Of a stretch of 64,000 nucleotides of DNA, positions 1-64,000 are shown in pieces. The DNA lies in the IMG/VR virus record IMGVR_UViG_3300044712_000083, positions 50,192 through 114,191 of that record, one strand, 5' to 3'. The notes below the pieces were generated by a model. It made no database searches. It was not told where the DNA came from and saw only the letters and a list, made by a program, of their open reading frames with translations. A program made the translations under genes and the position numbers. Source of the stretch: a virus. Positions within the stretch are counted from its first letter, which is position 1, and each line of letters starts with the position of its first letter.

Positions 1-427
1 CTGCATATTTAGTTATGGTCATTGTTTCCTTAACTATAGGAATCTTGAAGTTATCTTTGGTAGTACGTTTGCCAAGTTTGTTTTCAGACACAGTGTCTGT
101 AACTTGAATGTATCCGTGTGTACCAACTTTAATAGAGTCTTTATAAACACGTTTAGATGCATAGTTCTTAACCAATGCATCATATTGTTTCTTCAACCCA
201 TTGTAATTTGTATCAGGTTGATATTTTGTAACCAACACTTCGTGGTTTACAGGAATCTCATGTACAATAGGAACCTCTTTAACAATAGTTTTTTCGTGCA
301 CTTCCCATGTAGTATCGTGTACAACTAATGTATCTGGACCTTTTACACCTTCATGCTTAGAATTGTTATAGAAATATATAACTAATGTGCCAAGAATGAT
401 GATGATTGCTAATGTTAGTTTTTTCAT
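1..427 (-). CDS. Membrane-anchored lysis-module protein, possibly spanin-like (3' end truncated by window edge)
   Basis: Not in the ORF track. Read by hand from ATG at 427: MKKLTLAIIIILGTLVIYFYNNSKHEGVKGPDTLVVHDTTW..., open to base 1. It has an N-terminal signal anchor and follows a holin-like gene. Confidence 0.55.
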   Translation of the reverse strand, partial: MKKLTLAIIIILGTLVIYFYNNSKHEGVKGPDTLVVHDTTWEVHEKTIVKEVPIVHEIPVNHEVLVTKYQPDTNYNGLKKQYDALVKNYASKRVYKDSIKVGTHGYIQVTDTVSENKLGKRTTKDNFKIPIVKETMTITKYA

Positions 428-435
428 AAGAGATG

Positions 436-741
436 TTATCCCTCTTCGTAAGGGGCTGGTTGTTCATTCTTATCACCAGCTTCTCCTTTTGTTTTCTTTC
501 CCATGACGTTCTCAACGCCAGAGATACCAAAACAACCAAGAACAATGATGGTTAAAGAATTAAATACGTAATCGTTAAGAACCAATTCTTTTCCATAGTA
601 TCCTGTAACTAAATCTACAGTAACTACAATAAGCATAAACAAGAATGCGATAGCTCCAATGATGGACTTCTCATTCCAATCGTTATCATCTTTAAAAATG
701 CTGAAGAAAGATTCTTTAGGATCTTCAATTAAATGTTTCAT
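436..741 (-). CDS. Putative holin (two hydrophobic helices, charged C-terminal tail)
   Basis: Hydrophobic segments IIGAIAFLFMLIVVTVDLV and VFNSLTIIVLGCFGISGV, then a Lys/Glu-rich tail. It lies at the end of the late operon. Confidence 0.6.
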   Translation of the reverse strand: MKHLIEDPKESFFSIFKDDNDWNEKSIIGAIAFLFMLIVVTVDLVTGYYGKELVLNDYVFNSLTIIVLGCFGISGVENVMGKKTKGEAGDKNEQPAPYEEG

Positions 742-1015
742 ATTTTTTAGGGGTTAGGTCATTATCATTCATCACTGCAACAACCTCATGCATATTTACC
801 TGCTTAGGTAATTTAGATGGAGGCATTGGTACTTTATACGATGTCTTATATACTTCTCTCTCTAGTCCTTCTATACGTACCACTGTACCAGCAGACACTT
901 CAATTAACTTATCAACCTTAGTATTCAATGTATTTAATTGATAGCTAAACCAACCAAACACTCCTACAACAGCATAGGATAGAGCATTGTCTTTTAAGTC
1001 TTGAAAAGAGGCCAT
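725..1015 (-). CDS. Small membrane protein with one TM helix plus coiled coil (lysis-associated?)
   Basis: ALSYAVVGVFGWFSY followed by heptad-like LNTLNTKVDKLIEV...IEGLERE. Overlaps the holin start by 17 nt. Confidence 0.5.
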   Translation of the reverse strand: MASFQDLKDNALSYAVVGVFGWFSYQLNTLNTKVDKLIEVSAGTVVRIEGLEREVYKTSYKVPMPPSKLPKQVNMHEVVAVMNDNDLTPKKYETFN

Positions 1016-1021
1016 AGGTAT

Positions 1022-1072
1022 AGAAAAACCATAGAATCCCCAGCCTTTTCAGGAGGGGATCTATGTAGTTTA
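1022..1072 (-). terminator. Terminator/attenuator-like hairpin just upstream of the lysis genes
   Basis: On the minus strand CATAGATCCCC...GGGGATTCTATG forms a stem followed by GTTTTT. Confidence 0.55.
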
Positions 1073-1140
1073 ACAAAAAGAGAGAATGAAAAATCTTAGG
1101 AGGATTCCGAAGAGTTGAAGTTGGTAGGAAACTTCTGTAG

Positions 1141-1172
1141 CAAATATATGTAAGCTAAATTAAATAAGCAAG
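1141..1172 (-). promoter_or_regulatory. Bacteroidota-type sigma70 promoter
   Basis: Minus strand reads CTTG-N20-TATATTTG, matching the TTG/TAnnTTTG consensus. Confidence 0.65.
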
Positions 1173-1187
1173 TAAATTATATAAAAT

Positions 1188-1616
1188 TTATGAAACTAAC
1201 TTAAATAACACTACATAATTGTCATTGGTGGTAACGCTTTCTAAATCTGAGATAGATAGAGGAGTGTATTCAATTTCTTTCTTCTCATTTAATAATTCTG
1301 TATAGCGTTGTTGAAGTTCAATAAACTTTGGATTGATTTTAGTTTTAGCTTCATCTTCAAACATCTCAACAGTTATATTACCATCTTCTTTTTCTTCACC
1401 GTATTCTTTAATTAACTCAGTTTTTAATTTATCAAGAATTTCTTTTTCTTTTACTAATTCAGTAGCAATTTTTGATAAACGATACTTAGTTGCAAGATTA
1501 AGTTTCTCTTTGAGGAAACCTTCCACAACTCTTTGATTTGTTTGGGGATCTGTAAATCCGTTCAACTCAGCTTCTAATGTAAGAATCTCAGCTAATGATA
1601 ATTCAATTTGTGCCAT
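1188..1616 (-). CDS. Phage coiled-coil protein, DUF1617-like
   Basis: Acidic helical protein with a KYRLSKIA...LIKEYGEE pattern, directly downstream of the tail fibre. Family recognised from memory. Confidence 0.5.
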   Translation of the reverse strand: MAQIELSLAEILTLEAELNGFTDPQTNQRVVEGFLKEKLNLATKYRLSKIATELVKEKEILDKLKTELIKEYGEEKEDGNITVEMFEDEAKTKINPKFIELQQRYTELLNEKKEIEYTPLSISDLESVTTNDNYVVLFKLVS

Positions 1617-1638
1617 TTTTATTTAGTTAGTTTATTTG

Positions 1639-1646
1639 CAAATATA
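1639..1646 (-). promoter_or_regulatory. -7 promoter element TATATTTG
   Basis: Exact TAnnTTTG 22 nt upstream of the 1616 start codon. The -33 box is weak (TTCG at N20). Confidence 0.5.
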
Positions 1647-1651
1647 TAAAA

Positions 1652-4600
1652 TTAATAATAAGTAAACGAAAGTTGGGAAGCATCTCTCGCAAATATCATA
1701 ATAGTCGCAGCAGCTTTAAATCCGCCAGCTCCAGTACCCGTTGTTGCTGTAATTATATATCCGTTTCCATCAGTATTCATTTCTCTTTGATATCCACCAA
1801 CATTATTACCTCCAAACCACTGTAAGTCAAAATATTTATCAACATGAACACCACTTCCATCACTCCATCCTCCAAATTGATATGCTACTCCAGAACCTGT
1901 ACTTGCTGCTGAATTTGGAGGATAGTTGTCAAAGTTTAATCCAAAAATAAATCCAGTAAAGTAGTTATTTACCCCTGCGTATATTTTTACAAATTTAGTA
2001 GAGCCAACCTTGTTAACTGAATGGCTAACCATCTTCATACCAGCCACGTTGGTATCTACACCTCTAAATCCAACAGGTCCAAATAAATCTAAACCACCAG
2101 TATATCCTGAGCCATTATTATTCATTCTTACCATCCAATAAGAAGAACTATTTAACATACCAGCATAACCAGGTTCGCTATATAATCCTAATAATGAAGT
2201 ACCTCCATATGCATTTCTTAGCCATAATCTAGGGTATCCACCAGTAGCTCCTATATTCCAATCATTTGAACTTGTTGAATAAAAGTGGTTTGTGGTTGCT
2301 TGATTATATAGTCCAGTTCCAGAATTGTTATTTCTTAACCATCCATTAGCATAGATATCAAAAAATGTTGGGCTACTACCAGTTGCTAAATTTTGATTAA
2401 TGGAATATGCAGTGATATTACTTGCGTTACCAGAAATACTTATTCCCCAAGTCCCTGTAGCACCAGTTCCATTTGTTGGAACATATGTACTATTGTCATA
2501 AGAGATAGTAGTACCCGATGCCTTTACAAATCCTGTACCATTTAAAACAGTTCCAGCAGGTATTGTCCAGCTTCTATCTGCTGATAGATCATAAGCTGTA
2601 CCATTGATTGTAAGTGTACGAGAAGTTGGTACTTTATTATTAAATGTAGTCCAGTCAGCAGCAGATAATGCTCCTCTGTTAGATGCACTAGCTGTAGGTA
2701 CATTTAATGTAATTACAGGCGTTGTAGTTCCGTTTGCTACAGATGATGATATATCTGTACCTGTAGTTCCAATTGTAAGAGCTGCTACAGATGTAACAGT
2801 TCCTGTGTTAGATGTATAACCGTTAGGGTTAGATGCAGGATAGTAAGCTGTTGTATCTAGTGCAAACGTATTAGGTCCTGTCATCTTTACAAATGATTCA
2901 GAAACAAAAGCTAGTGTTGCTAAAGATGTTAAATTTGCAGAACCTGCCTGTTTACTATTGAAAGTGTTCCAATCAGTTGAACTTAAATAACCATCAGTTG
3001 ATGTAGTAGATTGTGTAATAGAGAATGTTCTATTAGCACTTAGATTACCACCACCTTGTAGAGGAGCTGTAGTGGATATAGTTATAGCTGCATTTGCAGG
3101 AGTGTATCCTAATACACCAGAAATAGATTTATTTACCCACAACTGATTACCTGAAATAGTCTCTAAGAATAATCCTTGACCATCTGTTTTAGGAGCAGTG
3201 ATTAATACATCATGTATTTCATTTAACTCAAAACCATTCTGGATGTTTACAAAGATTTCACCATTGTTAGATTGCTTTCTTGTAACAACACCGATGTAAA
3301 CCATGTGAGCAGGAGCTACAGGTTTGTTAGCTAGTCCATATAATAATGTACCATTAGGTCCTAACCATACAGGATCCCCCGCAGCGTTTGCAGCAGATGT
3401 ATTTAGTCCTGTAACTAAACCATAAGTTACACATTTAACAATATCATTTAATGCACCACCTGTCTCAAGTAAACCGAATGTTTTAGACGATCCTGCTTCT
3501 GTTAAGTTTGAAGATGCTACAACAATTATATTAGTACCATCTGCGCCAGAAACATACACTGGTGTTCCTTTTGTTAAAGCTGCGCCTAACTTAACTTCAT
3601 TTTTAACTTGAGTAGCATAGTTATCAATCCATTGTGTATTGTAGTCTGTAGCATCAATTTTAGCTAAGATTTGTCCAGCAGTACCACCAGTAGGTAATGC
3701 ACCTCCAGTAGAAATAGTCCACGTTCTATCTGCTGATAAATCATATGATGTACCATTAATAGTTAATGTGCGAGTTGTTGGTACATATCCAGCTAATGCT
3801 GCACTAGTAATATAACCAGCAGGGTTTGTAGAATTATATGGTGTATAACCTAACGCACCTGTAATATCTCCTGATGAGAGTGTCACAGCTCCTGTACGCG
3901 TATTGAATGACGTAACACCACCTTGATATTGAGGAATATTTAATACACCAGTTATATTATCATATGTAGCTGCACCAGATGTTCCAGTTGTTGTAAGAGA
4001 GATAGCTGTACGAGCACGAGCAGGAGTGTAATATAAGTTAGTTAATCCTTCAGGAATATCAGAAGATGCTAACGATACAGCACCTGTCTGACCATTAACA
4101 GATACAACAGCATCTGTATTATCTACTTGTTGCCAAGCTGTACCATCAAAGATAATCCAGTCACCTAAATTCCAGTCTGAGATACCATCAATAGTTGTAG
4201 ATCCAGGAACAGAAACAATATAATACCATCCTGTTGTACCTACACCAGATGTGATAGTTGGCGTATTTGTAGAAGCATTCCAAGTTCCTTTGTAGATAGA
4301 GCCGCCAATCAAACCATTGATTTGATTCTGCACTTTACCAAATGCTTCTAGAATGCTATCTGTAGCAACTACAGAACCACCAGTAATATTAATACCTGTC
4401 AATACTTTGCCAGTAACAGCAGAGTTAGATAGAGTGACGTTAGCAGAACCAGGTCCTGATGCAGAAGCTTCTCCTGTTAAATCAGTGATATAATTACCAG
4501 CAGCCTGTTTACTGTTAAACGTATTCCAATCTGTAGAAGAAAGATATCCGTCTGTAGATATACTAGCTTGAGAAATTGTAATATTAGGAGTAGTTCCTCC

Positions 4601-5668
4601 TGAAGAAGCTAATGGAGCAGAAGCTGTAACACCTGTAACAGATCCTGTGTTTGTAGCAGCTACTGTAAAGTTTGGATAGGATCCAGTAACATTAATACCC
4701 GTACCAGCAGCAATAGATACAACTTGATCAGGTGCTGTGTTAGTAATAGTAATGTTAGGAGTTGTAGCAGGATTAGTTACACTAACAGAAATACCTGTAC
4801 CTGCTGTAGCAGATACGTTAGTTACACTACCTCCACCAGGAAGTGTCCAAGATCTATCAGCTTGAAGAGTTTGTGTAATACCATTAATAGTGATAGTTCT
4901 TGTATTAGGTACAGGTGTGAATCCTAATGCAGAGTTAATATCAAGACCTGTAACAGGTGTAGCACCTGTAACTAATCCTTTTGCATTAACCTTAAATTTT
5001 AAAAAAGTGTTATTTGTATAAACATTTAGGTTAACATCATTCAATGTTAATGTTGTTGTAGATCCCGTTGATCCACTACCATATACATCTCCTGTGAACG
5101 ATAGAACAGAAGACGGTAAGCTAATAGCTGTAGAAGTTACAGCAGTAACTCTACCTTTAGAGTCCACTGTAATACGTGGTACATGTGTACCATCTCCATA
5201 TATTCCAGGATTACTATTTACACTAGCTAACGTAGCAACAGCTGTCCCTGGACCAGATGCAACAACATCTCCAGATAAGTTTGTAATATATGCACCTGCA
5301 ACTTGATAAGGTGTAGAGTCTAATGTACCATCTCCTTTTAGAAACTCAGAAGCTGTACCACCAGCTGTAGCAAGTTTAGAACCAATGATTGGACCAACAA
5401 ACGATAATGTGAAATTACCACCAATGGTTGTATCTTCAATCAACGAACCACCAAGCTTAACTGGCTGACCAGGAGATAGTTGCACAACACCGTTGGTAAA
5501 TATATATCCAACATGAGAATCTCCAAACTTAGCATCTATCTTTTGTAGAGCAGTTTGAATAGAATCATTTTGAGTAATACCAGTGTATGTCAAAGTGTTA
5601 CCTTCGTAGAACACGCAGGTAGAGTTCAATATAACTGGGCACATATCAGCCGTGCATAATATATCCAT
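1652..5668 (-). CDS. Long tail fibre / receptor-binding protein
   Basis: Gly/Thr/Ser-rich beta-structure, TVDSKGRVT-type fibre motifs, internal repeats RTLTINGxxYDLSADRxWT (x3) and GxLSxxDWxTFNxK (x3), and a Cys-containing N-terminal anchor (CPVILNSTCVFYEG). ATG at 5668 is preferred to the TTG at 5677. Confidence 0.8.
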   Translation of the reverse strand: MDILCTADMCPVILNSTCVFYEGNTLTYTGITQNDSIQTALQKIDAKFGDSHVGYIFTNGVVQLSPGQPVKLGGSLIEDTTIGGNFTLSFVGPIIGSKLATAGGTASEFLKGDGTLDSTPYQVAGAYITNLSGDVVASGPGTAVATLASVNSNPGIYGDGTHVPRITVDSKGRVTAVTSTAISLPSSVLSFTGDVYGSGSTGSTTTLTLNDVNLNVYTNNTFLKFKVNAKGLVTGATPVTGLDINSALGFTPVPNTRTITINGITQTLQADRSWTLPGGGSVTNVSATAGTGISVSVTNPATTPNITITNTAPDQVVSIAAGTGINVTGSYPNFTVAATNTGSVTGVTASAPLASSGGTTPNITISQASISTDGYLSSTDWNTFNSKQAAGNYITDLTGEASASGPGSANVTLSNSAVTGKVLTGINITGGSVVATDSILEAFGKVQNQINGLIGGSIYKGTWNASTNTPTITSGVGTTGWYYIVSVPGSTTIDGISDWNLGDWIIFDGTAWQQVDNTDAVVSVNGQTGAVSLASSDIPEGLTNLYYTPARARTAISLTTTGTSGAATYDNITGVLNIPQYQGGVTSFNTRTGAVTLSSGDITGALGYTPYNSTNPAGYITSAALAGYVPTTRTLTINGTSYDLSADRTWTISTGGALPTGGTAGQILAKIDATDYNTQWIDNYATQVKNEVKLGAALTKGTPVYVSGADGTNIIVVASSNLTEAGSSKTFGLLETGGALNDIVKCVTYGLVTGLNTSAANAAGDPVWLGPNGTLLYGLANKPVAPAHMVYIGVVTRKQSNNGEIFVNIQNGFELNEIHDVLITAPKTDGQGLFLETISGNQLWVNKSISGVLGYTPANAAITISTTAPLQGGGNLSANRTFSITQSTTSTDGYLSSTDWNTFNSKQAGSANLTSLATLAFVSESFVKMTGPNTFALDTTAYYPASNPNGYTSNTGTVTSVAALTIGTTGTDISSSVANGTTTPVITLNVPTASASNRGALSAADWTTFNNKVPTSRTLTINGTAYDLSADRSWTIPAGTVLNGTGFVKASGTTISYDNSTYVPTNGTGATGTWGISISGNASNITAYSINQNLATGSSPTFFDIYANGWLRNNNSGTGLYNQATTNHFYSTSSNDWNIGATGGYPRLWLRNAYGGTSLLGLYSEPGYAGMLNSSSYWMVRMNNNGSGYTGGLDLFGPVGFRGVDTNVAGMKMVSHSVNKVGSTKFVKIYAGVNNYFTGFIFGLNFDNYPPNSAASTGSGVAYQFGGWSDGSGVHVDKYFDLQWFGGNNVGGYQREMNTDGNGYIITATTGTGAGGFKAAATIMIFARDASQLSFTYY

Positions 5669-5714
5669 GGTATGCAATTAAATTTTAATATAAAAATACG
5701 GAATTGTGTTGAGT

Positions 5715-5744
5715 TGTAGGATAGTTATAGAAAACTATCCTACA
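5715..5744. repeat. Perfect 12-bp inverted repeat between the cargo gene and the tail fibre gene
   Basis: TGTAGGATAGTT-atagaa-AACTATCCTACA. Confidence 0.8.
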
Positions 5745-5752
5745 TAATATAG

Positions 5753-8700
5753 CTATCGCATATTGTTCTCTGCCTGAATTGTAATATCAAATTCTTTAGC
5801 AAAGTCATTACTAAATGATGCACCTAAGTTAATCACTGGTTTGAAACCTGGAGTTAACTTCATCAATGTTTTAATAGGGTAAACTTTCTTTCTAACTTCT
5901 TCAGGAGTTGTTTCTGCATCAAAATCTTGTCCTGTAATTTCTTGACCTAATTGTCCAGCAAACTTAAATACGTCTGCAAACAATCCTAATGCAGGAAGTT
6001 TATCTCCAGAAAGAATACGCTCAATCTCCATAGGGTTATAGAAGAATGAAAGCTCATCTGTAAACTTGTTCAGCATACGTTCTGTGTAACGCTTAGCGTT
6101 CTTCGTAGCTTTATCATCATCATCGTCTGGAGCAATCAAACCAAATCCACCTGTGAACAAGATTGTCATCAATGTAAATAATATACCAAGCTCTTTAATC
6201 TGATTACGAAGGTTGTTTACAATCATATCAGTGAAATCAGCTTTGGACATATTCATCTCTGTTCCTGTACGATCTTTCCACTCTTTCTTATACTTAAGGA
6301 ATAGCTCATCAATGATCGCCATACCCTTCTCATTAGCAGTTAGAATGTTAGTGATGTTAGAGGATAAGTCACGAACACTAGTTACCCATACAGTTGTTAA
6401 TAATCTAAGACGACCTATATCATATCTTTCTCCAGTTACTTTTCCTGTTACAGGATCAATACGTACAGAGAAGTCATCACTTGTTTTCTTGAACTCTGAG
6501 AAACGTACATCAACAAGACGAGGAATCCAGTTTTGGAATACCATCGCACTTCTTGCCCAGATGTTCATACCTGCTTTATTAATATCACCGTTAGATAAGT
6601 TACCCGTGATACTTCTAGCAATGTTTCTTGATAGATTAGTTAGACGTTGTGTCTCATCTAAGTTATTCAAGTCTAATCCAGGGATAACAAGCTTACCGTT
6701 TTCTAAACGTTTAGTAACCCACATGGACTTTGTCTTCTTAAGCTCCTCAATCTCTTCATTAATTTTTTTCTTACTTTCTCTGTATAGAGCAGAAGAGTCA
6801 GCTCTGTTCTGATACTTAGCACTCACATACTGTTTGATATTAACAATGTTACCATCAACAACCATGGAGTTCTTCATCAATGTCAAGAACACAGCTTTAT
6901 CAATAAACTCTTCGGGCTTTCTCATGAAGAACATTAACATGTCTCCAAGGTTAGCTCTAGTAAGTGCTGAGATACCTGCCTCCTCATATAGCTTCTTAAA
7001 CGGACTATCTTTAAGTGGCATGAATGTTTCCATCAATTGAACGAATGTTTCTGCACTTTCTTCATTTTGAAATATACCACTCATTAAATCAGCCTCACTA
7101 CTTAAGAACTCTCTACTTTTAAAGTATGTACCAGCTAATGCAGACATCTGAATGTTTGCACCAAATAAGTTGGCAAGACCAGAGAACGGATCAAGACCTA
7201 ATGCTTTCAACTGATACCACTTATTGATCTTCTCCATTGTCTTAACTGCAGACAAAGGTGTAGGATTCTCTTTGTACACTTCTCTACCAGCAGCCTTGTT
7301 AATCAATCGCTTAATGATATTCATAGGATTACCTATAGCAGTATCTGCATCAGATAAAGGATATCTTTGCTGTAACACTAATGCTTTGTAGAAGTTATCA
7401 TACGTCTCAGTGTTTTCTTTATTCTCTGTAGTAATAACTACTGGTGTACCATCTTCTTTAGTAACAACGTCACCAAGTCTAGTTGTTTGTAAGTGTCCTT
7501 TGAACTCTTCAATTGTACTAAGTAGTTTCAACTGACCAGACACTTCTTTCAAATACTTGTACTTCTGTACGTGTTGAATATATAACACCAAGTTTGCAAA
7601 GATGTCCTCACTAATTTGTGAAAAGTCTGTAGTATCACCAGCTTCTTTCTTTGTAAAGTCTTTGGTGTAGTATTTAGGAATACCGTTCTCAATCTGTTGT
7701 GTAAATTGGTTAATCTCACCAAGTCCAACATCTTTAGATGTAATTCTTAAATCATCTCCAATCTTACCTAAGTTCTCATAGAAATTAGCAATAGCAGAAC
7801 CCACACCATCAAATGCAACCTCCTCAGCCATAGTCTTAGCAACAAATGGTAAGAAGGTTTTCTTAATCATGTTACTAATGTATCCTTCTTCTGCAGCAAT
7901 ATTGTTTACTTTCTCAATAAAGTTATAGAGCTTTAATAATCCTGGATCCTGCATAATTCTTTTGTATTCTTCTGAATACCATTTCTCAAGAGGATGACGC
8001 TTAACAATATAGTTATTCCAACCATCAAAGTCTACACGGTCAATATCATATTTACGTTTCTGTTGTTCAATTAAGAACTTTCTACGTTTGATAGTCTCAT
8101 CGTCATTACCTGGATTGTTTCTTTCTATAGATTTTATTTGTCTATCAAGAACTTCAGCAGCCTCTTTCTTATAAGCTTCTACATCAATATTATTTAGTAA
8201 CCAGTTCTTATCTCCACCTTCTGGATCATTAGCATTCTTATCAACAGCCTCACGGAATTCTTTAGTATAAACATATACTAAGTTATTCATTCTCTTACCC
8301 TCATCATCTTTTTGATAGATGCTTCTAATCTTCTCCATGACGTTACCACCTTCCATCAGTTCTTTTCTGATTTCCAATAGTTCATTAACTAAAGCAATGC
8401 CATCTTTAGAAGCTTTATTTTCTGCAGCTTGTGTAACCTTAAATAAGATTTGTAAAGACTTCGAACCTAAGTCAGATACTCCACGGAACCAAGAGCTAAT
8501 ACCTTTGATTACAGCTTCTGGATCCATCAATCCACCAACTAAGTTTCTCCATCCAATATACTTATCACCAAACCCGCCTTTACCTATTAATAACTTCTTA
8601 ACACTTTGTTGAGTTCTAGCAATAGCACTTGCTTCTAATGTAAGTTCTTCTAATACACGTTTTCTTTCTGCAACTTGTTTCTTCTCCTCTTTAGTCTTAG

Positions 8701-11278
8701 CACTTTCTGCTAACTCATCTGTATAAATAAGATTACCTAATTTGACAGCAACATCTTTGAATCTATCAGATGTTTTGATAAATAATCTCATTTCATCAGA
8801 AAACTCTGATAATTGTTTATCAGTTAATGACTTATCAAATACATCTCTGTCTTTGTATAGTAAGTTGTATTCATTGATGATACGCTCACCAGTGTTTCTT
8901 ATATTACGAATAACCTGAACAAGCTCACTTAGATCACCAGCTGTTTGTGTAATACGAATAGCTCTACTAAGAAGTGCAAGTCTTTCTTTTCTTAAGTCAC
9001 GATCTTCTTCTTTAACTTCTTCTTGTTCTGTCATTTTATATAACAATACAAGATCCGCTACAACTTCATCAAGATCAGTATCACCTGTAGATTCTAATTC
9101 TTCAGATACTGGCAATAAGTATAACTCATTCTCAACATCAATTCTACTAGCATCAACATCTCCAATAGAAATACTAGATAAACGTAAATCTGATTCAGGA
9201 TCTTTTCTATCCTTACGCTTGAACTCCATAGCAATTGGAATAGCTCTCACCATACCAAAGTCCTCAACTCCATATTGCTCACGCAAGATTTGACGATATC
9301 TACTCAACTGAATACCAAATGCACCTTGCTTAAACCAAGCAACATCATCTTGATCATTCTTAATGTGCATGAACTTCCAGTCAAGGATGTGTGTCTTACC
9401 AGAAGGTTCTATAGCTAAGAAGTCAATTGTACCAGCCTCATCTGCAATAGGATCATAGATTACAACCTCAGATAAGATTAATGTATCTTTATCAAGTGTA
9501 TCTATTAATTCTAAATAGTAGTTCTCTAGTTCTTCATACATTCCATATGAAGGAAGATTAATCTCTTCTTGACTAGGAGCTTCTAAAGGTTTTGTTCTTC
9601 TAGTTCCATCTTCATTAAAGTATCTTCTATGGATTTCTTCTAAGTCTAAGTGACCAGCAATACCATAAGTTCTCTTTAATTCATTGAACTTCTTCTCTAT
9701 GTCTGTAAACTCTTTTTTAGGAAACTTCTTATTATACCAAGCTTTAACACGGTCTGTTACACGATTAGCAATTTTCTTAGCACTAGCTTGATTCTCATAC
9801 CAGTTAGTAGCTTCTTCTGTATCTAATAGAATAGGATCAGCCTTTTCATCAGAGTATTTCTTTTTAATAAGATTCTTTGTATCCTCGATGTTCTTTATAA
9901 TTTGCTCTTGAGCAGCAGTTACTGACTTCTGATAGAATACACCATTTGCTTGTAATTGATCTACAGTACCAATGTCTCCTGTAATAATCTGTTGAGCAGC
10001 CTCCTCAAACAAAGACATATCTGTCTTACGATATTGTCCATTGATGAAATCCATAATAGCATTCCACCATCTACGAATCATAGACAGGTTCTCTCTTTCA
10101 AGAAGCTCTGGGTATTGTTGTGAGTTGTCTAGGCTATTGATTATAACCTCAGCGATCAATTTATCTACAGCTTCCTTCTTGATCTTACGAATATCAGGTT
10201 TACCATTTGGTAACTGATAGTCTGGATCATTCTTGTAGGCTTCTAGCACTTCTTTATAGATGGCAAAGCGATCAATCTTAGAGATCATTTCTGTTACCAT
10301 AGAAGGATTCATGATCTCTATCATTGCTGTAGCAACGTGCACAACCTCTTCTGTTAATGCTTGTCCTTCTTTACCATCAGCAATAGCAATAACACGTCTT
10401 ACTAAGTCAGCAAGACCAGTGATATCATTACGCTTAAGTCCAGTTGATTTCATGTAATCAGATAACTTCTGGATAGGTACACCCATCTTCTCAGCTATCT
10501 TCTTAAGTTTTTCTAAAGCTTGCTCAGATGCTACAGACTGACGCATTGGTCCTTTCTTCTGATAGGATGTAGCAGAAGAAGCTGATTTATTAGTTGCTAC
10601 AAACTTTCTAAATCCTTCTATATCTTTTGCAGAACCTAGTATATGAATTTGTTCTGGATCAAATACAGTGACATCATTCTTTGTTACCTTCTCACCATTA
10701 ACATTATACTTAATTGGTAGAATTATAGAATCTTTTTTAGCTGCCTTTAATCTTTTTTCATTTGGTGAAGTAGGACTACCAAATTTTTTTTCACGCATTT
10801 CATCAAAGCCTTCTATTGTTGGTACTATAGTATATGGAGATTTAACATCTAAGATTGCTTGATATACTCTTCCTTTTCCATCTTCACCAATATAAGAAGA
10901 AGTTATTCTTTTACTAGGTGTAAAAAATATACCAGATGTAGTTCCATTAGATGGATCACTCATCTCCCAACCTTCTGAAAATGGCTTTTTAAAAACTTCA
11001 ATATTAGTAGCTTTACTTCCGTGATATAAAATATCTTTTACTTGACTATCAGGAAAGATAGTATCTAAGTATGCAGAGTATTCTTCTTCATCACCAATCT
11101 CAGCTAGTTCAGGAGTAGATGAGAATACACTAGCTACTCCTGGTTTAACTGTTGGTATATATTCTTCTTGAGGAACTTCTCCTTCATATATATCCCATAG
11201 GAAATATGCTATATCGTTTCCTCTAGCTGCTACTAACTGATTCCAAGAATCTAAATTTTTATTTGGACAAGTTGCCAT
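5753..11278 (-). CDS. Large cargo/ejection protein: N-terminal ART-like (polyvalent-type) domain, degenerate zincin, PD-(D/E)xK nuclease, C-terminal hydrophobic helix
   Basis: LYHGS...GIFFTP...VFDPEQI (ART-like), EEVVH, GxAGH...AGTIDFL...ILDWKF...QLSRY (RecB/Cas4-like nuclease) and LGILFTLMTILFTGGFGLI. It follows the RNAP gene, as in crAss-like phages. Confidence 0.7.
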   Translation of the reverse strand: MATCPNKNLDSWNQLVAARGNDIAYFLWDIYEGEVPQEEYIPTVKPGVASVFSSTPELAEIGDEEEYSAYLDTIFPDSQVKDILYHGSKATNIEVFKKPFSEGWEMSDPSNGTTSGIFFTPSKRITSSYIGEDGKGRVYQAILDVKSPYTIVPTIEGFDEMREKKFGSPTSPNEKRLKAAKKDSIILPIKYNVNGEKVTKNDVTVFDPEQIHILGSAKDIEGFRKFVATNKSASSATSYQKKGPMRQSVASEQALEKLKKIAEKMGVPIQKLSDYMKSTGLKRNDITGLADLVRRVIAIADGKEGQALTEEVVHVATAMIEIMNPSMVTEMISKIDRFAIYKEVLEAYKNDPDYQLPNGKPDIRKIKKEAVDKLIAEVIINSLDNSQQYPELLERENLSMIRRWWNAIMDFINGQYRKTDMSLFEEAAQQIITGDIGTVDQLQANGVFYQKSVTAAQEQIIKNIEDTKNLIKKKYSDEKADPILLDTEEATNWYENQASAKKIANRVTDRVKAWYNKKFPKKEFTDIEKKFNELKRTYGIAGHLDLEEIHRRYFNEDGTRRTKPLEAPSQEEINLPSYGMYEELENYYLELIDTLDKDTLILSEVVIYDPIADEAGTIDFLAIEPSGKTHILDWKFMHIKNDQDDVAWFKQGAFGIQLSRYRQILREQYGVEDFGMVRAIPIAMEFKRKDRKDPESDLRLSSISIGDVDASRIDVENELYLLPVSEELESTGDTDLDEVVADLVLLYKMTEQEEVKEEDRDLRKERLALLSRAIRITQTAGDLSELVQVIRNIRNTGERIINEYNLLYKDRDVFDKSLTDKQLSEFSDEMRLFIKTSDRFKDVAVKLGNLIYTDELAESAKTKEEKKQVAERKRVLEELTLEASAIARTQQSVKKLLIGKGGFGDKYIGWRNLVGGLMDPEAVIKGISSWFRGVSDLGSKSLQILFKVTQAAENKASKDGIALVNELLEIRKELMEGGNVMEKIRSIYQKDDEGKRMNNLVYVYTKEFREAVDKNANDPEGGDKNWLLNNIDVEAYKKEAAEVLDRQIKSIERNNPGNDDETIKRRKFLIEQQKRKYDIDRVDFDGWNNYIVKRHPLEKWYSEEYKRIMQDPGLLKLYNFIEKVNNIAAEEGYISNMIKKTFLPFVAKTMAEEVAFDGVGSAIANFYENLGKIGDDLRITSKDVGLGEINQFTQQIENGIPKYYTKDFTKKEAGDTTDFSQISEDIFANLVLYIQHVQKYKYLKEVSGQLKLLSTIEEFKGHLQTTRLGDVVTKEDGTPVVITTENKENTETYDNFYKALVLQQRYPLSDADTAIGNPMNIIKRLINKAAGREVYKENPTPLSAVKTMEKINKWYQLKALGLDPFSGLANLFGANIQMSALAGTYFKSREFLSSEADLMSGIFQNEESAETFVQLMETFMPLKDSPFKKLYEEAGISALTRANLGDMLMFFMRKPEEFIDKAVFLTLMKNSMVVDGNIVNIKQYVSAKYQNRADSSALYRESKKKINEEIEELKKTKSMWVTKRLENGKLVIPGLDLNNLDETQRLTNLSRNIARSITGNLSNGDINKAGMNIWARSAMVFQNWIPRLVDVRFSEFKKTSDDFSVRIDPVTGKVTGERYDIGRLRLLTTVWVTSVRDLSSNITNILTANEKGMAIIDELFLKYKKEWKDRTGTEMNMSKADFTDMIVNNLRNQIKELGILFTLMTILFTGGFGLIAPDDDDDKATKNAKRYTERMLNKFTDELSFFYNPMEIERILSGDKLPALGLFADVFKFAGQLGQEITGQDFDAETTPEEVRKKVYPIKTLMKLTPGFKPVINLGASFSNDFAKEFDITIQAENNMR

Positions 11279-11279
11279 A

Positions 11280-14200
11280 TTAACAGATTAAATCATTTAG
11301 AATTTTACCAATTTCCTTTATGGAGAAGCCAGCAGCTAGTAAGTTCTCTGCAGTTACATCAGCTTTATTCCAAGGCTTACCTCTTAATAGAACTGTTTCT
11401 TCAGCAGTAGGATTCTCAACTACAGCATCTCCTTGATCACCGCGTAATTCATCTCTAACTTCCATAATTATTTTTGAGAATCTTCCTTTATCTTGTTCTA
11501 CACCACCAAGCTTATGTGTAATTTCCATGTTGCCTGTTTCTAATAACTTCTCTAACTTGTCTGGATTCTGAGTGAATGATTCAGTCATTAACTTCTTCAT
11601 CACTTTGTTGTAAGCACCATCCCACTGTTTAGTGTTCAAGTCTTTGATTCCTTCACCAATCTTCTTAGCGTTGTAACCATTTGCTTTAACTAATGAATCT
11701 AAAGTCTTTTGCTGATCAGCAGTTAGTTTACGAGTCTTTAAGTAACTGTTTGTATATAACAATTTAGATGCTTGTAATGCTCCTTCTACAGTTAAGAATA
11801 CTTTATACTTTCCTGCAATTAATGTACGGAAACGCTTAAAGGCAAAGTTACTTAAATCTTTGTATTCTCCACTAGTAAACATTACATTTATTTTTTCAAC
11901 ATCTTCTGTCTGCTCATTCTGTACAGGAGTTCCTAAAGACTTGTCAAAATAGTAAAGTACATTCTCATCTGTAACTTCTGATTTAGAAATACGTTGACCT
12001 TTGCTGTTCTGTGCATTTACAACTTTGATGTATCCATTGTCAATTACAGAAGCTCTATTTGTGTCATAGTATTCATTAGCTCTGAAACCATCACCCAAAG
12101 CATTGATCATCTTATAGATGTAGCTCTTGTATGTTTTACCATCACTACCAATGTTTGTTCTCATGTAAGGTTTTCCATCTGCATCTTTAACACGTTGGAA
12201 CAATCCTTTATATATAAATGAATAGTCTCCTTTAGCTCTCATTGCAAACTTCTGCTTTGATGTAAGCTTAGGATCTTCCCATGTATATGTAATCACATCA
12301 CTATTAGACTCTTTGCTAAATGCAGAGATCTTAATGATCATTGGTAAGTTCTTGAATGCTACAGCTTGCTTCACTGATTTAGGAAGGATAAGATCAGGAT
12401 TAAACTTACGACCTGTAGCTTCACTAACTTTATACTTACCACGCTTAGTAGGTACAACATCGCTATTGTTCCAGTTGTTTCTTTGGAAAGCATTCATTGT
12501 ATAGAAATCATCCAAGTTTGTCATCTTATCAATCTTAGATAAGGCAGCATTGTAGATATCTGTAAAGTCCTCATAAGGAAGTAAAGATGTAAATGAAATA
12601 GGAGATGATGTAAGACCTGACTGTAGAACAGCTACGTTAACTAAGTTCTTGTATAGATCTTCGTTCTCTCTTCCTTTCAAATAATTCTTGATCTCTTCAA
12701 ATGCATAGATGATTTGGTTTTGATCGTACACCTTGTTATCCTTATTGATAATCTGAATGTTATATACGTTGCTACCATCTTGATCAATGGAAGTCATACG
12801 TAACGAGTTGATTACCTGATTGTTATAAAGATCATGAGTTGGATTAGCTTTAACTTCATTCACAAAGTTCATCATCTTATTAGCAAAGTTTTCCTTATCG
12901 CTAATTAATAACTCAGGAATAAACGCTGCCATATTACCATCAACTTGTACAGCCCAGTCAAATAAACTCTTAACTGCCATCTGTGCAACCTTAGTAAAGT
13001 CTCTATCTGACATATCTACATATGGCTCAAGAACACGGTGCATCAACGGTCTAATGTTTCCTGAATCAGAGATTAGGAACTTAGCAAGACCATCTCTAAT
13101 TTCTTTGATGTAGTCATATAGATTTTTGATGAATGATTCTTCCATCAACATATCTACACCAGGAACAACTGTACCCTCACTGTTTAATGATGAGAACATT
13201 GTACCTTGAGCTTTGTCAAGTTGCATTTGCTTCTTGAATACAATGAATGGATCATTGATTGTAGCTGTGTCAAAGTTAGAACCTTGTGTCACTTGATATA
13301 AGTGATTAGCCATTCTAGCATACTTCAAGAACTCCTTCAACATGTATCTCTGCTCAGCTTTCTCTGATGAAGTAAGTTTAGAAACTTTCTTACCAACTAA
13401 ACCTGCAAGAGTATCCGCATCAGGAATCTTTGTAGATTTCTCTGACATAGTAGAAGAGTAATCATTTAGAGTATCTTCTAATACACCATCATTGAACAAC
13501 CAACTATATCCTTGGCTTTCTAACTTACGTAAGAAGTCACGAATGATTGGTTGGTTCATGAACATAGCTACATCACGAATAGGTACACCAGCCTTAACTA
13601 AGAACATCCAAGTGGAGGCTACGTTAGGAGTAGCACCAAGTTCCATAATCCATGGACCTTTTGCAATATCCACATAACCATCAATGAACTGTCCTAAGAT
13701 GTCAGAGATGTATTCTTTAGCTTTGTTCTTAATCATTGACAAAGTAACAACCTTTCCTAATGTAGGATGATCAACTTCATTCTTCATCTCAAAGTTAATC
13801 ACACCATCTCCTAACCACATTTGATCTTCTTCAGACATGTTCTCTATCTTAGGTCTATCTAAGAACATGAACATACGCTGATTGTTAGCATGGTTAGTTT
13901 GGTTAACAGCAGCAATACCAATTGCATACTTACCTGTAACAAACGCATGACGAAGCTTAGACATAAACTCTCTGCTCAACATGTTTCCTGGAGAAGAGTA
14001 GTCTATCTCTTGAATACCAAGTAAACCATTAATCTCAGTTGCTAAACCTTTCAATTGATCAGCTGAGTTAGGTTTAGTTAACTGCTCAAAGTTCTCAGGA
14101 GATGTAACTAGATTCTCAGAAGATTGAATGTAAGCGTTCTGTAGAGATTTTTTATATAATGAATCAATTACAGCTTCTCTTTTTTCTACAGCAGTTATTG

Positions 14201-17200
14201 CTGCTTTTAAATCGCCTTCAATAAATGATTCTTTTTGAGCTTCTTCAAATAACTCATCATATAAAGATGCTTCATCTTTATTCATTGAATCGTACATCTC
14301 AGCAAACTTAGCTCTTGCTTCTTTACCAATTCCATAGAAAGGAATTACTTCAGGATAACCATTCTTGCCTGTACGCAAGTTTTTGAAGTAAATACTCAAC
14401 TTATCTATGTCAAAGTCAGATCCTGCTTTCTGTACAAGTGGTCCTGGAACAATTACAGAGTCACCAAACTCTGCTGGTAAGAACTTAGCAATACGGAATG
14501 CATCAATAGAGTTTTGCTTTTGTGTAGGAATACGGAATGCAATACCAGTGATAGCAGCTAATTGAGCTTTACCTTCTTCAGTGTTATTGAAGTAGTTCAT
14601 CAACTCCTCATCTGTCTTATCAGACTTAAACCAACGACCAACCATAATCTCACATACACGCTGACCATCATCATCTACATAGAATTTCAACACCTCAGAT
14701 ATGTATGCTTTACCTTTAACAGGATCTTTCTTAGCATTAACTGTTTCTAATAGACGAGAAGACATCTGTACCTTTTGACCACCAGTAATCTTTGGAGAGA
14801 TAACTGTAGAATCTGCAATAGAATACAAGATGTTTCTAAGTTGATCATACGCAGGCGTAGCCTCCATGATAACTTGTCCAGCTCTCATTCCTTCTAAAGC
14901 AGAGATCACATTATCGTTTACATCACGACTAGCAATTGAACTAGTTAATAAATCAATTACTTTATCAATGTTCGAAACAACATAACCATCCTTAGTTTTA
15001 GTAAGTCCTAACTTCTTTAATAATGTTTGGTAGCCAGTTTCTGTAATGGCTTCTAAAAGAGCTTGATTGTTTTTAATCTCTTTGTAAAGCTTAGACGCAG
15101 TTTCTTTATTTGTTTCTTGTGACCAAGCAATGAAACGCTCTTCAAACTCTTTACCTGGCATATAGTCTACAGGAACTCCTCCAGCCATAAAGTCCATAGT
15201 GATTAACTTTGTAGCTTGTGATCCACGAGTTACAATGTCTTCACTCTTAGAAGGAACTTCTGATTGAATATCAATGATACCAAAAGGAACATTAACAATC
15301 CCTTTGAACTTAGCGGTGTTCATTGCACCAGACTTATCATATAGATCATTAACTTGCTCAGCACCAACCTTTCTACCACTAGCATATACAGCATAGTCAA
15401 TATCTTCAGCTATCATCTTATCATATAGCTTAAGAGCATTGGTAGAATTAACTAAGTTACCTGCTTCATCCTTCTCACTTAACTCATGTAAAATACGATA
15501 TGATAGAGGGAATAATGCAAACTTGTCTAGCATTATATCATTGTAATCTTTACCATTATCTTTGTTACCACGAGAGATAGGCTTCAATGGAGTGTATGCA
15601 CTCTTGACACCAGGATTTCCTTTAGCAAGAAGTTCTTCTTCTTGTGGACTTAGCTTTTGTTTCTTATCACGCTTCTCCCACGCAATATCATAACGATACT
15701 GACGCTCTTCTGCACTATTCCATTCTCCAGCACGAATTCTAAACTTACGATGTGCAGGGAATGTAATCATACCACCACCATCAGTTTCATCATATGCTTT
15801 CCCCATGTATCCTTTAAGATCATGGATAGCTTTAACGTCTGCTAATGTAATAGTTCTGAAGTGATCACGAATGAAATTACTATAGCCAATTCCACCTTTC
15901 TCAAAGCCTTCATTGTATACACGCTCCATAGCCTTGTTCATCTTAGGGCTACCAGCCATAATCTTTTGACCTGGAGAGTTGAAGTTCTTGATACGCTTTA
16001 ATTCATCAGCATACTGATAAGGATCAGAATACAATAACTTATGCAATTCAATATTAGCAATCATGTAGTTTGCTGTTTGGGCATACATGATTTTATTGAA
16101 TTGCTCTTTAGAAATTGTAGACTTAGTAATGAATGGTAGATCCTCTACCTTGTATGAGTTCTCATCTTTTGTAGACTCAGTTACAATCTCGTATTGTTTT
16201 AATACGTTTTCTGTAAATGCATTTGCATCTTTAGTAATGAAATTAACAATAGCTTTATTAATTTCTTTCTCGTACTTCTCGTAAACTTTTTCTATAGAAC
16301 CTTCAGCATTAACAATCTTATCATGTAAAGCATTGCGTTCTGTTTCAGTCTTAGCAGCATCATCAGCTAAAATAGCTTTGAAGAAACGTAAATCTTTCTT
16401 GCTACGAGTTTCTTGTTTGTTCTGTACAAAGGTACGATTTGTATCACGAGATAAGCTAAGCTCATCCATGAAGTAACCTTTGAAGATGTTTAACACTTCT
16501 TCTGGATCTTTTGCTGTTACATGTTTACCCATGTAGTTCATCCACTCCATAGAAGCATCGCCTGGAACAAGACTTAGGAAGTATCCTGCTTCATTCAAGT
16601 TCATTTCAAGAATAGTACGCTCTTTGAAGTTTAACTTAGATGAAGGTTTCTTCTTGTTAGTAACAGCATTGTTCATACCATCAGCAACACCTGGCTTGAA
16701 ATATCTCTCTGAATTTTCCTTACGAAAACCTTTAGACGTAAACATTGATTTAATCAATACAGAGTTTCTTGCAAAGTCATCTGTAAGAATATATGAATAA
16801 CGTGTGTCACGTAACTCTTCTAAGTTATCAATCTTTGATAATACATCAAACAATTCACTAGCAGCATTTGGTCCAATGAATGTCTGTGTCTTCTCACCAT
16901 TAATGTTGTAGTATGTACTACTAAATTCAGGGTTATCAATCTTAGCCTTAAGTTCAGATAGAGTGTTCAGACGACCATCAATATCCAAAGTCTTTCCTTG
17001 GTTACTAATAATCTTACTTCCTTTAGAAATACTTTCATAAATACCTTTTACAGCATCATCAAAGTTCTTTCTATCTTGAACATTAAGTCTATCAACTTCA
17101 GAACGAGTGAAACCTTTAATTCCTAAATTATTTAAGAATGCTATTTGACCAGCAGTTTTCTTAAGATCAACTTTAGATAAACTACCTTTCTTACCTACAT

Positions 17201-20200
17201 AATTAACGCCTGACTTCTGAATGTATAATGATCCAGTTCTTGCTCGGTTAGTTAAACCTGCAAGGAAGTCTTTCTTAACTTGTCTAGCAGCTGTAGAGAA
17301 GTTAGAATCACCCACTTGGATATCACCATTAGCAAGAATGTAAACGTTCTTTACATCAGGGTTTTGCTTCTTGAACAATCTCCAGAATGCATTAACTAAG
17401 TTAACATCACCTTCTGTTGCTAAATCAGATAAGTCTCCATTGTGTGTTAAACGATTAACAACTCTCTCGTAGTTCTTATCACGCTTTGCTAAGTCAGTAA
17501 GATTATCAATCATCTCCTCTACATTACGTGCACCTACTACAGCATTCTGAATAGTTACATAAGCTTGTGCTGTAGGGATCAAACGAACACCACCTAATGC
17601 TGTCTCAACAAATTCTCCTGTTACAGGATCTACTTGTGGTAAGCTAGAAATTAATAACTTAACTGCAGCGTTGGCTTTCTTCAAACTATCAATCTTATCA
17701 GCTTGTTGGTAATCTCCACGTCCTGAGTTATTCTCATCATTTAGAATAACATTATCGTTCTCATCAAACTCAATACCAAACTTCTTCAAGTATGAATCAA
17801 GTTCACTGAAGATGTTATCCCACTGTTGATTAACTACAGAAAGTAAATTGTTTTGATTAGTTACTAACTTAGTGTAAACATCTTCTTCAATCTTTTTACT
17901 ATTACGTAATTCTTTAAGTAACTCAATGTTTGTTTCAAATAATTCTAATGTGATGTCTTTAAGCTCATCATATAGAATGTCTTTGTTTACATTGTTAAAC
18001 TCAAAGAAGTTTGTATCTGGTCTTTCAAGAATAGAGATTACAGCTTCGAATGTCATGTTCTGCAAGATGTCATTCAATTGAGCACTTGTTAAACCTGCCA
18101 CACGATACTTACTTGCATTGTCTCCAAATGCATCTTCAATATCAATGATTCCCTTGTTAGCAAAAGACAAAGCAGATTCATTAGCACTTGATTGTGCATA
18201 GTATCCAGATCCCATTTGTTGGAAGATCTTCTCTAAGTTACTCTTGGCTTGAGGACCAACAAATAATTCTTTAATGAATTGCCATAAGTCAGCAAAGAAC
18301 TGAGCAATAGCAGACTTCTCTTTATTAGCAGCTACAGGACGCTTTCCGTATTGGAAGTAATCTCTAGCTTCTTCAGCCATCTGCTCTCTAATCTCATCAT
18401 TACTAGCTTTAGAATACTCTATAGTTCTACCAGTTTCTCTATCTACAAATGTTCCTGTTCTAGCTCTAAACTCAGCACGTAATGCAGAACGCTCTGCAGG
18501 AGTAGTGAACATGTCCATTACTGCCTCAAATGCCTCGTGATAGATTGAACCAACCTCAGCATTCTCAGCTAAGTAGATAGCAGAATCTTTCAACATACCA
18601 AAAGCTCTAACACCATTAGCACCTTGAATTAAATTCTTAACACGATATAAAGGAATAGTTGGGAAGTTAGCTTTCATAAATGCAGCTACCTTCTCCCAGT
18701 TCTCACCTTCGTAATGATTGATTGATTCTAATAATTTTGCAAGTCTATACTTAGAATTATTACGTCTAGACTTACGTCTTTCTTGTTTAAGTAATTGCTC
18801 AGCAGTTGGTTCTTCTGATGTTGTTTCTTCTTCAGCTGTTTCTAATGCTGCTAATTCTTCATCATATTTACTATTTATCCAGTCTACAGCCTCTTCATAA
18901 GTATCAAATATATCACTCTCCTTTGTAGTCTGATAGAAAGCACTAAATCTTCCATCAGCTCTAGGTTCTTTAGGAACAAAGTCAAACGGATCACCTGTGT
19001 CTTCTAAATTTTTTTCTCTTCTTCTTTCTATATCAGCTATAGCATCTGTAGTTTCTTCTTCGGTAACCTCTTCCTCTTCAACAACTTCTTCCTCAGCAAC
19101 TTCTTGTGGAGTTGTTTTATTCTGCATAAGCTGAGCAGAAATAATCAACTGTGTAGCAATTTTAAATAACTCCTCTGGTTCTAAATCTTTAGCTGTTTCA
19201 AAATCAAGAGGAGCGTCTGCAGGATATGCTATCTTAGCAATAGCAAATAACTTATTAACTGCTTCTTGATGTTCTGGATCAGATGCAACAGAACGCATCT
19301 CATCATTGATCTTAACGTCTACAGCATATCCATCACCTTCTTTTACAGCAGTGTATTCAATCTCACCCAAGTATGGATGTGATTCTAATTGAGTTGTATT
19401 TAAGTCCTTACCATTTGTTTTAGTAGGCTTAGGTTCTGATGTAGTCTTCTTAGGTTTATTTGCCTTGCTTGCTGGAGTTAACTTTTTACTAGCCATAGCT
19501 TTTCTATTACTAGCAGTAGCTTTCTTCTCAGCTTTCTTCTCAGCAGTTTCAACTTTACTTCTATAGTATTCACGCTTACCATTGATAGTAAAGTAGATTG
19601 AATCTCTATTGATATCTGTAGCAGCTTCAATAGGTTTTAATCTTGTAGCTAATGGAATATCTTCTGTAGCTCTAGCAGAACCATCTGGGTTTTTGTTAGA
19701 TAGTAAGAATGATTGATAGTTCTCCCATCTCACCTTTGTCAACTCACCTTCTTCATTTACACCAGTGATTTGGTAGTAAGGAGCATCCCAGTTCTTAGTA
19801 GCTTGTGTAGAGTTAACATTACCATACATTCCTTGGATGATAGCAATAATTCCTTCTTTGCGTCTTTCTAATTCTGTAGGAGTGAAAGGAATCTTTAATC
19901 CTTTACCAGACATAGACAACAATAATGAATCCTCTTCATCGTTTGCATACTCAAAGAATATACTACTGAAGCCAGGATCTTTTTTGTTTCCTTCGGAATC
20001 TTTAGGAGTTCCCCAATAAACTACAGTCTTTAACCATTCGATAATCTCTGGTGAATCAGATGATATAGCATTACCATCTTTGAAGATATTATTAGATAGA
20101 CGTAAGATCATCTCATAGATAACTTCAGCTTCTTTCTTGTTGAAGTTTCTATTAACTAATTTAGCAAGACCATTTCTTAATGCAAGAAGAGGCATACCAA

Positions 20201-23200
20201 CTTTAGCTTCAATAGAAACCTCACCTCTACGCTCATTACCTTTCACTGTAGGAACAATGATTAAAGGAGTAGTTTCTAGCGAATCATCGGTAATTAATTG
20301 CGCATCTTGTGCAGAAGTTCTTGTTTGATAGTCAGGTTGATCTTTACCATTCTCATCTTTATATGTATTGTAAACAGGTACACCAAAAGATGCCTCAATG
20401 CTTTCAGGAATTAACTCATCACTAGCTAAGTATTCTTCACGATCTTGAGCATGTTGTTCTTTAATCTGCTTAATAAGATCTTCATCAGTTCCTTTTCGGA
20501 ACATAGATTCTCCACCATACTTCTCGCTCCATCTAAATTCTTCAGTAGGCATTACTTGATATACTGCCTCATCTAATACACGCTTTTCAAATACTTCATC
20601 TGTCTCACCTTCCTTACGTACAATACGCTCTCCGAACTCATTAATTACATGTAACTTTCCATCCTCATCCTCTTCTACAACTACCATAGGTAACATAGTC
20701 TTATGATCAACATCATTTGTAGCAAGATGTTGAGTTAATCCTGGGATACCTAAAGTAACTTGTGTTTTAAAGTTAACGATTACACCCTTAACTCTATTTC
20801 TAAGTTCTGTAGGAAAGTTTGAAAGACGTGCACCAAAACGAACTGATCTATCATATCCTTCAAACTGTTGAGAAGGAATTGTAGAAGAAGCAATATCAGC
20901 TGTGTCTTTCTTACTAGTTGTTTCTATAGTGTTATCTATAGGACCTACTGGAACGCTAGACTTATCTTCTGTACCAAGGATAGCTTTTTGTAAAGCTTTA
21001 TCTTTTCTTAACTTCTCCTCTTCAGCTAATTGTTCTTCGTATTCTTTAATTGTATTCTGAAATGAATCTAAGATTGTAGCCTTAGACATTTGTTGTGCAA
21101 TTAAGTTATCTAACTCAGAAGTTAATTCACCAACTTTAGCAATTAATGCATTAGTTTTAATTTGTAAGCTAGGAATCTTTAACTCATCAGCAAAGTCATT
21201 GATGTCAGATTCTAATTGTAATACAGCTTCTGTAAATCCTAGACGCTGTTCAATAAACAATTTAGCACCTTCTTCTCCTTGGAACTTTTCAATCTGTTCT
21301 TGTAAAGCTTCAATGTTCAAAGGCATACCAGGATTCTCTTCTCTAAGTCTCTTGATATAATCGCTTAATAAAGATAAAGCATCTGTCAATGCTTCTTGTG
21401 TAGCCTGTAATAAATCTTGATTGTATTTAATAGCATCGTTTGTATTGTCAATTAAGTCTTCTAATACATTGATGTCTTTCTTAACTTGCTCAAGAATGTC
21501 ACTAGCTTCTCCTTCCATAGTATCCATATTATCATATAGATTCTCAATGTAAGGAATAGCAGATTCTAATTCTGTTTTCTCAGCCTCAAGACTTGCAATC
21601 TCTTCTGTTAAATCATTTGCAAGTTTAGCTAGATTATTAATCGTAGTCTTTACTTTCTTAGTTAGCTTCTTACCACCATCTACTTCTGAATTAATTTTCT
21701 TTAATTCTTCTTCTGCAGTAGCTAAACGTTCTTTGTTCTTTGTAAGCTTCTCTGTAACCTCATCTAATCTTTCTTTTGTATTGTTGTAAAGATCAGTGAT
21801 CATCTTAGTTCTTAGGTAAGATGGATCTGTAGAAAGTGTATCTTCTGAAGATAAGTAATCCTCTAATGCTTGTTGCTCCTCAGCAGTTAACTTACCTATA
21901 GCTTGAAGCATTGCTTGTTTATAGCCTTTCTTAGCTTTAAACATAGACTGCTTAACTTCTCTTGTAACAGTTTTACCTTTAGCATTCTTATACTTGAATA
22001 CTAATGCATCTTTTACTGGATCATATTCTAATGTACCTTCAGTACCTTTTCCTTCCTCATCTTTAACTCCGTGGTGAAGATACTTCTTATTCCAGTTAGC
22101 TAAATAGAATTTAAGCTTGCTATTCTTAGCAGCATCAGCAGTATCACCTACATGTAACTTGTTGAAATAGTTAGCAGGAACATCTAACTCTGTACCATCA
22201 GATTCTTTAATACGATATGTACCATCCTCGTTCTTTCCAATTAAAGTGAACTTAGGAGATTTGTAAACGTCTTCACCTTTCTCATTCTGTGTAGCAGGAC
22301 GTGGAGAATAATACTCTTTACCAATCTGTAAGTTTAAATCACCATTCTTAGCTTTAACTTTGATAGTTTCGTTCTCACCAGCTTGTTCAGCTGCCTTACG
22401 CATTTCTTCTTGCAGCTTTTCTTTCATATCCATTACGACATACTTTAATGGATTATCAACGATATCGTTGTATTCTGCAATGAATTTACTTCTACGTAAT
22501 GCTAACTCCATCACGTCTACAGCAGACTGAGTTAGTTCTTTCTTATCATCATTATCTAATAATGGAAGCTCATCAATTTTTGCAAGTATTGCATCTCTTG
22601 TTTCATTTGCAATCTCACCAGTGGTGTTTGCTTCTTGAATTGCTGCACTAACATCAATTTCACCTAATGATGTTTCTAATTGAGGAATACGTCTGTTATA
22701 ATCAGTTACTTTAGCTTTAGCATAAGTTAACTTGTTGATGATAGATTTCGGATACAAAGGCTTCTTTGTTTCAGGATCTATCATTCCTTCATACTTCAAC
22801 TTAATACCTTCGTGAATCTTAGCTGTAGTATTAGCCTGCTCTTGAATAGCATCTAATCTAGCAATGAAAGATTCTTTATTATCAGTCTCAGCTGCTTTAC
22901 CAGATTTTTGTAAATCTTCAAAATCACTAATAGCTTGTTGTCTAAGTTCATTGATTTCTAAATCAATAGCTTCTTTAGCACCATACTCTAAACGTGCAGC
23001 AATAGAAGCATGTAAGTAATCAAATTCCTTATCTTTAGATTCTAGTTTATCATTTGCAACAATTGCATCTGCACGTTCTTTTTGAGCAGCTGCACCAATT
23101 TTAACAAAGTCATTTACTGCTTTTAACTTATCACCAATCATACTATCGTTCCAAGCTTTGATTGCTGACTCTCTTAATCTACCTTCTTCTCCACCATAAC

Positions 23201-24626
23201 CTGTAAACCCTCTTTGTTTTACAGTACCAACAACACTAGATAAACCTCCTGAGAATGCCCCTGTAAAAATATTTAGTAAACCCTCGTCTGTAGTTAATGC
23301 TTCTTCAATACCATAGTTTACACCATCCTTAATAATGTCTGCACCTTCTCCTTTGTATTTTTTACTAAAGTAATTTTGTGTAGCATTCTGAATAGCAAAC
23401 TGTGCACCTTCCTCAAATCCTTCTGATTTACTAAAAAGTAATCCACCTACTTTAGCTCCTTGATATAATAACTTTTTAAATCCTGATTGAGGCAATGCGC
23501 TAACATACTTACCTTCTCTCAGCATAGTATTAAGTACCTTTGTTTCACCTTTGAATGTAGATGAAAATACTTTAGGTAACATGATGTGGTTAGTAACTGT
23601 CAACAACGCAGTGTTTGCTAACCAGCTGTAGTTACCTACACGCTCAGCATAGTCATTAATCTCAGCCAATGCATCATCATCTGGAGCATAACCATGTTTT
23701 TGTTTATACTCAGCAATCATCTTCTCTCTAAACTCTTGAGAGTTATTCAACGCTTCAAAACCTGCCTCAGATGCAGTAGCAGTTGTAGCTACAATTGATT
23801 TATTAACTACTGCAGGATCTTTAAGTTTACCTCCTACAGATGCTTTTGCTCTTGCTAAAATTTCTTCAAGTCTAGATGTAGTGTTTGCAATAGACGCAGA
23901 TTCTCCTGCTACAACTCCTTCACCAATTACAGCATCTGCTTCAGCTGCCCACTTAGCACCAAATCCAGAAATTTTAGATGTGACACCTAAAGCTTTTAAT
24001 GCACCACCCCAAACAAAACCAGCACCAATAGAACCTACTGTATATCCTAAGTTCTTTACAATGTTATCAAAGAAGAAGTTACCTGTAAATAAGTTAGCAG
24101 GTTCCCACCAATTACCTTTTTTCTCACGTTCTGTTTTGTAATGAGCGTAATTGTTTTCTAATTGTTGTGTATACTCATTAAGACTTTCAGATAAATCATT
24201 CTTCCAAAATGAAGTAGCATCTTGATCACCAATAGCTTTGGTAATACCATATACTGTTCCTACAGTACCATTAATGAATGCACTTGATGCAATACCTGCG
24301 AATTTAGCAACACCATTGATTGCTTTATCACCAAGAGATTGTTGCTGCGCATACATCTCTTCGTTATCTCTACCAGCATAAAATTTTGGATAACGTCCTG
24401 AAAAATCAATCTCACTTCCAGGAATAGAAGGCAAGTCATTTCCTTTACTTGTGGTTTGTAATGCTAAGTTGTTAAACATTTCCACCTGATTAAGAGGACC
24501 AGCACTTGCTCTAGGAGCAGATGCGCCACGTATTCTTGGTAGGTTCGCTGTTTCATCTGGAAAAACTACACCTAGATTCTCAGTAGGTTTGAATCCTTTG
24601 AATTCTTCTGGAAGTTGATCTGCCAT
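11280..24626 (-). CDS. Giant virion-associated RNA polymerase (crAss-like two-barrel RNAP) with a zincin-like region and a C-terminal NADAR domain
   Basis: FRIPTQ...GSDFDIDKL catalytic motif (DFDID at about 14403-14417), DETDGGG, and YVDIAK. HEAFE zincin-like motif near 18530. C-terminal LSNF...VEGALQASK...LLETG...MEVRDEL. Confidence 0.9.
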   Translation of the reverse strand: MADQLPEEFKGFKPTENLGVVFPDETANLPRIRGASAPRASAGPLNQVEMFNNLALQTTSKGNDLPSIPGSEIDFSGRYPKFYAGRDNEEMYAQQQSLGDKAINGVAKFAGIASSAFINGTVGTVYGITKAIGDQDATSFWKNDLSESLNEYTQQLENNYAHYKTEREKKGNWWEPANLFTGNFFFDNIVKNLGYTVGSIGAGFVWGGALKALGVTSKISGFGAKWAAEADAVIGEGVVAGESASIANTTSRLEEILARAKASVGGKLKDPAVVNKSIVATTATASEAGFEALNNSQEFREKMIAEYKQKHGYAPDDDALAEINDYAERVGNYSWLANTALLTVTNHIMLPKVFSSTFKGETKVLNTMLREGKYVSALPQSGFKKLLYQGAKVGGLLFSKSEGFEEGAQFAIQNATQNYFSKKYKGEGADIIKDGVNYGIEEALTTDEGLLNIFTGAFSGGLSSVVGTVKQRGFTGYGGEEGRLRESAIKAWNDSMIGDKLKAVNDFVKIGAAAQKERADAIVANDKLESKDKEFDYLHASIAARLEYGAKEAIDLEINELRQQAISDFEDLQKSGKAAETDNKESFIARLDAIQEQANTTAKIHEGIKLKYEGMIDPETKKPLYPKSIINKLTYAKAKVTDYNRRIPQLETSLGEIDVSAAIQEANTTGEIANETRDAILAKIDELPLLDNDDKKELTQSAVDVMELALRRSKFIAEYNDIVDNPLKYVVMDMKEKLQEEMRKAAEQAGENETIKVKAKNGDLNLQIGKEYYSPRPATQNEKGEDVYKSPKFTLIGKNEDGTYRIKESDGTELDVPANYFNKLHVGDTADAAKNSKLKFYLANWNKKYLHHGVKDEEGKGTEGTLEYDPVKDALVFKYKNAKGKTVTREVKQSMFKAKKGYKQAMLQAIGKLTAEEQQALEDYLSSEDTLSTDPSYLRTKMITDLYNNTKERLDEVTEKLTKNKERLATAEEELKKINSEVDGGKKLTKKVKTTINNLAKLANDLTEEIASLEAEKTELESAIPYIENLYDNMDTMEGEASDILEQVKKDINVLEDLIDNTNDAIKYNQDLLQATQEALTDALSLLSDYIKRLREENPGMPLNIEALQEQIEKFQGEEGAKLFIEQRLGFTEAVLQLESDINDFADELKIPSLQIKTNALIAKVGELTSELDNLIAQQMSKATILDSFQNTIKEYEEQLAEEEKLRKDKALQKAILGTEDKSSVPVGPIDNTIETTSKKDTADIASSTIPSQQFEGYDRSVRFGARLSNFPTELRNRVKGVIVNFKTQVTLGIPGLTQHLATNDVDHKTMLPMVVVEEDEDGKLHVINEFGERIVRKEGETDEVFEKRVLDEAVYQVMPTEEFRWSEKYGGESMFRKGTDEDLIKQIKEQHAQDREEYLASDELIPESIEASFGVPVYNTYKDENGKDQPDYQTRTSAQDAQLITDDSLETTPLIIVPTVKGNERRGEVSIEAKVGMPLLALRNGLAKLVNRNFNKKEAEVIYEMILRLSNNIFKDGNAISSDSPEIIEWLKTVVYWGTPKDSEGNKKDPGFSSIFFEYANDEEDSLLLSMSGKGLKIPFTPTELERRKEGIIAIIQGMYGNVNSTQATKNWDAPYYQITGVNEEGELTKVRWENYQSFLLSNKNPDGSARATEDIPLATRLKPIEAATDINRDSIYFTINGKREYYRSKVETAEKKAEKKATASNRKAMASKKLTPASKANKPKKTTSEPKPTKTNGKDLNTTQLESHPYLGEIEYTAVKEGDGYAVDVKINDEMRSVASDPEHQEAVNKLFAIAKIAYPADAPLDFETAKDLEPEELFKIATQLIISAQLMQNKTTPQEVAEEEVVEEEEVTEEETTDAIADIERRREKNLEDTGDPFDFVPKEPRADGRFSAFYQTTKESDIFDTYEEAVDWINSKYDEELAALETAEEETTSEEPTAEQLLKQERRKSRRNNSKYRLAKLLESINHYEGENWEKVAAFMKANFPTIPLYRVKNLIQGANGVRAFGMLKDSAIYLAENAEVGSIYHEAFEAVMDMFTTPAERSALRAEFRARTGTFVDRETGRTIEYSKASNDEIREQMAEEARDYFQYGKRPVAANKEKSAIAQFFADLWQFIKELFVGPQAKSNLEKIFQQMGSGYYAQSSANESALSFANKGIIDIEDAFGDNASKYRVAGLTSAQLNDILQNMTFEAVISILERPDTNFFEFNNVNKDILYDELKDITLELFETNIELLKELRNSKKIEEDVYTKLVTNQNNLLSVVNQQWDNIFSELDSYLKKFGIEFDENDNVILNDENNSGRGDYQQADKIDSLKKANAAVKLLISSLPQVDPVTGEFVETALGGVRLIPTAQAYVTIQNAVVGARNVEEMIDNLTDLAKRDKNYERVVNRLTHNGDLSDLATEGDVNLVNAFWRLFKKQNPDVKNVYILANGDIQVGDSNFSTAARQVKKDFLAGLTNRARTGSLYIQKSGVNYVGKKGSLSKVDLKKTAGQIAFLNNLGIKGFTRSEVDRLNVQDRKNFDDAVKGIYESISKGSKIISNQGKTLDIDGRLNTLSELKAKIDNPEFSSTYYNINGEKTQTFIGPNAASELFDVLSKIDNLEELRDTRYSYILTDDFARNSVLIKSMFTSKGFRKENSERYFKPGVADGMNNAVTNKKKPSSKLNFKERTILEMNLNEAGYFLSLVPGDASMEWMNYMGKHVTAKDPEEVLNIFKGYFMDELSLSRDTNRTFVQNKQETRSKKDLRFFKAILADDAAKTETERNALHDKIVNAEGSIEKVYEKYEKEINKAIVNFITKDANAFTENVLKQYEIVTESTKDENSYKVEDLPFITKSTISKEQFNKIMYAQTANYMIANIELHKLLYSDPYQYADELKRIKNFNSPGQKIMAGSPKMNKAMERVYNEGFEKGGIGYSNFIRDHFRTITLADVKAIHDLKGYMGKAYDETDGGGMITFPAHRKFRIRAGEWNSAEERQYRYDIAWEKRDKKQKLSPQEEELLAKGNPGVKSAYTPLKPISRGNKDNGKDYNDIMLDKFALFPLSYRILHELSEKDEAGNLVNSTNALKLYDKMIAEDIDYAVYASGRKVGAEQVNDLYDKSGAMNTAKFKGIVNVPFGIIDIQSEVPSKSEDIVTRGSQATKLITMDFMAGGVPVDYMPGKEFEERFIAWSQETNKETASKLYKEIKNNQALLEAITETGYQTLLKKLGLTKTKDGYVVSNIDKVIDLLTSSIASRDVNDNVISALEGMRAGQVIMEATPAYDQLRNILYSIADSTVISPKITGGQKVQMSSRLLETVNAKKDPVKGKAYISEVLKFYVDDDGQRVCEIMVGRWFKSDKTDEELMNYFNNTEEGKAQLAAITGIAFRIPTQKQNSIDAFRIAKFLPAEFGDSVIVPGPLVQKAGSDFDIDKLSIYFKNLRTGKNGYPEVIPFYGIGKEARAKFAEMYDSMNKDEASLYDELFEEAQKESFIEGDLKAAITAVEKREAVIDSLYKKSLQNAYIQSSENLVTSPENFEQLTKPNSADQLKGLATEINGLLGIQEIDYSSPGNMLSREFMSKLRHAFVTGKYAIGIAAVNQTNHANNQRMFMFLDRPKIENMSEEDQMWLGDGVINFEMKNEVDHPTLGKVVTLSMIKNKAKEYISDILGQFIDGYVDIAKGPWIMELGATPNVASTWMFLVKAGVPIRDVAMFMNQPIIRDFLRKLESQGYSWLFNDGVLEDTLNDYSSTMSEKSTKIPDADTLAGLVGKKVSKLTSSEKAEQRYMLKEFLKYARMANHLYQVTQGSNFDTATINDPFIVFKKQMQLDKAQGTMFSSLNSEGTVVPGVDMLMEESFIKNLYDYIKEIRDGLAKFLISDSGNIRPLMHRVLEPYVDMSDRDFTKVAQMAVKSLFDWAVQVDGNMAAFIPELLISDKENFANKMMNFVNEVKANPTHDLYNNQVINSLRMTSIDQDGSNVYNIQIINKDNKVYDQNQIIYAFEEIKNYLKGRENEDLYKNLVNVAVLQSGLTSSPISFTSLLPYEDFTDIYNAALSKIDKMTNLDDFYTMNAFQRNNWNNSDVVPTKRGKYKVSEATGRKFNPDLILPKSVKQAVAFKNLPMIIKISAFSKESNSDVITYTWEDPKLTSKQKFAMRAKGDYSFIYKGLFQRVKDADGKPYMRTNIGSDGKTYKSYIYKMINALGDGFRANEYYDTNRASVIDNGYIKVVNAQNSKGQRISKSEVTDENVLYYFDKSLGTPVQNEQTEDVEKINVMFTSGEYKDLSNFAFKRFRTLIAGKYKVFLTVEGALQASKLLYTNSYLKTRKLTADQQKTLDSLVKANGYNAKKIGEGIKDLNTKQWDGAYNKVMKKLMTESFTQNPDKLEKLLETGNMEITHKLGGVEQDKGRFSKIIMEVRDELRGDQGDAVVENPTAEETVLLRGKPWNKADVTAENLLAAGFSIKEIGKILNDLIC

Positions 24627-27328
24627 TATCTATTCTTTTTTTGCATTAATAAATCAAGTTGCGATGGACTAATTCCATGCGAAGCATTTTGTAATACTGG
24701 ATTTAATTGTCCATCAGGTAAATACTTAGGAAGTCCTTGTGGATAATCAATAGGATCAGGATATAAAACTTTTTTACCATTTGATCCTGGAACATTATAT
24801 AATTCAAACCAAACAGATGCTGGATTTGCTTTATCACTAATTAAATTACCAGATACTCTACTATATTTTGTTCCTTTTAAATGAATAAACTTATCTGAAT
24901 TAAACCAAGGTACACCTGGTGCTTTTGCAGTTGTACCATCTTCATTTAATTTTAAAATTACTTCTGGAGTAGGAGTTAAGTCATATGCTGGATTACCAGT
25001 CATAAATGTATAATCTTCAGCATCAACTATTACACTAGCTCTACCTTTACTAGAAGTAGTAACCATTTTATATTTTGCTTTACCATCTATGTCAGAAATT
25101 TCAAATATGGTTTTAGCACCTGGTGCATTAGCTACAGTGTTGTATTGATCAGGATTAAATGAAGAATCCTCATTTAAACCTGAACTATATTTTTCAAGAA
25201 CTGTTGCTCTATTTTGTGCAATTGTAGCTGCATTATCTGTACCCTCTTTAACAGGTTCAATATATGGAGCTTTCATATATCCTGCAGCAGCATACAATTT
25301 ACCAACTGCTTGAGCAATTTTTGTATTAATAGAACTAGCTAACAAGTTACCTGCTTTTGTTACTTCAGGATGAGTTACAATTGAACTTGCTAAACCAAAT
25401 AAACCTTCTCTTTCACGAACTAATGCATCTTTGATTATATCATAACGCTCTCCATACTTTGCTTTTAGTTTTCTTTCAGCTAATGCAGCGTTTGCTTTTT
25501 GAGAAGCATCAACTGTAAATCCTCCAAAAACATTAAATTGCTTTGGAACTAGTTTAGCAAATTCTACAATATCTTGTTTAGGAATTAAAGCGTTCATTCC
25601 TCCTGGAAGAGCCACTTTAACATCATTCACCTTACTTAAAACATCTGTGTATTCAGATACATCTTCTCCTTCAGCTGCAACAATTGCTTTAGCTTTCTCT
25701 AAAGTCTTTTTAATTCTAGCTCCTTTTGCAGAAACAGAATCATTTGTTTTAATGAAGTCTCTAATCAATCCATGATAGTCACCATCTACACTAGCAGGAT
25801 TTTCAGTAAATTGACTAACTAATCTACCAGCAAATCTATCGATCATTGCTTCATAACTTTTATCATCCCCACCTGACCATTTTTCAATAGACTTAAGTAC
25901 TTCCTCGTCACTTAGATTAGGCTTATTTCTTTTAACCCATTGAATAGCTAATTGTCTAGCAGTAGCAGCTTGTTTTTCTACATCTGCTTGATAACCCGCT
26001 TCGTAATCATTTTTAATTGCTTCAGGATCACTAGTATCTAATGGTCCTTTTACTTTCTTCTCATTTACACCAACTTTTTCAGGAAACTGACCATACTTAC
26101 CTTTATACTCAAATCTCCATTTTTGAAAATCAGCTTCTTTATCAGCAGCGTGTTCTTTTCTTAAAGTATTAAATTCACTACGTTGTCTAGCTTCTGTCTG
26201 CAATTGTAAAGCAAACTTTCTATCCATGTCCATTACTTGATACCAAGGATTAATCTTGTATTCAGTAATGTCAGAAACTTCTTTCATCTGAGCAGCTGTG
26301 CCTTGTAAGAAGTTTGTACTATATAGATTAGCTCTTATTGCATCTGCATTCTTAGCAACATAATCAAGATTAGTAACTTCACTGCGTTGTTTCTCAATTG
26401 CAGAAAGTGCACTTACAGCATCTTCTTTAGCTGCTTGTAATACTTGTAGTTTTTCTGGATCATATTCAGAGTTACTAGCAAAGTCAATTGCCATATCAAG
26501 ACGTGCAATCTCTGTTTCTAATTTACCAATGTGTTCAGTAAAAGTAAGATTAGTTGTAGCAGCTAATTGTTCAGGAGTTAAGTCCTTGTTCTCATACATA
26601 CCTGTAATAGCAAGTTGTTGCTTTATTTCAGGTGTAAGAGAATTCTTAAACGCAAGTAATAACTTCTCTGCTGTCTTTCCTTTGAGGTGACGCTCAGCCA
26701 TTACCTTATTAATCTTAGGTGATAATTGTCCTTGAGCATTACGCTCCATTACAACTTTACCATTGACTGTTTCAAACAATTCAGGAACAACTGCCTCATC
26801 AATACCTGTGTCCTTTGCAACTTTTCTAAAGTGCTCCATCACATCTACATAAGGAATGTACTTACCATTGAATTGATCGCCAAGCTCTCCATTCATGTAA
26901 GTTTGCAATTGCTTATCGTAGAAGTCTTTATTCTCAGGCTTTAACAATCCCTTCTTCTCAGCCTCTGCCATCTTCTGATTATTCTTTTTGATTTGAGCAG
27001 CAGAATAAACAGCAGATTGAACGTAAGGATCTTTAATGATTTGAGAAGCCATACCACCAACAGATGATACTAATTGTTGATTAGAGAAGTCTCCAGCAGC
27101 GACTGCTGTAAGATTATCTCCCAAAGCATTGAGTTTAGATTCAATATATGCTTTATCCTGAGGTCTAGGAGCATCTAAGCCAGCTACATTATCAATGTAG
27201 TTTTGAATTTTCTCAACACCTTGATCATACTGTTTTTGCTTATACGCACCAACTTTCATCATCAACTCCACTGGGAGCTGTTGAACGTAGGGTTTGAATT
27301 GCGTTATTGCGTCTTTATATGAAGCCAT
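24626..27328 (-). CDS. Cargo/ejection protein
   Basis: Helical 900-aa protein (FKPYVQQLPVELMMKV...KQYD N-terminus) directly upstream of the RNAP gene and coupled to it by TAATG. Confidence 0.65.
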   Translation of the reverse strand: MASYKDAITQFKPYVQQLPVELMMKVGAYKQKQYDQGVEKIQNYIDNVAGLDAPRPQDKAYIESKLNALGDNLTAVAAGDFSNQQLVSSVGGMASQIIKDPYVQSAVYSAAQIKKNNQKMAEAEKKGLLKPENKDFYDKQLQTYMNGELGDQFNGKYIPYVDVMEHFRKVAKDTGIDEAVVPELFETVNGKVVMERNAQGQLSPKINKVMAERHLKGKTAEKLLLAFKNSLTPEIKQQLAITGMYENKDLTPEQLAATTNLTFTEHIGKLETEIARLDMAIDFASNSEYDPEKLQVLQAAKEDAVSALSAIEKQRSEVTNLDYVAKNADAIRANLYSTNFLQGTAAQMKEVSDITEYKINPWYQVMDMDRKFALQLQTEARQRSEFNTLRKEHAADKEADFQKWRFEYKGKYGQFPEKVGVNEKKVKGPLDTSDPEAIKNDYEAGYQADVEKQAATARQLAIQWVKRNKPNLSDEEVLKSIEKWSGGDDKSYEAMIDRFAGRLVSQFTENPASVDGDYHGLIRDFIKTNDSVSAKGARIKKTLEKAKAIVAAEGEDVSEYTDVLSKVNDVKVALPGGMNALIPKQDIVEFAKLVPKQFNVFGGFTVDASQKANAALAERKLKAKYGERYDIIKDALVREREGLFGLASSIVTHPEVTKAGNLLASSINTKIAQAVGKLYAAAGYMKAPYIEPVKEGTDNAATIAQNRATVLEKYSSGLNEDSSFNPDQYNTVANAPGAKTIFEISDIDGKAKYKMVTTSSKGRASVIVDAEDYTFMTGNPAYDLTPTPEVILKLNEDGTTAKAPGVPWFNSDKFIHLKGTKYSRVSGNLISDKANPASVWFELYNVPGSNGKKVLYPDPIDYPQGLPKYLPDGQLNPVLQNASHGISPSQLDLLMQKKNR

Positions 27329-27344
27329 AAGAGAGTATAATTAA

Positions 27345-27375
27345 CAAATATAATTTAAAATATTATATATACAAG
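27345..27375 (-). promoter_or_regulatory. Bacteroidota-type promoter for the cargo/RNAP genes
   Basis: CTTG-N19-TATATTTG. Confidence 0.7.
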
Positions 27376-27416
27376 GGCTAGTAACAAAAGTTGTTAATCT
27401 TGTATAATCAACTTGG

Positions 27417-30400
27417 TTATAGGTTTTTAATTGCTCTAGCTAGATTACCACCATTTCTTGTAAGTACATCTTCTGTATCATCATCACTACTAGCTTTAGT
27501 CTTTTTAATTGTGTAACCTTTAATGTTTCCATATGGATCGTATTGAGGAAGTAATGTATTACCGCTCTCATCATCAATTACTCCCATACCTCTAGACTTA
27601 CTTGAACCTCCTCCAGACATATTGAAAAAAGTATTATACAATGGATTTTTGTAAGCTTGTCCGCCAGGAGTGTAGTTAAATGCTGGGAACGTAGCACGTG
27701 CAACATTAAATTGCATTTGCTCATTTCTAGCTTTAGCAATCTTCTCGCCAATAGATTCCAATGCAGCTTGAGTTTGTTTAATTGTATTTTGCTTAGCTCC
27801 AACCATCTTATCAGCTTGGTCAGCATACAATTGAATGTTAGCCATTTTAGCTTGATTCAATGCATCTGTATTAGCTTTCATTACATTAAATCTCTGTTCT
27901 TGATTTGCTAGTAAAGCTTTTGATCTAATTTGATTCTTAGCATTGTAAGCTTGAGCAGCTGCATTTGCAGCAAGTTCAGGATTATTTTGCATTAATCTAT
28001 ATGCAGCATTTGCTTCAGAAGTAACTTGATTTATCTGATCATCCATTCCGATAGAATACGGAGCAATCAATTCAGGAGTGTATGATTGTGCAAACACTGG
28101 CTCTTGCTGATTGTTAGCTAATGCAAAACGCTCTCCTAGTAATTGATTAGCATCTAATTTATATTGATCAGAACCTTGAACAAAAGGAACAAGTGAATTA
28201 AGTGCAGATCCAAATATATTAAGTAATGAGTTATCTTTTGGAGTAGCGGCATTCTTTTTTGCTTTACGTAACTTCTCTTCTGCCTCAGATACCCCTGGAG
28301 TGAATACTCTAGATTCAGCAGGCATCCAGTTTGGTACATTAGGAGCATATTCTTTTGGTTCTTCTCCTTTAGGAATTGGTTGTACAGCTGTATCAATACT
28401 AGTATTCCTAGGCTCAACTGTGTCATATATCTTTTTTGTTACAGCTTTACCAAGTGCATTTGTTGCTGGTCCAAATCTACCATCTACAACACCCTTCTTT
28501 GTAACTTTCTTCATTCCTGTAATTCTCTTAACCTCATCTGCACCAAGTGCTTCAAGAGCTGCTTTTTGGAATTTACCAATAGCCATCGCATCTTTAGTCT
28601 TTACAGCTGTTTGATACAATGCAGCAAGATCACCAAGAGTTTTCATATTCAAGCCATCTTTACCAAGAGCTAAACCATGTCTACCATAGATGTCTGATTC
28701 TTTCAATGGTGTAATCTTACCCTTAGCAAGATCTGCAGCTTTGTAACCAAACTCTTGAGCAGTATCTTTAATTGCATTCTGTAAAATAGCATATTCTTGA
28801 TTCTGTTGACCAAGTTGACCTAGTTTCATCTTAGCACCATCCTCAATAGCCTTAGCTGTATTTAATCTAATCTTATCTATAGTAGTATAAGTCTTTGTTT
28901 TATTAGCTAAGTCTGCAGCTTTTTGTAAAAGTTTAGTTTGTTTTTGTTCTTTCATAGCAATGTCTTTAACATCTTTTTTAAACTGTCTATTAGTTATAGG
29001 ATTAACCATTGCTCCAACTACAATCTTATCACCAGAATTTCCGCCATTTTGCATACTCATTACAGGCTCATTAGTTTCAATCTCTGCTTGTGCATCATCT
29101 ATTGTACCACCTTGCTCATACCCTACACCAATTCCTGTTTGTCCTGTACGAGAATCTCTCTTATCATGAGAGTTTCCTACAGCAAGATCTATTGTTGTAC
29201 CTGTAACAGGGTTGTATGATAATGGTTCAAATCCTCCACCCCACAATGCATGTAGTTCACCATCAGAAGTTGAGCCTTGCATTTGTCCACCATATTGCAT
29301 TTGATATGGTAAGTCACGTCCTGTGTACATAGCTCTTTCACTAGGTGGAGTGTATTCTTTTAAATGTCCACCTGCGCGTAACATATCAGCATCAGCTGGA
29401 GGTGCAAACAATTGATCGACATCATAATCACCAAACTTAGCAATTACTTGTGGATTGTATTCTGGATTCATATATCCTCCCTCTTCTAAAGTCATTCCAT
29501 TTTTAGCAAATGACTTATATTTACTTTGCAACAAGTCTTGTGTAGAAGCTGTACCCACTAATCCTATTCCTTTGTTTCTTTTCTTCTCTGCTTCTTCCAT
29601 GGCATTCTGACCAATTATTCCACCAATAAATCCTCCAGCGGCTGAACCTATTGCTGAACCAGCAGGACCAAAATATGCACCAGCTAGTCCACCAATAGCA
29701 GATCCTGTATCAGCTGCTGTATTAGTTTTAAACTTTCCTCCACTAAATGCAGATCCTGCAGATCCTCCTATTGCACCAAATGTTGGAGCAAATTTAGCAT
29801 AGTCTATAGTTCCTCCAGTTTGGAATTGTTTAATGTTACTGTCACCTAATGGTTCAAATCCAAGATCAGAATACAAGTCACCAGGATTGTACATGTTCTG
29901 AATCTCTGTAGGATTACCACCAATCTCAGATCCATTTCTAGATAAGTAAGTGAAGTTAGGATCTCCTAAAGGTTTGTACATTTGTCCTGGAGTAGTTCTT
30001 GAATCTTCAGGACGCATAATTCTTTGCGGATATTGTTCAACTGGTTTGATGCCTTTTTCAAGATCAGCTATCTTAGCAAGAGCATCCATTTTTCTAAGTT
30101 GATCTCTTTCTTCAGATAATGCTTGAAGACCTCCTACAATACTATTAGCAGAACTTAATGCTGTTTTAATAAACTTTTCATTACGTTCTTTCTTAGCTTT
30201 TTTTGCAGCAGCATAAGAATCTTCAACCGAAATACCTTTATCAATAGATTTATCCATTGCATCCGTAGTAGATTGAATATTCACAGGAGCTTGAGCTTTT
30301 TTTATAACAGCACTATACTGAGCCTTCTGTAATTTTTTACCATGCTTCTCCATGAAAGCCTCCTCTGTAGGATACTTCTTGTAGAATTCAGCTTCTGTTT

Positions 30401-30434
30401 TAACTCCAGCAATTTTTAAGATTTGAGCTTTCAT
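27417..30434 (-). CDS. Cargo/ejection protein with glycine-zipper membrane segments and xxxGG repeats
   Basis: AIGGLAGAYFGPAGSAIGSAAGGFIGGIIG, GNSHD...EIETNE, a Gln/Ala-rich helical C-terminal half, and many (F/L/M/Y)xxGG motifs. Confidence 0.7.
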   Translation of the reverse strand: MKAQILKIAGVKTEAEFYKKYPTEEAFMEKHGKKLQKAQYSAVIKKAQAPVNIQSTTDAMDKSIDKGISVEDSYAAAKKAKKERNEKFIKTALSSANSIVGGLQALSEERDQLRKMDALAKIADLEKGIKPVEQYPQRIMRPEDSRTTPGQMYKPLGDPNFTYLSRNGSEIGGNPTEIQNMYNPGDLYSDLGFEPLGDSNIKQFQTGGTIDYAKFAPTFGAIGGSAGSAFSGGKFKTNTAADTGSAIGGLAGAYFGPAGSAIGSAAGGFIGGIIGQNAMEEAEKKRNKGIGLVGTASTQDLLQSKYKSFAKNGMTLEEGGYMNPEYNPQVIAKFGDYDVDQLFAPPADADMLRAGGHLKEYTPPSERAMYTGRDLPYQMQYGGQMQGSTSDGELHALWGGGFEPLSYNPVTGTTIDLAVGNSHDKRDSRTGQTGIGVGYEQGGTIDDAQAEIETNEPVMSMQNGGNSGDKIVVGAMVNPITNRQFKKDVKDIAMKEQKQTKLLQKAADLANKTKTYTTIDKIRLNTAKAIEDGAKMKLGQLGQQNQEYAILQNAIKDTAQEFGYKAADLAKGKITPLKESDIYGRHGLALGKDGLNMKTLGDLAALYQTAVKTKDAMAIGKFQKAALEALGADEVKRITGMKKVTKKGVVDGRFGPATNALGKAVTKKIYDTVEPRNTSIDTAVQPIPKGEEPKEYAPNVPNWMPAESRVFTPGVSEAEEKLRKAKKNAATPKDNSLLNIFGSALNSLVPFVQGSDQYKLDANQLLGERFALANNQQEPVFAQSYTPELIAPYSIGMDDQINQVTSEANAAYRLMQNNPELAANAAAQAYNAKNQIRSKALLANQEQRFNVMKANTDALNQAKMANIQLYADQADKMVGAKQNTIKQTQAALESIGEKIAKARNEQMQFNVARATFPAFNYTPGGQAYKNPLYNTFFNMSGGGSSKSRGMGVIDDESGNTLLPQYDPYGNIKGYTIKKTKASSDDDTEDVLTRNGGNLARAIKNL

Positions 30435-30435
30435 A

Positions 30436-33400
30436 TTAATCTTGGTATTTATCTAACCAGCCGCCTGGTTGTTTAGTGTTGTAATTAGTAAAGTTAGTTA
30501 ATTGGTCCAGCTTTGTCAACTGTCCTCCTTGTTTCATCATAGGGTACTCTGTAACAGAATCTCCAATGTATTGATACTCTTGGTTAGGATACATCATTTG
30601 CATGTCTCCTGTGTCAGATATACCTAGTACAGGATAAGGTACACCTTTCATTGTTATCTTATTAGATTTGATCTTAGTAACTTTTCCAGGATGAGCCCAT
30701 TGTCCCATATCATCTTCAATCACAGAACCGTTCTTAGAGATTGATTTAGGTTTGAAGTCTAAACCATTCTGATAAAACTGCATTCCATTTTGTGCCATAG
30801 GTAATCCTTGTTGAGGATCATTGGCTGCAATAGTATTTAATAGTTCAACAACATCCTCAGGACTCATTATTTTTAAAAGATCTCTTAGTCCAGAGACTTT
30901 ACCTTTTAAACTATTAACATGTTCAAGTGTAGCTTTATCTGTTTTAGGATCATAATACTGATATTGATTATCACTTGATTTAAAACCTGAACCAAAACCT
31001 GAACCAGAAGATTGAGCACCTACATTATTACTTTCATCATTTTTTATTAATAAAGGATATTTCTTCAATGCTCCACGAATCTCTTGAAGTCTACCTGTAA
31101 CTTCTGTTGGCTCACTTAAATACCTATATTTATCCACACCAACCTTTTCTAACTTCTTACTTACTTGTTCAGAAGTTCCCATTGTTTTATTAGAAATTAA
31201 ATTCTTTTCATACTCAGTTAGATATCTTCCCCCATCATCATAAGCATGTCTAAATTCATGTCTTACTGTATTTCCAAATTCATCAATACCATACTTATCT
31301 AAATTATCACTTAATGATATTAATGCACCTTTATTTTCAGGATCATAGTAACCAAGTACAGGACCTGTACCACTAGCTGTTCCACTACCTGTAACAAACT
31401 CTACTGTAGGATTAGCTAATTTACTTTCTCTTTTAACAAGTAGTTCCTTTGTTCTTTTATCTAAAGCATCTTTATCTACAGCACCTAAATCAATATTTTG
31501 TTCAGCAGCCATATCATGTCTAACTGCATCTTCAAGCATGTTATATCTAAACTTAGATCTACCTTCTTCAATAATATCCAAAGGTGCTCTATTCATTATC
31601 TCTTCTTCTTGCTTAATTCTTCTTTTATTTTTTGTAGTTGATTGTTTAACAGGTTCTGTTTCATTTAATTCTATACCATCTACTGCAGAAGGTAATGTCT
31701 TCTTAGCATACGGACCATTGCTAGGAGCAGGATTGTTTGTACGTGCGTATGTGAATCCTACAGCTCCTGGAAGAGAGCCCCCCATTGCATAATCTCTAGT
31801 TTTAAATAGTAAAGGAATGTTCTTATTCTTTTCTACATAGTCATGTCTAAACTTAGCAAAGTCTTCAGCAGATTGTATAGTTTTAAATGGACCACCTAAA
31901 TGTTCTCCTGTAAAATTAAACAATCCTTCAGGATCCTCCACTAATCTTCCTTGTTTAAATCCTGGAACTAAGTAGTACTCACCATCTTTACCAACTGTTG
32001 TAGAATACTCTGTAGATATTCCGTTTTCTCTTGGATTATATCCAATATTTTGAAAAGTTTGAGTTGGTTGTAAGAACTTCTTAACAGGTCCACCATCTTC
32101 AAACTGTCCTCCCCATGCAGGAGAATAGTTACGTCCTACGTTACTATATCCACTACCTTCATATCCTTCAGGAGCTGAGACTGTATAGTTGTTAGCATTT
32201 AAGTCTCCACCATCTTCATACTTATCTAACCAACCTCCTTCTTTAAATTGTAAGAATGGTTTAGTAAGTTTAATCTCAGTAGTTGGAGTTATAGAATTGA
32301 TAGGAGCATGTTGCTTAATATTGCTCTTTACTTTATTTAAGTAATCAAATCCTTCAAACTTTGGGTTATCTTTAAACTCATAGAAGTAATCTACAAGTTC
32401 TTGATTGTTAGCTTTACTTGGAGAGTTCCAAGATAACGTAGCCATATCATATAACTTCTGATCACTCCAATCAGGATGCTTCTTTGCTAATGAATTTTTT
32501 AAATCATAGAAGTTAGCTATTGCTGCAGTTAATTCATTTTCAGCACTGTTGTAAAAATCATTCTTACCACCTTTACCTATTTTTAAATCTCCTTCAGTTA
32601 AACCTAATCTCTTTGCTGTTTTAGATAAGTATTTTTGTCTAAATGTACCAACAGATGGATCTGTATTAGATAAAGCAAAAGGCTTTGGTCTATTATAAGT
32701 AGTAGTATATAAACTCTCCAATGCTTCATTAAATGAAATACCTTCTTTCTCTGCTAGTTTACTAGCTTCCATTTGCATTTTACTTTTGCCAGGAAATTCT
32801 AATAAATCTGGATTCTCTACATATTTTCTATTGCCATATTCTTTAACAGCATTTATAACTTCCTTAACAGGTTTAGTTAATCCTACTTCTCTTAATTTAT
32901 CTTGAATTAGTACTTTGGCTTTAGTTAAACCTTTTGCCATTTTACCAGACATCTTAGATTCTTGGATACCAATACCTAATACATGTCTGAAGATTTGATC
33001 AAGCTCATCTGCATGAATACCTAAGTTACCAATTAATGTAGGTTTTATTTTATCATAAACTTCTTTATAAGGTTCTAGTTCTGGACTCACTCCAAAATCT
33101 ATTGTACCTGTATTTAAGTTTATATCATTTAGAATAGCTCTCTTTGCAATCTCTTTGGACTTACCTACAAATTGCTGAGGTCTAACAATACTTCTAATTC
33201 CTCGATTAGAAGCAGCATTATAATAAACATTGTTTTGTATAGGCACAGTAATTAACCTACCATCAAAACTTTCACCAATCAATAGATTATTTCCATCTGG
33301 ACTCATGCCCACAACAGTTGCTCTATGATTAACACGTGGTTCTTTAAGATTTCCAGTAAGAGGAGATTGTTGAGGATGTGCAAGAAATGCGTCTGGACCA

Positions 33401-36099
33401 AACATCACTTGATCACCAACTTGTACATTTTTTAAAATATCCGAATTAAGTGGTCCGTGTGTACCTTCATTATATACTAACTCTCCCTCATTCTTTAACA
33501 TCTGATATGTAGTGTACCAAGCATTGTCTGCATTAGCAGCATAGTTATATGCTTCACCAGGAAGTATTTGTCTACTAACACTTGATGCTATAGAATTTGC
33601 AATCTTTGCACATTCTGCATCAGATCCACACCCATGCATTAATTTATTTCTCTGGTATAGATGACTTAAGTTTTTATCATATACTAGTTTCTTAAATTCT
33701 TTACTTGTTTTATAACCTGTTGGAAATAACCCACTACCAGACCCTGGTTCATAAATAGGTAGCTTGTATTGTTCTGCTAATTCTGGATAAGCATCCAAAT
33801 GCTGATCTATACTGCTAGAAAAGTCTCTACCTATATTAGTGTCAAATAAATCATCTATAATATGAGAAGGTCTTATGTAACGCTTTGGCTCAGCACTAGT
33901 ATTAATACTAGGTGTTCTACGCAGTGCACTAACTGCTTCTCCTAAAGTAGATCTTACTCCTGGTAATGCAGATGCTACAAACGGTAAAGCATTTAATGCT
34001 GTATATCCTGTTTGCAAAGATGCATCTGCTATATTTCCTGAAGTAGGATCTTTAAAAGCTTTCTTAACTGACTGTGCAACATTAGGTATATTATTAGCTG
34101 CCTCATATGCAAATCCAGCATTCAAAAGATTATTAGCAGTTAATCCTGCTACTCCAGCTATAGGAGCTTCCATTGCTGCTCCTATGTATGGTAATATTGC
34201 AGGACCAGCTACAGCACCCGCAGCTATGGCAGGAGTTGTATACATGAACTGATTAGCAGCTACATCACCTGCTGTTGGATTGTATCCAGTAGGGGTTAAT
34301 GAACCAAAGGTTTGGGCAAGCTGAGAGTTATTAATCATATCTTGTCTCTCTCTAGCTTTTTTAACTGCAGCTCTTTGAGAAGGTGATATGTTATCTGCAG
34401 AAATATATGTTTGTCTTTTAGCAGCTTCTGCAGCAAGTCTAGCTTTTTCTATCTCAGCATCTCTTGCTATTTCTTCTTTAGTCTTTAGACGTACTTTAGC
34501 TGGTTGTTGTACAGTTACAGCATCTTTCTTAGCAACAGTACCACTATATTGATATTTATCTAACTCACCCCCATTCTTGTATGGATTAAGAATAGATGTT
34601 GTAATTTCTGAAGGACCTGTTGTATTTTCTACACGTCTAATCAATCCTTTAGGTAATAATATTTCAGATTCATTAGGGAATTTACTATAACTTGTTGCAT
34701 TAGGAAATGCATAAGATTGCATTCTGCCACCTGGAAGAATTATATTATCTAAGAATTTATATTCATTTTGGTGATCCATGTTGTAAAAACTAGTAGGTAA
34801 TGATGTAGATAAAAACTCATTGTCTTTATATATATCTCCCACTTGTAATTCTGATCTACGTTTTTTACCAAGAAATGAATTAGTATTAGGATCAATTAAA
34901 TTTACATCGTAGTTATTAACTGTTCTATTAACTACTGTTTCTTTATTAATTTTATTTTTTAAAATTGCATCATTTAATCTATCAGATAATGTTGTAAAAT
35001 GATTTATTAAATTTTCAGGTAATTTTCCAGTTGCGGATACTCTATTATTAAAATAAGGATAATAACTTTCTGTATAAGCACCCATCAATGCTCGTTCTTC
35101 TGGAGTTAGTTTAGAAAGATCATAACCTTCAGTATCATAGAATTGCTTAGAGGCAACACCTCTTAGATCATAATTACCAGACTTCATGAAACTGTGTTCA
35201 GGAGCTATATAATCATTTATAGTATATTGTGGCAATCGATCTGCAACTCTTAATCTCATGTTCAATAACATAGCTTGATCAACAGCCTCTCGTGCGTTAA
35301 AATCTCCTTGACTGATTAAGTCAGGTCTTAGTTCATCAACTGCTTTATTATATATTTCCTTTAATTCCTTATCTGAAAACTTAGTAAAATCATTTCCAAG
35401 TGCTCGTTTAGCAAATTCTATATGTTGAGTAGGTTGATAATCAGAGATAGGTCTACCATATTTTTGATGTACGTTACGAGATACACCTGCTGCTTCTTGT
35501 AAAACATCATTAGTAGTATTAGCTACTTGACCAGCATCAGCAATATAATCTGTTACACCTGCAACTTTTGCAGCATTAGCTGGAATATTTGCAGCATTAG
35601 CAAATGGTCTATATGCTGCTAATCCTAATCCTGTAAGTCCCGCATTAAGTAAAGCAGAACCATAGTTACCTTGCAATGCATCTCTTCCTCCTAAATAACT
35701 AGAACCAGCCATGCTTAATAATGTACCAGCACCTTCAAGATATGGGGAAGCAGGTCCTGTGATTGGAGCAATCAGTTCTAGTCCACCGCCAATATATTGA
35801 GCCTTATTAGCAACATCGTCATACATCTTTTGTCTCTGCTCTTGTGTAGCTATGTCTTCCATAGCTTGCTTCATAGCAGGAGAAGCAGATGTACCTAGTT
35901 TATTAATGTAAGTTTTTCTCTTAGCTACCTCCTCATTAAACTTATCTTTTCGATTAGCTTCTATTCTTTTCAATTCTTGAGAATCCAATACCTTTGGAAT
36001 AACTACTTTATCTTTCTTAACAGTAGTTAATCCAAATGGATCTAAATTACCATCGTAAGCATATTTATCTAACCAACCTGAAGATTTCTGCTTTCCCAT
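30436..36099 (-). CDS. Polyvalent cargo protein: ADP-ribosyltransferase, Cys-His amidase-like, lysozyme-like and zincin metallopeptidase domains
   Basis: ART: R...FLSTS...ESEILLPKG. Amidase-like: ECAKIAN...NAW...NHRATVVG. Lysozyme-like: GIQES...SVGTFRQ...SWNSP. Zincin: HEFRH...EPTEVTGR. The GWLDKY/GELDKY motif occurs 4 times. Confidence 0.75.
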   Translation of the reverse strand: MGKQKSSGWLDKYAYDGNLDPFGLTTVKKDKVVIPKVLDSQELKRIEANRKDKFNEEVAKRKTYINKLGTSASPAMKQAMEDIATQEQRQKMYDDVANKAQYIGGGLELIAPITGPASPYLEGAGTLLSMAGSSYLGGRDALQGNYGSALLNAGLTGLGLAAYRPFANAANIPANAAKVAGVTDYIADAGQVANTTNDVLQEAAGVSRNVHQKYGRPISDYQPTQHIEFAKRALGNDFTKFSDKELKEIYNKAVDELRPDLISQGDFNAREAVDQAMLLNMRLRVADRLPQYTINDYIAPEHSFMKSGNYDLRGVASKQFYDTEGYDLSKLTPEERALMGAYTESYYPYFNNRVSATGKLPENLINHFTTLSDRLNDAILKNKINKETVVNRTVNNYDVNLIDPNTNSFLGKKRRSELQVGDIYKDNEFLSTSLPTSFYNMDHQNEYKFLDNIILPGGRMQSYAFPNATSYSKFPNESEILLPKGLIRRVENTTGPSEITTSILNPYKNGGELDKYQYSGTVAKKDAVTVQQPAKVRLKTKEEIARDAEIEKARLAAEAAKRQTYISADNISPSQRAAVKKARERQDMINNSQLAQTFGSLTPTGYNPTAGDVAANQFMYTTPAIAAGAVAGPAILPYIGAAMEAPIAGVAGLTANNLLNAGFAYEAANNIPNVAQSVKKAFKDPTSGNIADASLQTGYTALNALPFVASALPGVRSTLGEAVSALRRTPSINTSAEPKRYIRPSHIIDDLFDTNIGRDFSSSIDQHLDAYPELAEQYKLPIYEPGSGSGLFPTGYKTSKEFKKLVYDKNLSHLYQRNKLMHGCGSDAECAKIANSIASSVSRQILPGEAYNYAANADNAWYTTYQMLKNEGELVYNEGTHGPLNSDILKNVQVGDQVMFGPDAFLAHPQQSPLTGNLKEPRVNHRATVVGMSPDGNNLLIGESFDGRLITVPIQNNVYYNAASNRGIRSIVRPQQFVGKSKEIAKRAILNDINLNTGTIDFGVSPELEPYKEVYDKIKPTLIGNLGIHADELDQIFRHVLGIGIQESKMSGKMAKGLTKAKVLIQDKLREVGLTKPVKEVINAVKEYGNRKYVENPDLLEFPGKSKMQMEASKLAEKEGISFNEALESLYTTTYNRPKPFALSNTDPSVGTFRQKYLSKTAKRLGLTEGDLKIGKGGKNDFYNSAENELTAAIANFYDLKNSLAKKHPDWSDQKLYDMATLSWNSPSKANNQELVDYFYEFKDNPKFEGFDYLNKVKSNIKQHAPINSITPTTEIKLTKPFLQFKEGGWLDKYEDGGDLNANNYTVSAPEGYEGSGYSNVGRNYSPAWGGQFEDGGPVKKFLQPTQTFQNIGYNPRENGISTEYSTTVGKDGEYYLVPGFKQGRLVEDPEGLFNFTGEHLGGPFKTIQSAEDFAKFRHDYVEKNKNIPLLFKTRDYAMGGSLPGAVGFTYARTNNPAPSNGPYAKKTLPSAVDGIELNETEPVKQSTTKNKRRIKQEEEIMNRAPLDIIEEGRSKFRYNMLEDAVRHDMAAEQNIDLGAVDKDALDKRTKELLVKRESKLANPTVEFVTGSGTASGTGPVLGYYDPENKGALISLSDNLDKYGIDEFGNTVRHEFRHAYDDGGRYLTEYEKNLISNKTMGTSEQVSKKLEKVGVDKYRYLSEPTEVTGRLQEIRGALKKYPLLIKNDESNNVGAQSSGSGFGSGFKSSDNQYQYYDPKTDKATLEHVNSLKGKVSGLRDLLKIMSPEDVVELLNTIAANDPQQGLPMAQNGMQFYQNGLDFKPKSISKNGSVIEDDMGQWAHPGKVTKIKSNKITMKGVPYPVLGISDTGDMQMMYPNQEYQYIGDSVTEYPMMKQGGQLTKLDQLTNFTNYNTKQPGGWLDKYQD

Positions 36100-36100
36100 A

Positions 36101-36967
36101 TTACTTGTAAGAGATTTGACTTGGAGCTAAAATGAATTGAGATACTAAATGAACTGTAGAACTATTATCTAAAATGTGTCTCACTTTTAAATCTTTAGCT
36201 CGTAGAGGTGCTTTGTTAAATGAACGTGTAGTATAATCTAAATTGCTTAGATTAAGCTCTTTATCTATTGATAAAGATTGACAAGTTGTACCGAACATTG
36301 GCTGGTTTGGATTCTTAAGAATAGACCAGAAAGTATTGTATTGATAGAAGTTGTCGGATTTGGTTACTAATATACTCTTACTATCGTTAAAATACAAGGG
36401 GTAAGCCATATATGCAGCAAGATTATTTTGTGGTTTAGGTACCAAGTTCAATAAACCTGTACATTGCTGACCATTATATAGGATAGCTTTGTTAAAATAT
36501 TTATTAGTTTGGATTACTGCATTGTCATTAAATACACCATCTGGTATAGGAAGATATTCGTAAGCTTTAGTAAAGTCTACAATATTTTGTAAAATCTCAT
36601 CTTGTACTTGATAAGCTATTGGATACTCAATAATGTATGGCTCAACATTACCATAGAACTTGTTATAGTTAATAACATCAGTTAAATGTCTCCATAGAGA
36701 TGTTGTATTAGTAGGAGTGAATACAATATTATTAATCTGAGCATTTGTTAAGTATTGAATATCAATGGACTTAACTGTCTTACACTTACCTATAGATGAC
36801 AATACAATCTTAGTCGCAGCGTCACTTACATTATTATAAGTGACACCAAGAATCAATTGTTGTTTTGTAACACCGCCCCCTAAAAACGTTCCGATATTAT
36901 CTCGAACGTCAAATGGACCGACACCATCTCCAGCACTTTCTAATTTTACAATTACTGTTTTAGGCAT
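36101..36967 (-). CDS. GPF-type small domain fused to the probable C-terminal part of the muzzle/tail stabilisation protein
   Basis: The N-terminal ~70 aa are paralogous to the N-termini of 47283..47897 and 47923..48561. They are followed by SLWRH...YNKFYG...PYIIEYP...FNKAILYN. Confidence 0.6.
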   Translation of the reverse strand: MPKTVIVKLESAGDGVGPFDVRDNIGTFLGGGVTKQQLILGVTYNNVSDAATKIVLSSIGKCKTVKSIDIQYLTNAQINNIVFTPTNTTSLWRHLTDVINYNKFYGNVEPYIIEYPIAYQVQDEILQNIVDFTKAYEYLPIPDGVFNDNAVIQTNKYFNKAILYNGQQCTGLLNLVPKPQNNLAAYMAYPLYFNDSKSILVTKSDNFYQYNTFWSILKNPNQPMFGTTCQSLSIDKELNLSNLDYTTRSFNKAPLRAKDLKVRHILDNSSTVHLVSQFILAPSQISYK

Positions 36968-36985
36968 TTTCTTTTCTTTTATTTA

Positions 36986-39900
36986 TTAGCAGATTCCATC
37001 TGATATCACTGTACCACCTGTATTCAATTGAATATATCCGTTGTCAGTGTTGTAATATCCAGATCCTAATGTAGATGATCCAATTGAATCTGTGTAGATT
37101 GTTTTACCTATACTAGGAACACCACCTGTACAGTATGCTAATTGATCTACAGCTCTTGTACAAACATTGACAGGCGTTCCAACTGTACTGATATAGAATG
37201 GATCATATGAAGGAGGTACGTATCCACATGTAGGGCTATTAACTTCAACTACTTGTTGATTTCTTGTAGCACTTGTACATGAGTTAACTTCTTGGCTCCA
37301 TAGAGTAAATCCTACACAGTAGTATTGTAAATCCCAAGTACCACAGCTTTCGCTCACTGTACCTGTATCAATTGTTCTTGTAGTTCCTGCAGCACAAGGA
37401 TTAGTTTGTACTTGATCTTGACGTAATGTACATGATCCTGTTATGCAATATGCATTTCCTGAATTAACCCAAACTGGAGTAGTGTCAGGATAAGAGTTAG
37501 AAGGATTAGTTGATTGCCATGTTCCACCTACTAAATAGATGTTAGCTCCTGTGTAACAAGGATTGCTATTAACATAAACTGGAGTTGAATTAACTGTACC
37601 ACTTGAACATGTGTAGTATGTACCTACTTGACCTCCTTGGGTTTGAGTGTTACTAGCACCGCAAGCACCACTACATGTTACATCGTAAGTGTTACCTGTT
37701 GGATTACCATTACAGTAGTATTTCTCAATGAAACGCTGTGTTGTTCCTAAACAAATGTAATCTGTGTAGTAAGTTCCGTTACATGCTTCATTACACTGAC
37801 AAGAGCAATTACTAATTACATAAGATGAACTTTCTCCACAGTCATTGATTGTAGGTTGAATCAATGCGTTTCCACTACATATTGGAGATCCCGAAGGTAC
37901 ATAATTTTGTCTATTATACAATGTAAATGTTAAATTATTACCAGCAGTTAATGTAACAGTTGATCCACTGCCGTATGACGATCCATTAAGTATAGCTGAA
38001 CAAACATAGAAACCATCATAGTCTACACGAATTGTAGTTCCTACAGGATAACTTCTAGAACCTCCATCCCAACTAGGATCTGCAGTACCATTGATATAAG
38101 GTGTGTAAGAACTAACATTCAATCCATTTAACGGATTCAATGTTACTGTTACAGGAGCAATAGTAGTACTTGTAGTAGTAGTACTGCTTGGAGGTACAGT
38201 GGTACTAGTTGATGTAGTAGATGTTGAGCTAGTACTTGTTGTTGTACTTGTACTAACAGGATTCATATAAAGTGTAATAGGATCACTAAGGTTAGTACAT
38301 GCTGCACTACCAACATATGCTTGAATAAAGTTACCAGTAGGAGTACCATCCCAATCAACATTAATTGTCTGACTTCCTGCAGAATTAAATGTTAATGATA
38401 TAGGAGTTCTAGTTCCACCAGCAATTGAAGTACCGACTACAATTGGATATGAAGTAGAGCTAGGAGCACTCATTGTAACTGTGTAAACAGCAGATTCAAA
38501 TGGTGCTACTGTTGTAGGTCCTGTGAATGTCCAATCACCATTTACAATCGGCACACATGCAAGCGTTGTACTTGTACTAGTTGTAGAAGTAGAAGTAGAA
38601 GTAGACGTACTTGTTGAAGTAGATGTACTAGATGTAGATGTTGAAGTAGATGTTGTAGGTCCTACATATTCTGTTGTTGTACTAGTAGTAGTTGAAGTAG
38701 GTCCTGAGGTAGTACTAGTAGTGGTACTTGTAGTTGGAGTTAGAGTACTTGTAGTACTTGTAGTTGGAACTATTGTAGTAGTAGTACTAGTTGTAGGAGC
38801 AATAGTAGTAGATGTGCTTGTAGTTGAAGTAGTAGATGTACTTGATGTTGACGTAGATGTTGAAGTCGAAGTAGATGTACTAGTTGAACTTGTAGAACTT
38901 GTTGTAGAAGTTGTTGTTGGAGTGTAGTTTATAGCATCAATAGTAAACACACAACCTTCTTTAACTGCATTTCCTACCAACTGACAAGGAGTTACATATG
39001 ACGCACTACCATTCAATGAACAATAAACATCTATTGGTCCAAATGTAGTTGAAGTAGTTGTAGTAGATGTACCAAGAATTGTACTAGTTGTAGTAGTAGT
39101 TGATGGTCCTACATATGCAGTGGTAGTTGTTGTAGTAGTTAATCCTGATGCAATAGCAGAAAAATCACAACCTTGATTGTTTCCAGAATAGAAGAAGTTA
39201 TTCTCAGCAATGTAATAGTTAGGAATATAACTATGGAAAGAGATCCAACTCTTTGTATTCATGTTGTAAGACAATGTCCATGACTTATTACAGAAGTATG
39301 TAATGTCATTTAACTGAACAACCTCTTTAATTGTAGTATTTCCTGCAATAGGATAGATGTAATATTCTTTATAGTAACCTACTTGTGCAGGATCTGTACC
39401 ATAGAAAATCTTACCAACCCAATTTGGTTGTGGGATGTAGTCAAGTTTAGTGATAATGATTCTATCAAATTTAGAATCATACACACCTGTTAAACCAACC
39501 TTAGTATAATTGTTATCTACATCAGCTTCAGGGAAGTAACGTAAGATTTCAAATGCTAAATGGTCAGTCATAAAACGATTGACACCTGAACCAAATGCAG
39601 ATAAGTCCACAACTTGTGTTCCTGTTACTAAGAATATCTGTCCACGTTTAGCATCAATTGTTACTTGTCCATTAGGAATCTTTAGCAACATCTTGTGTTG
39701 AGATCCTACATATCCTAAATCTGTCTCAGCAAAATCAATTGGAGGAGCAGATCTAAACAATGTAGAATTACCAATATAAGCAGCTTGTGGATTGCTTGTA
39801 TCGATTGTAAGCATTGTGTTGTATAACAATGACTTATTCTCAAAACGAGCTAAGATAGCCTTGTTTTGGATACCATCTAATGATGTAAGCTTTCCGTATG

Positions 39901-42900
39901 TTTGAGGGAAATCAAAGAAAGAAGCAGGTCTATACAATAACCAGTTATTCACCTTACTTGTAGAAGATGGATCTTGTTGATCTGAATATATAGCTCTAAA
40001 CGGAAACTCTTTTTCACAAGCACTATTTGTCCAATTTAAAGGAAGGTGTGAGAAGAAGTTCTCTGTATTCTGTTTAGAATAACTTAAGTTGTAGTAGTAT
40101 GTATTATCTACTGCAATAGGTACTCTAACTTGTTGCAACCAATCATCAGGAATACCAGAACTTACACGAGGGTAGAAGTTACCTTCATTACCATTATATG
40201 CTTGACGCAAGTCTAAGTTGATAGAACTCTCACAATAGAAGTAAGGAATTCCATACGCAAACATATACATCTTACCATCGTAGAATGATTGAGTATTACT
40301 TAAACTTGTAGCTCCATCATAATTAGTACCACTAGGTGGGGTTGGTGTAGTTGGTGTACTTGTATATATAGGATCAGAAGGGCAATCAAAACAATGTGCT
40401 TTGATTGAAATAAAATTTGTTAATGTATCACTTCCTAAAACAATATCACTCAAAACAGAACGAGATGAATGCCAGTATTGAGGATAAGCAATATTACCTA
40501 ATTGATCATAATTAATATCTGAATCATCTGGAGCTAATACCCTATTGTCAATAAAGAATGGAAGTTTAGTTTTAAATGCAAACTTACCAATGAATGTATC
40601 ACCACCAAATATAGTTTTAACTCCTGTAGGAGAATCTCTATCTACTTGGAATCCTGTATCAATTGTTTCGTATGTATAGAGTTGTCCCCATTGATTACGA
40701 ACAACATTCTTAATTGATGCATAGTAAGATACAACCTTAATAGATTGTAACTCTTCAGGAACTGCACATTTCTTTTTCTGTGATAATGTAAATCTAGAAT
40801 CATCAGAGATTTTACCAGCAATAGAATCTATATCATTTGGAAATCTAAGAGGAATAACTGTAGTAGTGTTATCACTACGCTTTTCTATAGTTTTTAAATA
40901 AACAGATGACTCACGTTGGAAGTTATTAAGATCCCAAGTATCTCCTACTGATTGTACGCCTGGATATACATATTGATACTTATCAAGTTGTCTTTGCTTA
41001 ACACCATCACCGTTCTGAATATTTCCAAAATAGTCATAACTTGCAATTGAGTTGAATGAGTATGCAAAGTTTTTTCTAGTAATTCCACTAATATAAATCT
41101 GTAGATAAGATTGGTATGCAGCAAATACAGCATTCATATCTCCATCTGCTATAGCATAGCTAGAAACTAATGCTTTTTGTTGAATAGCTTTTGTAATTAG
41201 CTTATAACTTGCATTACTTTTAACAGGAACAAAATGTGCTTTTCCTGCTCCATACATTACATTCTCAAGCTTCAATACATCTCCTAATGTAGGTTGTCCA
41301 AACGATGTTTCAGGAGAGTTAAATACTTGTCTGTATTTAGTTTCATTATTAATCTGACCACCTGGCTCATTGTTTACAGTAAAACCAGTGAATTTTTTAG
41401 GATAACATTCAGGATTAAATGAATCTGTAGATGTTGTTATATAATTCTTTGATCCACTTACATATGTTAACTTTGCACCAATTGGAAATCCAGGAATTTC
41501 AATATATTCAACAAGAACAGTTTTTGGAGAATCTGCTACAGTAACTGTTATTTCTTTAGTAGCTCCATCTGCATACGGATCTCCATATGTAAATTTAGTA
41601 GAATCTAAAGCTCCGTCTTGATTTACAACAATAGTAACGACAGTTGTATATTTCCCAATGTATGGACTAAATATGTTACATACTAATCCACCTGTTTTTT
41701 GTGGAAATGTAGTTGAGCAAACATATTGTGGCTCCGTTTGAGCAACAATATTAATTGTTTTTACTTCATTAGTAAAACAGTCATTATAAATTAATGAGCC
41801 AGGAGATGTAACACCAGTAATCTTATACTTCTCCGATTGACCACTATATGCATTGTTTTGCTTAAGTAAGAACGGATCTGTGTTAAGATCGTTATATGGA
41901 TAGTTAGGATAATAGTAGTATGTAGGATTAGGAGAACTTGATTCATCTCTTGTATATCTACCTACGTTTCTTAAAATACCCTTTGCAACAATAGATTTGT
42001 TTGTATTACGATTACCACGGACAATCTTATATCCAGCAATTTCGTTTCTTTGTTCAGGAGTTAAGTATGTCTGAATTAATGATTCAATCTGTGCTGTGTC
42101 AACTCTAATACCAAGTGGGTAGATAGCATTAGCAGATTTCATCTCCACTTGATACTTACCTGCAACTTCGACAGGAGTAGCACTTTCAAATGCAGGACTT
42201 ACTAAAATATCAGGAAACTTGTGATGACGAATTGGTCCTGTTAATCCTGCTTCTGTAAATACTGGTCCTTTATATTCTTCAGTTGATTGCCAGAATGCAA
42301 AATCACCATATTGATATGGTGTTGCACCATTAATTGTTGGTCCTGTAGCAGCAACCCCATTACCTGCAGTGTTATACACTTTCCAACGATCAAGTGGTTG
42401 CAATGTATCATCCTCAGCAATATAGTCTGGATTACTTTTATCAACTTTAGGATTTATATCTGAATCTTTAATTGCTCTTCCTGGAATATGGAAACCATCT
42501 GTCTGCTTACCATTCTTTAACAAGAATACAATCTCAAATGCATATACCTCATCACGTAGATAACCACGTAAATTAAGTGCATTTAATTCATCTGCATAGT
42601 TTTGCCCTGCTGCCATTTTGTATGACTGCCATTGCAATGTAATTCTAGCAGCAACTTTTTGATAGTCAACTCTATTATTAGATTTTAATCCATCCCAAAT
42701 CAAAACATCCTGTACAGAAGTTACATCATTGGCAATATCATAGTATGGATACTTCTCAAAGATTTCTTCAATAGCTACAGCAATTGGAGTTTTGTTTTGT
42801 CCAGAATAGATGACAGTATTTTTACCAGTAGTTGCACCAGTTTCAGCAGGAATTTTATCAATTAAGTATGTACCTAATAACTCAGCAGAAGTTGCATTAT

Positions 42901-43720
42901 TAACTGTTTTAATTACAGCAACATTGTAATAATCAAAGTAACCTTTGATATCAATGTTAGTAATAGTAAGCTGAATAGACTTGTTAACTTGATAGTTGAA
43001 GTCTTGTGTTTCTACAGTTGTATTAGCAATAGGAAGAGGATTCGTAACAGAATAATAAGATGTATATCCTGCTCCTGTAGAACTACAATACTGAATAGCA
43101 AACTGATATGTACCAGCAATCAACTCTCCACCATTTAAAACATCTGTAACTGAAAGTTGAGGGATGTCAAAATTAGGTTGGATATTTAAAATATTACAAT
43201 CAGTTAATTCATTATCATCAGTATCAAATCTACCTAAGTCTAAATATCTACGAGGGTTTTTACCATCAGTCCAATATATCTCAATAGAAGGCTCATCATC
43301 AATTACACAATTTGCAACCTTATGTACAACTTTATGTATAGGATAGTTTACATCAAAGTTCAAACATGCTCCTTTGACGTATGTATGATATTTACAATCA
43401 TTATTAACCATGTAACCAATCTGATATTCAGGATTGATTGAACTAGGTTTCATTAAAAAGAAAACATGTTTATTCTGTTCAGGAATAAAATGTTTACCAA
43501 TTAAAATAAAATTATCAGGAAACTTTACGCATAGCTCATTACCTGCTTCATTCTGATAGTTAACAGAATTAGCATCAAAGTTTTCTACAGCAGCATTCAA
43601 TGCGTAAGTTAAACTTCCTTTAGGTATTTGTGCTACTGCACTATCTAAATTCAGTCCTGTTTGTGCAAAGTTATACTCGTTAGTAACGTTACCCTGATTA
43701 GTTGTTTCTTCTGCGGCCAT
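36986..43720 (-). CDS. Muzzle / tail stabilisation protein (N-terminal part) with a Thr/Ser-rich and Cys-rich C-terminal extension
   Basis: LTYALNA...NEAGN, CLNF...PI, YWTDGKNPRR, RGYLRDEVY, FGGDTFI, DAKRG and WTLSY...WISFHSYIP. It follows the ring-protein gene, as in crAss-like tail modules. Confidence 0.75.
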   Translation of the reverse strand: MAAEETTNQGNVTNEYNFAQTGLNLDSAVAQIPKGSLTYALNAAVENFDANSVNYQNEAGNELCVKFPDNFILIGKHFIPEQNKHVFFLMKPSSINPEYQIGYMVNNDCKYHTYVKGACLNFDVNYPIHKVVHKVANCVIDDEPSIEIYWTDGKNPRRYLDLGRFDTDDNELTDCNILNIQPNFDIPQLSVTDVLNGGELIAGTYQFAIQYCSSTGAGYTSYYSVTNPLPIANTTVETQDFNYQVNKSIQLTITNIDIKGYFDYYNVAVIKTVNNATSAELLGTYLIDKIPAETGATTGKNTVIYSGQNKTPIAVAIEEIFEKYPYYDIANDVTSVQDVLIWDGLKSNNRVDYQKVAARITLQWQSYKMAAGQNYADELNALNLRGYLRDEVYAFEIVFLLKNGKQTDGFHIPGRAIKDSDINPKVDKSNPDYIAEDDTLQPLDRWKVYNTAGNGVAATGPTINGATPYQYGDFAFWQSTEEYKGPVFTEAGLTGPIRHHKFPDILVSPAFESATPVEVAGKYQVEMKSANAIYPLGIRVDTAQIESLIQTYLTPEQRNEIAGYKIVRGNRNTNKSIVAKGILRNVGRYTRDESSSPNPTYYYYPNYPYNDLNTDPFLLKQNNAYSGQSEKYKITGVTSPGSLIYNDCFTNEVKTINIVAQTEPQYVCSTTFPQKTGGLVCNIFSPYIGKYTTVVTIVVNQDGALDSTKFTYGDPYADGATKEITVTVADSPKTVLVEYIEIPGFPIGAKLTYVSGSKNYITTSTDSFNPECYPKKFTGFTVNNEPGGQINNETKYRQVFNSPETSFGQPTLGDVLKLENVMYGAGKAHFVPVKSNASYKLITKAIQQKALVSSYAIADGDMNAVFAAYQSYLQIYISGITRKNFAYSFNSIASYDYFGNIQNGDGVKQRQLDKYQYVYPGVQSVGDTWDLNNFQRESSVYLKTIEKRSDNTTTVIPLRFPNDIDSIAGKISDDSRFTLSQKKKCAVPEELQSIKVVSYYASIKNVVRNQWGQLYTYETIDTGFQVDRDSPTGVKTIFGGDTFIGKFAFKTKLPFFIDNRVLAPDDSDINYDQLGNIAYPQYWHSSRSVLSDIVLGSDTLTNFISIKAHCFDCPSDPIYTSTPTTPTPPSGTNYDGATSLSNTQSFYDGKMYMFAYGIPYFYCESSINLDLRQAYNGNEGNFYPRVSSGIPDDWLQQVRVPIAVDNTYYYNLSYSKQNTENFFSHLPLNWTNSACEKEFPFRAIYSDQQDPSSTSKVNNWLLYRPASFFDFPQTYGKLTSLDGIQNKAILARFENKSLLYNTMLTIDTSNPQAAYIGNSTLFRSAPPIDFAETDLGYVGSQHKMLLKIPNGQVTIDAKRGQIFLVTGTQVVDLSAFGSGVNRFMTDHLAFEILRYFPEADVDNNYTKVGLTGVYDSKFDRIIITKLDYIPQPNWVGKIFYGTDPAQVGYYKEYYIYPIAGNTTIKEVVQLNDITYFCNKSWTLSYNMNTKSWISFHSYIPNYYIAENNFFYSGNNQGCDFSAIASGLTTTTTTTAYVGPSTTTTTSTILGTSTTTTSTTFGPIDVYCSLNGSASYVTPCQLVGNAVKEGCVFTIDAINYTPTTTSTTSSTSSTSTSTSTSTSTSTSSTSTTSTTSTSTTIAPTTSTTTTIVPTTSTTSTLTPTTSTTTSTTSGPTSTTTSTTTEYVGPTTSTSTSTSSTSTSTSTSTSTSTSTTSTSTTLACVPIVNGDWTFTGPTTVAPFESAVYTVTMSAPSSTSYPIVVGTSIAGGTRTPISLTFNSAGSQTINVDWDGTPTGNFIQAYVGSAACTNLSDPITLYMNPVSTSTTTSTSSTSTTSTSTTVPPSSTTTTSTTIAPVTVTLNPLNGLNVSSYTPYINGTADPSWDGGSRSYPVGTTIRVDYDGFYVCSAILNGSSYGSGSTVTLTAGNNLTFTLYNRQNYVPSGSPICSGNALIQPTINDCGESSSYVISNCSCQCNEACNGTYYTDYICLGTTQRFIEKYYCNGNPTGNTYDVTCSGACGASNTQTQGGQVGTYYTCSSGTVNSTPVYVNSNPCYTGANIYLVGGTWQSTNPSNSYPDTTPVWVNSGNAYCITGSCTLRQDQVQTNPCAAGTTRTIDTGTVSESCGTWDLQYYCVGFTLWSQEVNSCTSATRNQQVVEVNSPTCGYVPPSYDPFYISTVGTPVNVCTRAVDQLAYCTGGVPSIGKTIYTDSIGSSTLGSGYYNTDNGYIQLNTGGTVISDGIC
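38160..39145 (-). repeat. Low-complexity Thr/Ser codon tracts (mucin-like) inside the muzzle gene
   Basis: Three tracts at about 38160-38260, 38560-38925 and 39040-39145 encode TTSTTSSTSSTSTST-type sequence. Confidence 0.9.
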
Positions 43721-44672
43721 ATCGGTTTGTTCTGTTTGGCAGTTCGTACATGTTGAACCTGTTCAGGTCATTCTTAATTCTGCGTTGTTTATCCCAAGCA
43801 GTTTGTTTCTTTATTTCAATATCGGCCATAATGAATGCCTCTTCAGAAAGTTGCTTATAATAAGCAAGCTTCTGTTGTATTTGTTGGAACGTTTCATCTG
43901 TTAATTGGTTGGAAAGCATTTCAAACACTTTGTATTTAATGAACGCTTCTATGTATTCACGAATACGATAGTTATCAGGAATCAACTGATTACCAATTTC
44001 ATCATATTCTGTAGCATAGAATACTAAGTGTACAATGCCATTTCTAAAATTAGTTACGAATTTATTATCTCTAATATCAAATGATCCATATCCAGAAGAT
44101 CCTGGAGTGAAATTAGCTCTGGTAGCCGCTGCTGTACCATTATCCCATGCAGAAGTGTAAGATAAATCACAATTGCCTCTTGCAGAGATATTACCTGGTT
44201 GAAGTAAATATTCTTTAGTGTACAAGTTTGCAGCACTATTGTTTGTCTTGTAAACAGTCTGAATTAACTCAGGCATACATTGTCCATCACAGCCTACATT
44301 AGCGCAGCTAGGATTAGTACAAGAGCCATCTTGTGTAGTGATTGGACTAACTTGTATAGTTGTAGCAGTAAATGCTTGAGAATAGAAAGAACTAGCCTCC
44401 TGGTAAGTGTTACCATATACTGATGTACACATCCAAGCTTCTCTTACAGCATAGAAGTTATCTGGAAGACGAGCTTCAAAATCCATAACATCAAGAGGCT
44501 GCTCTGCAATAACATAAGTAGTTCTACCTAACTTACGTAGACACTTGTCTAAATAAGTGGGAAACAATAAATCATCAACAGCTCCTGTATCAAAGTAGCT
44601 TTTTAATTCTTCCTTTACTGTAGCATATACAGGCTCAGGAGAAACAAAATCATATTTATAGTAGTATGACAT
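43698..44672 (-). CDS. Tail ring / tubular protein
   Basis: ARLPDNF...IRDNKFVTNFRNGIVHLVFYATEYDEIGNQLIPD...EAFIKYK. Synteny places it between the HU-like gene and the muzzle. Confidence 0.7.
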   Translation of the reverse strand: MSYYYKYDFVSPEPVYATVKEELKSYFDTGAVDDLLFPTYLDKCLRKLGRTTYVIAEQPLDVMDFEARLPDNFYAVREAWMCTSVYGNTYQEASSFYSQAFTATTIQVSPITTQDGSCTNPSCANVGCDGQCMPELIQTVYKTNNSAANLYTKEYLLQPGNISARGNCDLSYTSAWDNGTAAATRANFTPGSSGYGSFDIRDNKFVTNFRNGIVHLVFYATEYDEIGNQLIPDNYRIREYIEAFIKYKVFEMLSNQLTDETFQQIQQKLAYYKQLSEEAFIMADIEIKKQTAWDKQRRIKNDLNRFNMYELPNRTNRYGRRRNN

Positions 44673-44678
44673 AGTAAT

Positions 44679-45158
44679 TTATTTTTTCCACTCTCGATAG
44701 ATATGTTGATATTTATCGTCAGTCTTTATGTAATGAGATAATAGTCTTGATGTAGTGCGTGTAGGTTTGAAGTACCAAAGATCTACAAGTCTTATTCGTG
44801 TAGTTTCTTTAAACCAAATCCAGCCAAAGAAATAGCCTTCCGTATGATAGTTAAAGTTGTAGATTCGTTTACCTTTCTCCTTACTCTTTTGCCAATCTAT
44901 AGGAAGATTAACCATCTCCACACCATTGATTGTTTTCATCTTCTTACGCTTCTTCTTGTTAATGGAGAATTCACCAAAGCCCAAAGGCAATCGTGCTTTA
45001 TCTCCAGTTTCAAGAATGTAGTTTTTGAAGTATTCGTTGTAGGAATAGATGATATTCCTCCAATCATCAAATGATATTTGAATAGATGGGTTCTTCTTGC
45101 AGAAGTTTTTGTAGTTATCTTTGCTGGAACTTCTCCAGTCAACTTTTACTCTAGGCAT
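44679..45158 (-). CDS. HU/IHF-like DNA-binding protein
   Basis: Basic protein with the LPLGFGEFSINKKKRK arm motif and IDWQKSK...FNYHT...FKP. Confidence 0.7.
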   Translation of the reverse strand: MPRVKVDWRSSSKDNYKNFCKKNPSIQISFDDWRNIIYSYNEYFKNYILETGDKARLPLGFGEFSINKKKRKKMKTINGVEMVNLPIDWQKSKEKGKRIYNFNYHTEGYFFGWIWFKETTRIRLVDLWYFKPTRTTSRLLSHYIKTDDKYQHIYREWKK

Positions 45159-45161
45159 AAA

Positions 45162-45884
45162 TTAGCTTCCAGGTAATGTATTAGGAGATTGTCCATCCAA
45201 GTTGTCTGATGTAATATCCTGTTTTAGTTTGAAGTAGGTTTGTAATAATTTCTGTGATGTAAGTTCTAGCACTTGTTTTTCTAAATATCCTGGAACACCA
45301 TACTCTTTATCTAATGGATTCTTACAATAGTCATTAGGATCAGGAGTTACTCCTGAACATGGAGCAAACATAATATCGCTACTAACATCACTTTCAAAGA
45401 ATGCAGCAATTCTAGCTTTCTGTAATAATGGATTACTAACATATAAATAATCATTAATAATCCAGTAATAAGACTCATTCTTAATAATAGGAAGCTTAAG
45501 GAGATTCATGTAACGATTGATAGTAATCTCCTTATATCTAGTTCCTTTTCCTCCCATAGCATTAATAGACCACACACCTTGGATAAGATATTGATAGTTA
45601 CCTTCTGATATACGAGGAAGTTTAAATTTGCTTCTAGCAACTGTACAAGGATCTTTATAATCGCAACATTCTGCAATAGGTACAGGTATCATCTCTAAAC
45701 ACGGAATGGTTGTAAACAATGTATCTGTAGCCCATAATCTGCGAAGATTAGTCTCTCGCTTTACTAACATGATAGTATTGTTCTTAACTTCAGAGGCAAT
45801 AGCTCTATCTGTTATCAACCCATCTGTTGATAATAATTTGTGCATAGAACGCACGTCTGAAACTAATTTTCTTAATGTTGCCAT
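45162..45884 (-). CDS. Tail ring (adaptor) protein
   Basis: CLEMIPV...RSKFKLP...YYWIINDYLY...FES...DKEYGVP. Assigned partly by synteny. Confidence 0.6.
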   Translation of the reverse strand: MATLRKLVSDVRSMHKLLSTDGLITDRAIASEVKNNTIMLVKRETNLRRLWATDTLFTTIPCLEMIPVPIAECCDYKDPCTVARSKFKLPRISEGNYQYLIQGVWSINAMGGKGTRYKEITINRYMNLLKLPIIKNESYYWIINDYLYVSNPLLQKARIAAFFESDVSSDIMFAPCSGVTPDPNDYCKNPLDKEYGVPGYLEKQVLELTSQKLLQTYFKLKQDITSDNLDGQSPNTLPGS

Positions 45885-45885
45885 T

Positions 45886-47109
45886 TTATATTCTTGATTC
45901 GAATTCTGCTATCTTACCATGGATAAAATCATAAACCAATGCTAAGCCAGCTCTAATACTGTGTACAAAGTTGTTGTCAGAATGCCAACGGTCTGTACCA
46001 GACAAGCTAGGCATTTGTTGGATTCTAACACCTTTGACTTCCTTAGCCATGTAATGGTGTTTATCTCCTGTGTGAACCTCACGATATACGGAAGCACCAA
46101 ACTTATATCCGTAATCTTTGTGAGTTGCAAATAATAAAGGAAGATCATCCAACTTACAGTTACCATGATGATAACCAATGAATGTATTCCCTAATACAAC
46201 TGCTTTTATTAATGATGTTGTTCTATCAAAATATACAGTAGGATCTTCACTATAATAAACTGATAACGCATGTGCTAAGTAATATGACTTAGTTCTGTCA
46301 TGATTTCCTTGCACTAAGATAACTTCAACAGCATCTGCATTAGACTTAAGGAAATCAATTGCTTGTACTAACAAATCAAATCCATGTTCATACTCTTCTG
46401 CATAGTCAGCAATTGTATCTTGTGGAGTACCTGCTGTTGTAGAATTCTGATAATTATCTGTATGAAAGAAGTCATTTGATATAGGAAACACAATTGTGTC
46501 AATGTTATATACAGAACGAACATTCTTTACTAACTCTTGCACCACGTGCATGTATGCTGCTTTTCTAACATTAATATCATTGTTACCATCAATCACTTTC
46601 TTTGCTAAGTGAAAATCAGATAAAGATATTTCTACAGCTACTGTTTTCTTATCTTCATCATGCTTTACAACATCACAAACAACATGTTGTGGTTTATAAT
46701 TTTGTAAGAACTTAGCAAAATCTTCTGGAGTGTAATCCTGTGGTTTCTTTAGTTTAGAGAATACAGAGGATGTAAACTTACCACTTGGTAAAACCTTTGA
46801 CCAGTAGTTAGTAATAACATATTTGTCAAGGTTAATCTTGTGTAATGCTGCTAATTCAAGATCATCTTTAGGTTCGTAATCTAACACTAATGTGCTTTCT
46901 AACGTTCCTTTCTCGTTATTTACTTTACGAGTAGAAGAGATGTATTCTGCAATCTCTTCCTCAACAGTTGAGTCCTTACCTCTCAACTCTTTTAATAATT
47001 CTTCAACTTCACCTTCCGTAATTTGTAGCTTTTCAGCCATAAATTTCTTACTCTTTTTCCAACTTAAAAGCTTTTCAAGCTGAAACAATAGGTTTTGGTC
47101 TTGAGCCAT
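45886..47109 (-). CDS. Calcineurin-like metallophosphoesterase with N-terminal HTH-like segment
   Basis: SDFH, NDFFH, GNHD, HHG and GDKHH metal-binding motifs in canonical order. Confidence 0.85.
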   Translation of the reverse strand: MAQDQNLLFQLEKLLSWKKSKKFMAEKLQITEGEVEELLKELRGKDSTVEEEIAEYISSTRKVNNEKGTLESTLVLDYEPKDDLELAALHKINLDKYVITNYWSKVLPSGKFTSSVFSKLKKPQDYTPEDFAKFLQNYKPQHVVCDVVKHDEDKKTVAVEISLSDFHLAKKVIDGNNDINVRKAAYMHVVQELVKNVRSVYNIDTIVFPISNDFFHTDNYQNSTTAGTPQDTIADYAEEYEHGFDLLVQAIDFLKSNADAVEVILVQGNHDRTKSYYLAHALSVYYSEDPTVYFDRTTSLIKAVVLGNTFIGYHHGNCKLDDLPLLFATHKDYGYKFGASVYREVHTGDKHHYMAKEVKGVRIQQMPSLSGTDRWHSDNNFVHSIRAGLALVYDFIHGKIAEFESRI

Positions 47110-47134
47110 GTATCGTTATTTAGTTAAATTGTCC

Positions 47135-47167
47135 TAAATATATAAATTATTTTTTGGAATTACCAAA
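47135..47167 (-). promoter_or_regulatory. Variant Bacteroidota-type promoter
   Basis: TTTG-N21-TATATTTA. Confidence 0.5.
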
Positions 47168-47218
47168 CAATTGTAACCAAATTAATTATATAGGTTAATC
47201 AAATTGGTTATAAAAATG

Positions 47219-47277
47219 AAAACCCCAGACACAAAAGCATCTGGGGAAACCCTGTAAACCAACAACCAGGGTTTTTT
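47219..47277 (-). terminator. Tandem hairpins / rho-independent terminator
   Basis: On the + strand, CCCCAGA...TCTGGGG is preceded by an A-run (a U-tail on the minus strand), and AAACCCTG...CAGGGTTT follows. Confidence 0.65.
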
Positions 47278-47282
47278 ATATC

Positions 47283-47897
47283 TTAAGCACAGGTTCCTCC
47301 ACCTAGGTTAACACCGTTGTTAGAAATCTGAACGTATCTACCAATAGCAGTATAGTTGTAGAACAATCCATCACCATTGAACGGTGCATTGCTATTCTGA
47401 GATACATAGAATATTGTATTAGCTCCAAAGTTAGGATTATCTGCCCATAGTGTAATTGTTGGAACTGCAGAAGCACATGCACCAGCAGCATCATCATATC
47501 CAGCTGTTACTTCAAATAAATAAATATGAGGAACAATTGTAGTAGTTGATGTTGTAGTACTACTAGTTGAACTTGTTGATGTAGTTGATGTACTTGTAGA
47601 AGTAGATGTTGAACTAGTGGTAGTAGTTGTAGAAGGCCCTACGTATTGAGTTGTAGTAGTTGTTGTAGTGCTAGGTTGTCCAGCAATAAATAAATCTACA
47701 GAAGTTGTACAAGTTCCTGTAGACTGTACACGAATAGTAGAAGCTCCATCGGGAACAGTTGTTACCATTAATCCACTAACTAAAGAAGCTTTAGATACAC
47801 CTGTTTGAAAAGGTGTAACAAAACCATCAAGATTTGAATATAGATTAAATGGTCCTGTGTTAGTACCTGCAATTGTTAATGTTACTAAAACATTCAT
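47283..47897 (-). CDS. Small virion decoration-like protein: GPF domain, Thr/Ser linker, Cys-flanked C-terminal domain
   Basis: AGTNTGPFNLYSN...STGTC, then a ~45-aa T/S tract and a C-terminal domain resembling the last ~75 aa of 36986..43720. Confidence 0.6.
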   Translation of the reverse strand: MNVLVTLTIAGTNTGPFNLYSNLDGFVTPFQTGVSKASLVSGLMVTTVPDGASTIRVQSTGTCTTSVDLFIAGQPSTTTTTTTQYVGPSTTTTTSSTSTSTSTSTTSTSSTSSTTTSTTTIVPHIYLFEVTAGYDDAAGACASAVPTITLWADNPNFGANTIFYVSQNSNAPFNGDGLFYNYTAIGRYVQISNNGVNLGGGTCA

Positions 47898-47922
47898 ATT
47901 AAATTATTTTTAATTGGTTTAA

Positions 47923-48561
47923 CTAGTTTGCACAAAGTGTAATAGTATGATCTGTATATATTGAACAATTAGGTTGAGCAATATAATTGTAAACTCTAAC
48001 TGTATACACTGTACCACAAGGTTTATCAGTAATAACAACTGTAGTATTTCCTGCATCTGGATCAATGAATCCCATAGGAGTTGCACAATTATTAGATCCT
48101 GTATAAGTAGATCCTACTGAATAATTATATCTTGTACCATTAGTTACATTGTATATATAAATTGTTGCCTTTGCTGGTGGAGGAAGTTCAACACTAGATA
48201 AACTAAATGTAGGATAAGGAACATAAACTGTTGTACTAGTAGATGTTGTTGAAGTTGTAGAGCTAGTACTTGTTGTAGTAGAAGTACTAGCAGGGGGAAC
48301 AGCAGTCGTTGTAGTACTTGTTGTAGGAACACCTACATAACCCTCACTCATTCCAACAATAACAGAATTACCACAAAGTCCTAAAGATGTAGCTTTAATT
48401 AATGTAGTTCCTGTAGGAACTGTAGCTAGTGTATATCCAGCAGTTAATGTAGCTTTTGGTATATTTACTGCAATAGGAGTTGTATATCCATCTACATTAG
48501 AATATAAATTAAATGGTCCAGCATCTACCCCAGAAGTAAGTAATTTTACTACTACACTCAT
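47923..48561 (-). CDS. Paralogous small decoration-like protein: GPF domain, Thr/Ser linker, different C-terminal domain
   Basis: SGVDAGPFNLYSN...SLGLC, then a T/S tract and a C-terminal domain with four Cys. Confidence 0.6.
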   Translation of the reverse strand: MSVVVKLLTSGVDAGPFNLYSNVDGYTTPIAVNIPKATLTAGYTLATVPTGTTLIKATSLGLCGNSVIVGMSEGYVGVPTTSTTTTAVPPASTSTTTSTSSTTSTTSTSTTVYVPYPTFSLSSVELPPPAKATIYIYNVTNGTRYNYSVGSTYTGSNNCATPMGFIDPDAGNTTVVITDKPCGTVYTVRVYNYIAQPNCSIYTDHTITLCAN

Positions 48562-48830
48562 TATTTATTAATTAAGATTTTAACTTTACTAGCAATCATT
48601 TCCACTGTATATGGTGCACAATAATCTGCATTACAAAACTTCCACTCTAAGATTTGTTTATACTGTAATAAATCAAATACCACTTGACCATTGATATAAT
48701 AGTTCAAGTCATACACAATGTTATTATACTCATCATTAGCAAGTGCAGCAATCTTCTTGTTAATGTCATTAATTAATACAGGAATGGTGGCACAATCAAT
48801 ACATGAATTGAGCCTAGGTAATAACATCAT
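48561..48830 (-). CDS. Small helical structural protein (collar/hub candidate)
   Basis: CxxC and CxxxxC motifs. Coupled to the downstream gene by TAATG. Confidence 0.5.
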   Translation of the reverse strand: MMLLPRLNSCIDCATIPVLINDINKKIAALANDEYNNIVYDLNYYINGQVVFDLLQYKQILEWKFCNADYCAPYTVEMIASKVKILINK

Positions 48831-48831
48831 A

Positions 48832-48984
48832 TTATTGAGGATTTAATCGTTTAGCTTCTTCTATCGCTTGTTGTGCAGCTATAGCTTCTTGTTGAGCTAC
48901 AACACTGACACAAGATGCACACATTCCGTTGGTAAGTTGGCATCCACAGCCAACTGAAACACCACATCTTTTACAATTTGCCAT
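48832..48984 (-). CDS. 50-aa Cys-rich protein missing from the ORF track
   Basis: MANCKRCGVSVGCGCQLTNGMCASCVSVVAQQEAIAAQQAIEEAKRLNPQ*. It fills the gap exactly, with 1-nt spacers to both neighbours. Confidence 0.75.
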   Translation of the reverse strand: MANCKRCGVSVGCGCQLTNGMCASCVSVVAQQEAIAAQQAIEEAKRLNPQ

Positions 48985-48985
48985 A

Positions 48986-49561
48986 CTATGTAAAGTTTAC
49001 TATGTAGTTATTACCTGAACAACCACAATTGTTTTTAATAAAGTTATCTAACATCATATTAGCTTGCTGATATAATTTAGCAGCTTGCGTAGTAGCTGAA
49101 TTATTTGCAGCAGCAATTGATCCTTGAATTAAGAAATAGATACTACTCAATGTAACTTTTTGTTGTGTCTTGATAGCCATATCACATTCCATCATATCCA
49201 ACTTCATAAATGCACTATCAAACTTCTCCTGAATCTTATCTGTACGCATTATACTTTTACTTACAGGAGTTGCAGTAGGAGTAGCAATATAATAAGTTAA
49301 TCCATATATTCCATCAGGTAATGAAATCAAATCAGCACCCACAGCTGATAGCTGTAATGTAGCAGAGTTAAATACATTATAATCATTTGGAGTAAAAGGA
49401 ACAGTTACAGTAGTTGCTCCACTAAGAGTTTTAGTTCCTGTAGGTAATGTAACTACCATATTAGCACCCGTAGGACCACTGTCATATGTAGAAGTATCAG
49501 CAACACCTAATGTCAAAGTGCTGTAAGTATTAATTACTAGGAAATTTAAAGTTGTTGCCAT
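48986..49561 (-). CDS. Structural protein (tail hub/collar candidate)
   Basis: DTSTY...LPDGIYGLTY beta domain plus a helical C-terminus. Start moved to ATG 49561 because the longer ORF start lies inside a terminator hairpin. Confidence 0.55.
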   Translation of the reverse strand: MATTLNFLVINTYSTLTLGVADTSTYDSGPTGANMVVTLPTGTKTLSGATTVTVPFTPNDYNVFNSATLQLSAVGADLISLPDGIYGLTYYIATPTATPVSKSIMRTDKIQEKFDSAFMKLDMMECDMAIKTQQKVTLSSIYFLIQGSIAAANNSATTQAAKLYQQANMMLDNFIKNNCGCSGNNYIVNFT

Positions 49562-49565
49562 GTTA

Positions 49566-49612
49566 TAAAAAATAATGCCAGAGGATAGAGATATCCTCTT
49601 ACCCTCTGGCAT
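49566..49612 (-). terminator. Rho-independent terminator after the auxiliary capsid gene
   Basis: ATGCCAGAGG...CCTCTGGCAT stem followed by TA and a T-run on the minus strand. Confidence 0.75.
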
Positions 49613-49633
49613 AGGTTAAACTATTTGTTCTTA

Positions 49634-50743
49634 TTAAGGAACTAATGGATTTGGAGTAGGAGTACCAGCAGTCTCATCTGTAGCAGCACCTAAAGCAGCA
49701 GCTAATACAGTTTCGATAGCAGTAGCAACACCACCAGTTGGAGCAGCAATGATGACCATTGCATCTTGGTGAATATAATCACCCCACTGATAAGTAGATT
49801 GATCCAACGAGTTAAACTTGATGTAATATGTATCGTAAGTTGTACCTGCAGATACCCAAGACTCAAAGTTCTCGTTGTATCCAGCCATACGATATAAATG
49901 CTTCAAGTAACCAGCTTGGTAGCTATAGTAGTTCTTCTCCAATTGAGCAATCTCTGCAGATGTTCCAGTTGGGTAAGTAGCATGCTGAGTGATTGTAGAT
50001 TCAGCAATAATGTTGCAAGAATCAGCTACAATAAAGTCAGCAGTAGTAGCTGGACCAGCGTAAGCAAATGTACGGAAGTACATACGATCATACTCGTAAG
50101 GGAATGCAGCAACATCACATGGTTGTCCGTAAACTGTCAATGGTTTACCTTCGATAACTAATACTGAGTTTTGACCAGAACCAGAACGAGAGAATGTGAA
50201 GAATGTGTTGAACGAGATGTTGTCAGGGTTGTTACCTGGAGCCTCTTGCTCAAACTTAGCAATTAACTCATCTACTAATACTTGGTAATCAACTTCTGCA
50301 CATGGATCTCCACCACAAGCTAAACAAGCACCTTTAACAGTTACTGAGCGAGTAAAACCATTGAAATACAATGTATCAATGTAAGAAGAATGAGCACGTA
50401 ATGTAATAGTTACATCAGTACCAGGAGTAACATTCCAAGCTCCAACTTCAGTGATCTGAGTTGTAGCAGTAGAGTTACCAGTTACTTTGTACCACTCAGT
50501 TACGTTAGATCCTGTAGCAGAAATCTTGTCAGAACGCTTAGATCCTTGTAAGTAAGTGTTTGTACGACCTTGAGCAACATAGAAGTATTTATTGTTCGTT
50601 TGGATGTTACCAGCGTTAGCCACTGTGTAATCAGCCTTGAAAATACCTACTTGACCTGCAGCCAAATCTTGTGTAGAACCTGCGCTAGGTAATGTATTAC
50701 CTACAGGAACTACAAACAGGGTGGTTAATGAAAAATCAGCCAT
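49634..50743 (-). CDS. Auxiliary capsid / major structural protein
   Basis: Beta-rich protein three genes downstream of the MCP gene and followed by a terminator. Assigned mainly by crAss-like synteny. Confidence 0.55.
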   Translation of the reverse strand: MADFSLTTLFVVPVGNTLPSAGSTQDLAAGQVGIFKADYTVANAGNIQTNNKYFYVAQGRTNTYLQGSKRSDKISATGSNVTEWYKVTGNSTATTQITEVGAWNVTPGTDVTITLRAHSSYIDTLYFNGFTRSVTVKGACLACGGDPCAEVDYQVLVDELIAKFEQEAPGNNPDNISFNTFFTFSRSGSGQNSVLVIEGKPLTVYGQPCDVAAFPYEYDRMYFRTFAYAGPATTADFIVADSCNIIAESTITQHATYPTGTSAEIAQLEKNYYSYQAGYLKHLYRMAGYNENFESWVSAGTTYDTYYIKFNSLDQSTYQWGDYIHQDAMVIIAAPTGGVATAIETVLAAALGAATDETAGTPTPNPLVP

Positions 50744-50773
50744 TTGTATTTATTGTTTATTGTTAAAAAAAAT

Positions 50774-51508
50774 TTACTCGTTTGTCTTAATTCTGTATGC
50801 TGCCATCTGAACTGCAGATTGGTTCTCAACATACATAGCTAGGTTTTCTACTGTTAGATCTAAAAGCTCATCTTCAAGATAAGTTTCTAGTTCACAATTT
50901 ACAGTGGTAGATGGCTTACCATCAAATTTTACATATCCAGCTTTATCTATATAATCTGGATATCTCATGTAAGATATGTAGATATTTTTTGGTGTAAATG
51001 TTCCATCTGTAAAGATGGAGATTTCATCTGATGATAAGAAGTTAAATGTCTCCTGATATTCAAATGATGGTTTGTAATGATCATTGTTTAACAATAAAGA
51101 TAAATCTCCGTGTTTAGCAAGATCTTTATTAATCCAAATTTTTCTGTCTTTACAAATAGTTCCTTTGTCTGCAATTATATAACTATCTACGTAGAACATA
51201 TATTTTGGATTAAGGGCGTGTATATTAGCAGACCATTGATTTAACTGCGCATTCTTTAAAGTTAATGGTAGCATACCTTGATTGTATGCCACCACTAAAC
51301 TTTGTAAATCCTCATAGCGTTTTTTAAACGCATCAAGCCCTAGCCCTGAAGTTGTGCTTACACCATCAACCTTTTGCTTTATTAACTTGATCTGAGCCTC
51401 ATTGAGAGCTAAGATCTTATCTTCTAATGGGATTTGTTGGTGGGCATTAGTAGATAGCTTATTTAGTCTCTGATCAATTTTATACAATAAACTATCTACT
51501 GAAATCAT
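50774..51508 (-). CDS. Head-tail adaptor ring protein
   Basis: LNEAQ...KKRYEDLQSLV...PSFEY...YMRYP...CEL...ELLDLTV. Confidence 0.65.
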   Translation of the reverse strand: MISVDSLLYKIDQRLNKLSTNAHQQIPLEDKILALNEAQIKLIKQKVDGVSTTSGLGLDAFKKRYEDLQSLVVAYNQGMLPLTLKNAQLNQWSANIHALNPKYMFYVDSYIIADKGTICKDRKIWINKDLAKHGDLSLLLNNDHYKPSFEYQETFNFLSSDEISIFTDGTFTPKNIYISYMRYPDYIDKAGYVKFDGKPSTTVNCELETYLEDELLDLTVENLAMYVENQSAVQMAAYRIKTNE

Positions 51509-52473
51509 ACTGAAGCTAATTTTTTACCTTTTAATTTCTGTTCTAATGTGATAAGTTCATCTTGATTATCGTCATTAGCTAAGAACTTAACTAATTCTTC
51601 TTCATCAATTGCAACTTCTAACTCACCCATGTAAATACGTCCGTTTGCTTTCATACGGTAGATAGAGTGAGCTAATGCTTGTTTTACCAAGTCTTTGATA
51701 TGAAGTAAGTTTTCTTTCATATCTGCGAAACGGTTAAATACTTCAACAGGATTTAATCCAGAGTATTTACCATCTTTGAATTCAGTTTGTTTCAACAAGT
51801 TATCAACTAAGTTGTAAACAACTTCTTCTTTAGTATCATCAACTACAGGTAAGCCTAGTAAACGAGCAACTTTCTTCTTCTTATCAGGAGTCATTGCATC
51901 AAACTTGATGATTGCTTTGTTGATCAATTGTTTCTTCTTGTAAACAACAGCATTCTCAATCTCATCATCTACAACATAGAACTGTGTATCTGCAGGGAAT
52001 TCACCACGCTCCCAAGCTTGGTAGCTAGAAGCAATTGTTGGATGAACTCGTAACCAAGAGAAAGCTAGTTCTTGTAGAGTGTTATTAAAATCGAAATAGT
52101 TATCACCATCTAACAACTTAACTGGTTGTACGTGCAATTCATCATTTGTAGAAGTTGATAAACTGTAGTTCCAGAACTTAGAACGAGGACCTAAATCCAC
52201 ATCTCCTAGAGCATCTTCTAGTTTCTTACGTAAGTTTGTTACGCGTTCGATTTCCATTTCACGTTCTGTAGGATCTTGGATTCTACGAATGTAAGCAGCA
52301 TTAGGATCTAATCCTGTGCGATACTGTCCATCCATTTCTTTGTAAGGATATTTGAATACCCCTGTTCCAGGAACACGTGTCAAACCTTTTTGTGCAAGTC
52401 CACCTTGCATAGTTTGCAATTGCGAGTTGTTGTAATCTTTCTTAATAGTAGAGATTTTTCCTATCTTACCCAT
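51505..52473 (-). CDS. Conserved crAss-like protein following the MCP gene
   Basis: YRTGL...FW...HPTIA...FYVVD...KKKKVARLLG. Overlaps the next gene by ATGA. Confidence 0.6.
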   Translation of the reverse strand: MGKIGKISTIKKDYNNSQLQTMQGGLAQKGLTRVPGTGVFKYPYKEMDGQYRTGLDPNAAYIRRIQDPTEREMEIERVTNLRKKLEDALGDVDLGPRSKFWNYSLSTSTNDELHVQPVKLLDGDNYFDFNNTLQELAFSWLRVHPTIASSYQAWERGEFPADTQFYVVDDEIENAVVYKKKQLINKAIIKFDAMTPDKKKKVARLLGLPVVDDTKEEVVYNLVDNLLKQTEFKDGKYSGLNPVEVFNRFADMKENLLHIKDLVKQALAHSIYRMKANGRIYMGELEVAIDEEELVKFLANDDNQDELITLEQKLKGKKLASV

Positions 52474-52504
52474 ATGTAGTTTATTTTAATTATTTGGTTT
52501 TTAG

Positions 52505-52650
52505 CAGAGTGCTGACCATCGAAGGAACAGCGACCAGGGACACCCCAATCCAAGCACTCTGTATTCAAGAAGAAGCCTCCCCTAAGAGGGAGGGAGGAAC
52601 GAGGAGGCTCTTCTTGCGCTTTCGATTGAAAGCAATGGGCTGTTGCCCTA
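52505..52650 (-). ncRNA. GC-rich structured RNA region downstream of MCP (three hairpins plus a tRNA-like element)
   Basis: GGGC-aaca-GCCC, GCTTTC-aatc-GAAAGC, CAAGAAGAGCCTCC...GGAGGCTTCTTCTTG, and CAGAGTG...CACTCTG enclosing D-like and T-like arms. Confidence 0.5.
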
Positions 52651-52654
52651 TGAA

Positions 52655-54208
52655 TTAGAATTGTGGGATTTCCTCAATCAAGACTGTGCGAGACAAGTCT
52701 TCAATGAATACATCGCAACGATCCTTCATCCAGATTTCGTATCCTGGGAATTTGTTCGCAGAACTCATACCTTGAGACTTAGCAAAACCTAAGTGGTGAC
52801 GAGTACCATCGATATAACCCCAAGTCATAGAAGGAGCACCCTTCATACGTACCTCACGGATGTTATTTACCATAGATCCATCAGACATTGGAGAAACGTC
52901 AAACACCATAAATACTGGAGTAGACTTCTTGTTTTGTCCAAATTCTAAGTTAGATTGTGGTAAATCTAATTCTTTCAAGTGGATAAGTTCAACACGACCA
53001 GTCTCACGAGTTACCATTGCATCGAATGCAAAGTTGTAAGTGATGTGTTGTCCTTCTCCTTGCATGTAACGATTACCTGAATCAGCCATGAAAGTCAAAC
53101 CTGAATTCAAAGCATCGTTCTTAAGTGCTTGCTGGAATACGTCAAATCCTGCCTCGTTAGTATACATTTTAACACGGCGATCTTTAACATCCACACGGCG
53201 ATAGAATAAGTCACCAAATACTGAACGAATCAAGTTAGCAGTGAACTCTCCACGGTTGTATTGAACCAAGTTACCATTGTTACGCATACGGTGGTAAACA
53301 CCAGCAGAAGTACGCTTCAAGTTTTGCTGAGAACCACCAGTCTTAACAGTGCCTGGCTTAGACCAGATCATACGCTTAACTTTCAATTCCAACATAGACT
53401 TACGCATCCAGAACTCGATAAACGGCTCCCACTTAACATCATTACGAGTTAATGGTAATTGGTTGCGGCGTTGTGGAGCATATACTAAGATATCTAATGG
53501 CTTACCAGAAGCATCACGCATCATCTTATCATCAGCCCACTCAGTGATCTTGTGCTCATAACCATATGCAGAACCTAATGATTCGAACATAGTGATTTGC
53601 TCACCCAAACGAGGAAGACCTAATAAATCTTGGTCAAACTCACCAATAGCTGCATCAACTAATTCTAATTCAATACCGTTTTGTAAGAATGTAGAAGAAA
53701 CGAAATCAACTGTTGGGTTATCAGAAACCAAAGTGAATGTGTACAAATATCCCATGTTGTAAGGAACTGGATCTTTGATCACATAGAAACGAGGACCATA
53801 TTGACGAGTACCTACAGATACGATTGCGTTCTTAGAGAATTCGTTAGTGTCGATAACTAAAGAGAACTCTTGACCATCGATACCTGGCTTCTCTAAATTA
53901 AGAGTTGTAGCAGGGATGTCAATAATTTTAGGGAACTTGTAAGGAACTGCGATTTGCCACTTCCAAGCATCACTGTTATTGTCGATATAGTAAGGAGTTG
54001 ACTTGTTGATCATATCCAAGAAGTCATTACTATACAATGAGCTTTGTGTATACAGAGAGATAATCTTCTTATCGTAATCTGCAGGCTCAGTTGAGTGGAA
54101 GCTTTCCAAGTGGTTTGCGTCTGTCAACTTACCAACCGCACGTTTGTCCATAGACGCAACGCGGGCATAAGTAAAGCCAGTTAAACCTGGAATTGTTTGA
54201 ATTGCCAT
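52655..54208 (-). CDS. Major capsid protein (crAss-like, HK97 fold)
   Basis: 517 aa in a portal-scaffold-MCP arrangement, with WKWQI, SAGVYHRM, KMYTNEAGF and GRVELIH motifs and biased codon usage. Confidence 0.8.
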   Translation of the reverse strand: MAIQTIPGLTGFTYARVASMDKRAVGKLTDANHLESFHSTEPADYDKKIISLYTQSSLYSNDFLDMINKSTPYYIDNNSDAWKWQIAVPYKFPKIIDIPATTLNLEKPGIDGQEFSLVIDTNEFSKNAIVSVGTRQYGPRFYVIKDPVPYNMGYLYTFTLVSDNPTVDFVSSTFLQNGIELELVDAAIGEFDQDLLGLPRLGEQITMFESLGSAYGYEHKITEWADDKMMRDASGKPLDILVYAPQRRNQLPLTRNDVKWEPFIEFWMRKSMLELKVKRMIWSKPGTVKTGGSQQNLKRTSAGVYHRMRNNGNLVQYNRGEFTANLIRSVFGDLFYRRVDVKDRRVKMYTNEAGFDVFQQALKNDALNSGLTFMADSGNRYMQGEGQHITYNFAFDAMVTRETGRVELIHLKELDLPQSNLEFGQNKKSTPVFMVFDVSPMSDGSMVNNIREVRMKGAPSMTWGYIDGTRHHLGFAKSQGMSSANKFPGYEIWMKDRCDVFIEDLSRTVLIEEIPQF

Positions 54209-54245
54209 TTGTTTTTTTGTTTAATTAATTAAAAAATATTACTTG

Positions 54246-55478
54246 TTATTGAAACCAAGAGGTTGGTGTTGATGACTTGGATTTCACTGAGCTTTTAGAT
54301 GCTTGACGAGCAACCTCACCAAATAGCTCATTTGACTTCTTAGAAATGCCTGTTTTTTGAATTGTAGATAGGGTAGGATCTTTTTCTAAAACTTTTAGTA
54401 AAAGAGCAACCTTCACTTTCTGTTCATGATTCTCAGGACGCTTAAGATCAAGAATGGCACGATCAAAGTCTGTTAATGTTTCTCCAGACGCAGTCTTCCA
54501 TTTCTCAGCCAAAAGGAAATCTTGTAGTTCACCAGCTAATTTTGGGTTAAGAGGAATGCCATCAAATTCTTTTGATTTTAATTTCTCTTGTAGAATTGCA
54601 GTTACGTTTTGCTGATATTGATGTTTGTAAGCAGCTTGACGTTGTAACTCTGCAGCTCTTTGTTGTTCTAATTGTTGTAGCTTCGCAGCTTCTTTCTTTA
54701 CTAGAACTTTATGGTGCTTAGTAGCTACTGTTTCTAAGTCACCATAGTTTTGAAGTCTTTCAACTTCTGTTGTTATATCTTCAGGATCAAAACCTTGATC
54801 TGCTAAAGCTTGTTTAATTACTGCTATCTGATTCGATTCTTGAGATAAGTCCATCTCAGAGAATGATTGAATAGTATTATATGTGCCGAAATATTCTTTA
54901 GGATCAACCCCTTTAACAAAGATAGCATCAAATGCATTTTGGTAATCTTCACCAAACTGTCCAATGAAGTTTTGTACCACTTCAATTGCACCTTTCTTTT
55001 TCTCAGCCTCAAAGCGTTCTAAGAACTCTTCTGCTGAACTAATTGGTGCTTCTTCATCTTCTTCATCAGTAGTGAATACACCAAGTTTAAAAAGATCACG
55101 AGATAGAGCAGTGAACTGATTTGTTGAATCATCTTCTTCTTCTGATTCATCAGCAGGAGCAGCTTCAGCTTTAGGAGCTTTAGTTGCAGGAGCTTCTTCC
55201 TCTTCTTCTTCATCATCACCTCCTAATAAAAAGTCTGTGATTGATTTAGAAGTATCTTCTTCTTCTTTTTCTTCTTCTTTGGGAGCAGCAGCTTGTGCTT
55301 TTGCTTTTGGAGCAGGAGCTGGTTCTGGTTCATCAATCCCTTTGATTTCATTAGGATCTGCTGAAGCAGTATCAGGACTCATCAAGTCATTTAATAACTC
55401 TGCGTTTCCTAAGCCCATTTCCATAGTATTTTCAATACTGAAGTTCCCAAATGATGGGGTTTCTAAATTCTCAGCCAT
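54246..55478 (-). CDS. Acidic scaffold-like protein
   Basis: Very acidic, low-complexity N-terminal half and coiled-coil C-terminal half, between the portal and MCP genes. Confidence 0.6.
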   Translation of the reverse strand: MAENLETPSFGNFSIENTMEMGLGNAELLNDLMSPDTASADPNEIKGIDEPEPAPAPKAKAQAAAPKEEEKEEEDTSKSITDFLLGGDDEEEEEEAPATKAPKAEAAPADESEEEDDSTNQFTALSRDLFKLGVFTTDEEDEEAPISSAEEFLERFEAEKKKGAIEVVQNFIGQFGEDYQNAFDAIFVKGVDPKEYFGTYNTIQSFSEMDLSQESNQIAVIKQALADQGFDPEDITTEVERLQNYGDLETVATKHHKVLVKKEAAKLQQLEQQRAAELQRQAAYKHQYQQNVTAILQEKLKSKEFDGIPLNPKLAGELQDFLLAEKWKTASGETLTDFDRAILDLKRPENHEQKVKVALLLKVLEKDPTLSTIQKTGISKKSNELFGEVARQASKSSVKSKSSTPTSWFQ

Positions 55479-55510
55479 ACGTAGTTTGTTTTTGAATTGG
55501 TTTTTCGTTA

Positions 55511-55541
55511 TAAAAGTATGTTATGTTAATTTAATAACAAA
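55511..55541 (-). promoter_or_regulatory. Variant Bacteroidota-type promoter for scaffold/MCP
   Basis: TTTG-N19-TACTTTTA. Confidence 0.5.
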
Positions 55542-55618
55542 GTGTAAATGCGCTATAGAGCTGAATATTCTGCATAATATAGCATTAATAAAAATTACTC
55601 TAACTAAAATAGTTAGAA

Positions 55619-58201
55619 TTACTTGGATTTAGAGCCTCTATTACGAGCATTAATCTTAGCAATCTCTAAATCGTTGTCTTGATTTTTCAAATCTGTAGCA
55701 ATCTTCTCACGTTCGATTTGCATCTTCTGTGCATCAAGTCTTGCTTTACCTGCAATCTCTGCCATCTTAGCATCGTATTCTTTCGAAGCTTTAGATTGTT
55801 CTGCTGCCAACTTACTCATCTCTAATACATCAGGAGTACCAGATGTATCTACATCAGATAATGGTCCTGCTTTAGATTCAGCTGCAATCATTGCAATCTG
55901 AACTTTATTCAAACGATCTAGTTCTGCTTGATAGTTATCATTAGCAATCTTCTCAGCTTGTAATTGTTTAGCACTTTCAATAGCAGCTTGAGCTTGTTGT
56001 TGCTGTTGCTCAATTTGTTGCTGCTGTTGTTGCATCTTCTGATCTTCAAGTTGTTGTTGACGCTCTTTAAGATCTTTAAATACTTTCTTCATCTCACGTA
56101 CAGAGTTCGTGCTGTATAGTTCAATGATATCATATAATGAACCACCATTCTGTAGAACAGCTTGAGATAAGCTACGAATCTCATTGAACATTTGCTTATC
56201 TTCTGGACGATTAGTTAAGAATACTTTAAGGTCACGGAATCTAAGATCTGTTCCATTCACTTGCACAAATGCAGACTCACCTTCAGATGTAATATATGAA
56301 ATAGTTGATTGAGGCTTTTGAGATTCTACATATAATGAAGCATCAATGATTGCTTGGTATAACTGACCTAATACATACTCATGTGCCACAAATAATGGCT
56401 CTGTTTGCGAGTAAGATTGTGTAATGGCAGTATTTGTACCTGTAGCAGTTTCAGAGGCTGAGACAGAGCCTAAACGCTGTTTAGACATACCAATTAGTTC
56501 CCAACACTCGTTCTTTAACTGCATAGCTAAATTATAACGAGATTGGATCTCCTGTGTACGCGTAAGGTCAATATCACGGAACTGATTAAATGATGATGGA
56601 GACTTTAAGTTCTCAGGGCTGTCATCAATAAATACAACACCACGATTACGTGCTTCCATTTCCCAAACATCCAATGCATCTTGTGCATCTCCATCTTTAG
56701 GAACTGGTACGTGACGAATAGAAGTTAAATACACCTTACCAACCTCTTTCTCTAACAATTTGTACAATTGGTTCATACAAACGTTATAAAGAACCTGGAA
56801 TGGCTTCATTAAGTCTACAAGAGACTTAGCCTCTGTGTTCTTAACCTCATGTGTAATACCAATGATTGGGCAGTAGTTTAATAACTTGAATGGTTTGATG
56901 TGGTAAACATCTGGTCCAATCTTTACACCTTGATACCATTGGTTAATCCATCCCCATTCTAACGATTGTTCTGTAGGGATAGTTCCTTTCTTATAGTTCT
57001 CGTCTACAAGCATTGATTGCTCGTTACCCATTTCATCTAAGTAGATGAGCTTACCAATCTTCTTCTTAGAGATCCAATAACAACGTACAACTACATACTT
57101 ATATCCAAATGAAGAAACGTTGTTTGTTAAGCCTAAGAAGTCTTTCAAACCATCGTTATTCTCCTTCATCTCTGATTCAATGATCATACGTGTTTGTAAC
57201 ACAGCAGGATCATATGTATCGTATTGTACAGAGTCTGTACCTGGAATAGCATCTGGATTACCTAAGTTAGATTCACGAACGTTAATCAAACCATAGTCTT
57301 GTAATGAGCTGCGAAGGTGATCAATCTCTTCCTTTGTAATGTCTGGAATAGATTCAATAATCTCTGACAATTCCATAACTTGTACAGTACCAGCAGCATA
57401 CGCACCTTGAGCACGTCCTGTTGGATCTGAGATGTATTTACGATCTGGTGTAGTTAAAAACCAAGTGTTCTTTGGGTTAGCCACCTCAACATTAAATCCT
57501 AATTTAGAGTTATCCTCATAGATGTGGTAGAACTCACGAGCAGAGATTAACATATCACGGAATGCATCTTCTGATTTTTCCTTTATAGTGAAGTCTGCTT
57601 TGTTAGCTGTAAGAACATGGTTAGCCCATTTCTCTGCTACAGATGTATATGAATCAAGCTCATCTTGAACTTGTTGCATAGTCATCTGCTGTAATTCCTC
57701 AGGATCAATTTCTTCTCCTCGTTGTAAAGCTTGTTCTTGAAGTTTTGTCTTAACTTGATTGATTACAAATTCATTCAATAAATTTGTTTTAAACTGTAGT
57801 TCTTCTGCTCTAGAATCATCATCAAATGCTTTAACACGGAAAGCATCAGGACGCTTGGAGATCTCGCCTACAAGCTCATTTATTGGGGTTGTAATAATAG
57901 AATAATGTTTTACATATGCTGGTAAAGCTAAGTCAGCTGTAAGCATATCTGTAAAACTTCTTACTTCTGGTTCTTGGTAGAAATCTTCTGGACGCAAGAT
58001 ACCCTTCACTAGGTCATAGTTCTTAACAAACGTATCACGATTCTTGATGTATTCCGAATAAGCTTTATTCGCAAAGTAATCCATCGTATTCTTGATCCAA
58101 CTCTCATCTTGCTTCTCCTTATCAGTTTTAAATTGATCAGGGAAGATGTTCAGATAGGCGTATCTGATAGTTGCATCTTTCGTATATCTAATAATTCCCA
58201 T
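55619..58201 (-). CDS. Portal protein
   Basis: HYSIITTPINELVGE, SLVDLMKPFQVLYN, IGMSKQRLG, and a Gln-rich C-terminal coiled coil. Immediately downstream of the terminase gene (TAATG). Confidence 0.9.
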   Translation of the reverse strand: MGIIRYTKDATIRYAYLNIFPDQFKTDKEKQDESWIKNTMDYFANKAYSEYIKNRDTFVKNYDLVKGILRPEDFYQEPEVRSFTDMLTADLALPAYVKHYSIITTPINELVGEISKRPDAFRVKAFDDDSRAEELQFKTNLLNEFVINQVKTKLQEQALQRGEEIDPEELQQMTMQQVQDELDSYTSVAEKWANHVLTANKADFTIKEKSEDAFRDMLISAREFYHIYEDNSKLGFNVEVANPKNTWFLTTPDRKYISDPTGRAQGAYAAGTVQVMELSEIIESIPDITKEEIDHLRSSLQDYGLINVRESNLGNPDAIPGTDSVQYDTYDPAVLQTRMIIESEMKENNDGLKDFLGLTNNVSSFGYKYVVVRCYWISKKKIGKLIYLDEMGNEQSMLVDENYKKGTIPTEQSLEWGWINQWYQGVKIGPDVYHIKPFKLLNYCPIIGITHEVKNTEAKSLVDLMKPFQVLYNVCMNQLYKLLEKEVGKVYLTSIRHVPVPKDGDAQDALDVWEMEARNRGVVFIDDSPENLKSPSSFNQFRDIDLTRTQEIQSRYNLAMQLKNECWELIGMSKQRLGSVSASETATGTNTAITQSYSQTEPLFVAHEYVLGQLYQAIIDASLYVESQKPQSTISYITSEGESAFVQVNGTDLRFRDLKVFLTNRPEDKQMFNEIRSLSQAVLQNGGSLYDIIELYSTNSVREMKKVFKDLKERQQQLEDQKMQQQQQQIEQQQQQAQAAIESAKQLQAEKIANDNYQAELDRLNKVQIAMIAAESKAGPLSDVDTSGTPDVLEMSKLAAEQSKASKEYDAKMAEIAGKARLDAQKMQIEREKIATDLKNQDNDLEIAKINARNRGSKSK

Positions 58202-60225
58202 TATGTAAACAGTTTATTTTTTCTTGATTCTGAAAATAGACCATTACTACTTCCAAATAATTTATTACTTTTTTTCTTAGAGTACATAGCTTGAATCCTA
58301 GCATCTCCTCCTGCACCAACTCTACCCATAATAGGATCAAGTTTCATAGCCATAGCTACTGCAAGTTCTGCTGCAATGATACGGTCAAAGTTACCTTCTT
58401 CGTTATATTGTATCATTTCTTCTAATAGTACAGGATCAAAGATTTTCACCATACCTTTTATCTCAGATATAACTTCTCCCTGCTCATTTGTCTCCTTCAC
58501 AATTGTTTCTTCTGTGTATTTCTTGAGACATCCATGTAAGAAATCTCTAATCTTTTCAGAAGATCTATGTATACCATAGTCACGTCTCACTGTTGTATTA
58601 GGTACAACTTCCTTCAACCACTCTGGTTGTTTCTCTAAATAGTGAGCATCATTCTTAGAAATCATGTAATCAATAAACGACATCTCATCATTCTCACATA
58701 ATGTTCTAGCATTATAGAACTTAATTAGTAATCTTGCCTGTTCTTCCCATGTTTCCTTCTTATCTGGACGTGCACAATAGGACGCAACAAACATATCTTG
58801 GTACTTTTCATTGGTGATTGAGTGCATGCGCTTATATATGTACACAGATCCCAAAGATGTTGAATATGCAGCTTTACCTTGGCGGTATGGATCGACTCCT
58901 GCTACATATAATCCATATGGTGGTGCTTCTACAGGAAACTCATATATCACTACAGGAGCATCTTTTAAGTCTGAATTCTTTAGAGGGAAGTTGGAGATAG
59001 GTAGCTTGTCTGTGAATTCATGCTTAACACCATCTCCATCATCATATAGCACTACAGGAGTTCCAGTACGCTCTTGAGATAAGAGTCTGGCCTTCTGTCT
59101 TTTGGCTCCCTCTATATCAAAGATGTTACTGTCCTCATTTAAGAATATATCATCTACTTCTTGTGGATAGTACATCTTCTCTTTTAAGTAGGCAATTCTA
59201 TCACCTGCTTTCTTGAGTCGCTCTAAATTTTCGTTGGTTATTTGTGTGGCTAATTCTTCATCAGAGACTAGCATTTTTACGTTATGAAGGTCGTCACCTG
59301 TAGGTTTATCTAGATATGCACCAAGTGTTGATTCATACTTGGCTTCCATTCTAAACTTATGTGAGATGAACAATCCATGTACACGGTGTTCATCTTTTGC
59401 ATTATTGTATTCTAAGAAGTTATAGTTACCTACATCGAACATCAAGGACTTTGCGTCCATGAATTTCTTCATATCCCCACCAGTTCCTGTAAGAATCGGT
59501 GCGCAGCCCCAGCCAAAGGGTGTTGTGAAACCTGGAACAGCCGCTTGAAAACCTCGTAGGAAACTACCCTTACCAATCTCATCTATAATTAATCTTCTAG
59601 GCTTTGTACCTGCAATAGCCTCTTCATTATTACCTTCGTCAAGGTTACGTATTAATATTTGTGAAAAGGGGATACGTTGTCCTCCTTTTGTTTTTACACC
59701 TAATGTTACTTGATTCTTCCAGTTATCCTCAACCCTTTGCCACTGCCATGCTGCAGGTAAATGGTTAAGTCCTTTGTCAATCTTATCTGTAATCAGCTTT
59801 ATATCGGCTGCATTCAGACCAGCAATAATGTTTTGTGAGTTCTCATCAAAAGTTGCCCCGTGGGAAACATATGATGCCTCTAGAACTGACTTAGCAAAAC
59901 GTCTGATTCCTAGAATAACTAGTCCTTTACGTTCTTTCTGAGCTCTATCAATCTCTGTTGATACCACCCATTCGTTATCTCTTAGTGAAGGATTAGCATA
60001 CTTCTGTGCAATACGTCCATATTCATCAATAACGTCCACTTCTGTATGCCATGCATTCAAATGCCAATACAAGAATGGGTTAATATATGTGTCTCCCATC
60101 ATGGCACCGTTCTTACACAGCTCCTCATGGAATGCAAAGAAAGCGTCATACTCCTCGGACTCTCTGTCTGGAAGACGCTTCTGGTTCATTAACCAATCCT
60201 TATAGTCTATTTTAAGCAGTTCCAC
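58201..60225 (-). CDS. terL: Terminase large subunit
   Basis: Walker A-like GIRRFAKS, Walker B LIIDEIG, motif III TGTGG, and nuclease motifs YVAGVDPY...CEND...NFDR. Confidence 0.92.
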   Translation of the reverse strand: MELLKIDYKDWLMNQKRLPDRESEEYDAFFAFHEELCKNGAMMGDTYINPFLYWHLNAWHTEVDVIDEYGRIAQKYANPSLRDNEWVVSTEIDRAQKERKGLVILGIRRFAKSVLEASYVSHGATFDENSQNIIAGLNAADIKLITDKIDKGLNHLPAAWQWQRVEDNWKNQVTLGVKTKGGQRIPFSQILIRNLDEGNNEEAIAGTKPRRLIIDEIGKGSFLRGFQAAVPGFTTPFGWGCAPILTGTGGDMKKFMDAKSLMFDVGNYNFLEYNNAKDEHRVHGLFISHKFRMEAKYESTLGAYLDKPTGDDLHNVKMLVSDEELATQITNENLERLKKAGDRIAYLKEKMYYPQEVDDIFLNEDSNIFDIEGAKRQKARLLSQERTGTPVVLYDDGDGVKHEFTDKLPISNFPLKNSDLKDAPVVIYEFPVEAPPYGLYVAGVDPYRQGKAAYSTSLGSVYIYKRMHSITNEKYQDMFVASYCARPDKKETWEEQARLLIKFYNARTLCENDEMSFIDYMISKNDAHYLEKQPEWLKEVVPNTTVRRDYGIHRSSEKIRDFLHGCLKKYTEETIVKETNEQGEVISEIKGMVKIFDPVLLEEMIQYNEEGNFDRIIAAELAVAMAMKLDPIMGRVGAGGDARIQAMYSKKKSNKLFGSSNGLFSESRKNKLFT

Positions 60226-60550
60226 TACGTTCCTTTAAAAACTTATCAGCTTTAGATCCTAATGTCGATCCACCTCTTACTTCTACCTTAGCCTCCTCTT
60301 TCTCACGAAGTTTATCTACAACCTCTAATAAGGCTAAATAGTTCTTCATCGTCTCTTGAATGAATTTACCTTGACTCTCAATAGAAGCAATCACCATAGG
60401 TAACATGCCTCCTTTAGCTGTAGGTTTCCATTCAATTCTATCCTTGAGCTCGTGCATTGGATTTGCATCCACATATGCTCTCCAGGATTTCAATTGTTCT
60501 TCAGCCCATTCGAGCTCTGTATTAATGTATGTAGTTTTCTTCAGTGCCAT
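60212..60550 (-). CDS. Putative terminase small subunit / helical protein
   Basis: Overlaps the terL start and ends in a KVEVRGG-containing tail. ATG at 60550 preferred. Confidence 0.45.
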   Translation of the reverse strand: MALKKTTYINTELEWAEEQLKSWRAYVDANPMHELKDRIEWKPTAKGGMLPMVIASIESQGKFIQETMKNYLALLEVVDKLREKEEAKVEVRGGSTLGSKADKFLKERSGTA

Positions 60551-60839
60551 TTTTTCTATTTCTATATAATTCGAGATATCTCTTATCAAGTTTGTCTAAT
60601 TCATCGATGCTTATATTAAGATCATTTTGAATTTCTGTCATGAGTTCAGATAAATACTCCATTCTCATTCTCAAACTCTTTTGAATATTTAGCTCAATGC
60701 CCATCTTTCTGTGTATCTCATGATATTCATCTTCTACATTTTCTGTGTTGATGAACTCTTGTATAATCTCACAGCTATTGCTTGGAGTACAAGTAGGAAC
60801 ATTTTCATAATCAGTTATGATATCTTCGTAATCTTCCAT
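60522..60839 (-). CDS. Hypothetical acidic coiled-coil protein
   Basis: ORF in operon context, preceded by the AACTACAT motif. Confidence 0.55.
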   Translation of the reverse strand: MEDYEDIITDYENVPTCTPSNSCEIIQEFINTENVEDEYHEIHRKMGIELNIQKSLRMRMEYLSELMTEIQNDLNISIDELDKLDKRYLELYRNRKNGTEENYIH

Positions 60840-60863
60840 TATGTAGTTGGTTTATATTGTAGT

Positions 60864-61151
60864 CTAGTCTGTAAAGTCTTGGTAATCGTCCTCATCTAGT
60901 ATTGTATCTAGATTCATTCCATCCTTTATAATCTTGTCTATTTCTGTATCATCTGGATGAGGGATGTCTTGCATTAATTCTGCCTTGTATTTAGACAGTG
61001 CATAGACAATCTCCCTATCTGTCATACCCCATATATCTTTATATTCATATAGAGCAGTTGCCAAATGTCTTCCTAGGTTATATCTAGGAAATGCTTTCTG
61101 TAGATCATCTAATATCTTTAAAGCTTGTTGGTATGAGGTTAGAGGTTTCAT
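60864..61151 (-). CDS. Hypothetical protein
   Basis: ORF tightly packed in the operon. Confidence 0.6.
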   Translation of the reverse strand: MKPLTSYQQALKILDDLQKAFPRYNLGRHLATALYEYKDIWGMTDREIVYALSKYKAELMQDIPHPDDTEIDKIIKDGMNLDTILDEDDYQDFTD

Positions 61152-61156
61152 TGGTT

Positions 61157-61423
61157 TTAAATTAAATCGTTGATGTCGTCCTCGGAGAACTTACTATCCT
61201 CCTCGTTAAACTCGACATCTGAGATGCTATCATGCATACGTTGAAATTCATCTGAATCCTGCATCTCTTTGCACATGTATTCTTTCGTAAAAATGACAGA
61301 TAGTTTCCCATCCTCATCTGAGTTGACTAAGTCAACATAATCCACTCCTTTATTATATAGATCTACAAAGACATCTATAATCTCATCTAGAGAAACTTTC
61401 TTAATTAATATCTTCTTAGCCAT
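61157..61423 (-). CDS. Hypothetical acidic protein
   Basis: ORF tightly packed in the operon. Confidence 0.6.
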   Translation of the reverse strand: MAKKILIKKVSLDEIIDVFVDLYNKGVDYVDLVNSDEDGKLSVIFTKEYMCKEMQDSDEFQRMHDSISDVEFNEEDSKFSEDDINDLI

Positions 61424-61715
61424 TGTTTACGTCTTTTTTTAATTCGTTTTCTTCATCGGGATTTGCTACGACAGCCACCCATTTATTTTGTGGACATGAA
61501 CATGATAGACATGCTGTTTTTGCTTCTAGATTACATCCACAATCTGTACAATGATTATCTGGTCTGAGTGGTGTATTGTGAAACTTAGAATGAAATGGAC
61601 ATGTTCTACATATGGACAAACGTTCAAAGCTAACATCTTCAATTGTCTGCTTTAACTCTTGGGAAGGAATTAACTTATTTCGCCATCCCTCATATATTTG
61701 GCTGAAGTTAATCAT
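61416..61715 (-). CDS. Cys-rich zinc-binding protein (DUF6171-like)
   Basis: RLSICRTCP...CTDCGCNLEAKT...CPQNKW. Confidence 0.65.
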   Translation of the reverse strand: MINFSQIYEGWRNKLIPSQELKQTIEDVSFERLSICRTCPFHSKFHNTPLRPDNHCTDCGCNLEAKTACLSCSCPQNKWVAVVANPDEENELKKDVNNG

Positions 61716-62064
61716 GATTTAGTTTTGGTTTTAATTGTTCTATTTGCTTTCTCATAACACGGATAATCTCTTCAAGCTTCTTTCTCCTATTATCCGTTAC
61801 GTTATTCTGTTCTAATTCCTGTGTATACACCTGAATCTTATTCAATAAATATGCCATCCTCTTCTGAGCCTTCTTATCATTAAACACAAACCTTCCAAAC
61901 CCAGAAAACTCTATTGACTTATTTGTATCTAAAGCTTCATTTGCTGATAAGAACTGATGAGCTATTACAGCATCAACTATCTTCTCTGGAATGGCTATGT
62001 CTACGGATAGTATCCTAACCAGATAATCCCTAACAGACATACTATTCGGCTTGTTGTACTTCAT
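61708..62064 (-). CDS. HU/IHF-like protein
   Basis: Helix-helix N-terminus and SIEFSGFGRFVF motif, with the arm region replaced by a coiled coil. Confidence 0.65.
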   Translation of the reverse strand: MKYNKPNSMSVRDYLVRILSVDIAIPEKIVDAVIAHQFLSANEALDTNKSIEFSGFGRFVFNDKKAQKRMAYLLNKIQVYTQELEQNNVTDNRRKKLEEIIRVMRKQIEQLKPKLNHD

Positions 62065-62416
62065 GCTCTATAGAGATTTCTAGTTTAATGTCATTATTGA
62101 AATTAAGAAGTATCACTGGATTCACCTTTGTCTTTGTACCATCCTTTACCAACACACCAATCTTCTTTAACTTAGAGATCATGTTATTAATGGTTGGAGA
62201 GGTGCTGTTATGCTTAGCACAAAACTCTTCTCTAATAGAAGAATAAGAAATATTCCCATGTATAGCTGTAAATGCTACCAATTGTATTTCTCTCTGTGTA
62301 AGACGTAAGTCATTCACTGTAGATAGCAAACTGTAATACTTCTCAGCCATAGAATAGTTACTATCTGTAACTCTCTTTAACCTTTGAACAATAACCTTTT
62401 TCTTAACTTCTTCCAT
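62042..62416 (-). CDS. Winged-HTH DNA-binding protein
   Basis: LTQREIQLV...SPTINNMISKLKKIGVLVK...KVNP. Confidence 0.7.
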   Translation of the reverse strand: MEEVKKKVIVQRLKRVTDSNYSMAEKYYSLLSTVNDLRLTQREIQLVAFTAIHGNISYSSIREEFCAKHNSTSPTINNMISKLKKIGVLVKDGTKTKVNPVILLNFNNDIKLEISIEHEVQQAE

Positions 62417-62452
62417 ATGTAGTTGGCATTCTATAGAATTATAGACGCTATA

Positions 62453-62602
62453 TTAAGAATTATATTTGGTAATTACAAATGTTAGGGTAAATATTATTAC
62501 CGAGATAGATAAACTATAGACAGAATGGTTATACATTCTTCTACTCTTATAGTGTATACCAAGGGAAAAGTCTGTTAACCTATTAATAGAAAAATAGATC
62601 AT
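62453..62602 (-). CDS. Probable 49-aa protein (3' part of the 119-aa track ORF)
   Basis: MIYFSINRLTDFSLGIHYK..., the first ATG downstream of the 62642 promoter. Confidence 0.4.
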   Translation of the reverse strand: MIYFSINRLTDFSLGIHYKSRRMYNHSVYSLSISVIIFTLTFVITKYNS

Positions 62603-62641
62603 AATGAAAAGGATTTTATTATAGCCCCCCCCTTCCCCCCC

Positions 62642-62672
62642 CAAAGGTAACTGAAGTTTTTGGATTTGCAAA
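62642..62672 (-). promoter_or_regulatory. Consensus Bacteroidota sigma70 promoter heading the late module
   Basis: TTTG-N19-TACCTTTG, an exact consensus match. Confidence 0.75.
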
Positions 62673-62842
62673 ATTTTTGTTGGAGGTGAAAATTGGAAAA
62701 ATTTTTTAGGATGGGGGTAGGTGCTATGTCCATGAGAGGAGAGGGTACTTCTAATATCAACCCCTCCTAGAATTGGGATGGTTGCACCACCCCCCCGTGA
62801 ACGAGTGTTCACGTGGAATTTTTCACTTTCATTTCATTCAAT

Positions 62843-63226
62843 ATGAAAAATTTAGTTATTACCTCTGGTAACTTCTCCAAGGGAGAAGGTTCCCAAGGAA
62901 ACTTTGTTGGCTACTCTTCGTTAGGCCAAAAAGTTTTCATCTTCGCAGCGATGCTCGATGCTCTTGGCATTACTGCCAAGAAACCTTTTGACTTTGCAAA
63001 AGGTTCACTTTACGTAATTGCGGAAGACCGCACTTACGAGAATGAAGATGGCTCTTCATTCACTCGCTTAACAGCTGCTCGTGTCTTTAAAGACAGAGAA
63101 GCTATTAAGCAAGCTCACGTTGAAGCTAACGCACTCAACGTGGAGATTCAATCTGAGATTAAATCCGCAGCTAACGCCGCTGGATTATCCCAGAATGAAT
63201 TAGCAATGATTCTCGCTAACGCTTAA
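62843..63226 (+). CDS. Hypothetical protein, first gene of the plus-strand module
   Basis: ATG at 62843 preferred, biased codon usage, and its own terminator. Confidence 0.7.
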   Translation: MKNLVITSGNFSKGEGSQGNFVGYSSLGQKVFIFAAMLDALGITAKKPFDFAKGSLYVIAEDRTYENEDGSSFTRLTAARVFKDREAIKQAHVEANALNVEIQSEIKSAANAAGLSQNELAMILANA

Positions 63227-63233
63227 TCATTGA

Positions 63234-63260
63234 AGAGAGAGGGAAACCTCTCTCTTTTTT
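63234..63260 (+). terminator. Rho-independent terminator
   Basis: AGAGAGAGG-GAAA-CCTCTCTCT followed by a T-run. Confidence 0.85.
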
Positions 63261-63416
63261 ATATATAAGTTAACACTTACACACTAAAAAGTTTTTTTCT
63301 CCTATATATATAGAAAACTTTTGTGAATGTTTTAATGGTGAGGTGTAACCCTTATATATAGAATGCGTTGTTGTTTTTTATTGTTAATTATCAAACTGTT
63401 TAAATTATATAGCATT

Positions 63417-63638
63417 ATGAGTGAACCAATGTATGATTATATGAGAAAGACTATGTCTTCTATGAATATAAACTTTCCTTTCTATATAGATAGAGTTATA
63501 GTAGATGATGACTATTGTATATCATATAAAGGTTGTTATTATGTTAGAGATAGAGATGGTTTTGAACGGGCTTATTCAGCTTGTACAGTAAAGAATTATT
63601 CACCGATGATTAATGGGGTTGTTCTTCAGCCTCATTAA
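63417..63638 (+). CDS. Hypothetical small protein
   Basis: MSEPMYDYMRK...; ATG 63417 preferred over 63363. Confidence 0.5.
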   Translation: MSEPMYDYMRKTMSSMNINFPFYIDRVIVDDDYCISYKGCYYVRDRDGFERAYSACTVKNYSPMINGVVLQPH

Positions 63639-63670
63639 TTGTTTTTTCCAACCTTATAATATATAAAGAC

Positions 63671-63832
63671 ATGAATTTATTAGAACAAGCACAAGAAATA
63701 GATATAAATGAATGGTGTTCTCTATCTAATGCAGAATACATTAATCAATCACGTCAAGATGAACTTGGTCGTTATTGGGTTATCTATAAGACTACTGAAG
63801 GTCAGTTAGTCAAAATACATATGTTTTCATAG
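63671..63832 (+). CDS. Hypothetical 53-aa protein (not in track)
   Basis: MNLLEQAQEIDINEWCSLSNAEY...KIHMFS*, followed by the hairpin AGGGAGA-ttagt-TCTCCCT. Confidence 0.55.
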   Translation: MNLLEQAQEIDINEWCSLSNAEYINQSRQDELGRYWVIYKTTEGQLVKIHMFS

Positions 63833-63882
63833 GGAGATTAGTTCTCCCTTTCTTTTAAACCTTTTAAATATTTCACACACAC

Positions 63883-64000
63883 ATGAAAAAGTTATTATTA
63901 TCTGTAGCTATTGCTACTACATTGTTTTCTTGCTCTCCAAGAGATAGAGCTGTTAAATTAGCTAATGGTTCTATTGTTAGAGCTGAAGTCACTAATGATG
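63883..64000 (+). CDS. Predicted lipoprotein (truncated by window edge)
   Basis: MKKLLLSVAIATTLFSC is a signal peptide II with lipobox LFS-C. Confidence 0.65.
   Translation, partial: MKKLLLSVAIATTLFSCSPRDRAVKLANGSIVRAEVTND

Follow-up and report, generated by a model that had tools for sequence, protein, structure and literature searches.

The closest described relatives of the domain analyzed here are NADAR proteins of cells and of phages. E. coli YbiA (2B3W) and the NADAR of Phytophthora nicotianae (8BAU; PMC11543638) are free-standing cellular proteins, and their catalytic pair, E43 and K50 in the Phytophthora enzyme (E88 and K95 in E. coli C7), is conserved superfamily-wide (Schuller et al., PMC11543638); the residue at a third position (E125) differs between groups, with Glu in the YbiA type, Asp in the BC4488 type and His in the NADARs of phages (PMC11543638). 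DarG1, the NADAR antitoxin of DarTG1, is a hydrolase that acts on guanine-linked ADP-ribose (PMC11543638). AdfN and T4 gp30.3 are phage-encoded, early-acting erasers of base-linked ADP-ribose; AdfN, a free-standing protein of ~150 aa expressed after infection, and other phage NADARs strip ADP-ribose from guanine in DNA and defeat DarTG1 (bioRxiv 10.1101/2024.07.11.602962; PMC11125620), so that the premise of the original prediction, reversal of guanine ADP-ribosylation by phage NADARs, is established. ADP-ribose on cytosine is likewise removed by NADARs (PMC12945103). The idea that domains of the ART, NADAR, Macro and SLOG kinds are delivered with phage DNA and act early comes from a survey of polyvalent virion-embedded effectors (Iyer et al. 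2022, PMC9503650). Packaging and ejection of a crAss-type RNA polymerase have been described only for phage phi14:2 (10.1101/2020.03.07.982082) and for the cargo proteins gp47, gp49 and gp50 of crAss001 (PMC10172136); the virion polymerases of crAss-like phages have DFDxD as their catalytic motif, represented by 1361-DFDID-1365 in the 2,180-aa gp66 of phi14:2 (Drobysheva et al., 10.1101/2020.03.07.982082).

The window, a stretch of 64,000 nucleotides, covers positions 50,192 to 114,191 of a 114,191-bp IMG/VR virus genome with direct terminal repeats (IMGVR_UViG_3300044712_000083). It contains a giant gene, ORF A, in which an N-terminal portion of ~2000 aa without assignment is followed by an RNA polymerase (RNAP) module, a NADAR domain and a tail that ends in cysteine:

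11280..24626, minus strand: ORF A, uninterrupted giant open reading frame of 4448 aa, crAss-type virion RNA polymerase polyprotein
13647..15206, minus strand: RNAP catalytic region, residues 3141-3660, homologous to phi14:2 gp66 residues 1145-1676
14403..14417, minus strand: catalytic DFDID motif, D3404-D3408
11442..11894, minus strand: NADAR domain, His type, residues 4245-4395
11283..11408, minus strand: C-terminal mini-domain, residues 4407-4448, 42 aa, ending in Cys4448 (pLDDT 76-94)

Judged by its DFDID motif (GSDFDIDK at residues 3402-3409) and its profile match to gp66, ORF A is a crAss-type virion RNA polymerase. A profile (A3) of 30 sequences flanking the polymerase motif, in which D264, D266 and D268 are invariant, matches residues 1145-1676 of gp66 (PDB 6VR4) with an E value of 2e-88 and 301 bits; the giant ORFs as single sequences had no match in the PDB, and 6VR4 was recovered by the profile only. 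ORF A shares with gp66 the DFDID motif and profile homology over 500 residues; it has double the length of gp66 and the NADAR cassette in addition, and gp66 has no match to the NADAR profile. The gene is located within the cargo block, downstream of the crAss muzzle protein (PF25731), by which ORF A is likened to gp47, gp49 and gp50 of crAss001. Homology to these proteins and to gp66, together with gene position, suggests that ORF A is a virion component that is ejected into the cell. Relatives that have no NADAR align to ORF A until residues 4202-4245 and continue directly into a short Cys-ended tail, and several of them have the mini-domain as well (tails of P0183, P0186, P0197 and P0210); this direct passage from core to tail places the NADAR between the polymerase core and the tail. 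The NADAR had been predicted as a fusion to the C-terminus of the virion RNA polymerase: it is indeed fused at the C-terminal end, but a linker and the 42-aa mini-domain come after it.

The peptides on which the prediction was based are all present in the translation of 11280-12200 (minus strand), namely FTSGEYKDLSNF, TVEGALQASK, AKKIG, QWD, MKKLMTESFTQNP, LLETGNMEITH and IIMEVRDEL; a plus-strand reading of 11440-11895 was rejected, its frame being full of stops. Against a curated cut-off of 35.1 bits, the Pfam NADAR model PF08719 scores 37.1 bits with the C-terminal 306 aa and 36.6 bits in a search of the genome, both sufficient for membership, and 32.6 bits, below the cut-off, within the whole protein of 4448 aa. 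Searched with phmmer, 1.84 billion cluster representatives (50% identity) yielded at least 490 relatives with E values of 1e-3 or less, including 269 at 1e-10 or less. A profile (A1) built from 28 of these has E values of 1.8e-16 against E. coli YbiA (2B3W) and 6e-10 against 8BAU, the NADAR of Phytophthora nicotianae. The AlphaFold2 model of the segment, made on the A1 alignment, has a mean pLDDT of 90.4 and is predicted to adopt the NADAR alpha+beta fold; its top three Foldseek matches in the PDB are all NADAR structures, 2B3W (E value 1e-6, TM 0.71, prob 1.00), 8BAU and 8BAT, of which the third, the DarT1-linked NADAR of Geobacter lovleyi, has an E value of 0.03, and every match other than these three has an E value of 0.9 or more. 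In PHROGs the region matches an unnamed family only. The Pfam score, the profile match to YbiA and the predicted fold thus bear out the assignment, and the segment is confirmed as a NADAR domain with a match far above chance.

Conservation of the active site was counted across 253 distinct sequences of the domain, and three positions correspond to the known catalytic residues:

11784..11786, minus strand: E4281, catalytic Glu (E43 of the P. nicotianae NADAR by the 8BAU alignment), kept in 241/243 relatives
11763..11765, minus strand: K4288, phosphate-binding Lys (K50 by the same alignment), kept in 241/241
11514..11516, minus strand: H4371, His at the position of P. nicotianae E125, hallmark of phage/AdfN-type NADARs, kept in 244/245

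E4281, Q4285, K4288, W4335, T4370-H4371 and R4391 are each kept in 241-245 of ~245 distinct relatives, R4391 in all 243 sequences counted for it. The fold and the Glu and Lys of the ExxxQxxK motif are common to ORF A, YbiA and the P. nicotianae enzyme, whereas in ORF A E125 is replaced by His, the loop containing D130 and W133 is rebuilt and the equivalent of R93 is lost. The replacement of E125 by H4371 follows from ungapped continuation of the alignment to 8BAU, and in an hhalign comparison of the NADAR with T4 gp30.3 (83.5%, E value 8e-6) the His residues of the two fall in the same column. The loop of ORF A, GGVEQDKGRF, is common to a minority of relatives; the majority have TQDKGKWG, so that Trp is absent here, and the position of R93 is occupied by Tyr in ORF A and by Ser in the family. 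Of the catalytic Glu, Lys and Asp that had been expected, the Glu/Lys pair is therefore intact but the third residue is His, neither Asp nor Glu. Overall, the domain of ORF A is an AdfN-like NADAR of the His type that is subject to strong purifying selection, and the near-invariance of its catalytic positions argues for an active enzyme. By profile YbiA is closer than AdfN/gp30.3, to which the similarity is remote, and the Pfam model Phage_30_3 is matched by five of 41 relatives; the third acidic residue is nonetheless replaced by His in AdfN/gp30.3 as in ORF A, and the same early-acting role is suggested for the latter. By family the domain may also be likened to DarG1, but it has neither a DarT neighbour nor an N-terminal extension, and it has His where DarG1 uses Asp171. 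It is not a free-standing single-domain protein of the AdfN/gp30.3 type, being embedded in an ORF of 4448 aa; where AdfN is made after infection, the ORF A NADAR would arrive pre-made as part of the polymerase.

The survey of crAss-like polymerases proposed in the original prediction found that the fusion recurs. The polymerase core is common to more than 1281 giant proteins at E values of 1e-10 or less. PF08719 is present in 12 of the best 120 polymerase homologues (eight in the clade of the window itself and 4/112 elsewhere) and NADAR in 3/65 polymerase-anchored viral loci, which puts the share of related polymerases with a NADAR at ~5-10%. Conversely, of the 86 proteins that carry a NADAR and are at least 2000 aa long, 75 have the polymerase motif G.DxDxD. 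The domain is not fixed in position: it lies N-terminally in cr126_1 and P0022, internally in P0021 as in many other loci, and C-terminally in ORF A. These comparisons show NADAR to be a recurrent, mobile cassette on crAss-type polymerases. In 41 diverse loci, the Pfam domains that lie no more than 550 aa from the NADAR include an AlkB-like 2OG-Fe(II) oxygenase (7), an SF1 helicase of the AAA_30/Pif1/UvrD kinds (7), DUF7831 (6), SLOG (5-7, of which cpYpsA SLOG 5), Phage_30_3 (5) and ART-PolyVal (4); the SLOG domains that adjoin NADAR are of cpYpsA, YAcAr and DprA-like kinds, and in one locus (L010) NADAR, ART-PolyVal and AlkB succeed each other within a single polypeptide.

The reading preferred here, which is given an even chance of being correct, is that an injected NADAR erases base-linked ADP-ribose and so shields the phage against ADP-ribosylation of nucleic acids. 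A 150-residue ADP-ribosyl-glycohydrolase cassette would have been placed in frame where the polymerase core ends (~residue 4240), ahead of the conserved Cys-ended tail, and would be carried into the cell along with polymerase and DNA. Its action there would be to cleave the N-glycosidic link that joins ADP-ribose to a nucleobase of incoming phage DNA or nascent early RNA, the base attacked being, by precedent, guanine at N2 and possibly cytosine. Blocking adducts placed by host ADP-ribosyltransferases would thereby be removed ahead of any phage gene expression, and the polymerase tether would hold the enzyme at the template. This resembles the concept of Iyer et al., except that the carrier in ORF A is the polymerase itself. 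The fold and family, the conserved active site, the identity of the polymerase, the recurrence of the fusion and the precedent of phage NADARs all point toward an injected eraser, although its substrate and counter-defence role are inferred; the main reason to read the substrate as a nucleic-acid adduct rather than a soluble signal is that the neighbours of NADAR mostly act on nucleic acids. Counted against the preferred reading are the Trp-less loop and loss of the R93 equivalent, the proposal that phage NADARs mostly target soluble ADP-ribose derivatives (PMC9503650), and two points that concern DarT1. One of these is that T4 gp30.3 and YbiA do not rescue DarT1 toxicity in cells (PMC11125620); the T4-type NADAR hydrolyses guanine-linked ADP-ribose in vitro but has no rescuing effect on DarT1 toxicity outside T-even infection.

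The other is the distribution of DarT in Bacteroidota, sampled as the usual host phylum of crAss phages, in a comparison that applies to that phylum while the host of this phage may lie elsewhere. DarT (PF14487) is present in 34 of 401 sampled species genomes, and no DarT1-NADAR system was found among the 34; a NADAR beside DarT was found in none of 28 DarT-positive genomes with a Pfam NADAR model that may miss DarT1-linked NADARs, and at all 13 of the DarT loci inspected the partner is a macrodomain, as in DarTG2. Since the thymine adduct made by DarT2 is not removed by NADARs (PMC11543638, PMC11125620), the DarT1-type defence that had been proposed as the target is not supported by this sample, and the true target probably differs from a DarT1 system. 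Nor does the locus itself resemble DarTG1, in which a NADAR gene adjoins DarT: here the NADAR is next to the polymerase and a protein with an ART-PolyVal domain. Assignment of a host through the terminase large subunit (TerL) was rejected, with a best match of only 39% identity, to the cyanophage Leptolyngbya phage Lbo-JY46, followed by Cellulophaga phages at 31%; Lbo-JY46 has no match to the crAss polymerase or to NADAR.

The alternative that survives best, though it is considered unlikely, is that the injected NADAR degrades low-molecular-weight ADP-ribose derivatives at entry, such as isomers of cADPR and further immune signals or toxins derived from NAD, the function proposed by Iyer et al. 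(2022) for the majority of phage domains of the NADAR, Macro, SLOG and Nudix families. That work argues for both virion packaging and soluble signals in the case of phage NADARs and notes their combination with SLOG, which adjoins NADAR in 5-7 of the 41 relatives; AlkB and SF1 helicases are equally frequent neighbours, however, and the phage NADARs tested to date all act on base-linked ADP-ribose in DNA. A diffusible substrate, moreover, would need no covalent tether to a template-bound polymerase, and few copies of the enzyme would be delivered per virion (the worked example assumes six per polymerase protein; Bayfield et al., PMC10172136).

It had also been suggested that the NADAR counteracts the ADP-ribosyltransferases of the phage itself, of which the window has two candidates:

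5753..11278, minus strand: ORF B, the next gene, 1841 aa, beginning 2 nt past the stop of ORF A
10646..11032, minus strand: ART-PolyVal domain, residues 83-211 of ORF B (PF18760, 42.3 and 49 bits against a cut-off of 31.2)
34621..35115, minus strand: second ART, ADPrib_exo_Tox, residues 329-493 of the 1887-aa ORF F (PF03496, 37.7 bits against 23.4)

ORF B contains YHG, FFT and PEQ as candidate catalytic residues, and ORF F belongs to the same block of cargo genes as ORF A. On this account NADAR would be the antidote or limiter of ARTs injected by the phage, keeping phage DNA and RNA free of the ADP-ribose that ART-PolyVal would place on host nucleic acids, by analogy to the DarT-NADAR and YarT-YbiA toxin-antitoxin pairs, the latter being the precedent (PMC11125620). 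The arrangement of the locus is consistent with it: ART-PolyVal lies 83 residues into ORF B and ~400 nt from the NADAR, the order of NADAR then ART is repeated in cr130_1 and cr131_1, NADAR and ART share a single polypeptide in P0025, L010, L011 and L055, Cys4448 of ORF A faces Cys4, the sole cysteine of ORF B, and where an ART is present in a NADAR locus it is no more than ~5 kb away. Across relatives the pairing is weak, however. Most NADAR-bearing records have no recognizable ART (ART-PolyVal in 7/49, or 4/19 of those near-complete, and ADPrib_exo_Tox in 1/49), and a purpose-built HMM found an ART in 11 of 80 NADAR loci; in the other direction, NADAR is present in 9 of 80 ART-PolyVal loci, or 7/47 where the polymerase motif is present. 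Relative to base rates of ~5% each for NADAR and ART in polymerase-anchored viral loci, the enrichment of NADAR with ART-PolyVal has an odds ratio of ~3 with p ~0.09, uncorrected for relatedness. NADARs, in addition, have no known action on protein-linked ADP-ribose. So low a co-occurrence rules out an obligate pairing; a dedicated pair of writer and eraser is possible in this genome but does not hold as a general rule, and the explanation as a whole is regarded as quite improbable. Least probable by far is a decayed or non-enzymatic module, either a remnant of structural or docking use or a metabolic N-glycosidase of riboflavin intermediates in the manner of YbiA, that removes no ADP-ribose: the Pfam score barely at the cut-off, the loop that departs from the family majority and the mention of a non-enzymatic phage NADAR by Johannesman et al. 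are set against catalytic positions near-invariant in the 253 sequences, a fold predicted with high confidence and the absence of a riboflavin context.

AdfN-type NADARs are proven counter-defence proteins, yet they are produced only once infection starts; if the preferred reading of an injected eraser is correct, a NADAR on an injected polymerase would act ahead of gene expression and close the window of time in which DNA-ADP-ribosylating defences could work. The finding of macrodomain-type DarTG only in the sampled host phylum means that there may be an ART defence, as yet undiscovered, directed at guanine or cytosine, or that the adduct may be written by the phage's own ART. With fusions frequent and the cassette mobile, crAss-like polymerases would constitute a natural catalogue of pre-loaded anti-defence enzymes. 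It is possible, as a tentative generalization, that the C-terminal extension of these polymerases is a swappable template-cleaning toolkit (NADAR, AlkB, SF1 helicase, SLOG) on the injected polymerase, in which NADAR would perform de-ADP-ribosylation and AlkB dealkylation so that base lesions are reversed on the entering genome during its first transcription; such a toolkit would be a counterpart of transcription-coupled direct repair that the phage brings pre-packaged, directed against DNA-modifying defences of the host.

The fusion architecture, though recurrent, is apparently unpublished: no paper describing it was found in the literature on NADAR or DUF1768 with crAss phages, and Yutin 2021 and the zeta-crAss paper make no mention of a NADAR fusion. 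Where the NADAR family is matched on contigs of bacterial MAGs, these probably come from phages and were mis-binned, and two of them (L090 and L095) have the polymerase motif. Existing annotations already carry the family name, the protein of cr126_1 being labelled "DUF1768 domain-containing protein" in GenBank and several others "YbiA (DUF1768 family)" by JGI.

In the NADAR-bearing virion RNA polymerase of crAss type (ORF A, 4448 aa) there are two cysteines, C3325 and the final residue C4448, and the next gene, ORF B, which starts 2 nt after the ORF A stop codon, encodes a protein of 1841 aa with a single cysteine at position 4. Terminal cysteines of the two proteins face each other. The three residues are encoded as follows:

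11283-11285, minus strand: C4448, last residue of ORF A
11267-11269, minus strand: Cys4, near the start of ORF B
14652-14654, minus strand: C3325, sole internal cysteine of ORF A

Cysteine is found within the last eight residues of all 112 polymerase homologues (P0172-P0283) and of 143 of the 170 NADAR-bearing relatives, and likewise of the polymerase proteins of the crAss-like phages cr126_1, cr130_1 and cr131_1; the overall cysteine frequency, by comparison, is 0.05-0.13%. The terminal cysteines of ORF A and ORF B are compatible with a proposed head-to-tail disulfide chain, which, if it exists, would join the NADAR end of ORF A to the ADP-ribosyltransferase (ART) end of ORF B.

Exactly two cysteines are present in 125 of 177 giant proteins. 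C3325 lies within a conserved motif, (R/N)VCEIMVGRWF, that most of the wider clade of the window has 75-85 aa before the catalytic Asp; in a profile alignment, the solved Cellulophaga phage polymerase phi14:2 gp66 (PDB 6VR4) apparently has no cysteine in the matching stretch. C3325 may be a redox partner, or may be simply a structural residue.

The C-terminal end of ORF A is predicted to form a mini-domain of 42 aa, which has the sequence pattern GY(S/T)xxEIGKxLKxIC and a weak match to HTH_38, and which is common to polymerases with NADAR and polymerases without it:

11283-11408, minus strand: C-terminal mini-domain of ORF A, a predicted beta-hairpin plus two helices (AF2 pLDDT 76-94)

The putative cargo proteins of the window contain two ART domains, one in ORF B and one in ORF F, a protein of 1887 aa encoded in the same block of cargo genes:

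5753-11278, minus strand: gene of ORF B, with ART-PolyVal at residues 83-211
30436-36099, minus strand: gene of ORF F, with ADPrib_exo_Tox at residues 329-493

PEQIHILG is conserved in the alignment of the ORF B ART domain, with Glu, not Asp, at the candidate catalytic position. A loose parallel to this neighbourhood of NADAR and ART is found in phage T4 (123454-128765), where alt, which encodes an injected ART, and gene 30.3, which encodes a NADAR, share a strand and are separated by about 3 kb.

Accessory modules that adjoin NADAR in related polymerases (for example L010:4353-8165, P0024, P0015, P0013 and P0025) include an AlkB-like oxygenase, SF1 helicases, DUF7831, DUF1848, SLOG domains of the cpYpsA, YAcAr and DprA types, and FtsK-gamma (PF09397). 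Read with table 11, the giant genes of the Suoliviridae genomes cr131_1 and cr130_1 are broken by dozens of in-frame stop codons, which are therefore evidently reassigned; a TAG lies inside the ART-PolyVal match of cr131_1.

The window also encodes the terminase of the phage:

58201-60225, minus strand: large terminase (TerL)

Its nearest match is in the cyanophage Leptolyngbya phage Lbo-JY46 (39%), with Cellulophaga and gut crAss-like phages ranking below (27-31%); Lbo-JY46 has no match to the crAss polymerase profile and none to NADAR. The DNA ADP-ribosyltransferase toxin DarT is found in 34 of 401 sampled Bacteroidota species genomes, and at all 13 loci inspected it is followed by a macrodomain protein of approximately 345 aa, one locus having also a weak Panacea (SocA-like) match below the cut-off.

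Follow-up and report, generated by a model that had tools for sequence, protein, structure and literature searches.

WLDKY peptide tags of a variable polyvalent protein and the N-terminal domain of its C1-like neighbor form a likely docking pair in an uncultured crAss-like phage

Results

We have analyzed a window of 64,000 nucleotides, positions 50,192 to 114,191 of the IMG/VR virus record IMGVR_UViG_3300044712_000083, whose complete genome comprises 114,191 bp. Two adjacent genes of this window encode the large proteins P1 and P2, and P2 lies three genes downstream of the gene for the muzzle protein. The features of the locus are as follows.

36986..43720, minus strand: gene of the Crassvirus muzzle protein (Pfam PF25731 crAss_MUZ, E 6.9e-37; PHROG virion structural protein)
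30436..36099, minus strand: P1, 1887 aa, hypervariable polyvalent cargo protein (ORF list, translation)
36061..36078, minus strand: tag 1, GWLDKY, N-terminal copy, P1 residues 8-13; one preceding Gly, not GG
34621..35115, minus strand: ADP-ribosyltransferase (ART) domain, P1 residues 329-493 (Pfam PF03496)
34552..34572, minus strand: tag 2, GGELDKY, degenerate internal copy directly after the ART domain, P1 residues 510-516
32245..33762, minus strand: probable CHAP-like and lysozyme/SLT-like wall-degrading region, P1 residues ~780-1285 (protein-atlas features)
32218..32238, minus strand: tag 3, GGWLDKY, P1 residues 1288-1294
31246..31260, minus strand: HEFRH (HExxH) motif, P1 residues 1614-1618; no Pfam match
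30541..30732, minus strand: small beta domain of the core module, P1 residues 1790-1853 (near-invariant alignment columns)
30445..30465, minus strand: tag 4, GGWLDKY, C-terminal copy, P1 residues 1879-1885, two residues ahead of the stop
27417..30434, minus strand: P2, 1005 aa, C1-like carrier cargo protein (Foldseek/BFVD, hhalign, position)
30327..30434, minus strand: N-domain of P2, residues 1-36 (MKAQILKIAGVKTEAEFYKKYPTEEAFMEKHGKKLQ), proposed receptor of the WLDKY tags (structure prediction and sequence comparison)
29259..29972, minus strand: conserved, predicted disordered region, P2 residues 155-392 (AlphaFold2, alignment)
28995..29258, minus strand: predicted beta domain, P2 residues 393-480 (AlphaFold2 strands 394-472, pLDDT 67-83; hhalign to gp45)

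P1 consists of three units, each bounded by WLDKY tags, and tag 3 is the start of a core module that is common to all relatives. The ART domain (PF03496, E 1.7e-9, 37.7 bits against a cut-off of 23.4) is the only domain of P1 that is confirmed by Pfam. Residues ~780-1285 gave no Pfam match, and the protein-atlas features point to CHAP and Lysozyme_like/SLT clusters at 0.88-0.92; the only two cysteines of P1, residues 824 and 830, are both located inside this region. The first-pass annotation had described an ART and a lysozyme-like domain in this protein. The former is borne out by Pfam, while the latter is at present an atlas feature lead. With one ART and one predicted CHAP/lysozyme-like region P1 would carry at least two unrelated effector domains in one polypeptide, as is characteristic of polyvalent proteins. 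The HExxH motif sits in an insert of the core module that is found in few relatives only, whereas the small beta domain is matched by BLAST in all loci; it is followed by MKQGG, LDQLTNFTNYN and then tag 4. In relatives, the variable protein at the same position is between 193 and 1848 aa long, and ART, ART-PolyVal and SET domains occur among these proteins.

P2 opens with the N-domain, for which AlphaFold2 predicts three helices (pLDDT 82-89). The disordered region further downstream (pLDDT <50 over residues 155-238, 286-331 and 348-392) contains the motifs LSRNG, FQTGG, FAKNG, LEEGG, LRAGG and MQYGG, and the GG columns of the alignment are invariant. A glycine zipper at residues ~244-280 is the only Pfam match of P2, and a weak one; the hydropathy peaks at residues 255-279. 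The cargo protein C1 (gp45) of Bacteroides phage crAss001 (Bayfield et al. 2023, PMC10172136; Pfam PF25725, crAss_CARG1) has a similar layout. Like gp45, P2 is encoded downstream of the muzzle gene and combines an N-terminal glycine-rich hydrophobic segment with long disordered stretches; its predicted beta domain may correspond to the compact beta domain of gp45 (residues 425-552). Residues 379-479 of the P2 family align to gp45 residues 424-490, where the portal-bound domain begins (hhalign E 1e-3, probability 21%), and a Foldseek search in BFVD, a collection of predicted viral structures, matched P2 to proteins named 'Cargo protein 1 compact domain' (E between 2e-6 and 6e-3), the TM-scores being low. 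The profile PF25725 found no candidate in the whole genome at E <= 10, P2 included, and Foldseek of both AlphaFold2 models against the PDB returned nothing at E <= 0.001. P1 and P2 had no match in PHROGs and none by phmmer against PDB sequences, and P1, P2 and the N-domain had no tblastn match among 50,697 GenBank phage records. The best explanation for these data is that P2 is a conserved carrier related to C1 of crAss001, and that P1 and P2 are the first two large cargo-block genes of a distant, uncultured member of the Crassvirales. By analogy with crAss001 the N-terminus of P2 would be placed in the tail lumen, and from its position in the cargo block we infer that P1 is packaged and injected together with the DNA. 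The protein p288 (36101-36967) was considered as a detached C-terminus of the muzzle protein, and hhalign against the last 625 residues of crAss001 gp44 (E 0.075) gave no support for this.

All motifs named in the first-pass annotation were found where it had placed them. The pattern [FYMLW]xxGG occurs 8 times in P1 against 2.4 expected (5 of 2000 shuffles reach 8) and 9 times in P2 against 1.7 expected (0 of 2000 shuffles), an enrichment of about 4- to 5-fold, compared with 0, 2 and 3 copies in the 900-, 1841- and 4448-aa proteins. In a set of ~60 related loci, cargo proteins carry 5.7 copies per 1000 residues and the other large proteins 0.9. G(W/E)LDKY is present four times in P1, where 2000 composition-preserving shuffles give an expectation of 0.00 for G.LDKY, and the complete genome contains three copies of the DNA word for WLDKY, each of them in P1. 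The two series had been taken for one single GG-tag system, an idea that we had to give up. The Phi-x-x-GG motif is a general linker motif. It is found whether the two proteins are split or fused, and the C1-like protein and crAss001 gp45 have it as well; the gp45 copies SAYGG, FAEGG, NAFGGW and FAYGG bracket segments that are ordered in the cryo-EM structure (PMC10172136). The motif is a separate, older feature of cargo proteins and marks their flexible joints as well as disordered segments that are conserved. WLDKY is an element of its own and is restricted to the separately encoded variable protein after the muzzle gene.

A degenerate DNA scan of IMG/VR for GGWLDKY yielded at least 145 matches on at least 119 contigs. 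The tag caps the C-terminus of the variable protein, is found at or near the N-terminus in most relatives and also occurs at module joints; a protein has one tag more than it has modules. Matches that end 0-3 residues ahead of a stop account for 62 of those listed, and where the locus reaches past this stop, the next gene starts with MKxxILKIAGVK in nearly all cases. Among unique WLDKY copies, 21/85 lie close behind the start Met, at a distance of 2-7 residues and in most cases with no GG ahead of them, and 38/85 have 0-2 residues after them. Of the breakpoints of homology between related variable proteins, 31% are located no more than 15 residues from a tag, compared with 15% for random positions, the HSPs not being independent of each other. 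The proposal of swappable cassettes is supported: the variable protein ranges widely in length, it acquires and loses modules at the tags, and the tags are selected as protein sequence. Searched against 1.84 billion proteins, a profile of the N-domain retrieved 806 clusters (50% identity), and in the best 150 of these 806 the domain begins no more than 15 residues from the first residue of the protein.

These placements bear on the idea that proteolytic cleavage takes place at the tags. According to it, a protease of phage or host origin would cut at or beside GG-WLDKY and Phi-x-x-GG, and P1 and P2 would be polyproteins that release their effectors at maturation or after injection. Adenain and the ASFV protease (pS273R) cut at Gly-Gly sites; in processing of this kind the sites are internal to precursors and the recognized residues precede the cut. 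The motifs of P1 and P2 lie at module boundaries and in predicted disordered linkers, and P1 contains an HExxH motif and a Cys/His region. Furthermore, processing by their own peptidase domains has been proposed for polyvalent phage proteins (PMC5512222). However, neither a tag just behind the start Met, where the GG is mostly lacking, nor one at the very C-terminal end fits cutting, and the insert with the HExxH motif is missing from most relatives. Proteases of the four families tested (Ulp1-like C48, adenain C5 and the prohead proteases S78 and S77) were not found in the complete genome; the clan CE profiles among them, PF02902 and PF00770, gave no match at E <= 1. In PMC10172136, crAss001 gp45 is modelled as one chain from tail to portal. 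The MALDI peak lists of crAss001 (PMC6235969, supplement 14) contain no gp45 tryptic masses in bands 1-10 and are uninformative on the intactness of gp45. Cleavage also gives no account of the joint loss of tags and N-domain and of the complementary charge changes described below. We thus regard di-glycine processing of the WLDKY elements, one of the two functions originally suggested for them, as rather improbable; the plain Phi-x-x-GG sites may still be cut.

The codons of the tags vary synonymously while the amino acids are nearly invariant, and the same holds for the N-domain, which indicates selection at the protein level. This speaks against the view that the tags are repeats without a protein function, namely boundary sequences that promote homologous recombination of cassettes, or the scars of it. 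A hot spot of recombination extends from p288 to the middle of P2, the excess of one tag over the number of modules looks as if genes with the same end and start word had been fused, and the codons TTA and GGC are mildly in excess within the tags. All of this would suit a DNA-level role, but such a role explains neither the conserved amino acids at varying synonymous sites nor an amino acid covariation between two genes, and we consider it very improbable.

The occurrence of the tag is linked to the gene arrangement. WLDKY occurs only together with a C1-like protein that is encoded by a separate gene and starts with the N-domain, and this link is all-or-none. Tags are present in 34/34 non-redundant split loci. 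Canonical tags and N-domain are both absent from 8/8 loci in which the two proteins are fused, although the flanking sequence is kept; 10 further fused proteins from metagenomes also lack canonical tags, and one of them retains a WLDAY relic. At the split junction, ...NFTNYNxxxxGGWLDKYx is followed by the stop and then by Met and the N-domain, whereas at the fused junction ...NFTNYN continues into DMAKAKKGKKLPKAQ. The N-proximal tag behaves as an insertion or deletion of 14 residues, PYKA[EEGGWLDKYDAPKA]QNGIEG. In an AlphaFold2 model of a natural in-frame read-through the tag is predicted as a short helix with pLDDT 65-72, compared with ~40 in other disordered parts, which is indirect support for docking.

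On a tree of the junction-adjacent segment the fused or split state changed at least three times. Since fused and split alleles may spread by recombination, these three transitions are a minimum count of events rather than proof of repeated invention, and a sign test on them comprises three pairs, too few for significance. Closely related pairs, 70-88% identical in the DNA of their flanks, have opposite states and differ in no other nearby gene content. A search for more fused forms recovered only contigs already counted or their close relatives.

Tag and N-domain are also connected by their residues. In three independent lineages, Lys4 of the tag changes in concert with Glu24 of the domain. 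Position 24 of the N-domain is Glu in 253/254 and 82/83 sequences of two sets, and when Glu24 is present tag position 4 is basic in 75/77 pairs. The three lineages that are exceptional at position 24 have only non-basic tags: L026 combines Lys24 with two copies of WLDEF, the distant lineage L206, which was reached from the tag side, combines Lys24 with two copies of WLDEY and one WLDDI, and L204 combines Gln24 with WLDNF and WLDTL. A Fisher estimate by hand for this covariation is ~1e-4. A further change is found in the MKDQ clade, where the C-terminal tag reads WLNKY or WLSKY and Gly10 of the domain is replaced by Lys, while the N-terminal copy is still WLDKY. G10K goes along with WL(N/S)KY in 7/10 cases and is found in 0/65 others, and being confined to one clade it was counted as one event; a search for Lys10 in N-domains of the MKAQ type gave 0 matches. 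As the C-terminal tag alone has changed, the tag copies need not all use the same site.

The latter point can be read in favor of a different partner. The tags might dock to the capsid interior or the portal, or else to the muzzle or the tail-barrel rings, and the N-domain could address this partner independently, as a second signal. The tail-barrel rings of crAss001 are contacted by gp45 through short helical segments, and the muzzle is bound by a 14-residue helix that is unassigned (PMC10172136). In the WLNKY clade the C-terminal tag changed without a matching change in the N-terminal and internal ones. Two binders of a common site should, however, shift their charge in the same direction, and what is seen are complementary pairs, K4/E24, E4/K24 and N or T4/Q24. 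Moreover, nothing else nearby co-varies with the split or fused state, as closely related split and fused phages retain the same muzzle, p288, p900 and polymerase genes. A partner other than P2 is therefore unlikely in our judgement. From presence/absence and charge covariation, the docking partner of the tag is likely the N-domain of the C1-like protein. Docking as such had been anticipated, with the capsid interior as its site; the first part of this proposal is supported, and it is the partner that probably has to be revised.

Discussion

We favor, with some reservation, a model in which the WLDKY tags are docking handles that bind the N-domain of P2 and thereby tether exchangeable effectors to a carrier. 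The physical binding, the location in the virion and a role of the tags in loading or ejection are what we infer from the comparisons described above. The handle peptide would be (K/N)-G-G-W-L-D-K-Y, a hydrophobic knob of one to two helical turns (W, L, Y) between flexible glycines, displayed at the C-terminus of P1, at or near its N-terminus and between modules. The putative receptor is the 36-residue three-helix domain that opens P2, and the contact would include a predicted salt bridge between Lys4 of the tag and Glu24 of the domain. The effector protein P1 would thus be held non-covalently on the leading end of the carrier. Cargo proteins ride in the virion and are injected into the host, and we propose that P1, because it is tethered, is loaded into the particle and leaves it together with the carrier. 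Its payload would consist of the ADP-ribosyltransferase, the probable CHAP/lysozyme-like wall-degrading pair and the HExxH module. In phages that encode both parts as one polypeptide, tag and domain would both be dispensable. Since only the small tags must stay, the modules might be freely exchanged by recombination in the hot spot.

The number of handles per protein varies from two to four, and the docking model gives no reason for this number.

Short terminal tags that direct diverse cargo into a container are known from the cargo-loading peptides of encapsulins, the encapsulation peptides of microcompartments and the capsid targeting sequence of phage T4. These peptides bind to the shell or to a scaffold, and one cargo can replace another provided that it retains the tag. 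WLDKY resembles them in being a short conserved peptide on a flexible linker that is shared by unrelated cargo. In contrast to them, its presumed receptor would be a small domain on another cargo protein, and WLDKY is also found internally, in two to four copies, and only where the gene is split.

The domain content of P1 places it close to the polyvalent proteins of phages and conjugative elements (Iyer, Burroughs, Anand, de Souza, Aravind 2017, PMC5512222). These are likewise large, virion-delivered proteins in which unrelated effector domains such as ART, lysozyme and peptidase are strung together, and the ART-PolyVal family defined there is present in one relative of P1. The organizing principle put forward there is autoproteolysis, which is not supported for the WLDKY system. 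The word 'linker' is absent from the main text of that paper, and the available part describes neither a conserved peptide at junctions or termini nor a receptor domain dedicated to one. Compared with P2, crAss001 gp45 is without the 36-residue N-domain and no WLDKY-tagged partner is encoded beside it; a tag and receptor pair is not mentioned in the available part of PMC10172136. We found no publication that mentions the WLDKY motif. The proposed tag-and-receptor loading of injected proteins would be an undescribed mechanism.

Particles of the Crassvirales hold megadaltons of protein cargo, and how this cargo is selected, ordered and ejected is a question left by the crAss001 structure. For one step of this process the locus offers a testable rule that consists of a seven-residue peptide, a 36-residue domain and a predicted salt bridge between them, a pair that is present in at least 800 metagenomic protein clusters. 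Such a rule would account for a first cargo gene that is a hot spot of recombination and still retains its place in the virion. A more far-reaching version, in which any module with GG-WLDKY is captured by the N-domain of a C1-like protein, packed and injected, so that the pair would constitute a self-contained loading system, is conceivable, and we put it forward tentatively. If it were true, many uncultured crAss-like phages could swap injected enzymes for host takeover or anti-defense at will, and the seven-residue tag and the 36-residue domain would be a means to load chosen proteins into such particles. Should binding be confirmed, the pair might also be used as a small protein-tethering tool.

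Another pair of protein ends was seen in the same window. The 4448-aa protein ends in Cys and the 1841-aa protein starts with MATC. A link between these two would be covalent, by a disulfide, and located in the polymerase part; it would thus differ from the putative non-covalent contact of WLDKY and N-domain, which concerns a different junction.

Two adjacent cargo proteins and their motifs

The source record is complete (114,191 bp, with direct terminal repeats), and the window is its right-hand 64 kb. Every large gene is on the minus strand. PHROG families identify terminase, portal and major capsid protein, the portal being about 25% identical to those of gut, Flavobacterium and Cellulophaga crAss-like phages. 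A 2244-aa protein is the crassvirus muzzle protein (Pfam PF25731, E 6.9e-37). Downstream of it follow, in this order:

36101-36967: 288-aa protein
30436-36099, minus strand: P1, the 1887-aa hypervariable cargo protein
27417-30434, minus strand: P2, the 1005-aa carrier cargo protein
then the 900-aa, 4448-aa and 1841-aa proteins

At the equivalent position crAss001 has cargo proteins C1 and C2 along with virion RNA-polymerase proteins (PMC10172136). The 288-aa protein keeps its length in relatives (288-301 aa, mostly 288-290). It has no match in PHROG or Pfam, and a comparison with the last 625 residues of crAss001 gp44 detects no similarity (E 0.075).

P2 matches neither Pfam PF25725 nor PDB sequences or structures. 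A P2-family profile aligns residues 379-479 with residues 424-490 of gp45, the C1 protein of crAss001 (GxSHxE, GIxxG and VExGE motifs; E 1e-3, probability 21%). A search of BFVD, which collects predicted structures of viral proteins, pairs the P2 model with several crAss 'Cargo protein 1 compact domain' proteins (E 2e-6 and weaker), with one protein of crAss002 and with structural proteins of Cellulophaga phages. We therefore call P2 C1-like, which is less than proven family membership.

The first-pass annotation had described a series of GG-containing tags in P1 and P2, and translation of both genes recovers every motif on its list, each where the annotation had placed it. These fall into two classes. 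G.LDKY occurs four times in P1, where shuffles give 0.00, and WLDKY has no further copy outside P1 in the whole genome. Phi-x-x-GG ([FYMLW]xxGG) is found eight times in P1 and nine times in P2 (2.4 and 1.7 expected from shuffles). The neighbouring 900-, 1841- and 4448-aa proteins are nearly without motifs, as had been noted, and across the same phages the density of Phi-x-x-GG in cargo proteins is 6 times that in other large proteins. In P2 homologues Phi-x-x-GG occupies fixed, invariant alignment columns. It is present alike where P1-like and P2-like genes are separate (split) and where they form one ORF (fused), and also in gp45, where copies bracket both segments visible by cryo-EM (residues 214-245 and 425-552). 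In the AlphaFold2 model of P2, six copies fall where confidence is low (155-238, 286-331, 348-392); another three are in beta-domain loops.

[quoted passage not shown] Both N-terminal units of P1 (residues 14-170 and 517-720; window ~33940-36060) and the start of P2 (30-280) are built alike: tag or N-domain first, then a charged helical stretch, a Gly/Ala-rich hydrophobic segment, and an enzyme or beta domain. P1 508-563 aligns weakly with P2 30-83 (E 0.017), setting GGELDKYQYS over HGKKLQKAQYS.

Modules come and go at the tags

In 60 IMG/VR loci with the same gene order, the protein at the position of P1 ranges from 193 to 1848 aa. It nearly always ends in GGWL(D/E/N)KY plus 0-2 residues. Its start is often M-x(1-6)-WLDKY, or else GGWLDKY preceded by a small zinc-ribbon-like piece, CxC...CxxC; some relatives have extra internal copies. 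The sequence after an internal tag in one phage can be the start just past MxxWLDKY in another, and therefore modules are gained and lost at tags. This supports the idea of exchangeable cassettes. Homology breakpoints also tend to fall at tags: 31% of them lie near one compared with 15% of random positions, the HSPs not being independent. Breakpoints in P1 cluster at tag 3 (residues 1288-1294), FEDGG, YAMGG, MAQNG/FYQNG and MKQGG. Scanning DNA with a degenerate form of GGWLDKY brought up at least 119 viral contigs. Almost all of these are of this family, and about ten matches are chance hits in small ORFs. Pfam recognizes little in 42 variable or fused proteins: an exotoxin-type ART (P1 of the window), an ART-PolyVal and a SET domain, one of each.

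The zinc-ribbon-like piece, M..K[IV].C.CGHSW.KS.SSKKD...CH[IV]CGK.N directly before GGWLDKY, forms roughly the first 45 residues of many variable proteins (L003, L004, L006, L007, L028, L048, L053, L056 and others); P1 of the window is without it.

Fused genes lack the canonical tags

Of 42 non-redundant loci, 8 encode the variable protein's core module and the P2 core in a single ORF. All 34 split loci carry tags and none of the 8 fused loci does, except for one degenerate WLDAY relic; ten further metagenome fused proteins fit this rule. Split junctions read ...NFTNYNxxxxGGWLDKYx-stop, the next gene beginning MKxxILKIAGVKSEKEFYKKYPTEEAFMKKHG-KxFKKAQ, while fused ones read ...LDQLLNFTNYN-DMAKAKKGKKLPKAQ... 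with the flanking sequence kept. The N-proximal tag is missing from fused forms too, FFGAIAGGAxPYKAQNGIEG corresponding to split FFGAIAGGAKPYKA-EEGGWLDKYDAPKA-QNGIEG. The fused state is scattered over the tree of the neighbouring 900-aa protein and requires at least three changes on that of the junction-adjacent segment. It differs between the members of close pairs whose flanking DNA is 70-88% identical, and the one stretch where these pairs fail to align runs from the 288-aa gene's end to mid-P2. Comparison of gene lists for one pair, in sampled neighbourhoods, revealed no other difference in gene content.

In the pairs L011/L038, L046/L028, L052/L018 and L023/L057 (locus ~7000-11500) this region is a sharply bounded recombination hot spot. 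In several loci the variable and C1-like genes lie in the same frame, 21 nt apart. One subgroup (L007, L009, L018, L048, L049, L053, L057; positions 9980-10000) has a conserved in-frame spacer of this length, AAACCTGTACAATAACATATT and variants, with one or two extra TAA codons.

The N-terminal domain of P2 as putative tag receptor

Residues 1-36 of P2 (the N-domain) are by far its best-conserved part, with many invariant positions whose codons vary synonymously. Searching with a domain profile gave 806 clusters (50% identity), and among the best 150 the domain begins no more than 15 residues from the start of the protein. A word-based search gave 562 clusters (90% identity), all lacking Pfam domains, and the N-domain was not found in GenBank phages. 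AlphaFold2 predicts three short helices (pLDDT 82-89), both in P2 alone and in a read-through construct.

We searched for covariation from domain to tag and from tag to domain. Domain position 24 is Glu in 253/254 database proteins and 82/83 locus sequences, and in 75 of 77 pairs with Glu24 tag position 4, the K of WLDKY, is Lys or Arg. From the domain side, the sole IMG/VR contig with Lys24 (L026) has WLDEF in both tags, and the sole contig with Gln24 (L204) has WLDNF as its N-terminal and WLDTL as its C-terminal tag. From the tag side, a scan for NGGWLDE(Y/F) led to a distant lineage, L206, with two WLDEY tags and a C-terminal WLDDI. Its next gene starts MSKIDEILAEAGF...FYKEFPTKEDW, with Lys where Glu24 stands elsewhere. 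By sequence, L206 shows that the putative pair reaches beyond the canonical family. A direct contact of Lys4 with Glu24 would predict complementary charge changes, as found in three unrelated lineages. Were tag and N-domain instead each to bind one common third site, changes in the same direction would be expected, but those observed are complementary. A second association, of domain Gly10 to Lys with C-terminal WL(N/S)KY, affects the C-terminal copy alone and is counted as one event because it is confined to one clade.

The L206 locus lies on the reverse strand of IMGVR_UViG_3300008261_000125 (3-5770) and combines a divergent N-domain, MSKIDEILAEAGFPNTPEGKAAFYKEFPTKEDW..., with the acidic tags WLDEY and WLDDI.

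The L057 read-through was folded with TAA as Gln (24 residues including the tag, nine spacer residues, then P2 from its start) from an alignment of 34 rows. The tag WLDKYN forms a helix, its block reaching pLDDT 65-72 compared with about 40 in other disordered parts. The predicted tag helix gives a weak hint of docking.

The tags as proposed handles for cargo

The first-pass annotation had also considered di-glycine protease sites. Cleavage at the WLDKY tags is unlikely, whereas Phi-x-x-GG may be a site of either cutting or docking. A quarter of the WLDKY tags directly follow the start Met without GG, almost half stand at the very end of the protein, families C48, C5, S78 and S77 have no match in the complete genome, and the HExxH insert is rare among relatives. 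We favor docking, in which WLDKY handles would tether P1 to the N-domains of the C1-like carrier. If the carrier is arranged like gp45, its beta domain would sit on the portal and its N-terminal part would extend into the tail, so that P1 would keep its probable wall-degrading and its host-modifying modules at the front of the ejection train. We infer this arrangement, as we do why one protein should have several handles. We found no publication naming WLDKY as a protein motif and no later literature on crassvirus cargo loading.

The C-terminal end of the 4448-aa protein (residues 4255-4371; window 11514-11864) carries a NADAR-like domain (PF08719, E 1.2e-7, 32.6 bits, slightly below the 35.1 cut-off; also phrog_1017). 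Since NADAR enzymes act on ADP-ribose adducts, it may be the counterpart to the ART domain of P1. The same protein has two cysteines only, one being its final residue (...LIC; window 11280-11282). The 1841-aa protein that follows begins MATC (11267-11278) with its sole cysteine, and the terminal cysteines of both proteins face each other across the junction; P2 and the 900-aa protein have no cysteine.

Follow-up and report, generated by a model that had tools for sequence, protein, structure and literature searches.

Layout of the muzzle locus

The 64,000 nucleotides of DNA analysed here (the window) come from a complete crAss-like phage genome in which the muzzle is encoded by two adjoining genes. 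The gene order is Ring 2 (45162-45884; PF25702), Ring 1 and the two muzzle ORFs, followed by a protein of 1887 aa that has an ADP-ribosyltransferase domain; the gene of Ring protein 1 (43698..44672, minus strand; PF24228 CrAss_Ring_1, 36.9 bits with a cut-off of 27) is directly upstream of the muzzle and fixes the synteny. The N-terminal part of the muzzle (N-part) is an ORF of 2244 aa (36986..43720, minus strand) and the C-terminal part (C-part) is an ORF of 288 aa (36101..36967, minus strand). The intergenic spacer between them (36968..36988, minus strand) consists of a double stop TAA TAA (36983-36988) and 15 A-rich nucleotides, after which the ATG of the C-part follows. The letters at this boundary are TAA TAA ATA AAA GAA AAG AAA, and both ORFs are in one frame. 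In the interval 35900-37300, no terminator-like site was found between the halves and promoter-like sites did not exceed the shuffled expectation.

The N-part begins with the muzzle core (39182..43720, minus strand; residues 1-1513), of which residues 1491-1513 are ...WISFHSYIPNYYIAENNFFYSG, with NFFYSG as the final strand; muzzle-like sequence stops at window position 39182. The core is followed by a conserved post-cut segment, NNQGCDFSAIASGL (39140..39181, minus strand), present in all split N-parts examined, and by a variable appendage on the new C-terminus (36989..39139, minus strand), whose composition and boundaries were read from the sequence. The C-part starts with MPKTVIVKLESAGDGVGPF... 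and comprises an FN3/Ig-like 'GPF' domain plus linker (36704..36967, minus strand; residues 1-88) and the C-part core (36101..36703, minus strand; residues 89-288 and the stop). The latter holds the final strands of the propeller and the ring-joining part at the C-terminus, with SLWRH..YNKFYG..PYIIEY running from residue 90.

Position of the cut in the muzzle protein

The N-part was recognized by PF25731 crAss_MUZ (127.6 bits with a cut-off of 27) and by phrog_37948 (E 1e-92), and the C-part had no Pfam or PHROG match of its own. The initial annotation had read the two ORFs as one muzzle gene split in two, the 288-aa ORF being the C-terminal end of the intact protein. This was borne out by the intact homologue P0004 (1644 aa), which was covered by the two ORFs collinearly and without overlap: its residues 1-1440 aligned to the 2244-aa ORF with 57% identity, and its extreme C-terminus, residues 1445-1644, aligned to residues 90-288 of the 288-aa ORF with 65% identity. 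Across the cut P0004 reads NFFYSGKVDVGMWRH..YYG, in which the order that the annotation had given for intact proteins, LWRH..FYG directly after SFH.Y..FYSG, can be seen. Similarly, 71 intact proteins (1441-1998 aa) matched the 288-aa protein (P0002) only at its residues ~70-288, and in an exhaustive search long proteins matched at their extreme C-terminus and proteins of 281-290 aa across residues 1-288. The invariant columns of the family were retained at 156 of 161 positions in the N-part and at 19 of 19 in the C-part, a count that is position-aware; BLAST and MAFFT misplace residues 9-88 of P0002 onto the pre-cut region of intact proteins. The 200-aa core of the C-part was the most conserved part, with a mean pairwise identity of 77.5% (53% for the FN3 domain), and dN/dS over 551 pairs was 0.105 for this core and 0.31 for the FN3 domain. 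Both muzzle pieces are under purifying selection.

A predicted model of a fragment of the intact homologue had pLDDT >90 around the site, with the cut falling between strands 408-412 and 416-420. The model matched residues 1025-1371 of phicrAss001 gp44 (Z 18.1, rmsd 2.6 A, 327 residues) and, at Z 8-12, the nozzles of P22 gp10, SU10 and T7 gp12, and residues 95-278 of the C-part model matched gp44 1242-1364 (Z 8.7, rmsd 2.9 A, 121 residues). Since phmmer searches of either half against PDB sequences returned no crassvirus chain, the predicted structures were needed for the link to gp44. By homology to gp44, the N-part core should contain the ring-joining N-terminus, the propeller blades and the IG domains, as well as the crass domain and the greater part of the returning propeller. 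The gene is thereby shown to be cut in the C-terminal part of the nozzle-like beta-propeller, at a beta-turn of 3 residues that joins the strands ..NFFYSG and ..SLWRH.., and both of these flanking strands are shown to be retained. The site is equivalent to about residue 1240 of gp44, beside the ring-joining part, and not in the distal "crass" tip domain, which corrects in this detail the opened loop of the tail-tip protein in the initial annotation.

By sequence (N-part) and by fold, gp44 of phicrAss001 (PDB 7QOK/7QOL; PF25731; PMC10172136) is of the same family, and its gene has the same position, after ring protein 1 and before the large cargo protein. However, gp44 is one 1,3xx-residue chain and lacks the extra FN3-like domain with which the second piece begins here. 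Because two ORFs were found here and in 78 of 78 informative loci, the muzzle is filed as a split variant of the PF25731 family and not as a typical member. Length variation in the muzzle family has been ascribed to in-line insertions into the crass and IG2 domains (PMC10172136), whereas the variable part here is on a new C-terminus in the propeller. No description of a split muzzle was contained in the publications found that mention the muzzle protein.

The split family and its new termini

A relative was encoded by each of 415 IMG/VR stretches, and 2539 clusters of 158-504 aa matched, the best 120 all being of 288-289 aa with 100% coverage; 4 contigs carried the exact C-part sequence and 8 carried a 99% twin. 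At every one of the 78 IMG/VR loci with enough upstream sequence, the cut was at P0004 1440|1445 and the C-part had 288-289 aa and its own ATG. The C-part always adjoined the N-part or was within ~2.5 kb of it. Where relatives had no intercalated ORF, the gap was 1-34 nt (a short overlap if an alternative upstream ATG is used), and in ~20 relatives whole genes, on which the FN3-like domain was also found, were present between the halves. The halves were in frame in roughly 1/4 to 1/3 of the loci, which is the chance expectation, and the shared frame in the window, pointed out in the initial annotation, is not meaningful; the gap in relatives may put the halves in any frame. Across the loci compared, the two-gene arrangement is shown to be fixed in a large uncultured clade. 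In the phage collection, no cultured phage had the 288-aa form and only distant intact muzzles matched, at residues 89-288.

In nine relatives the muzzle was in three pieces, a second hairpin being cut 50 residues upstream of the first cut, and after each new C-terminus there was once more a T/S linker with modules. In intact homologues, the second hairpin carried in-line inserts of 69-329 aa. Intact genes nested within the split clade in the tree of the N-part, which implies at least four changes of state. These intact genes (P0004-type, 1641-1649 aa; P0015/P0017; P0019) were 57-65% identical to the halves over their whole length but had a short hairpin (13-25 residues between anchors) without appendage and without FN3 domain. 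In P0019 the loop (SGLNDCDGF..SATSCMWRH) looks as if the two flanks of a split gene had been joined once everything between them was lost. Two other proteins, P0266 and P0276, were short, lacked the FN3 domain and started upstream of the cut; they are fragments or have a different cut. Cys residues beside each side of the cut co-occurred perfectly (20 and 13, none mixed). The matched pair hints at a disulfide across the cut in one sub-clade; since the paired residues map to one clade, they count as one event and not as statistical proof.

The variable modules that the initial annotation had expected on both new termini were present on the new C-terminus, where the tails of N-parts in relatives ranged from 41 to 807 aa, but not on the new N-terminus, which is a conserved FN3-like domain (dN/dS 0.31, ~88 aa). 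In the window, muzzle-like sequence is followed by 731 residues of T/S-rich stretches and of beta-rich and Cys-rich modules. The order is a T/S linker (1528-1562), two CxLxGxA units (1563-1599, a 37-aa Cys motif module), a 120-aa T/S linker, a beta-rich module (1720-1821), a T/S linker, a second beta-rich module (1857-1938) and finally a 306-aa region with 22 Cys (1939-2244). The three linkers are 69-87% T+S, and the first beta-rich module is a candidate Ig-like domain, so called from its amino acids only. The appendage had no Pfam or PHROG match, no ESM Atlas neighbour and no tblastn match among 50,697 phage records, and its modules were common to none of 80 related loci nor to the rest of the window. 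The post-cut segment has the consensus (L/I)N-x-G-C-D-L-x-A-I-A..EIP in the split family, with 70-90% column conservation including the Cys, and is missing from most intact homologues. Near the cut, 55 of 60 tails carried 1-4 copies of CxLxGTA units, and the distal modules turned over wholly between relatives with muzzle cores 55-66% identical; the tail of one relative (L047) contained DUF5122 propeller repeats.

The FN3-like domain at the new N-terminus was always of ~88 aa and has G13, G17-P18-F19, G41, S58 and C62 as invariant residues. In the AF2 model of the 288-aa protein, residues 1-74 had pLDDT 85-90 and formed a sandwich with six clear strands (3-7, 19-23, 28-33, 42-47, 53-58 and 65-69). 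Its best fold matches were FN3, T9SS C-terminal, CnaB and usher domains, with Z of 4-5.6, which is the generic range, and no Pfam match was obtained. A clean HMM of this N-domain also found ORFs between the halves in relatives and two other ORFs in the window, here called mini-fibres, both found again in the whole record. Mini-fibre gene 1 (47283..47897, minus strand; E 4e-11) and mini-fibre gene 2 (47923..48561, minus strand; E 4.5e-7) are in tandem with a 25-nt spacer, 10 kb upstream of the C-part, and their N-domain is a paralogue of that of the C-part. In mini-fibre 1 the GPF/FN3 N-domain is followed by a T/S linker containing YVGP and by a small end domain bracketed by Cys, and mini-fibre 2 has the same architecture. 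A search for the FN3 domain within long proteins, i.e., an unsplit intermediate, found none, which is weak evidence. A correspondence of one CxLxGTA unit per mini-fibre gene was not supported, as the counts disagreed in 11 complete genomes; only presence and absence coincided, both being missing in one genome. Nor was support found for recent gene conversion of the appendage linkers with those of the mini-fibres, the DNA being just 68-79% identical and of low complexity.

A probable functional split and its alternatives

Based on the results of this study, the locus most probably encodes a real, functional split muzzle whose halves reassemble (probability about 0.8). Each of three further points is less certain than the functional split itself: a part of the appendage in host contact, the function of the FN3 domain and the scenario of origin. 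If the stops were due to sequencing or assembly error, or marked a recent pseudogene, a single nonsense change in a long in-line insertion could look alike, with both ORFs in frame as they are here. This explanation is effectively refuted by the 288-289-aa ORF with its own ATG after the N-part in all 78 informative loci from independent metagenomes, by gap lengths and frames that differ between loci, by the purifying selection on both parts, by the recovery of the exact or near-exact C-part on 12 contigs and by the presence of two consecutive TAA codons instead of one. It is also very improbable that the ORFs are joined into one polypeptide in translation by stop recoding, read-through or frameshifting. 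Reassignment of TAG or TGA is known in Crassvirales (PMC12386605), and the two ORFs of the window share a frame; however, the stops here are TAA TAA, and the window has ORFs that stay open for as many as 4449 codons when read with the standard code. Moreover, the C-part is in another frame in ~2/3 of the related loci, after 1-34 nt often with more stops, the relatives have no conserved slippery site, and in ~20 loci whole genes separate the halves.

The N-domain that the 288-aa protein has in common with the mini-fibre proteins could also mean that it left the muzzle and became an FN3-headed accessory protein like them, with the N-part closing the propeller otherwise. This must be considered improbable, since it is the 200-aa core, and not the FN3 domain, that is most conserved and retains all 19 invariant positions, and the N-part alone would be without the final strands of the propeller and without the ring-joining part at the C-terminus. 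The predicted structural match of the C-part to the C-terminus of gp44, its constant place beside or within ~2.5 kb of the N-part and the joint appearance of Cys on each side of the cut in one sub-clade also argue against it. An appendage that does not bind the host but acts as a spacer, as a shield (e.g., against host proteases or defence proteins) or as an anchor for virion proteins is unlikely but by no means negligible. No known binding domain was matched, the conserved CxLxGTA units by the cut in 55 of 60 tails look structural, and the A1002 nozzle-rope described below binds fibre dimers by beta-augmentation (PMC13730344). On the other hand, the distal modules are replaced completely between relatives, which is the usual pattern of receptor-binding parts, one relative has DUF5122 propeller repeats, and the number of units does not track the number of mini-fibre genes.

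In the functional split muzzle, the two genes would be co-transcribed and translated from adjacent cistrons, and the two polypeptides would rebuild the propeller via pairing of the strands flanking the cut, by analogy with the Pseudomonas podophage A1002. The retained flanking strands and invariant residues and the Cys pair at the cut in one sub-clade lend indirect support to such a completion of the propeller. There the nozzle is split into nozzle-rope gp39 and nozzle-base gp42, and platform and beta-propeller are rebuilt from two polypeptides by strand complementation, as seen by cryo-EM (PMC13730344). As in the present case, one piece has a long extension, which in A1002 serves fibres. However, A1002 lies outside the crassviruses, its gene pair does not form adjoining halves in sequence, and incomplete blades are shared between its pieces, whereas the crass muzzle is cleanly cut at a single turn and each half is collinear with intact relatives. 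A1002 structures were absent among the structure matches listed, no sequence relationship is expected, and A1002 is an analogue only. In-line domain insertions are also found in phage tail and nozzle proteins, such as the fibre-dock insertions of T7-like nozzles. Surface propeller turns likewise carry extra modules in these nozzles, but as the chain is broken here, the module hangs from a free end and not from a loop.

As in the initial annotation, we infer that the halves would reassemble non-covalently and that the appendage would serve adhesion. The cut would free a C-terminus on the propeller, on which a mucin-like T/S stalk with changeable beta-rich, Cys-rich or propeller modules would hang, giving six flexible appendages per tail. 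Because no known binding domain was matched, contact with the host surface is proposed as the most likely role only from composition, variability and position. The FN3-like domain is probably not a displayed adhesin and, as a guess, could be a lock or hub that engages either the conserved segment in the N-part tail or the mini-fibres. A plausible one-step origin would be the insertion into the hairpin of DNA spanning the junction of two tandem mini-fibre genes, i.e., linker and end domain, stop, spacer, start and FN3 domain, which would give the stop, the start and both new termini in one go. A joint reading of these elements is doubtful: the hairpins of one blade-like unit of the propeller would be a reversible genetic 'socket', with a dedicated lock joining the halves in addition to the strand pairing and the muzzle serving as a fibre hub. 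Hairpins would have been opened, as in the two- and three-piece muzzles, and closed again, as in the nested intact genes, which would let fibre cassettes be inserted and removed. The six-stranded FN3-like domain might receive its missing strand from the post-cut segment or from the CxLxGTA units, as in donor-strand complementation, and the same units may also recruit FN3-headed mini-fibres.

The muzzle has been described as highly conserved across crassviruses (PMC10172136) and is thought to gate the ejection of genome and cargo. In a large environmental clade it is made of two or three polypeptides, and the propeller tolerates cuts at defined turns. The cut has been used in evolution to hang fast-changing appendages on the gate itself and not on collar fibres. 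The three-piece muzzle of nine relatives and the nesting of intact genes in the split clade are new. For annotation, relatives of the 288-aa ORF are called hypothetical proteins by the sources that name them, and the N-part would pass for a muzzle that is truncated or too long. For the prediction of host range in uncultured phages, the appendage is a candidate receptor-binding part, and for engineering and structural studies the cut marks a naturally permissive position at which modules could be attached to a podovirus nozzle. The interleaving of the split and the intact form would illustrate repeated fission and fusion of the gene of a virion protein with unusual clarity.

The split muzzle gene and its genomic setting

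The source record is a complete virus genome of 114,191 bp with direct terminal repeats, and the window is its right-hand 64 kb. The genes around the muzzle ORF pair, which encode the major capsid protein (PF23898), ring protein 2 (PF25702), ring protein 1 (PF24228) and a 1887-aa protein, mark the genome as that of a crAss-like phage. The first muzzle ORF (2244 aa; 36986..43720, minus strand; the N-part) matched the crassvirus muzzle model PF25731 with 127.6 bits, and the second (288 aa; 36101..36967, minus strand; the C-part) follows in the same frame after TAA TAA ATA AAA GAA AAG AAA. The 1887-aa protein (30436-36099, minus strand) carries, at residues 329-493, an ADP-ribosyltransferase exoenzyme domain (PF03496, E 1.7e-9); it adjoins the muzzle and occupies the cargo-protein position of phicrAss001. 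Downstream of the cargo genes, 11280-24629 (minus strand) is one open frame of 4449 codons. A 407-aa ORF (45886-47109, minus strand) in the tail module beside ring protein 2 matched phrog_704, 'DNA repair exonuclease', over its full length (E 6e-53) and had no Pfam match at E 0.01; a nuclease-like fold is odd at this location within a tail module.

The initial annotation proposed that the muzzle gene was split in two, and each motif it quoted was found in place. The longer relatives of the 288-aa protein (71 found, 1441-1998 aa, many with PF25731) matched only query residues ~70-288. The 1644-aa P0004 matched best and was taken as the alignment reference; the 2244-aa ORF aligned with its residues 1-1440 (57% identity) and the 288-aa ORF with residues 1445-1644 (65% identity), which upheld the proposal. 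Across the cut site P0004 reads NFFYSG-KVDVG-MWRH; in the window, the muzzle-like sequence of the first ORF closes with NFFYSG and that of the second opens with SLWRH. The same pattern emerged from an exhaustive HMMER search, in which proteins of 1400-2285 aa matched the 288-aa query at their extreme C-terminus and those of 281-290 aa matched it end to end. On these sequence comparisons, the ORF pair is a split muzzle gene.

A word-index search with the 288-aa protein returned 2539 clusters (158-504 aa), the best 120 of which were all 288-289 aa with complete query coverage and 61-99% identity. Relatives are encoded by 415 stretches in IMG/VR, and the best 80 of these, with 10-kb flanks, formed the locus set. 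In all 78 loci with sufficient upstream sequence, N-part homology ends at P0004 1440 and C-part homology begins at 1445. The two parts lie 1-34 nt apart, in any of the three relative frames, and the N-part stop codon is mostly TAA but also TAG or TGA; this spread of gap length and frame, with the varied stop codons, excludes a single shared error, read-through and recoding. The shared frame in the window is therefore due to chance. No terminator-like site was found between the muzzle halves. Conservation among 80 intact muzzle proteins reaches at least 90% in 180 alignment columns; of these, the N-part of the window retains 156 of 161 and the C-part all 19. The identical 288-aa sequence is present on four contigs, and a 99% twin on eight.

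Position of the cut and proposed assembly of the halves

One intact relative supplied a 615-aa fragment (P0010, corresponding to P0004 1030-1644), which was folded as a single chain with a 58-sequence alignment; model confidence was >90 from about residue 250 onward. Residues 148-612 of the model resemble residues 1025-1371 of the phicrAss001 muzzle protein gp44 (7QOL/7QOK; Z 18, rmsd 2.6 Å, 327 residues), and the model also matches the nozzle proteins of Pa223, SU10, P22, VP1, Sf6 and T7 (Z 8-12). In the domain map of gp44, this is where the seven-bladed propeller resumes beyond the IG2/crass insertion, together with the ring-joining part at the C-terminus (PMC10172136). In the P0010 model the cut site is a 3-residue turn between strands 408-412 (FYYSG) and 416-420 (GMWRH), and in the single-chain model of the 288-aa protein (pLDDT 84) residues 95-278 match gp44 1242-1364 (Z 8.7). 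Because of these matches, the models place the opened turn near gp44 residue 1240, within the proximal propeller and not in the distal crass domain, the proposed cell-contact surface of the muzzle (PMC10172136). The suggestion that one loop of the tail-tip protein had been opened held.

The distinct junctions showed two cysteine patterns and no mixture of them. In 13, two Cys follow the cut in the N-part (NGCC..) and a C-part Cys stands two positions ahead of the Trp of WRH; the remaining 20, among them that of the window, have a single Cys in the N-part and none at that site in the C-part. All 13 two-Cys junctions fall within one clade and therefore represent one evolutionary event. The pattern is compatible with, but no proof of, a disulfide across the cut in the two-Cys clade, and may hint that the ends stay together. 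We infer that the halves reassemble and that the cut is exposed, and any stoichiometry between them is put forward on the same terms.

The window genes are a split variant of the crassvirus muzzle, the family of phicrAss001 gp44. Length variation in this family was ascribed to inserted sequence within the crass and IG2 regions rather than to a split (PMC10172136), and a two-gene form was not described in the literature found on the muzzle protein. In function, the closest precedent is the nozzle of Pseudomonas phage A1002, which is made of two proteins; cryo-EM showed that strands of the second protein complete the platform and propeller, and fibre dimers dock on the long 'rope' of this protein (PMC13730344). 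The window muzzle is taken as an analogue of that nozzle and not as a relative, and is probably put together in the same way.

Modules at the new termini

Every split N-part tail opens with a conserved segment of consensus (L/I)N-x-G-C-D-L-x-A-I-A..E-I-P, followed by a T-rich linker and, in 55 of 60 tails, by one to four short CxLxGTA units. The Cys-bracketed CxLxG(T)A units, at 38924-39034 (minus strand) in the window and also present in the N-part tails of most loci, directly follow the first T-rich linker and are kept even in the shortest tail (41 aa, locus L005), which stops straight after one unit. Beyond them the tails, which reach 807 aa, differ completely. The 731-aa tail of the window consists of three T/S linkers (69-87% T+S), two beta-rich modules, the first of which is called Ig-like from its sequence, and a 306-aa region with 22 Cys; it had no match in Pfam, PHROGs, the ESM Atlas, the phage collection or the 80 related loci. 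In locus L047 (7551-9971, plus strand) the appendage is largely DUF5122 beta-propeller repeats (PF17164, E 2e-46), and this genome is the sole one of 11 with neither a CxLxGTA unit nor a mini-fibre gene. The muzzle appendage may have a binding activity.

Variable modules had been expected on both new termini. The C-part instead begins with a stretch of ~88 aa of constant length, with a dN/dS of 0.31 against 0.105 for the C-part core (Nei-Gojobori, 551 pairs of related loci). Residues 1-74 were modelled as a six-stranded FN3/Ig-like sandwich with generic matches only (Z ~5). An HMM of this domain, built solely from true split forms, did not match the muzzle N-part and matched the N-termini of two tandem ORFs at 47283-47897 (E 4e-11) and 47923-48561 (E 4.5e-7), both on the minus strand. 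These mini-fibre ORFs each run from the FN3-like domain through a T/S linker with YVGP to a small Cys-bracketed end domain, and such genes occur besides the C-part in 10 of 11 complete genomes. About 20 of the 80 loci have one or two additional ORFs (132-272 aa) between the muzzle halves, and all those inspected (L001, L008, L012, L013, L014 and L022) start with the FN3-like domain. Locus L061 has an 816-aa ORF there (4745-7195, plus strand) without the FN3 domain or any family match. Across 18 aligned FN3-like domains, G13, G17-P18-F19, G41, S58 and C62 are invariant.

Possible origin and reversal of the split

The order of elements at the cut, i.e., linker and end domain, stop, short A-rich spacer, start and FN3 domain, is also that seen where two mini-fibre genes adjoin in tandem. 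We infer from this correspondence that such a junction may have been inserted into the muzzle hairpin, which would have created the split in one step.

A three-piece muzzle was found in nine loci (L053, L066-L070, L074, L076 and L077; at about 6.7-9.7 kb in each). The second cut, at P0004 1390|1393, is ~50 residues upstream of the main cut and also at a turn, between P0010 strands 358-361 and 364-366. In the first piece, ..EFYIE is the end of the muzzle-like sequence and a T/S linker and module follow; the middle ORF has a Met start, a ~50-residue strand-rich unit to NFFYSG, and its own T/S linker and modules. In intact homologues, in-line inserts (69-329 aa) cluster at the second hairpin, and the first is almost always short.

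The tree of the N-part only (34 sequences, 1301 columns, IQ-TREE LG+G4, SH-aLRT; a quick search, root not inferred) contained a fully supported clade of 20 split and 10 intact genes, and its well-supported branches require at least four changes between the split and intact states. Seven intact genes form a group with the window gene (99), and the intact P0019 and P0015/P0017 are placed deep among split genes (99). Intact genes nested in the split clade were P0003-P0007, P0012 and P0014-P0019. This interleaving could possibly be caused by allele exchange through recombination. A single fission with several later re-fusions is the more parsimonious account, since a homologous FN3 domain and post-cut segment are common to all split genes and the loop of intact P0019 (SGLNDCDGF..SATSCMWRH) resembles two split-gene flanks joined. 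Opening of a hairpin is a recurring strategy and seems to be reversible.
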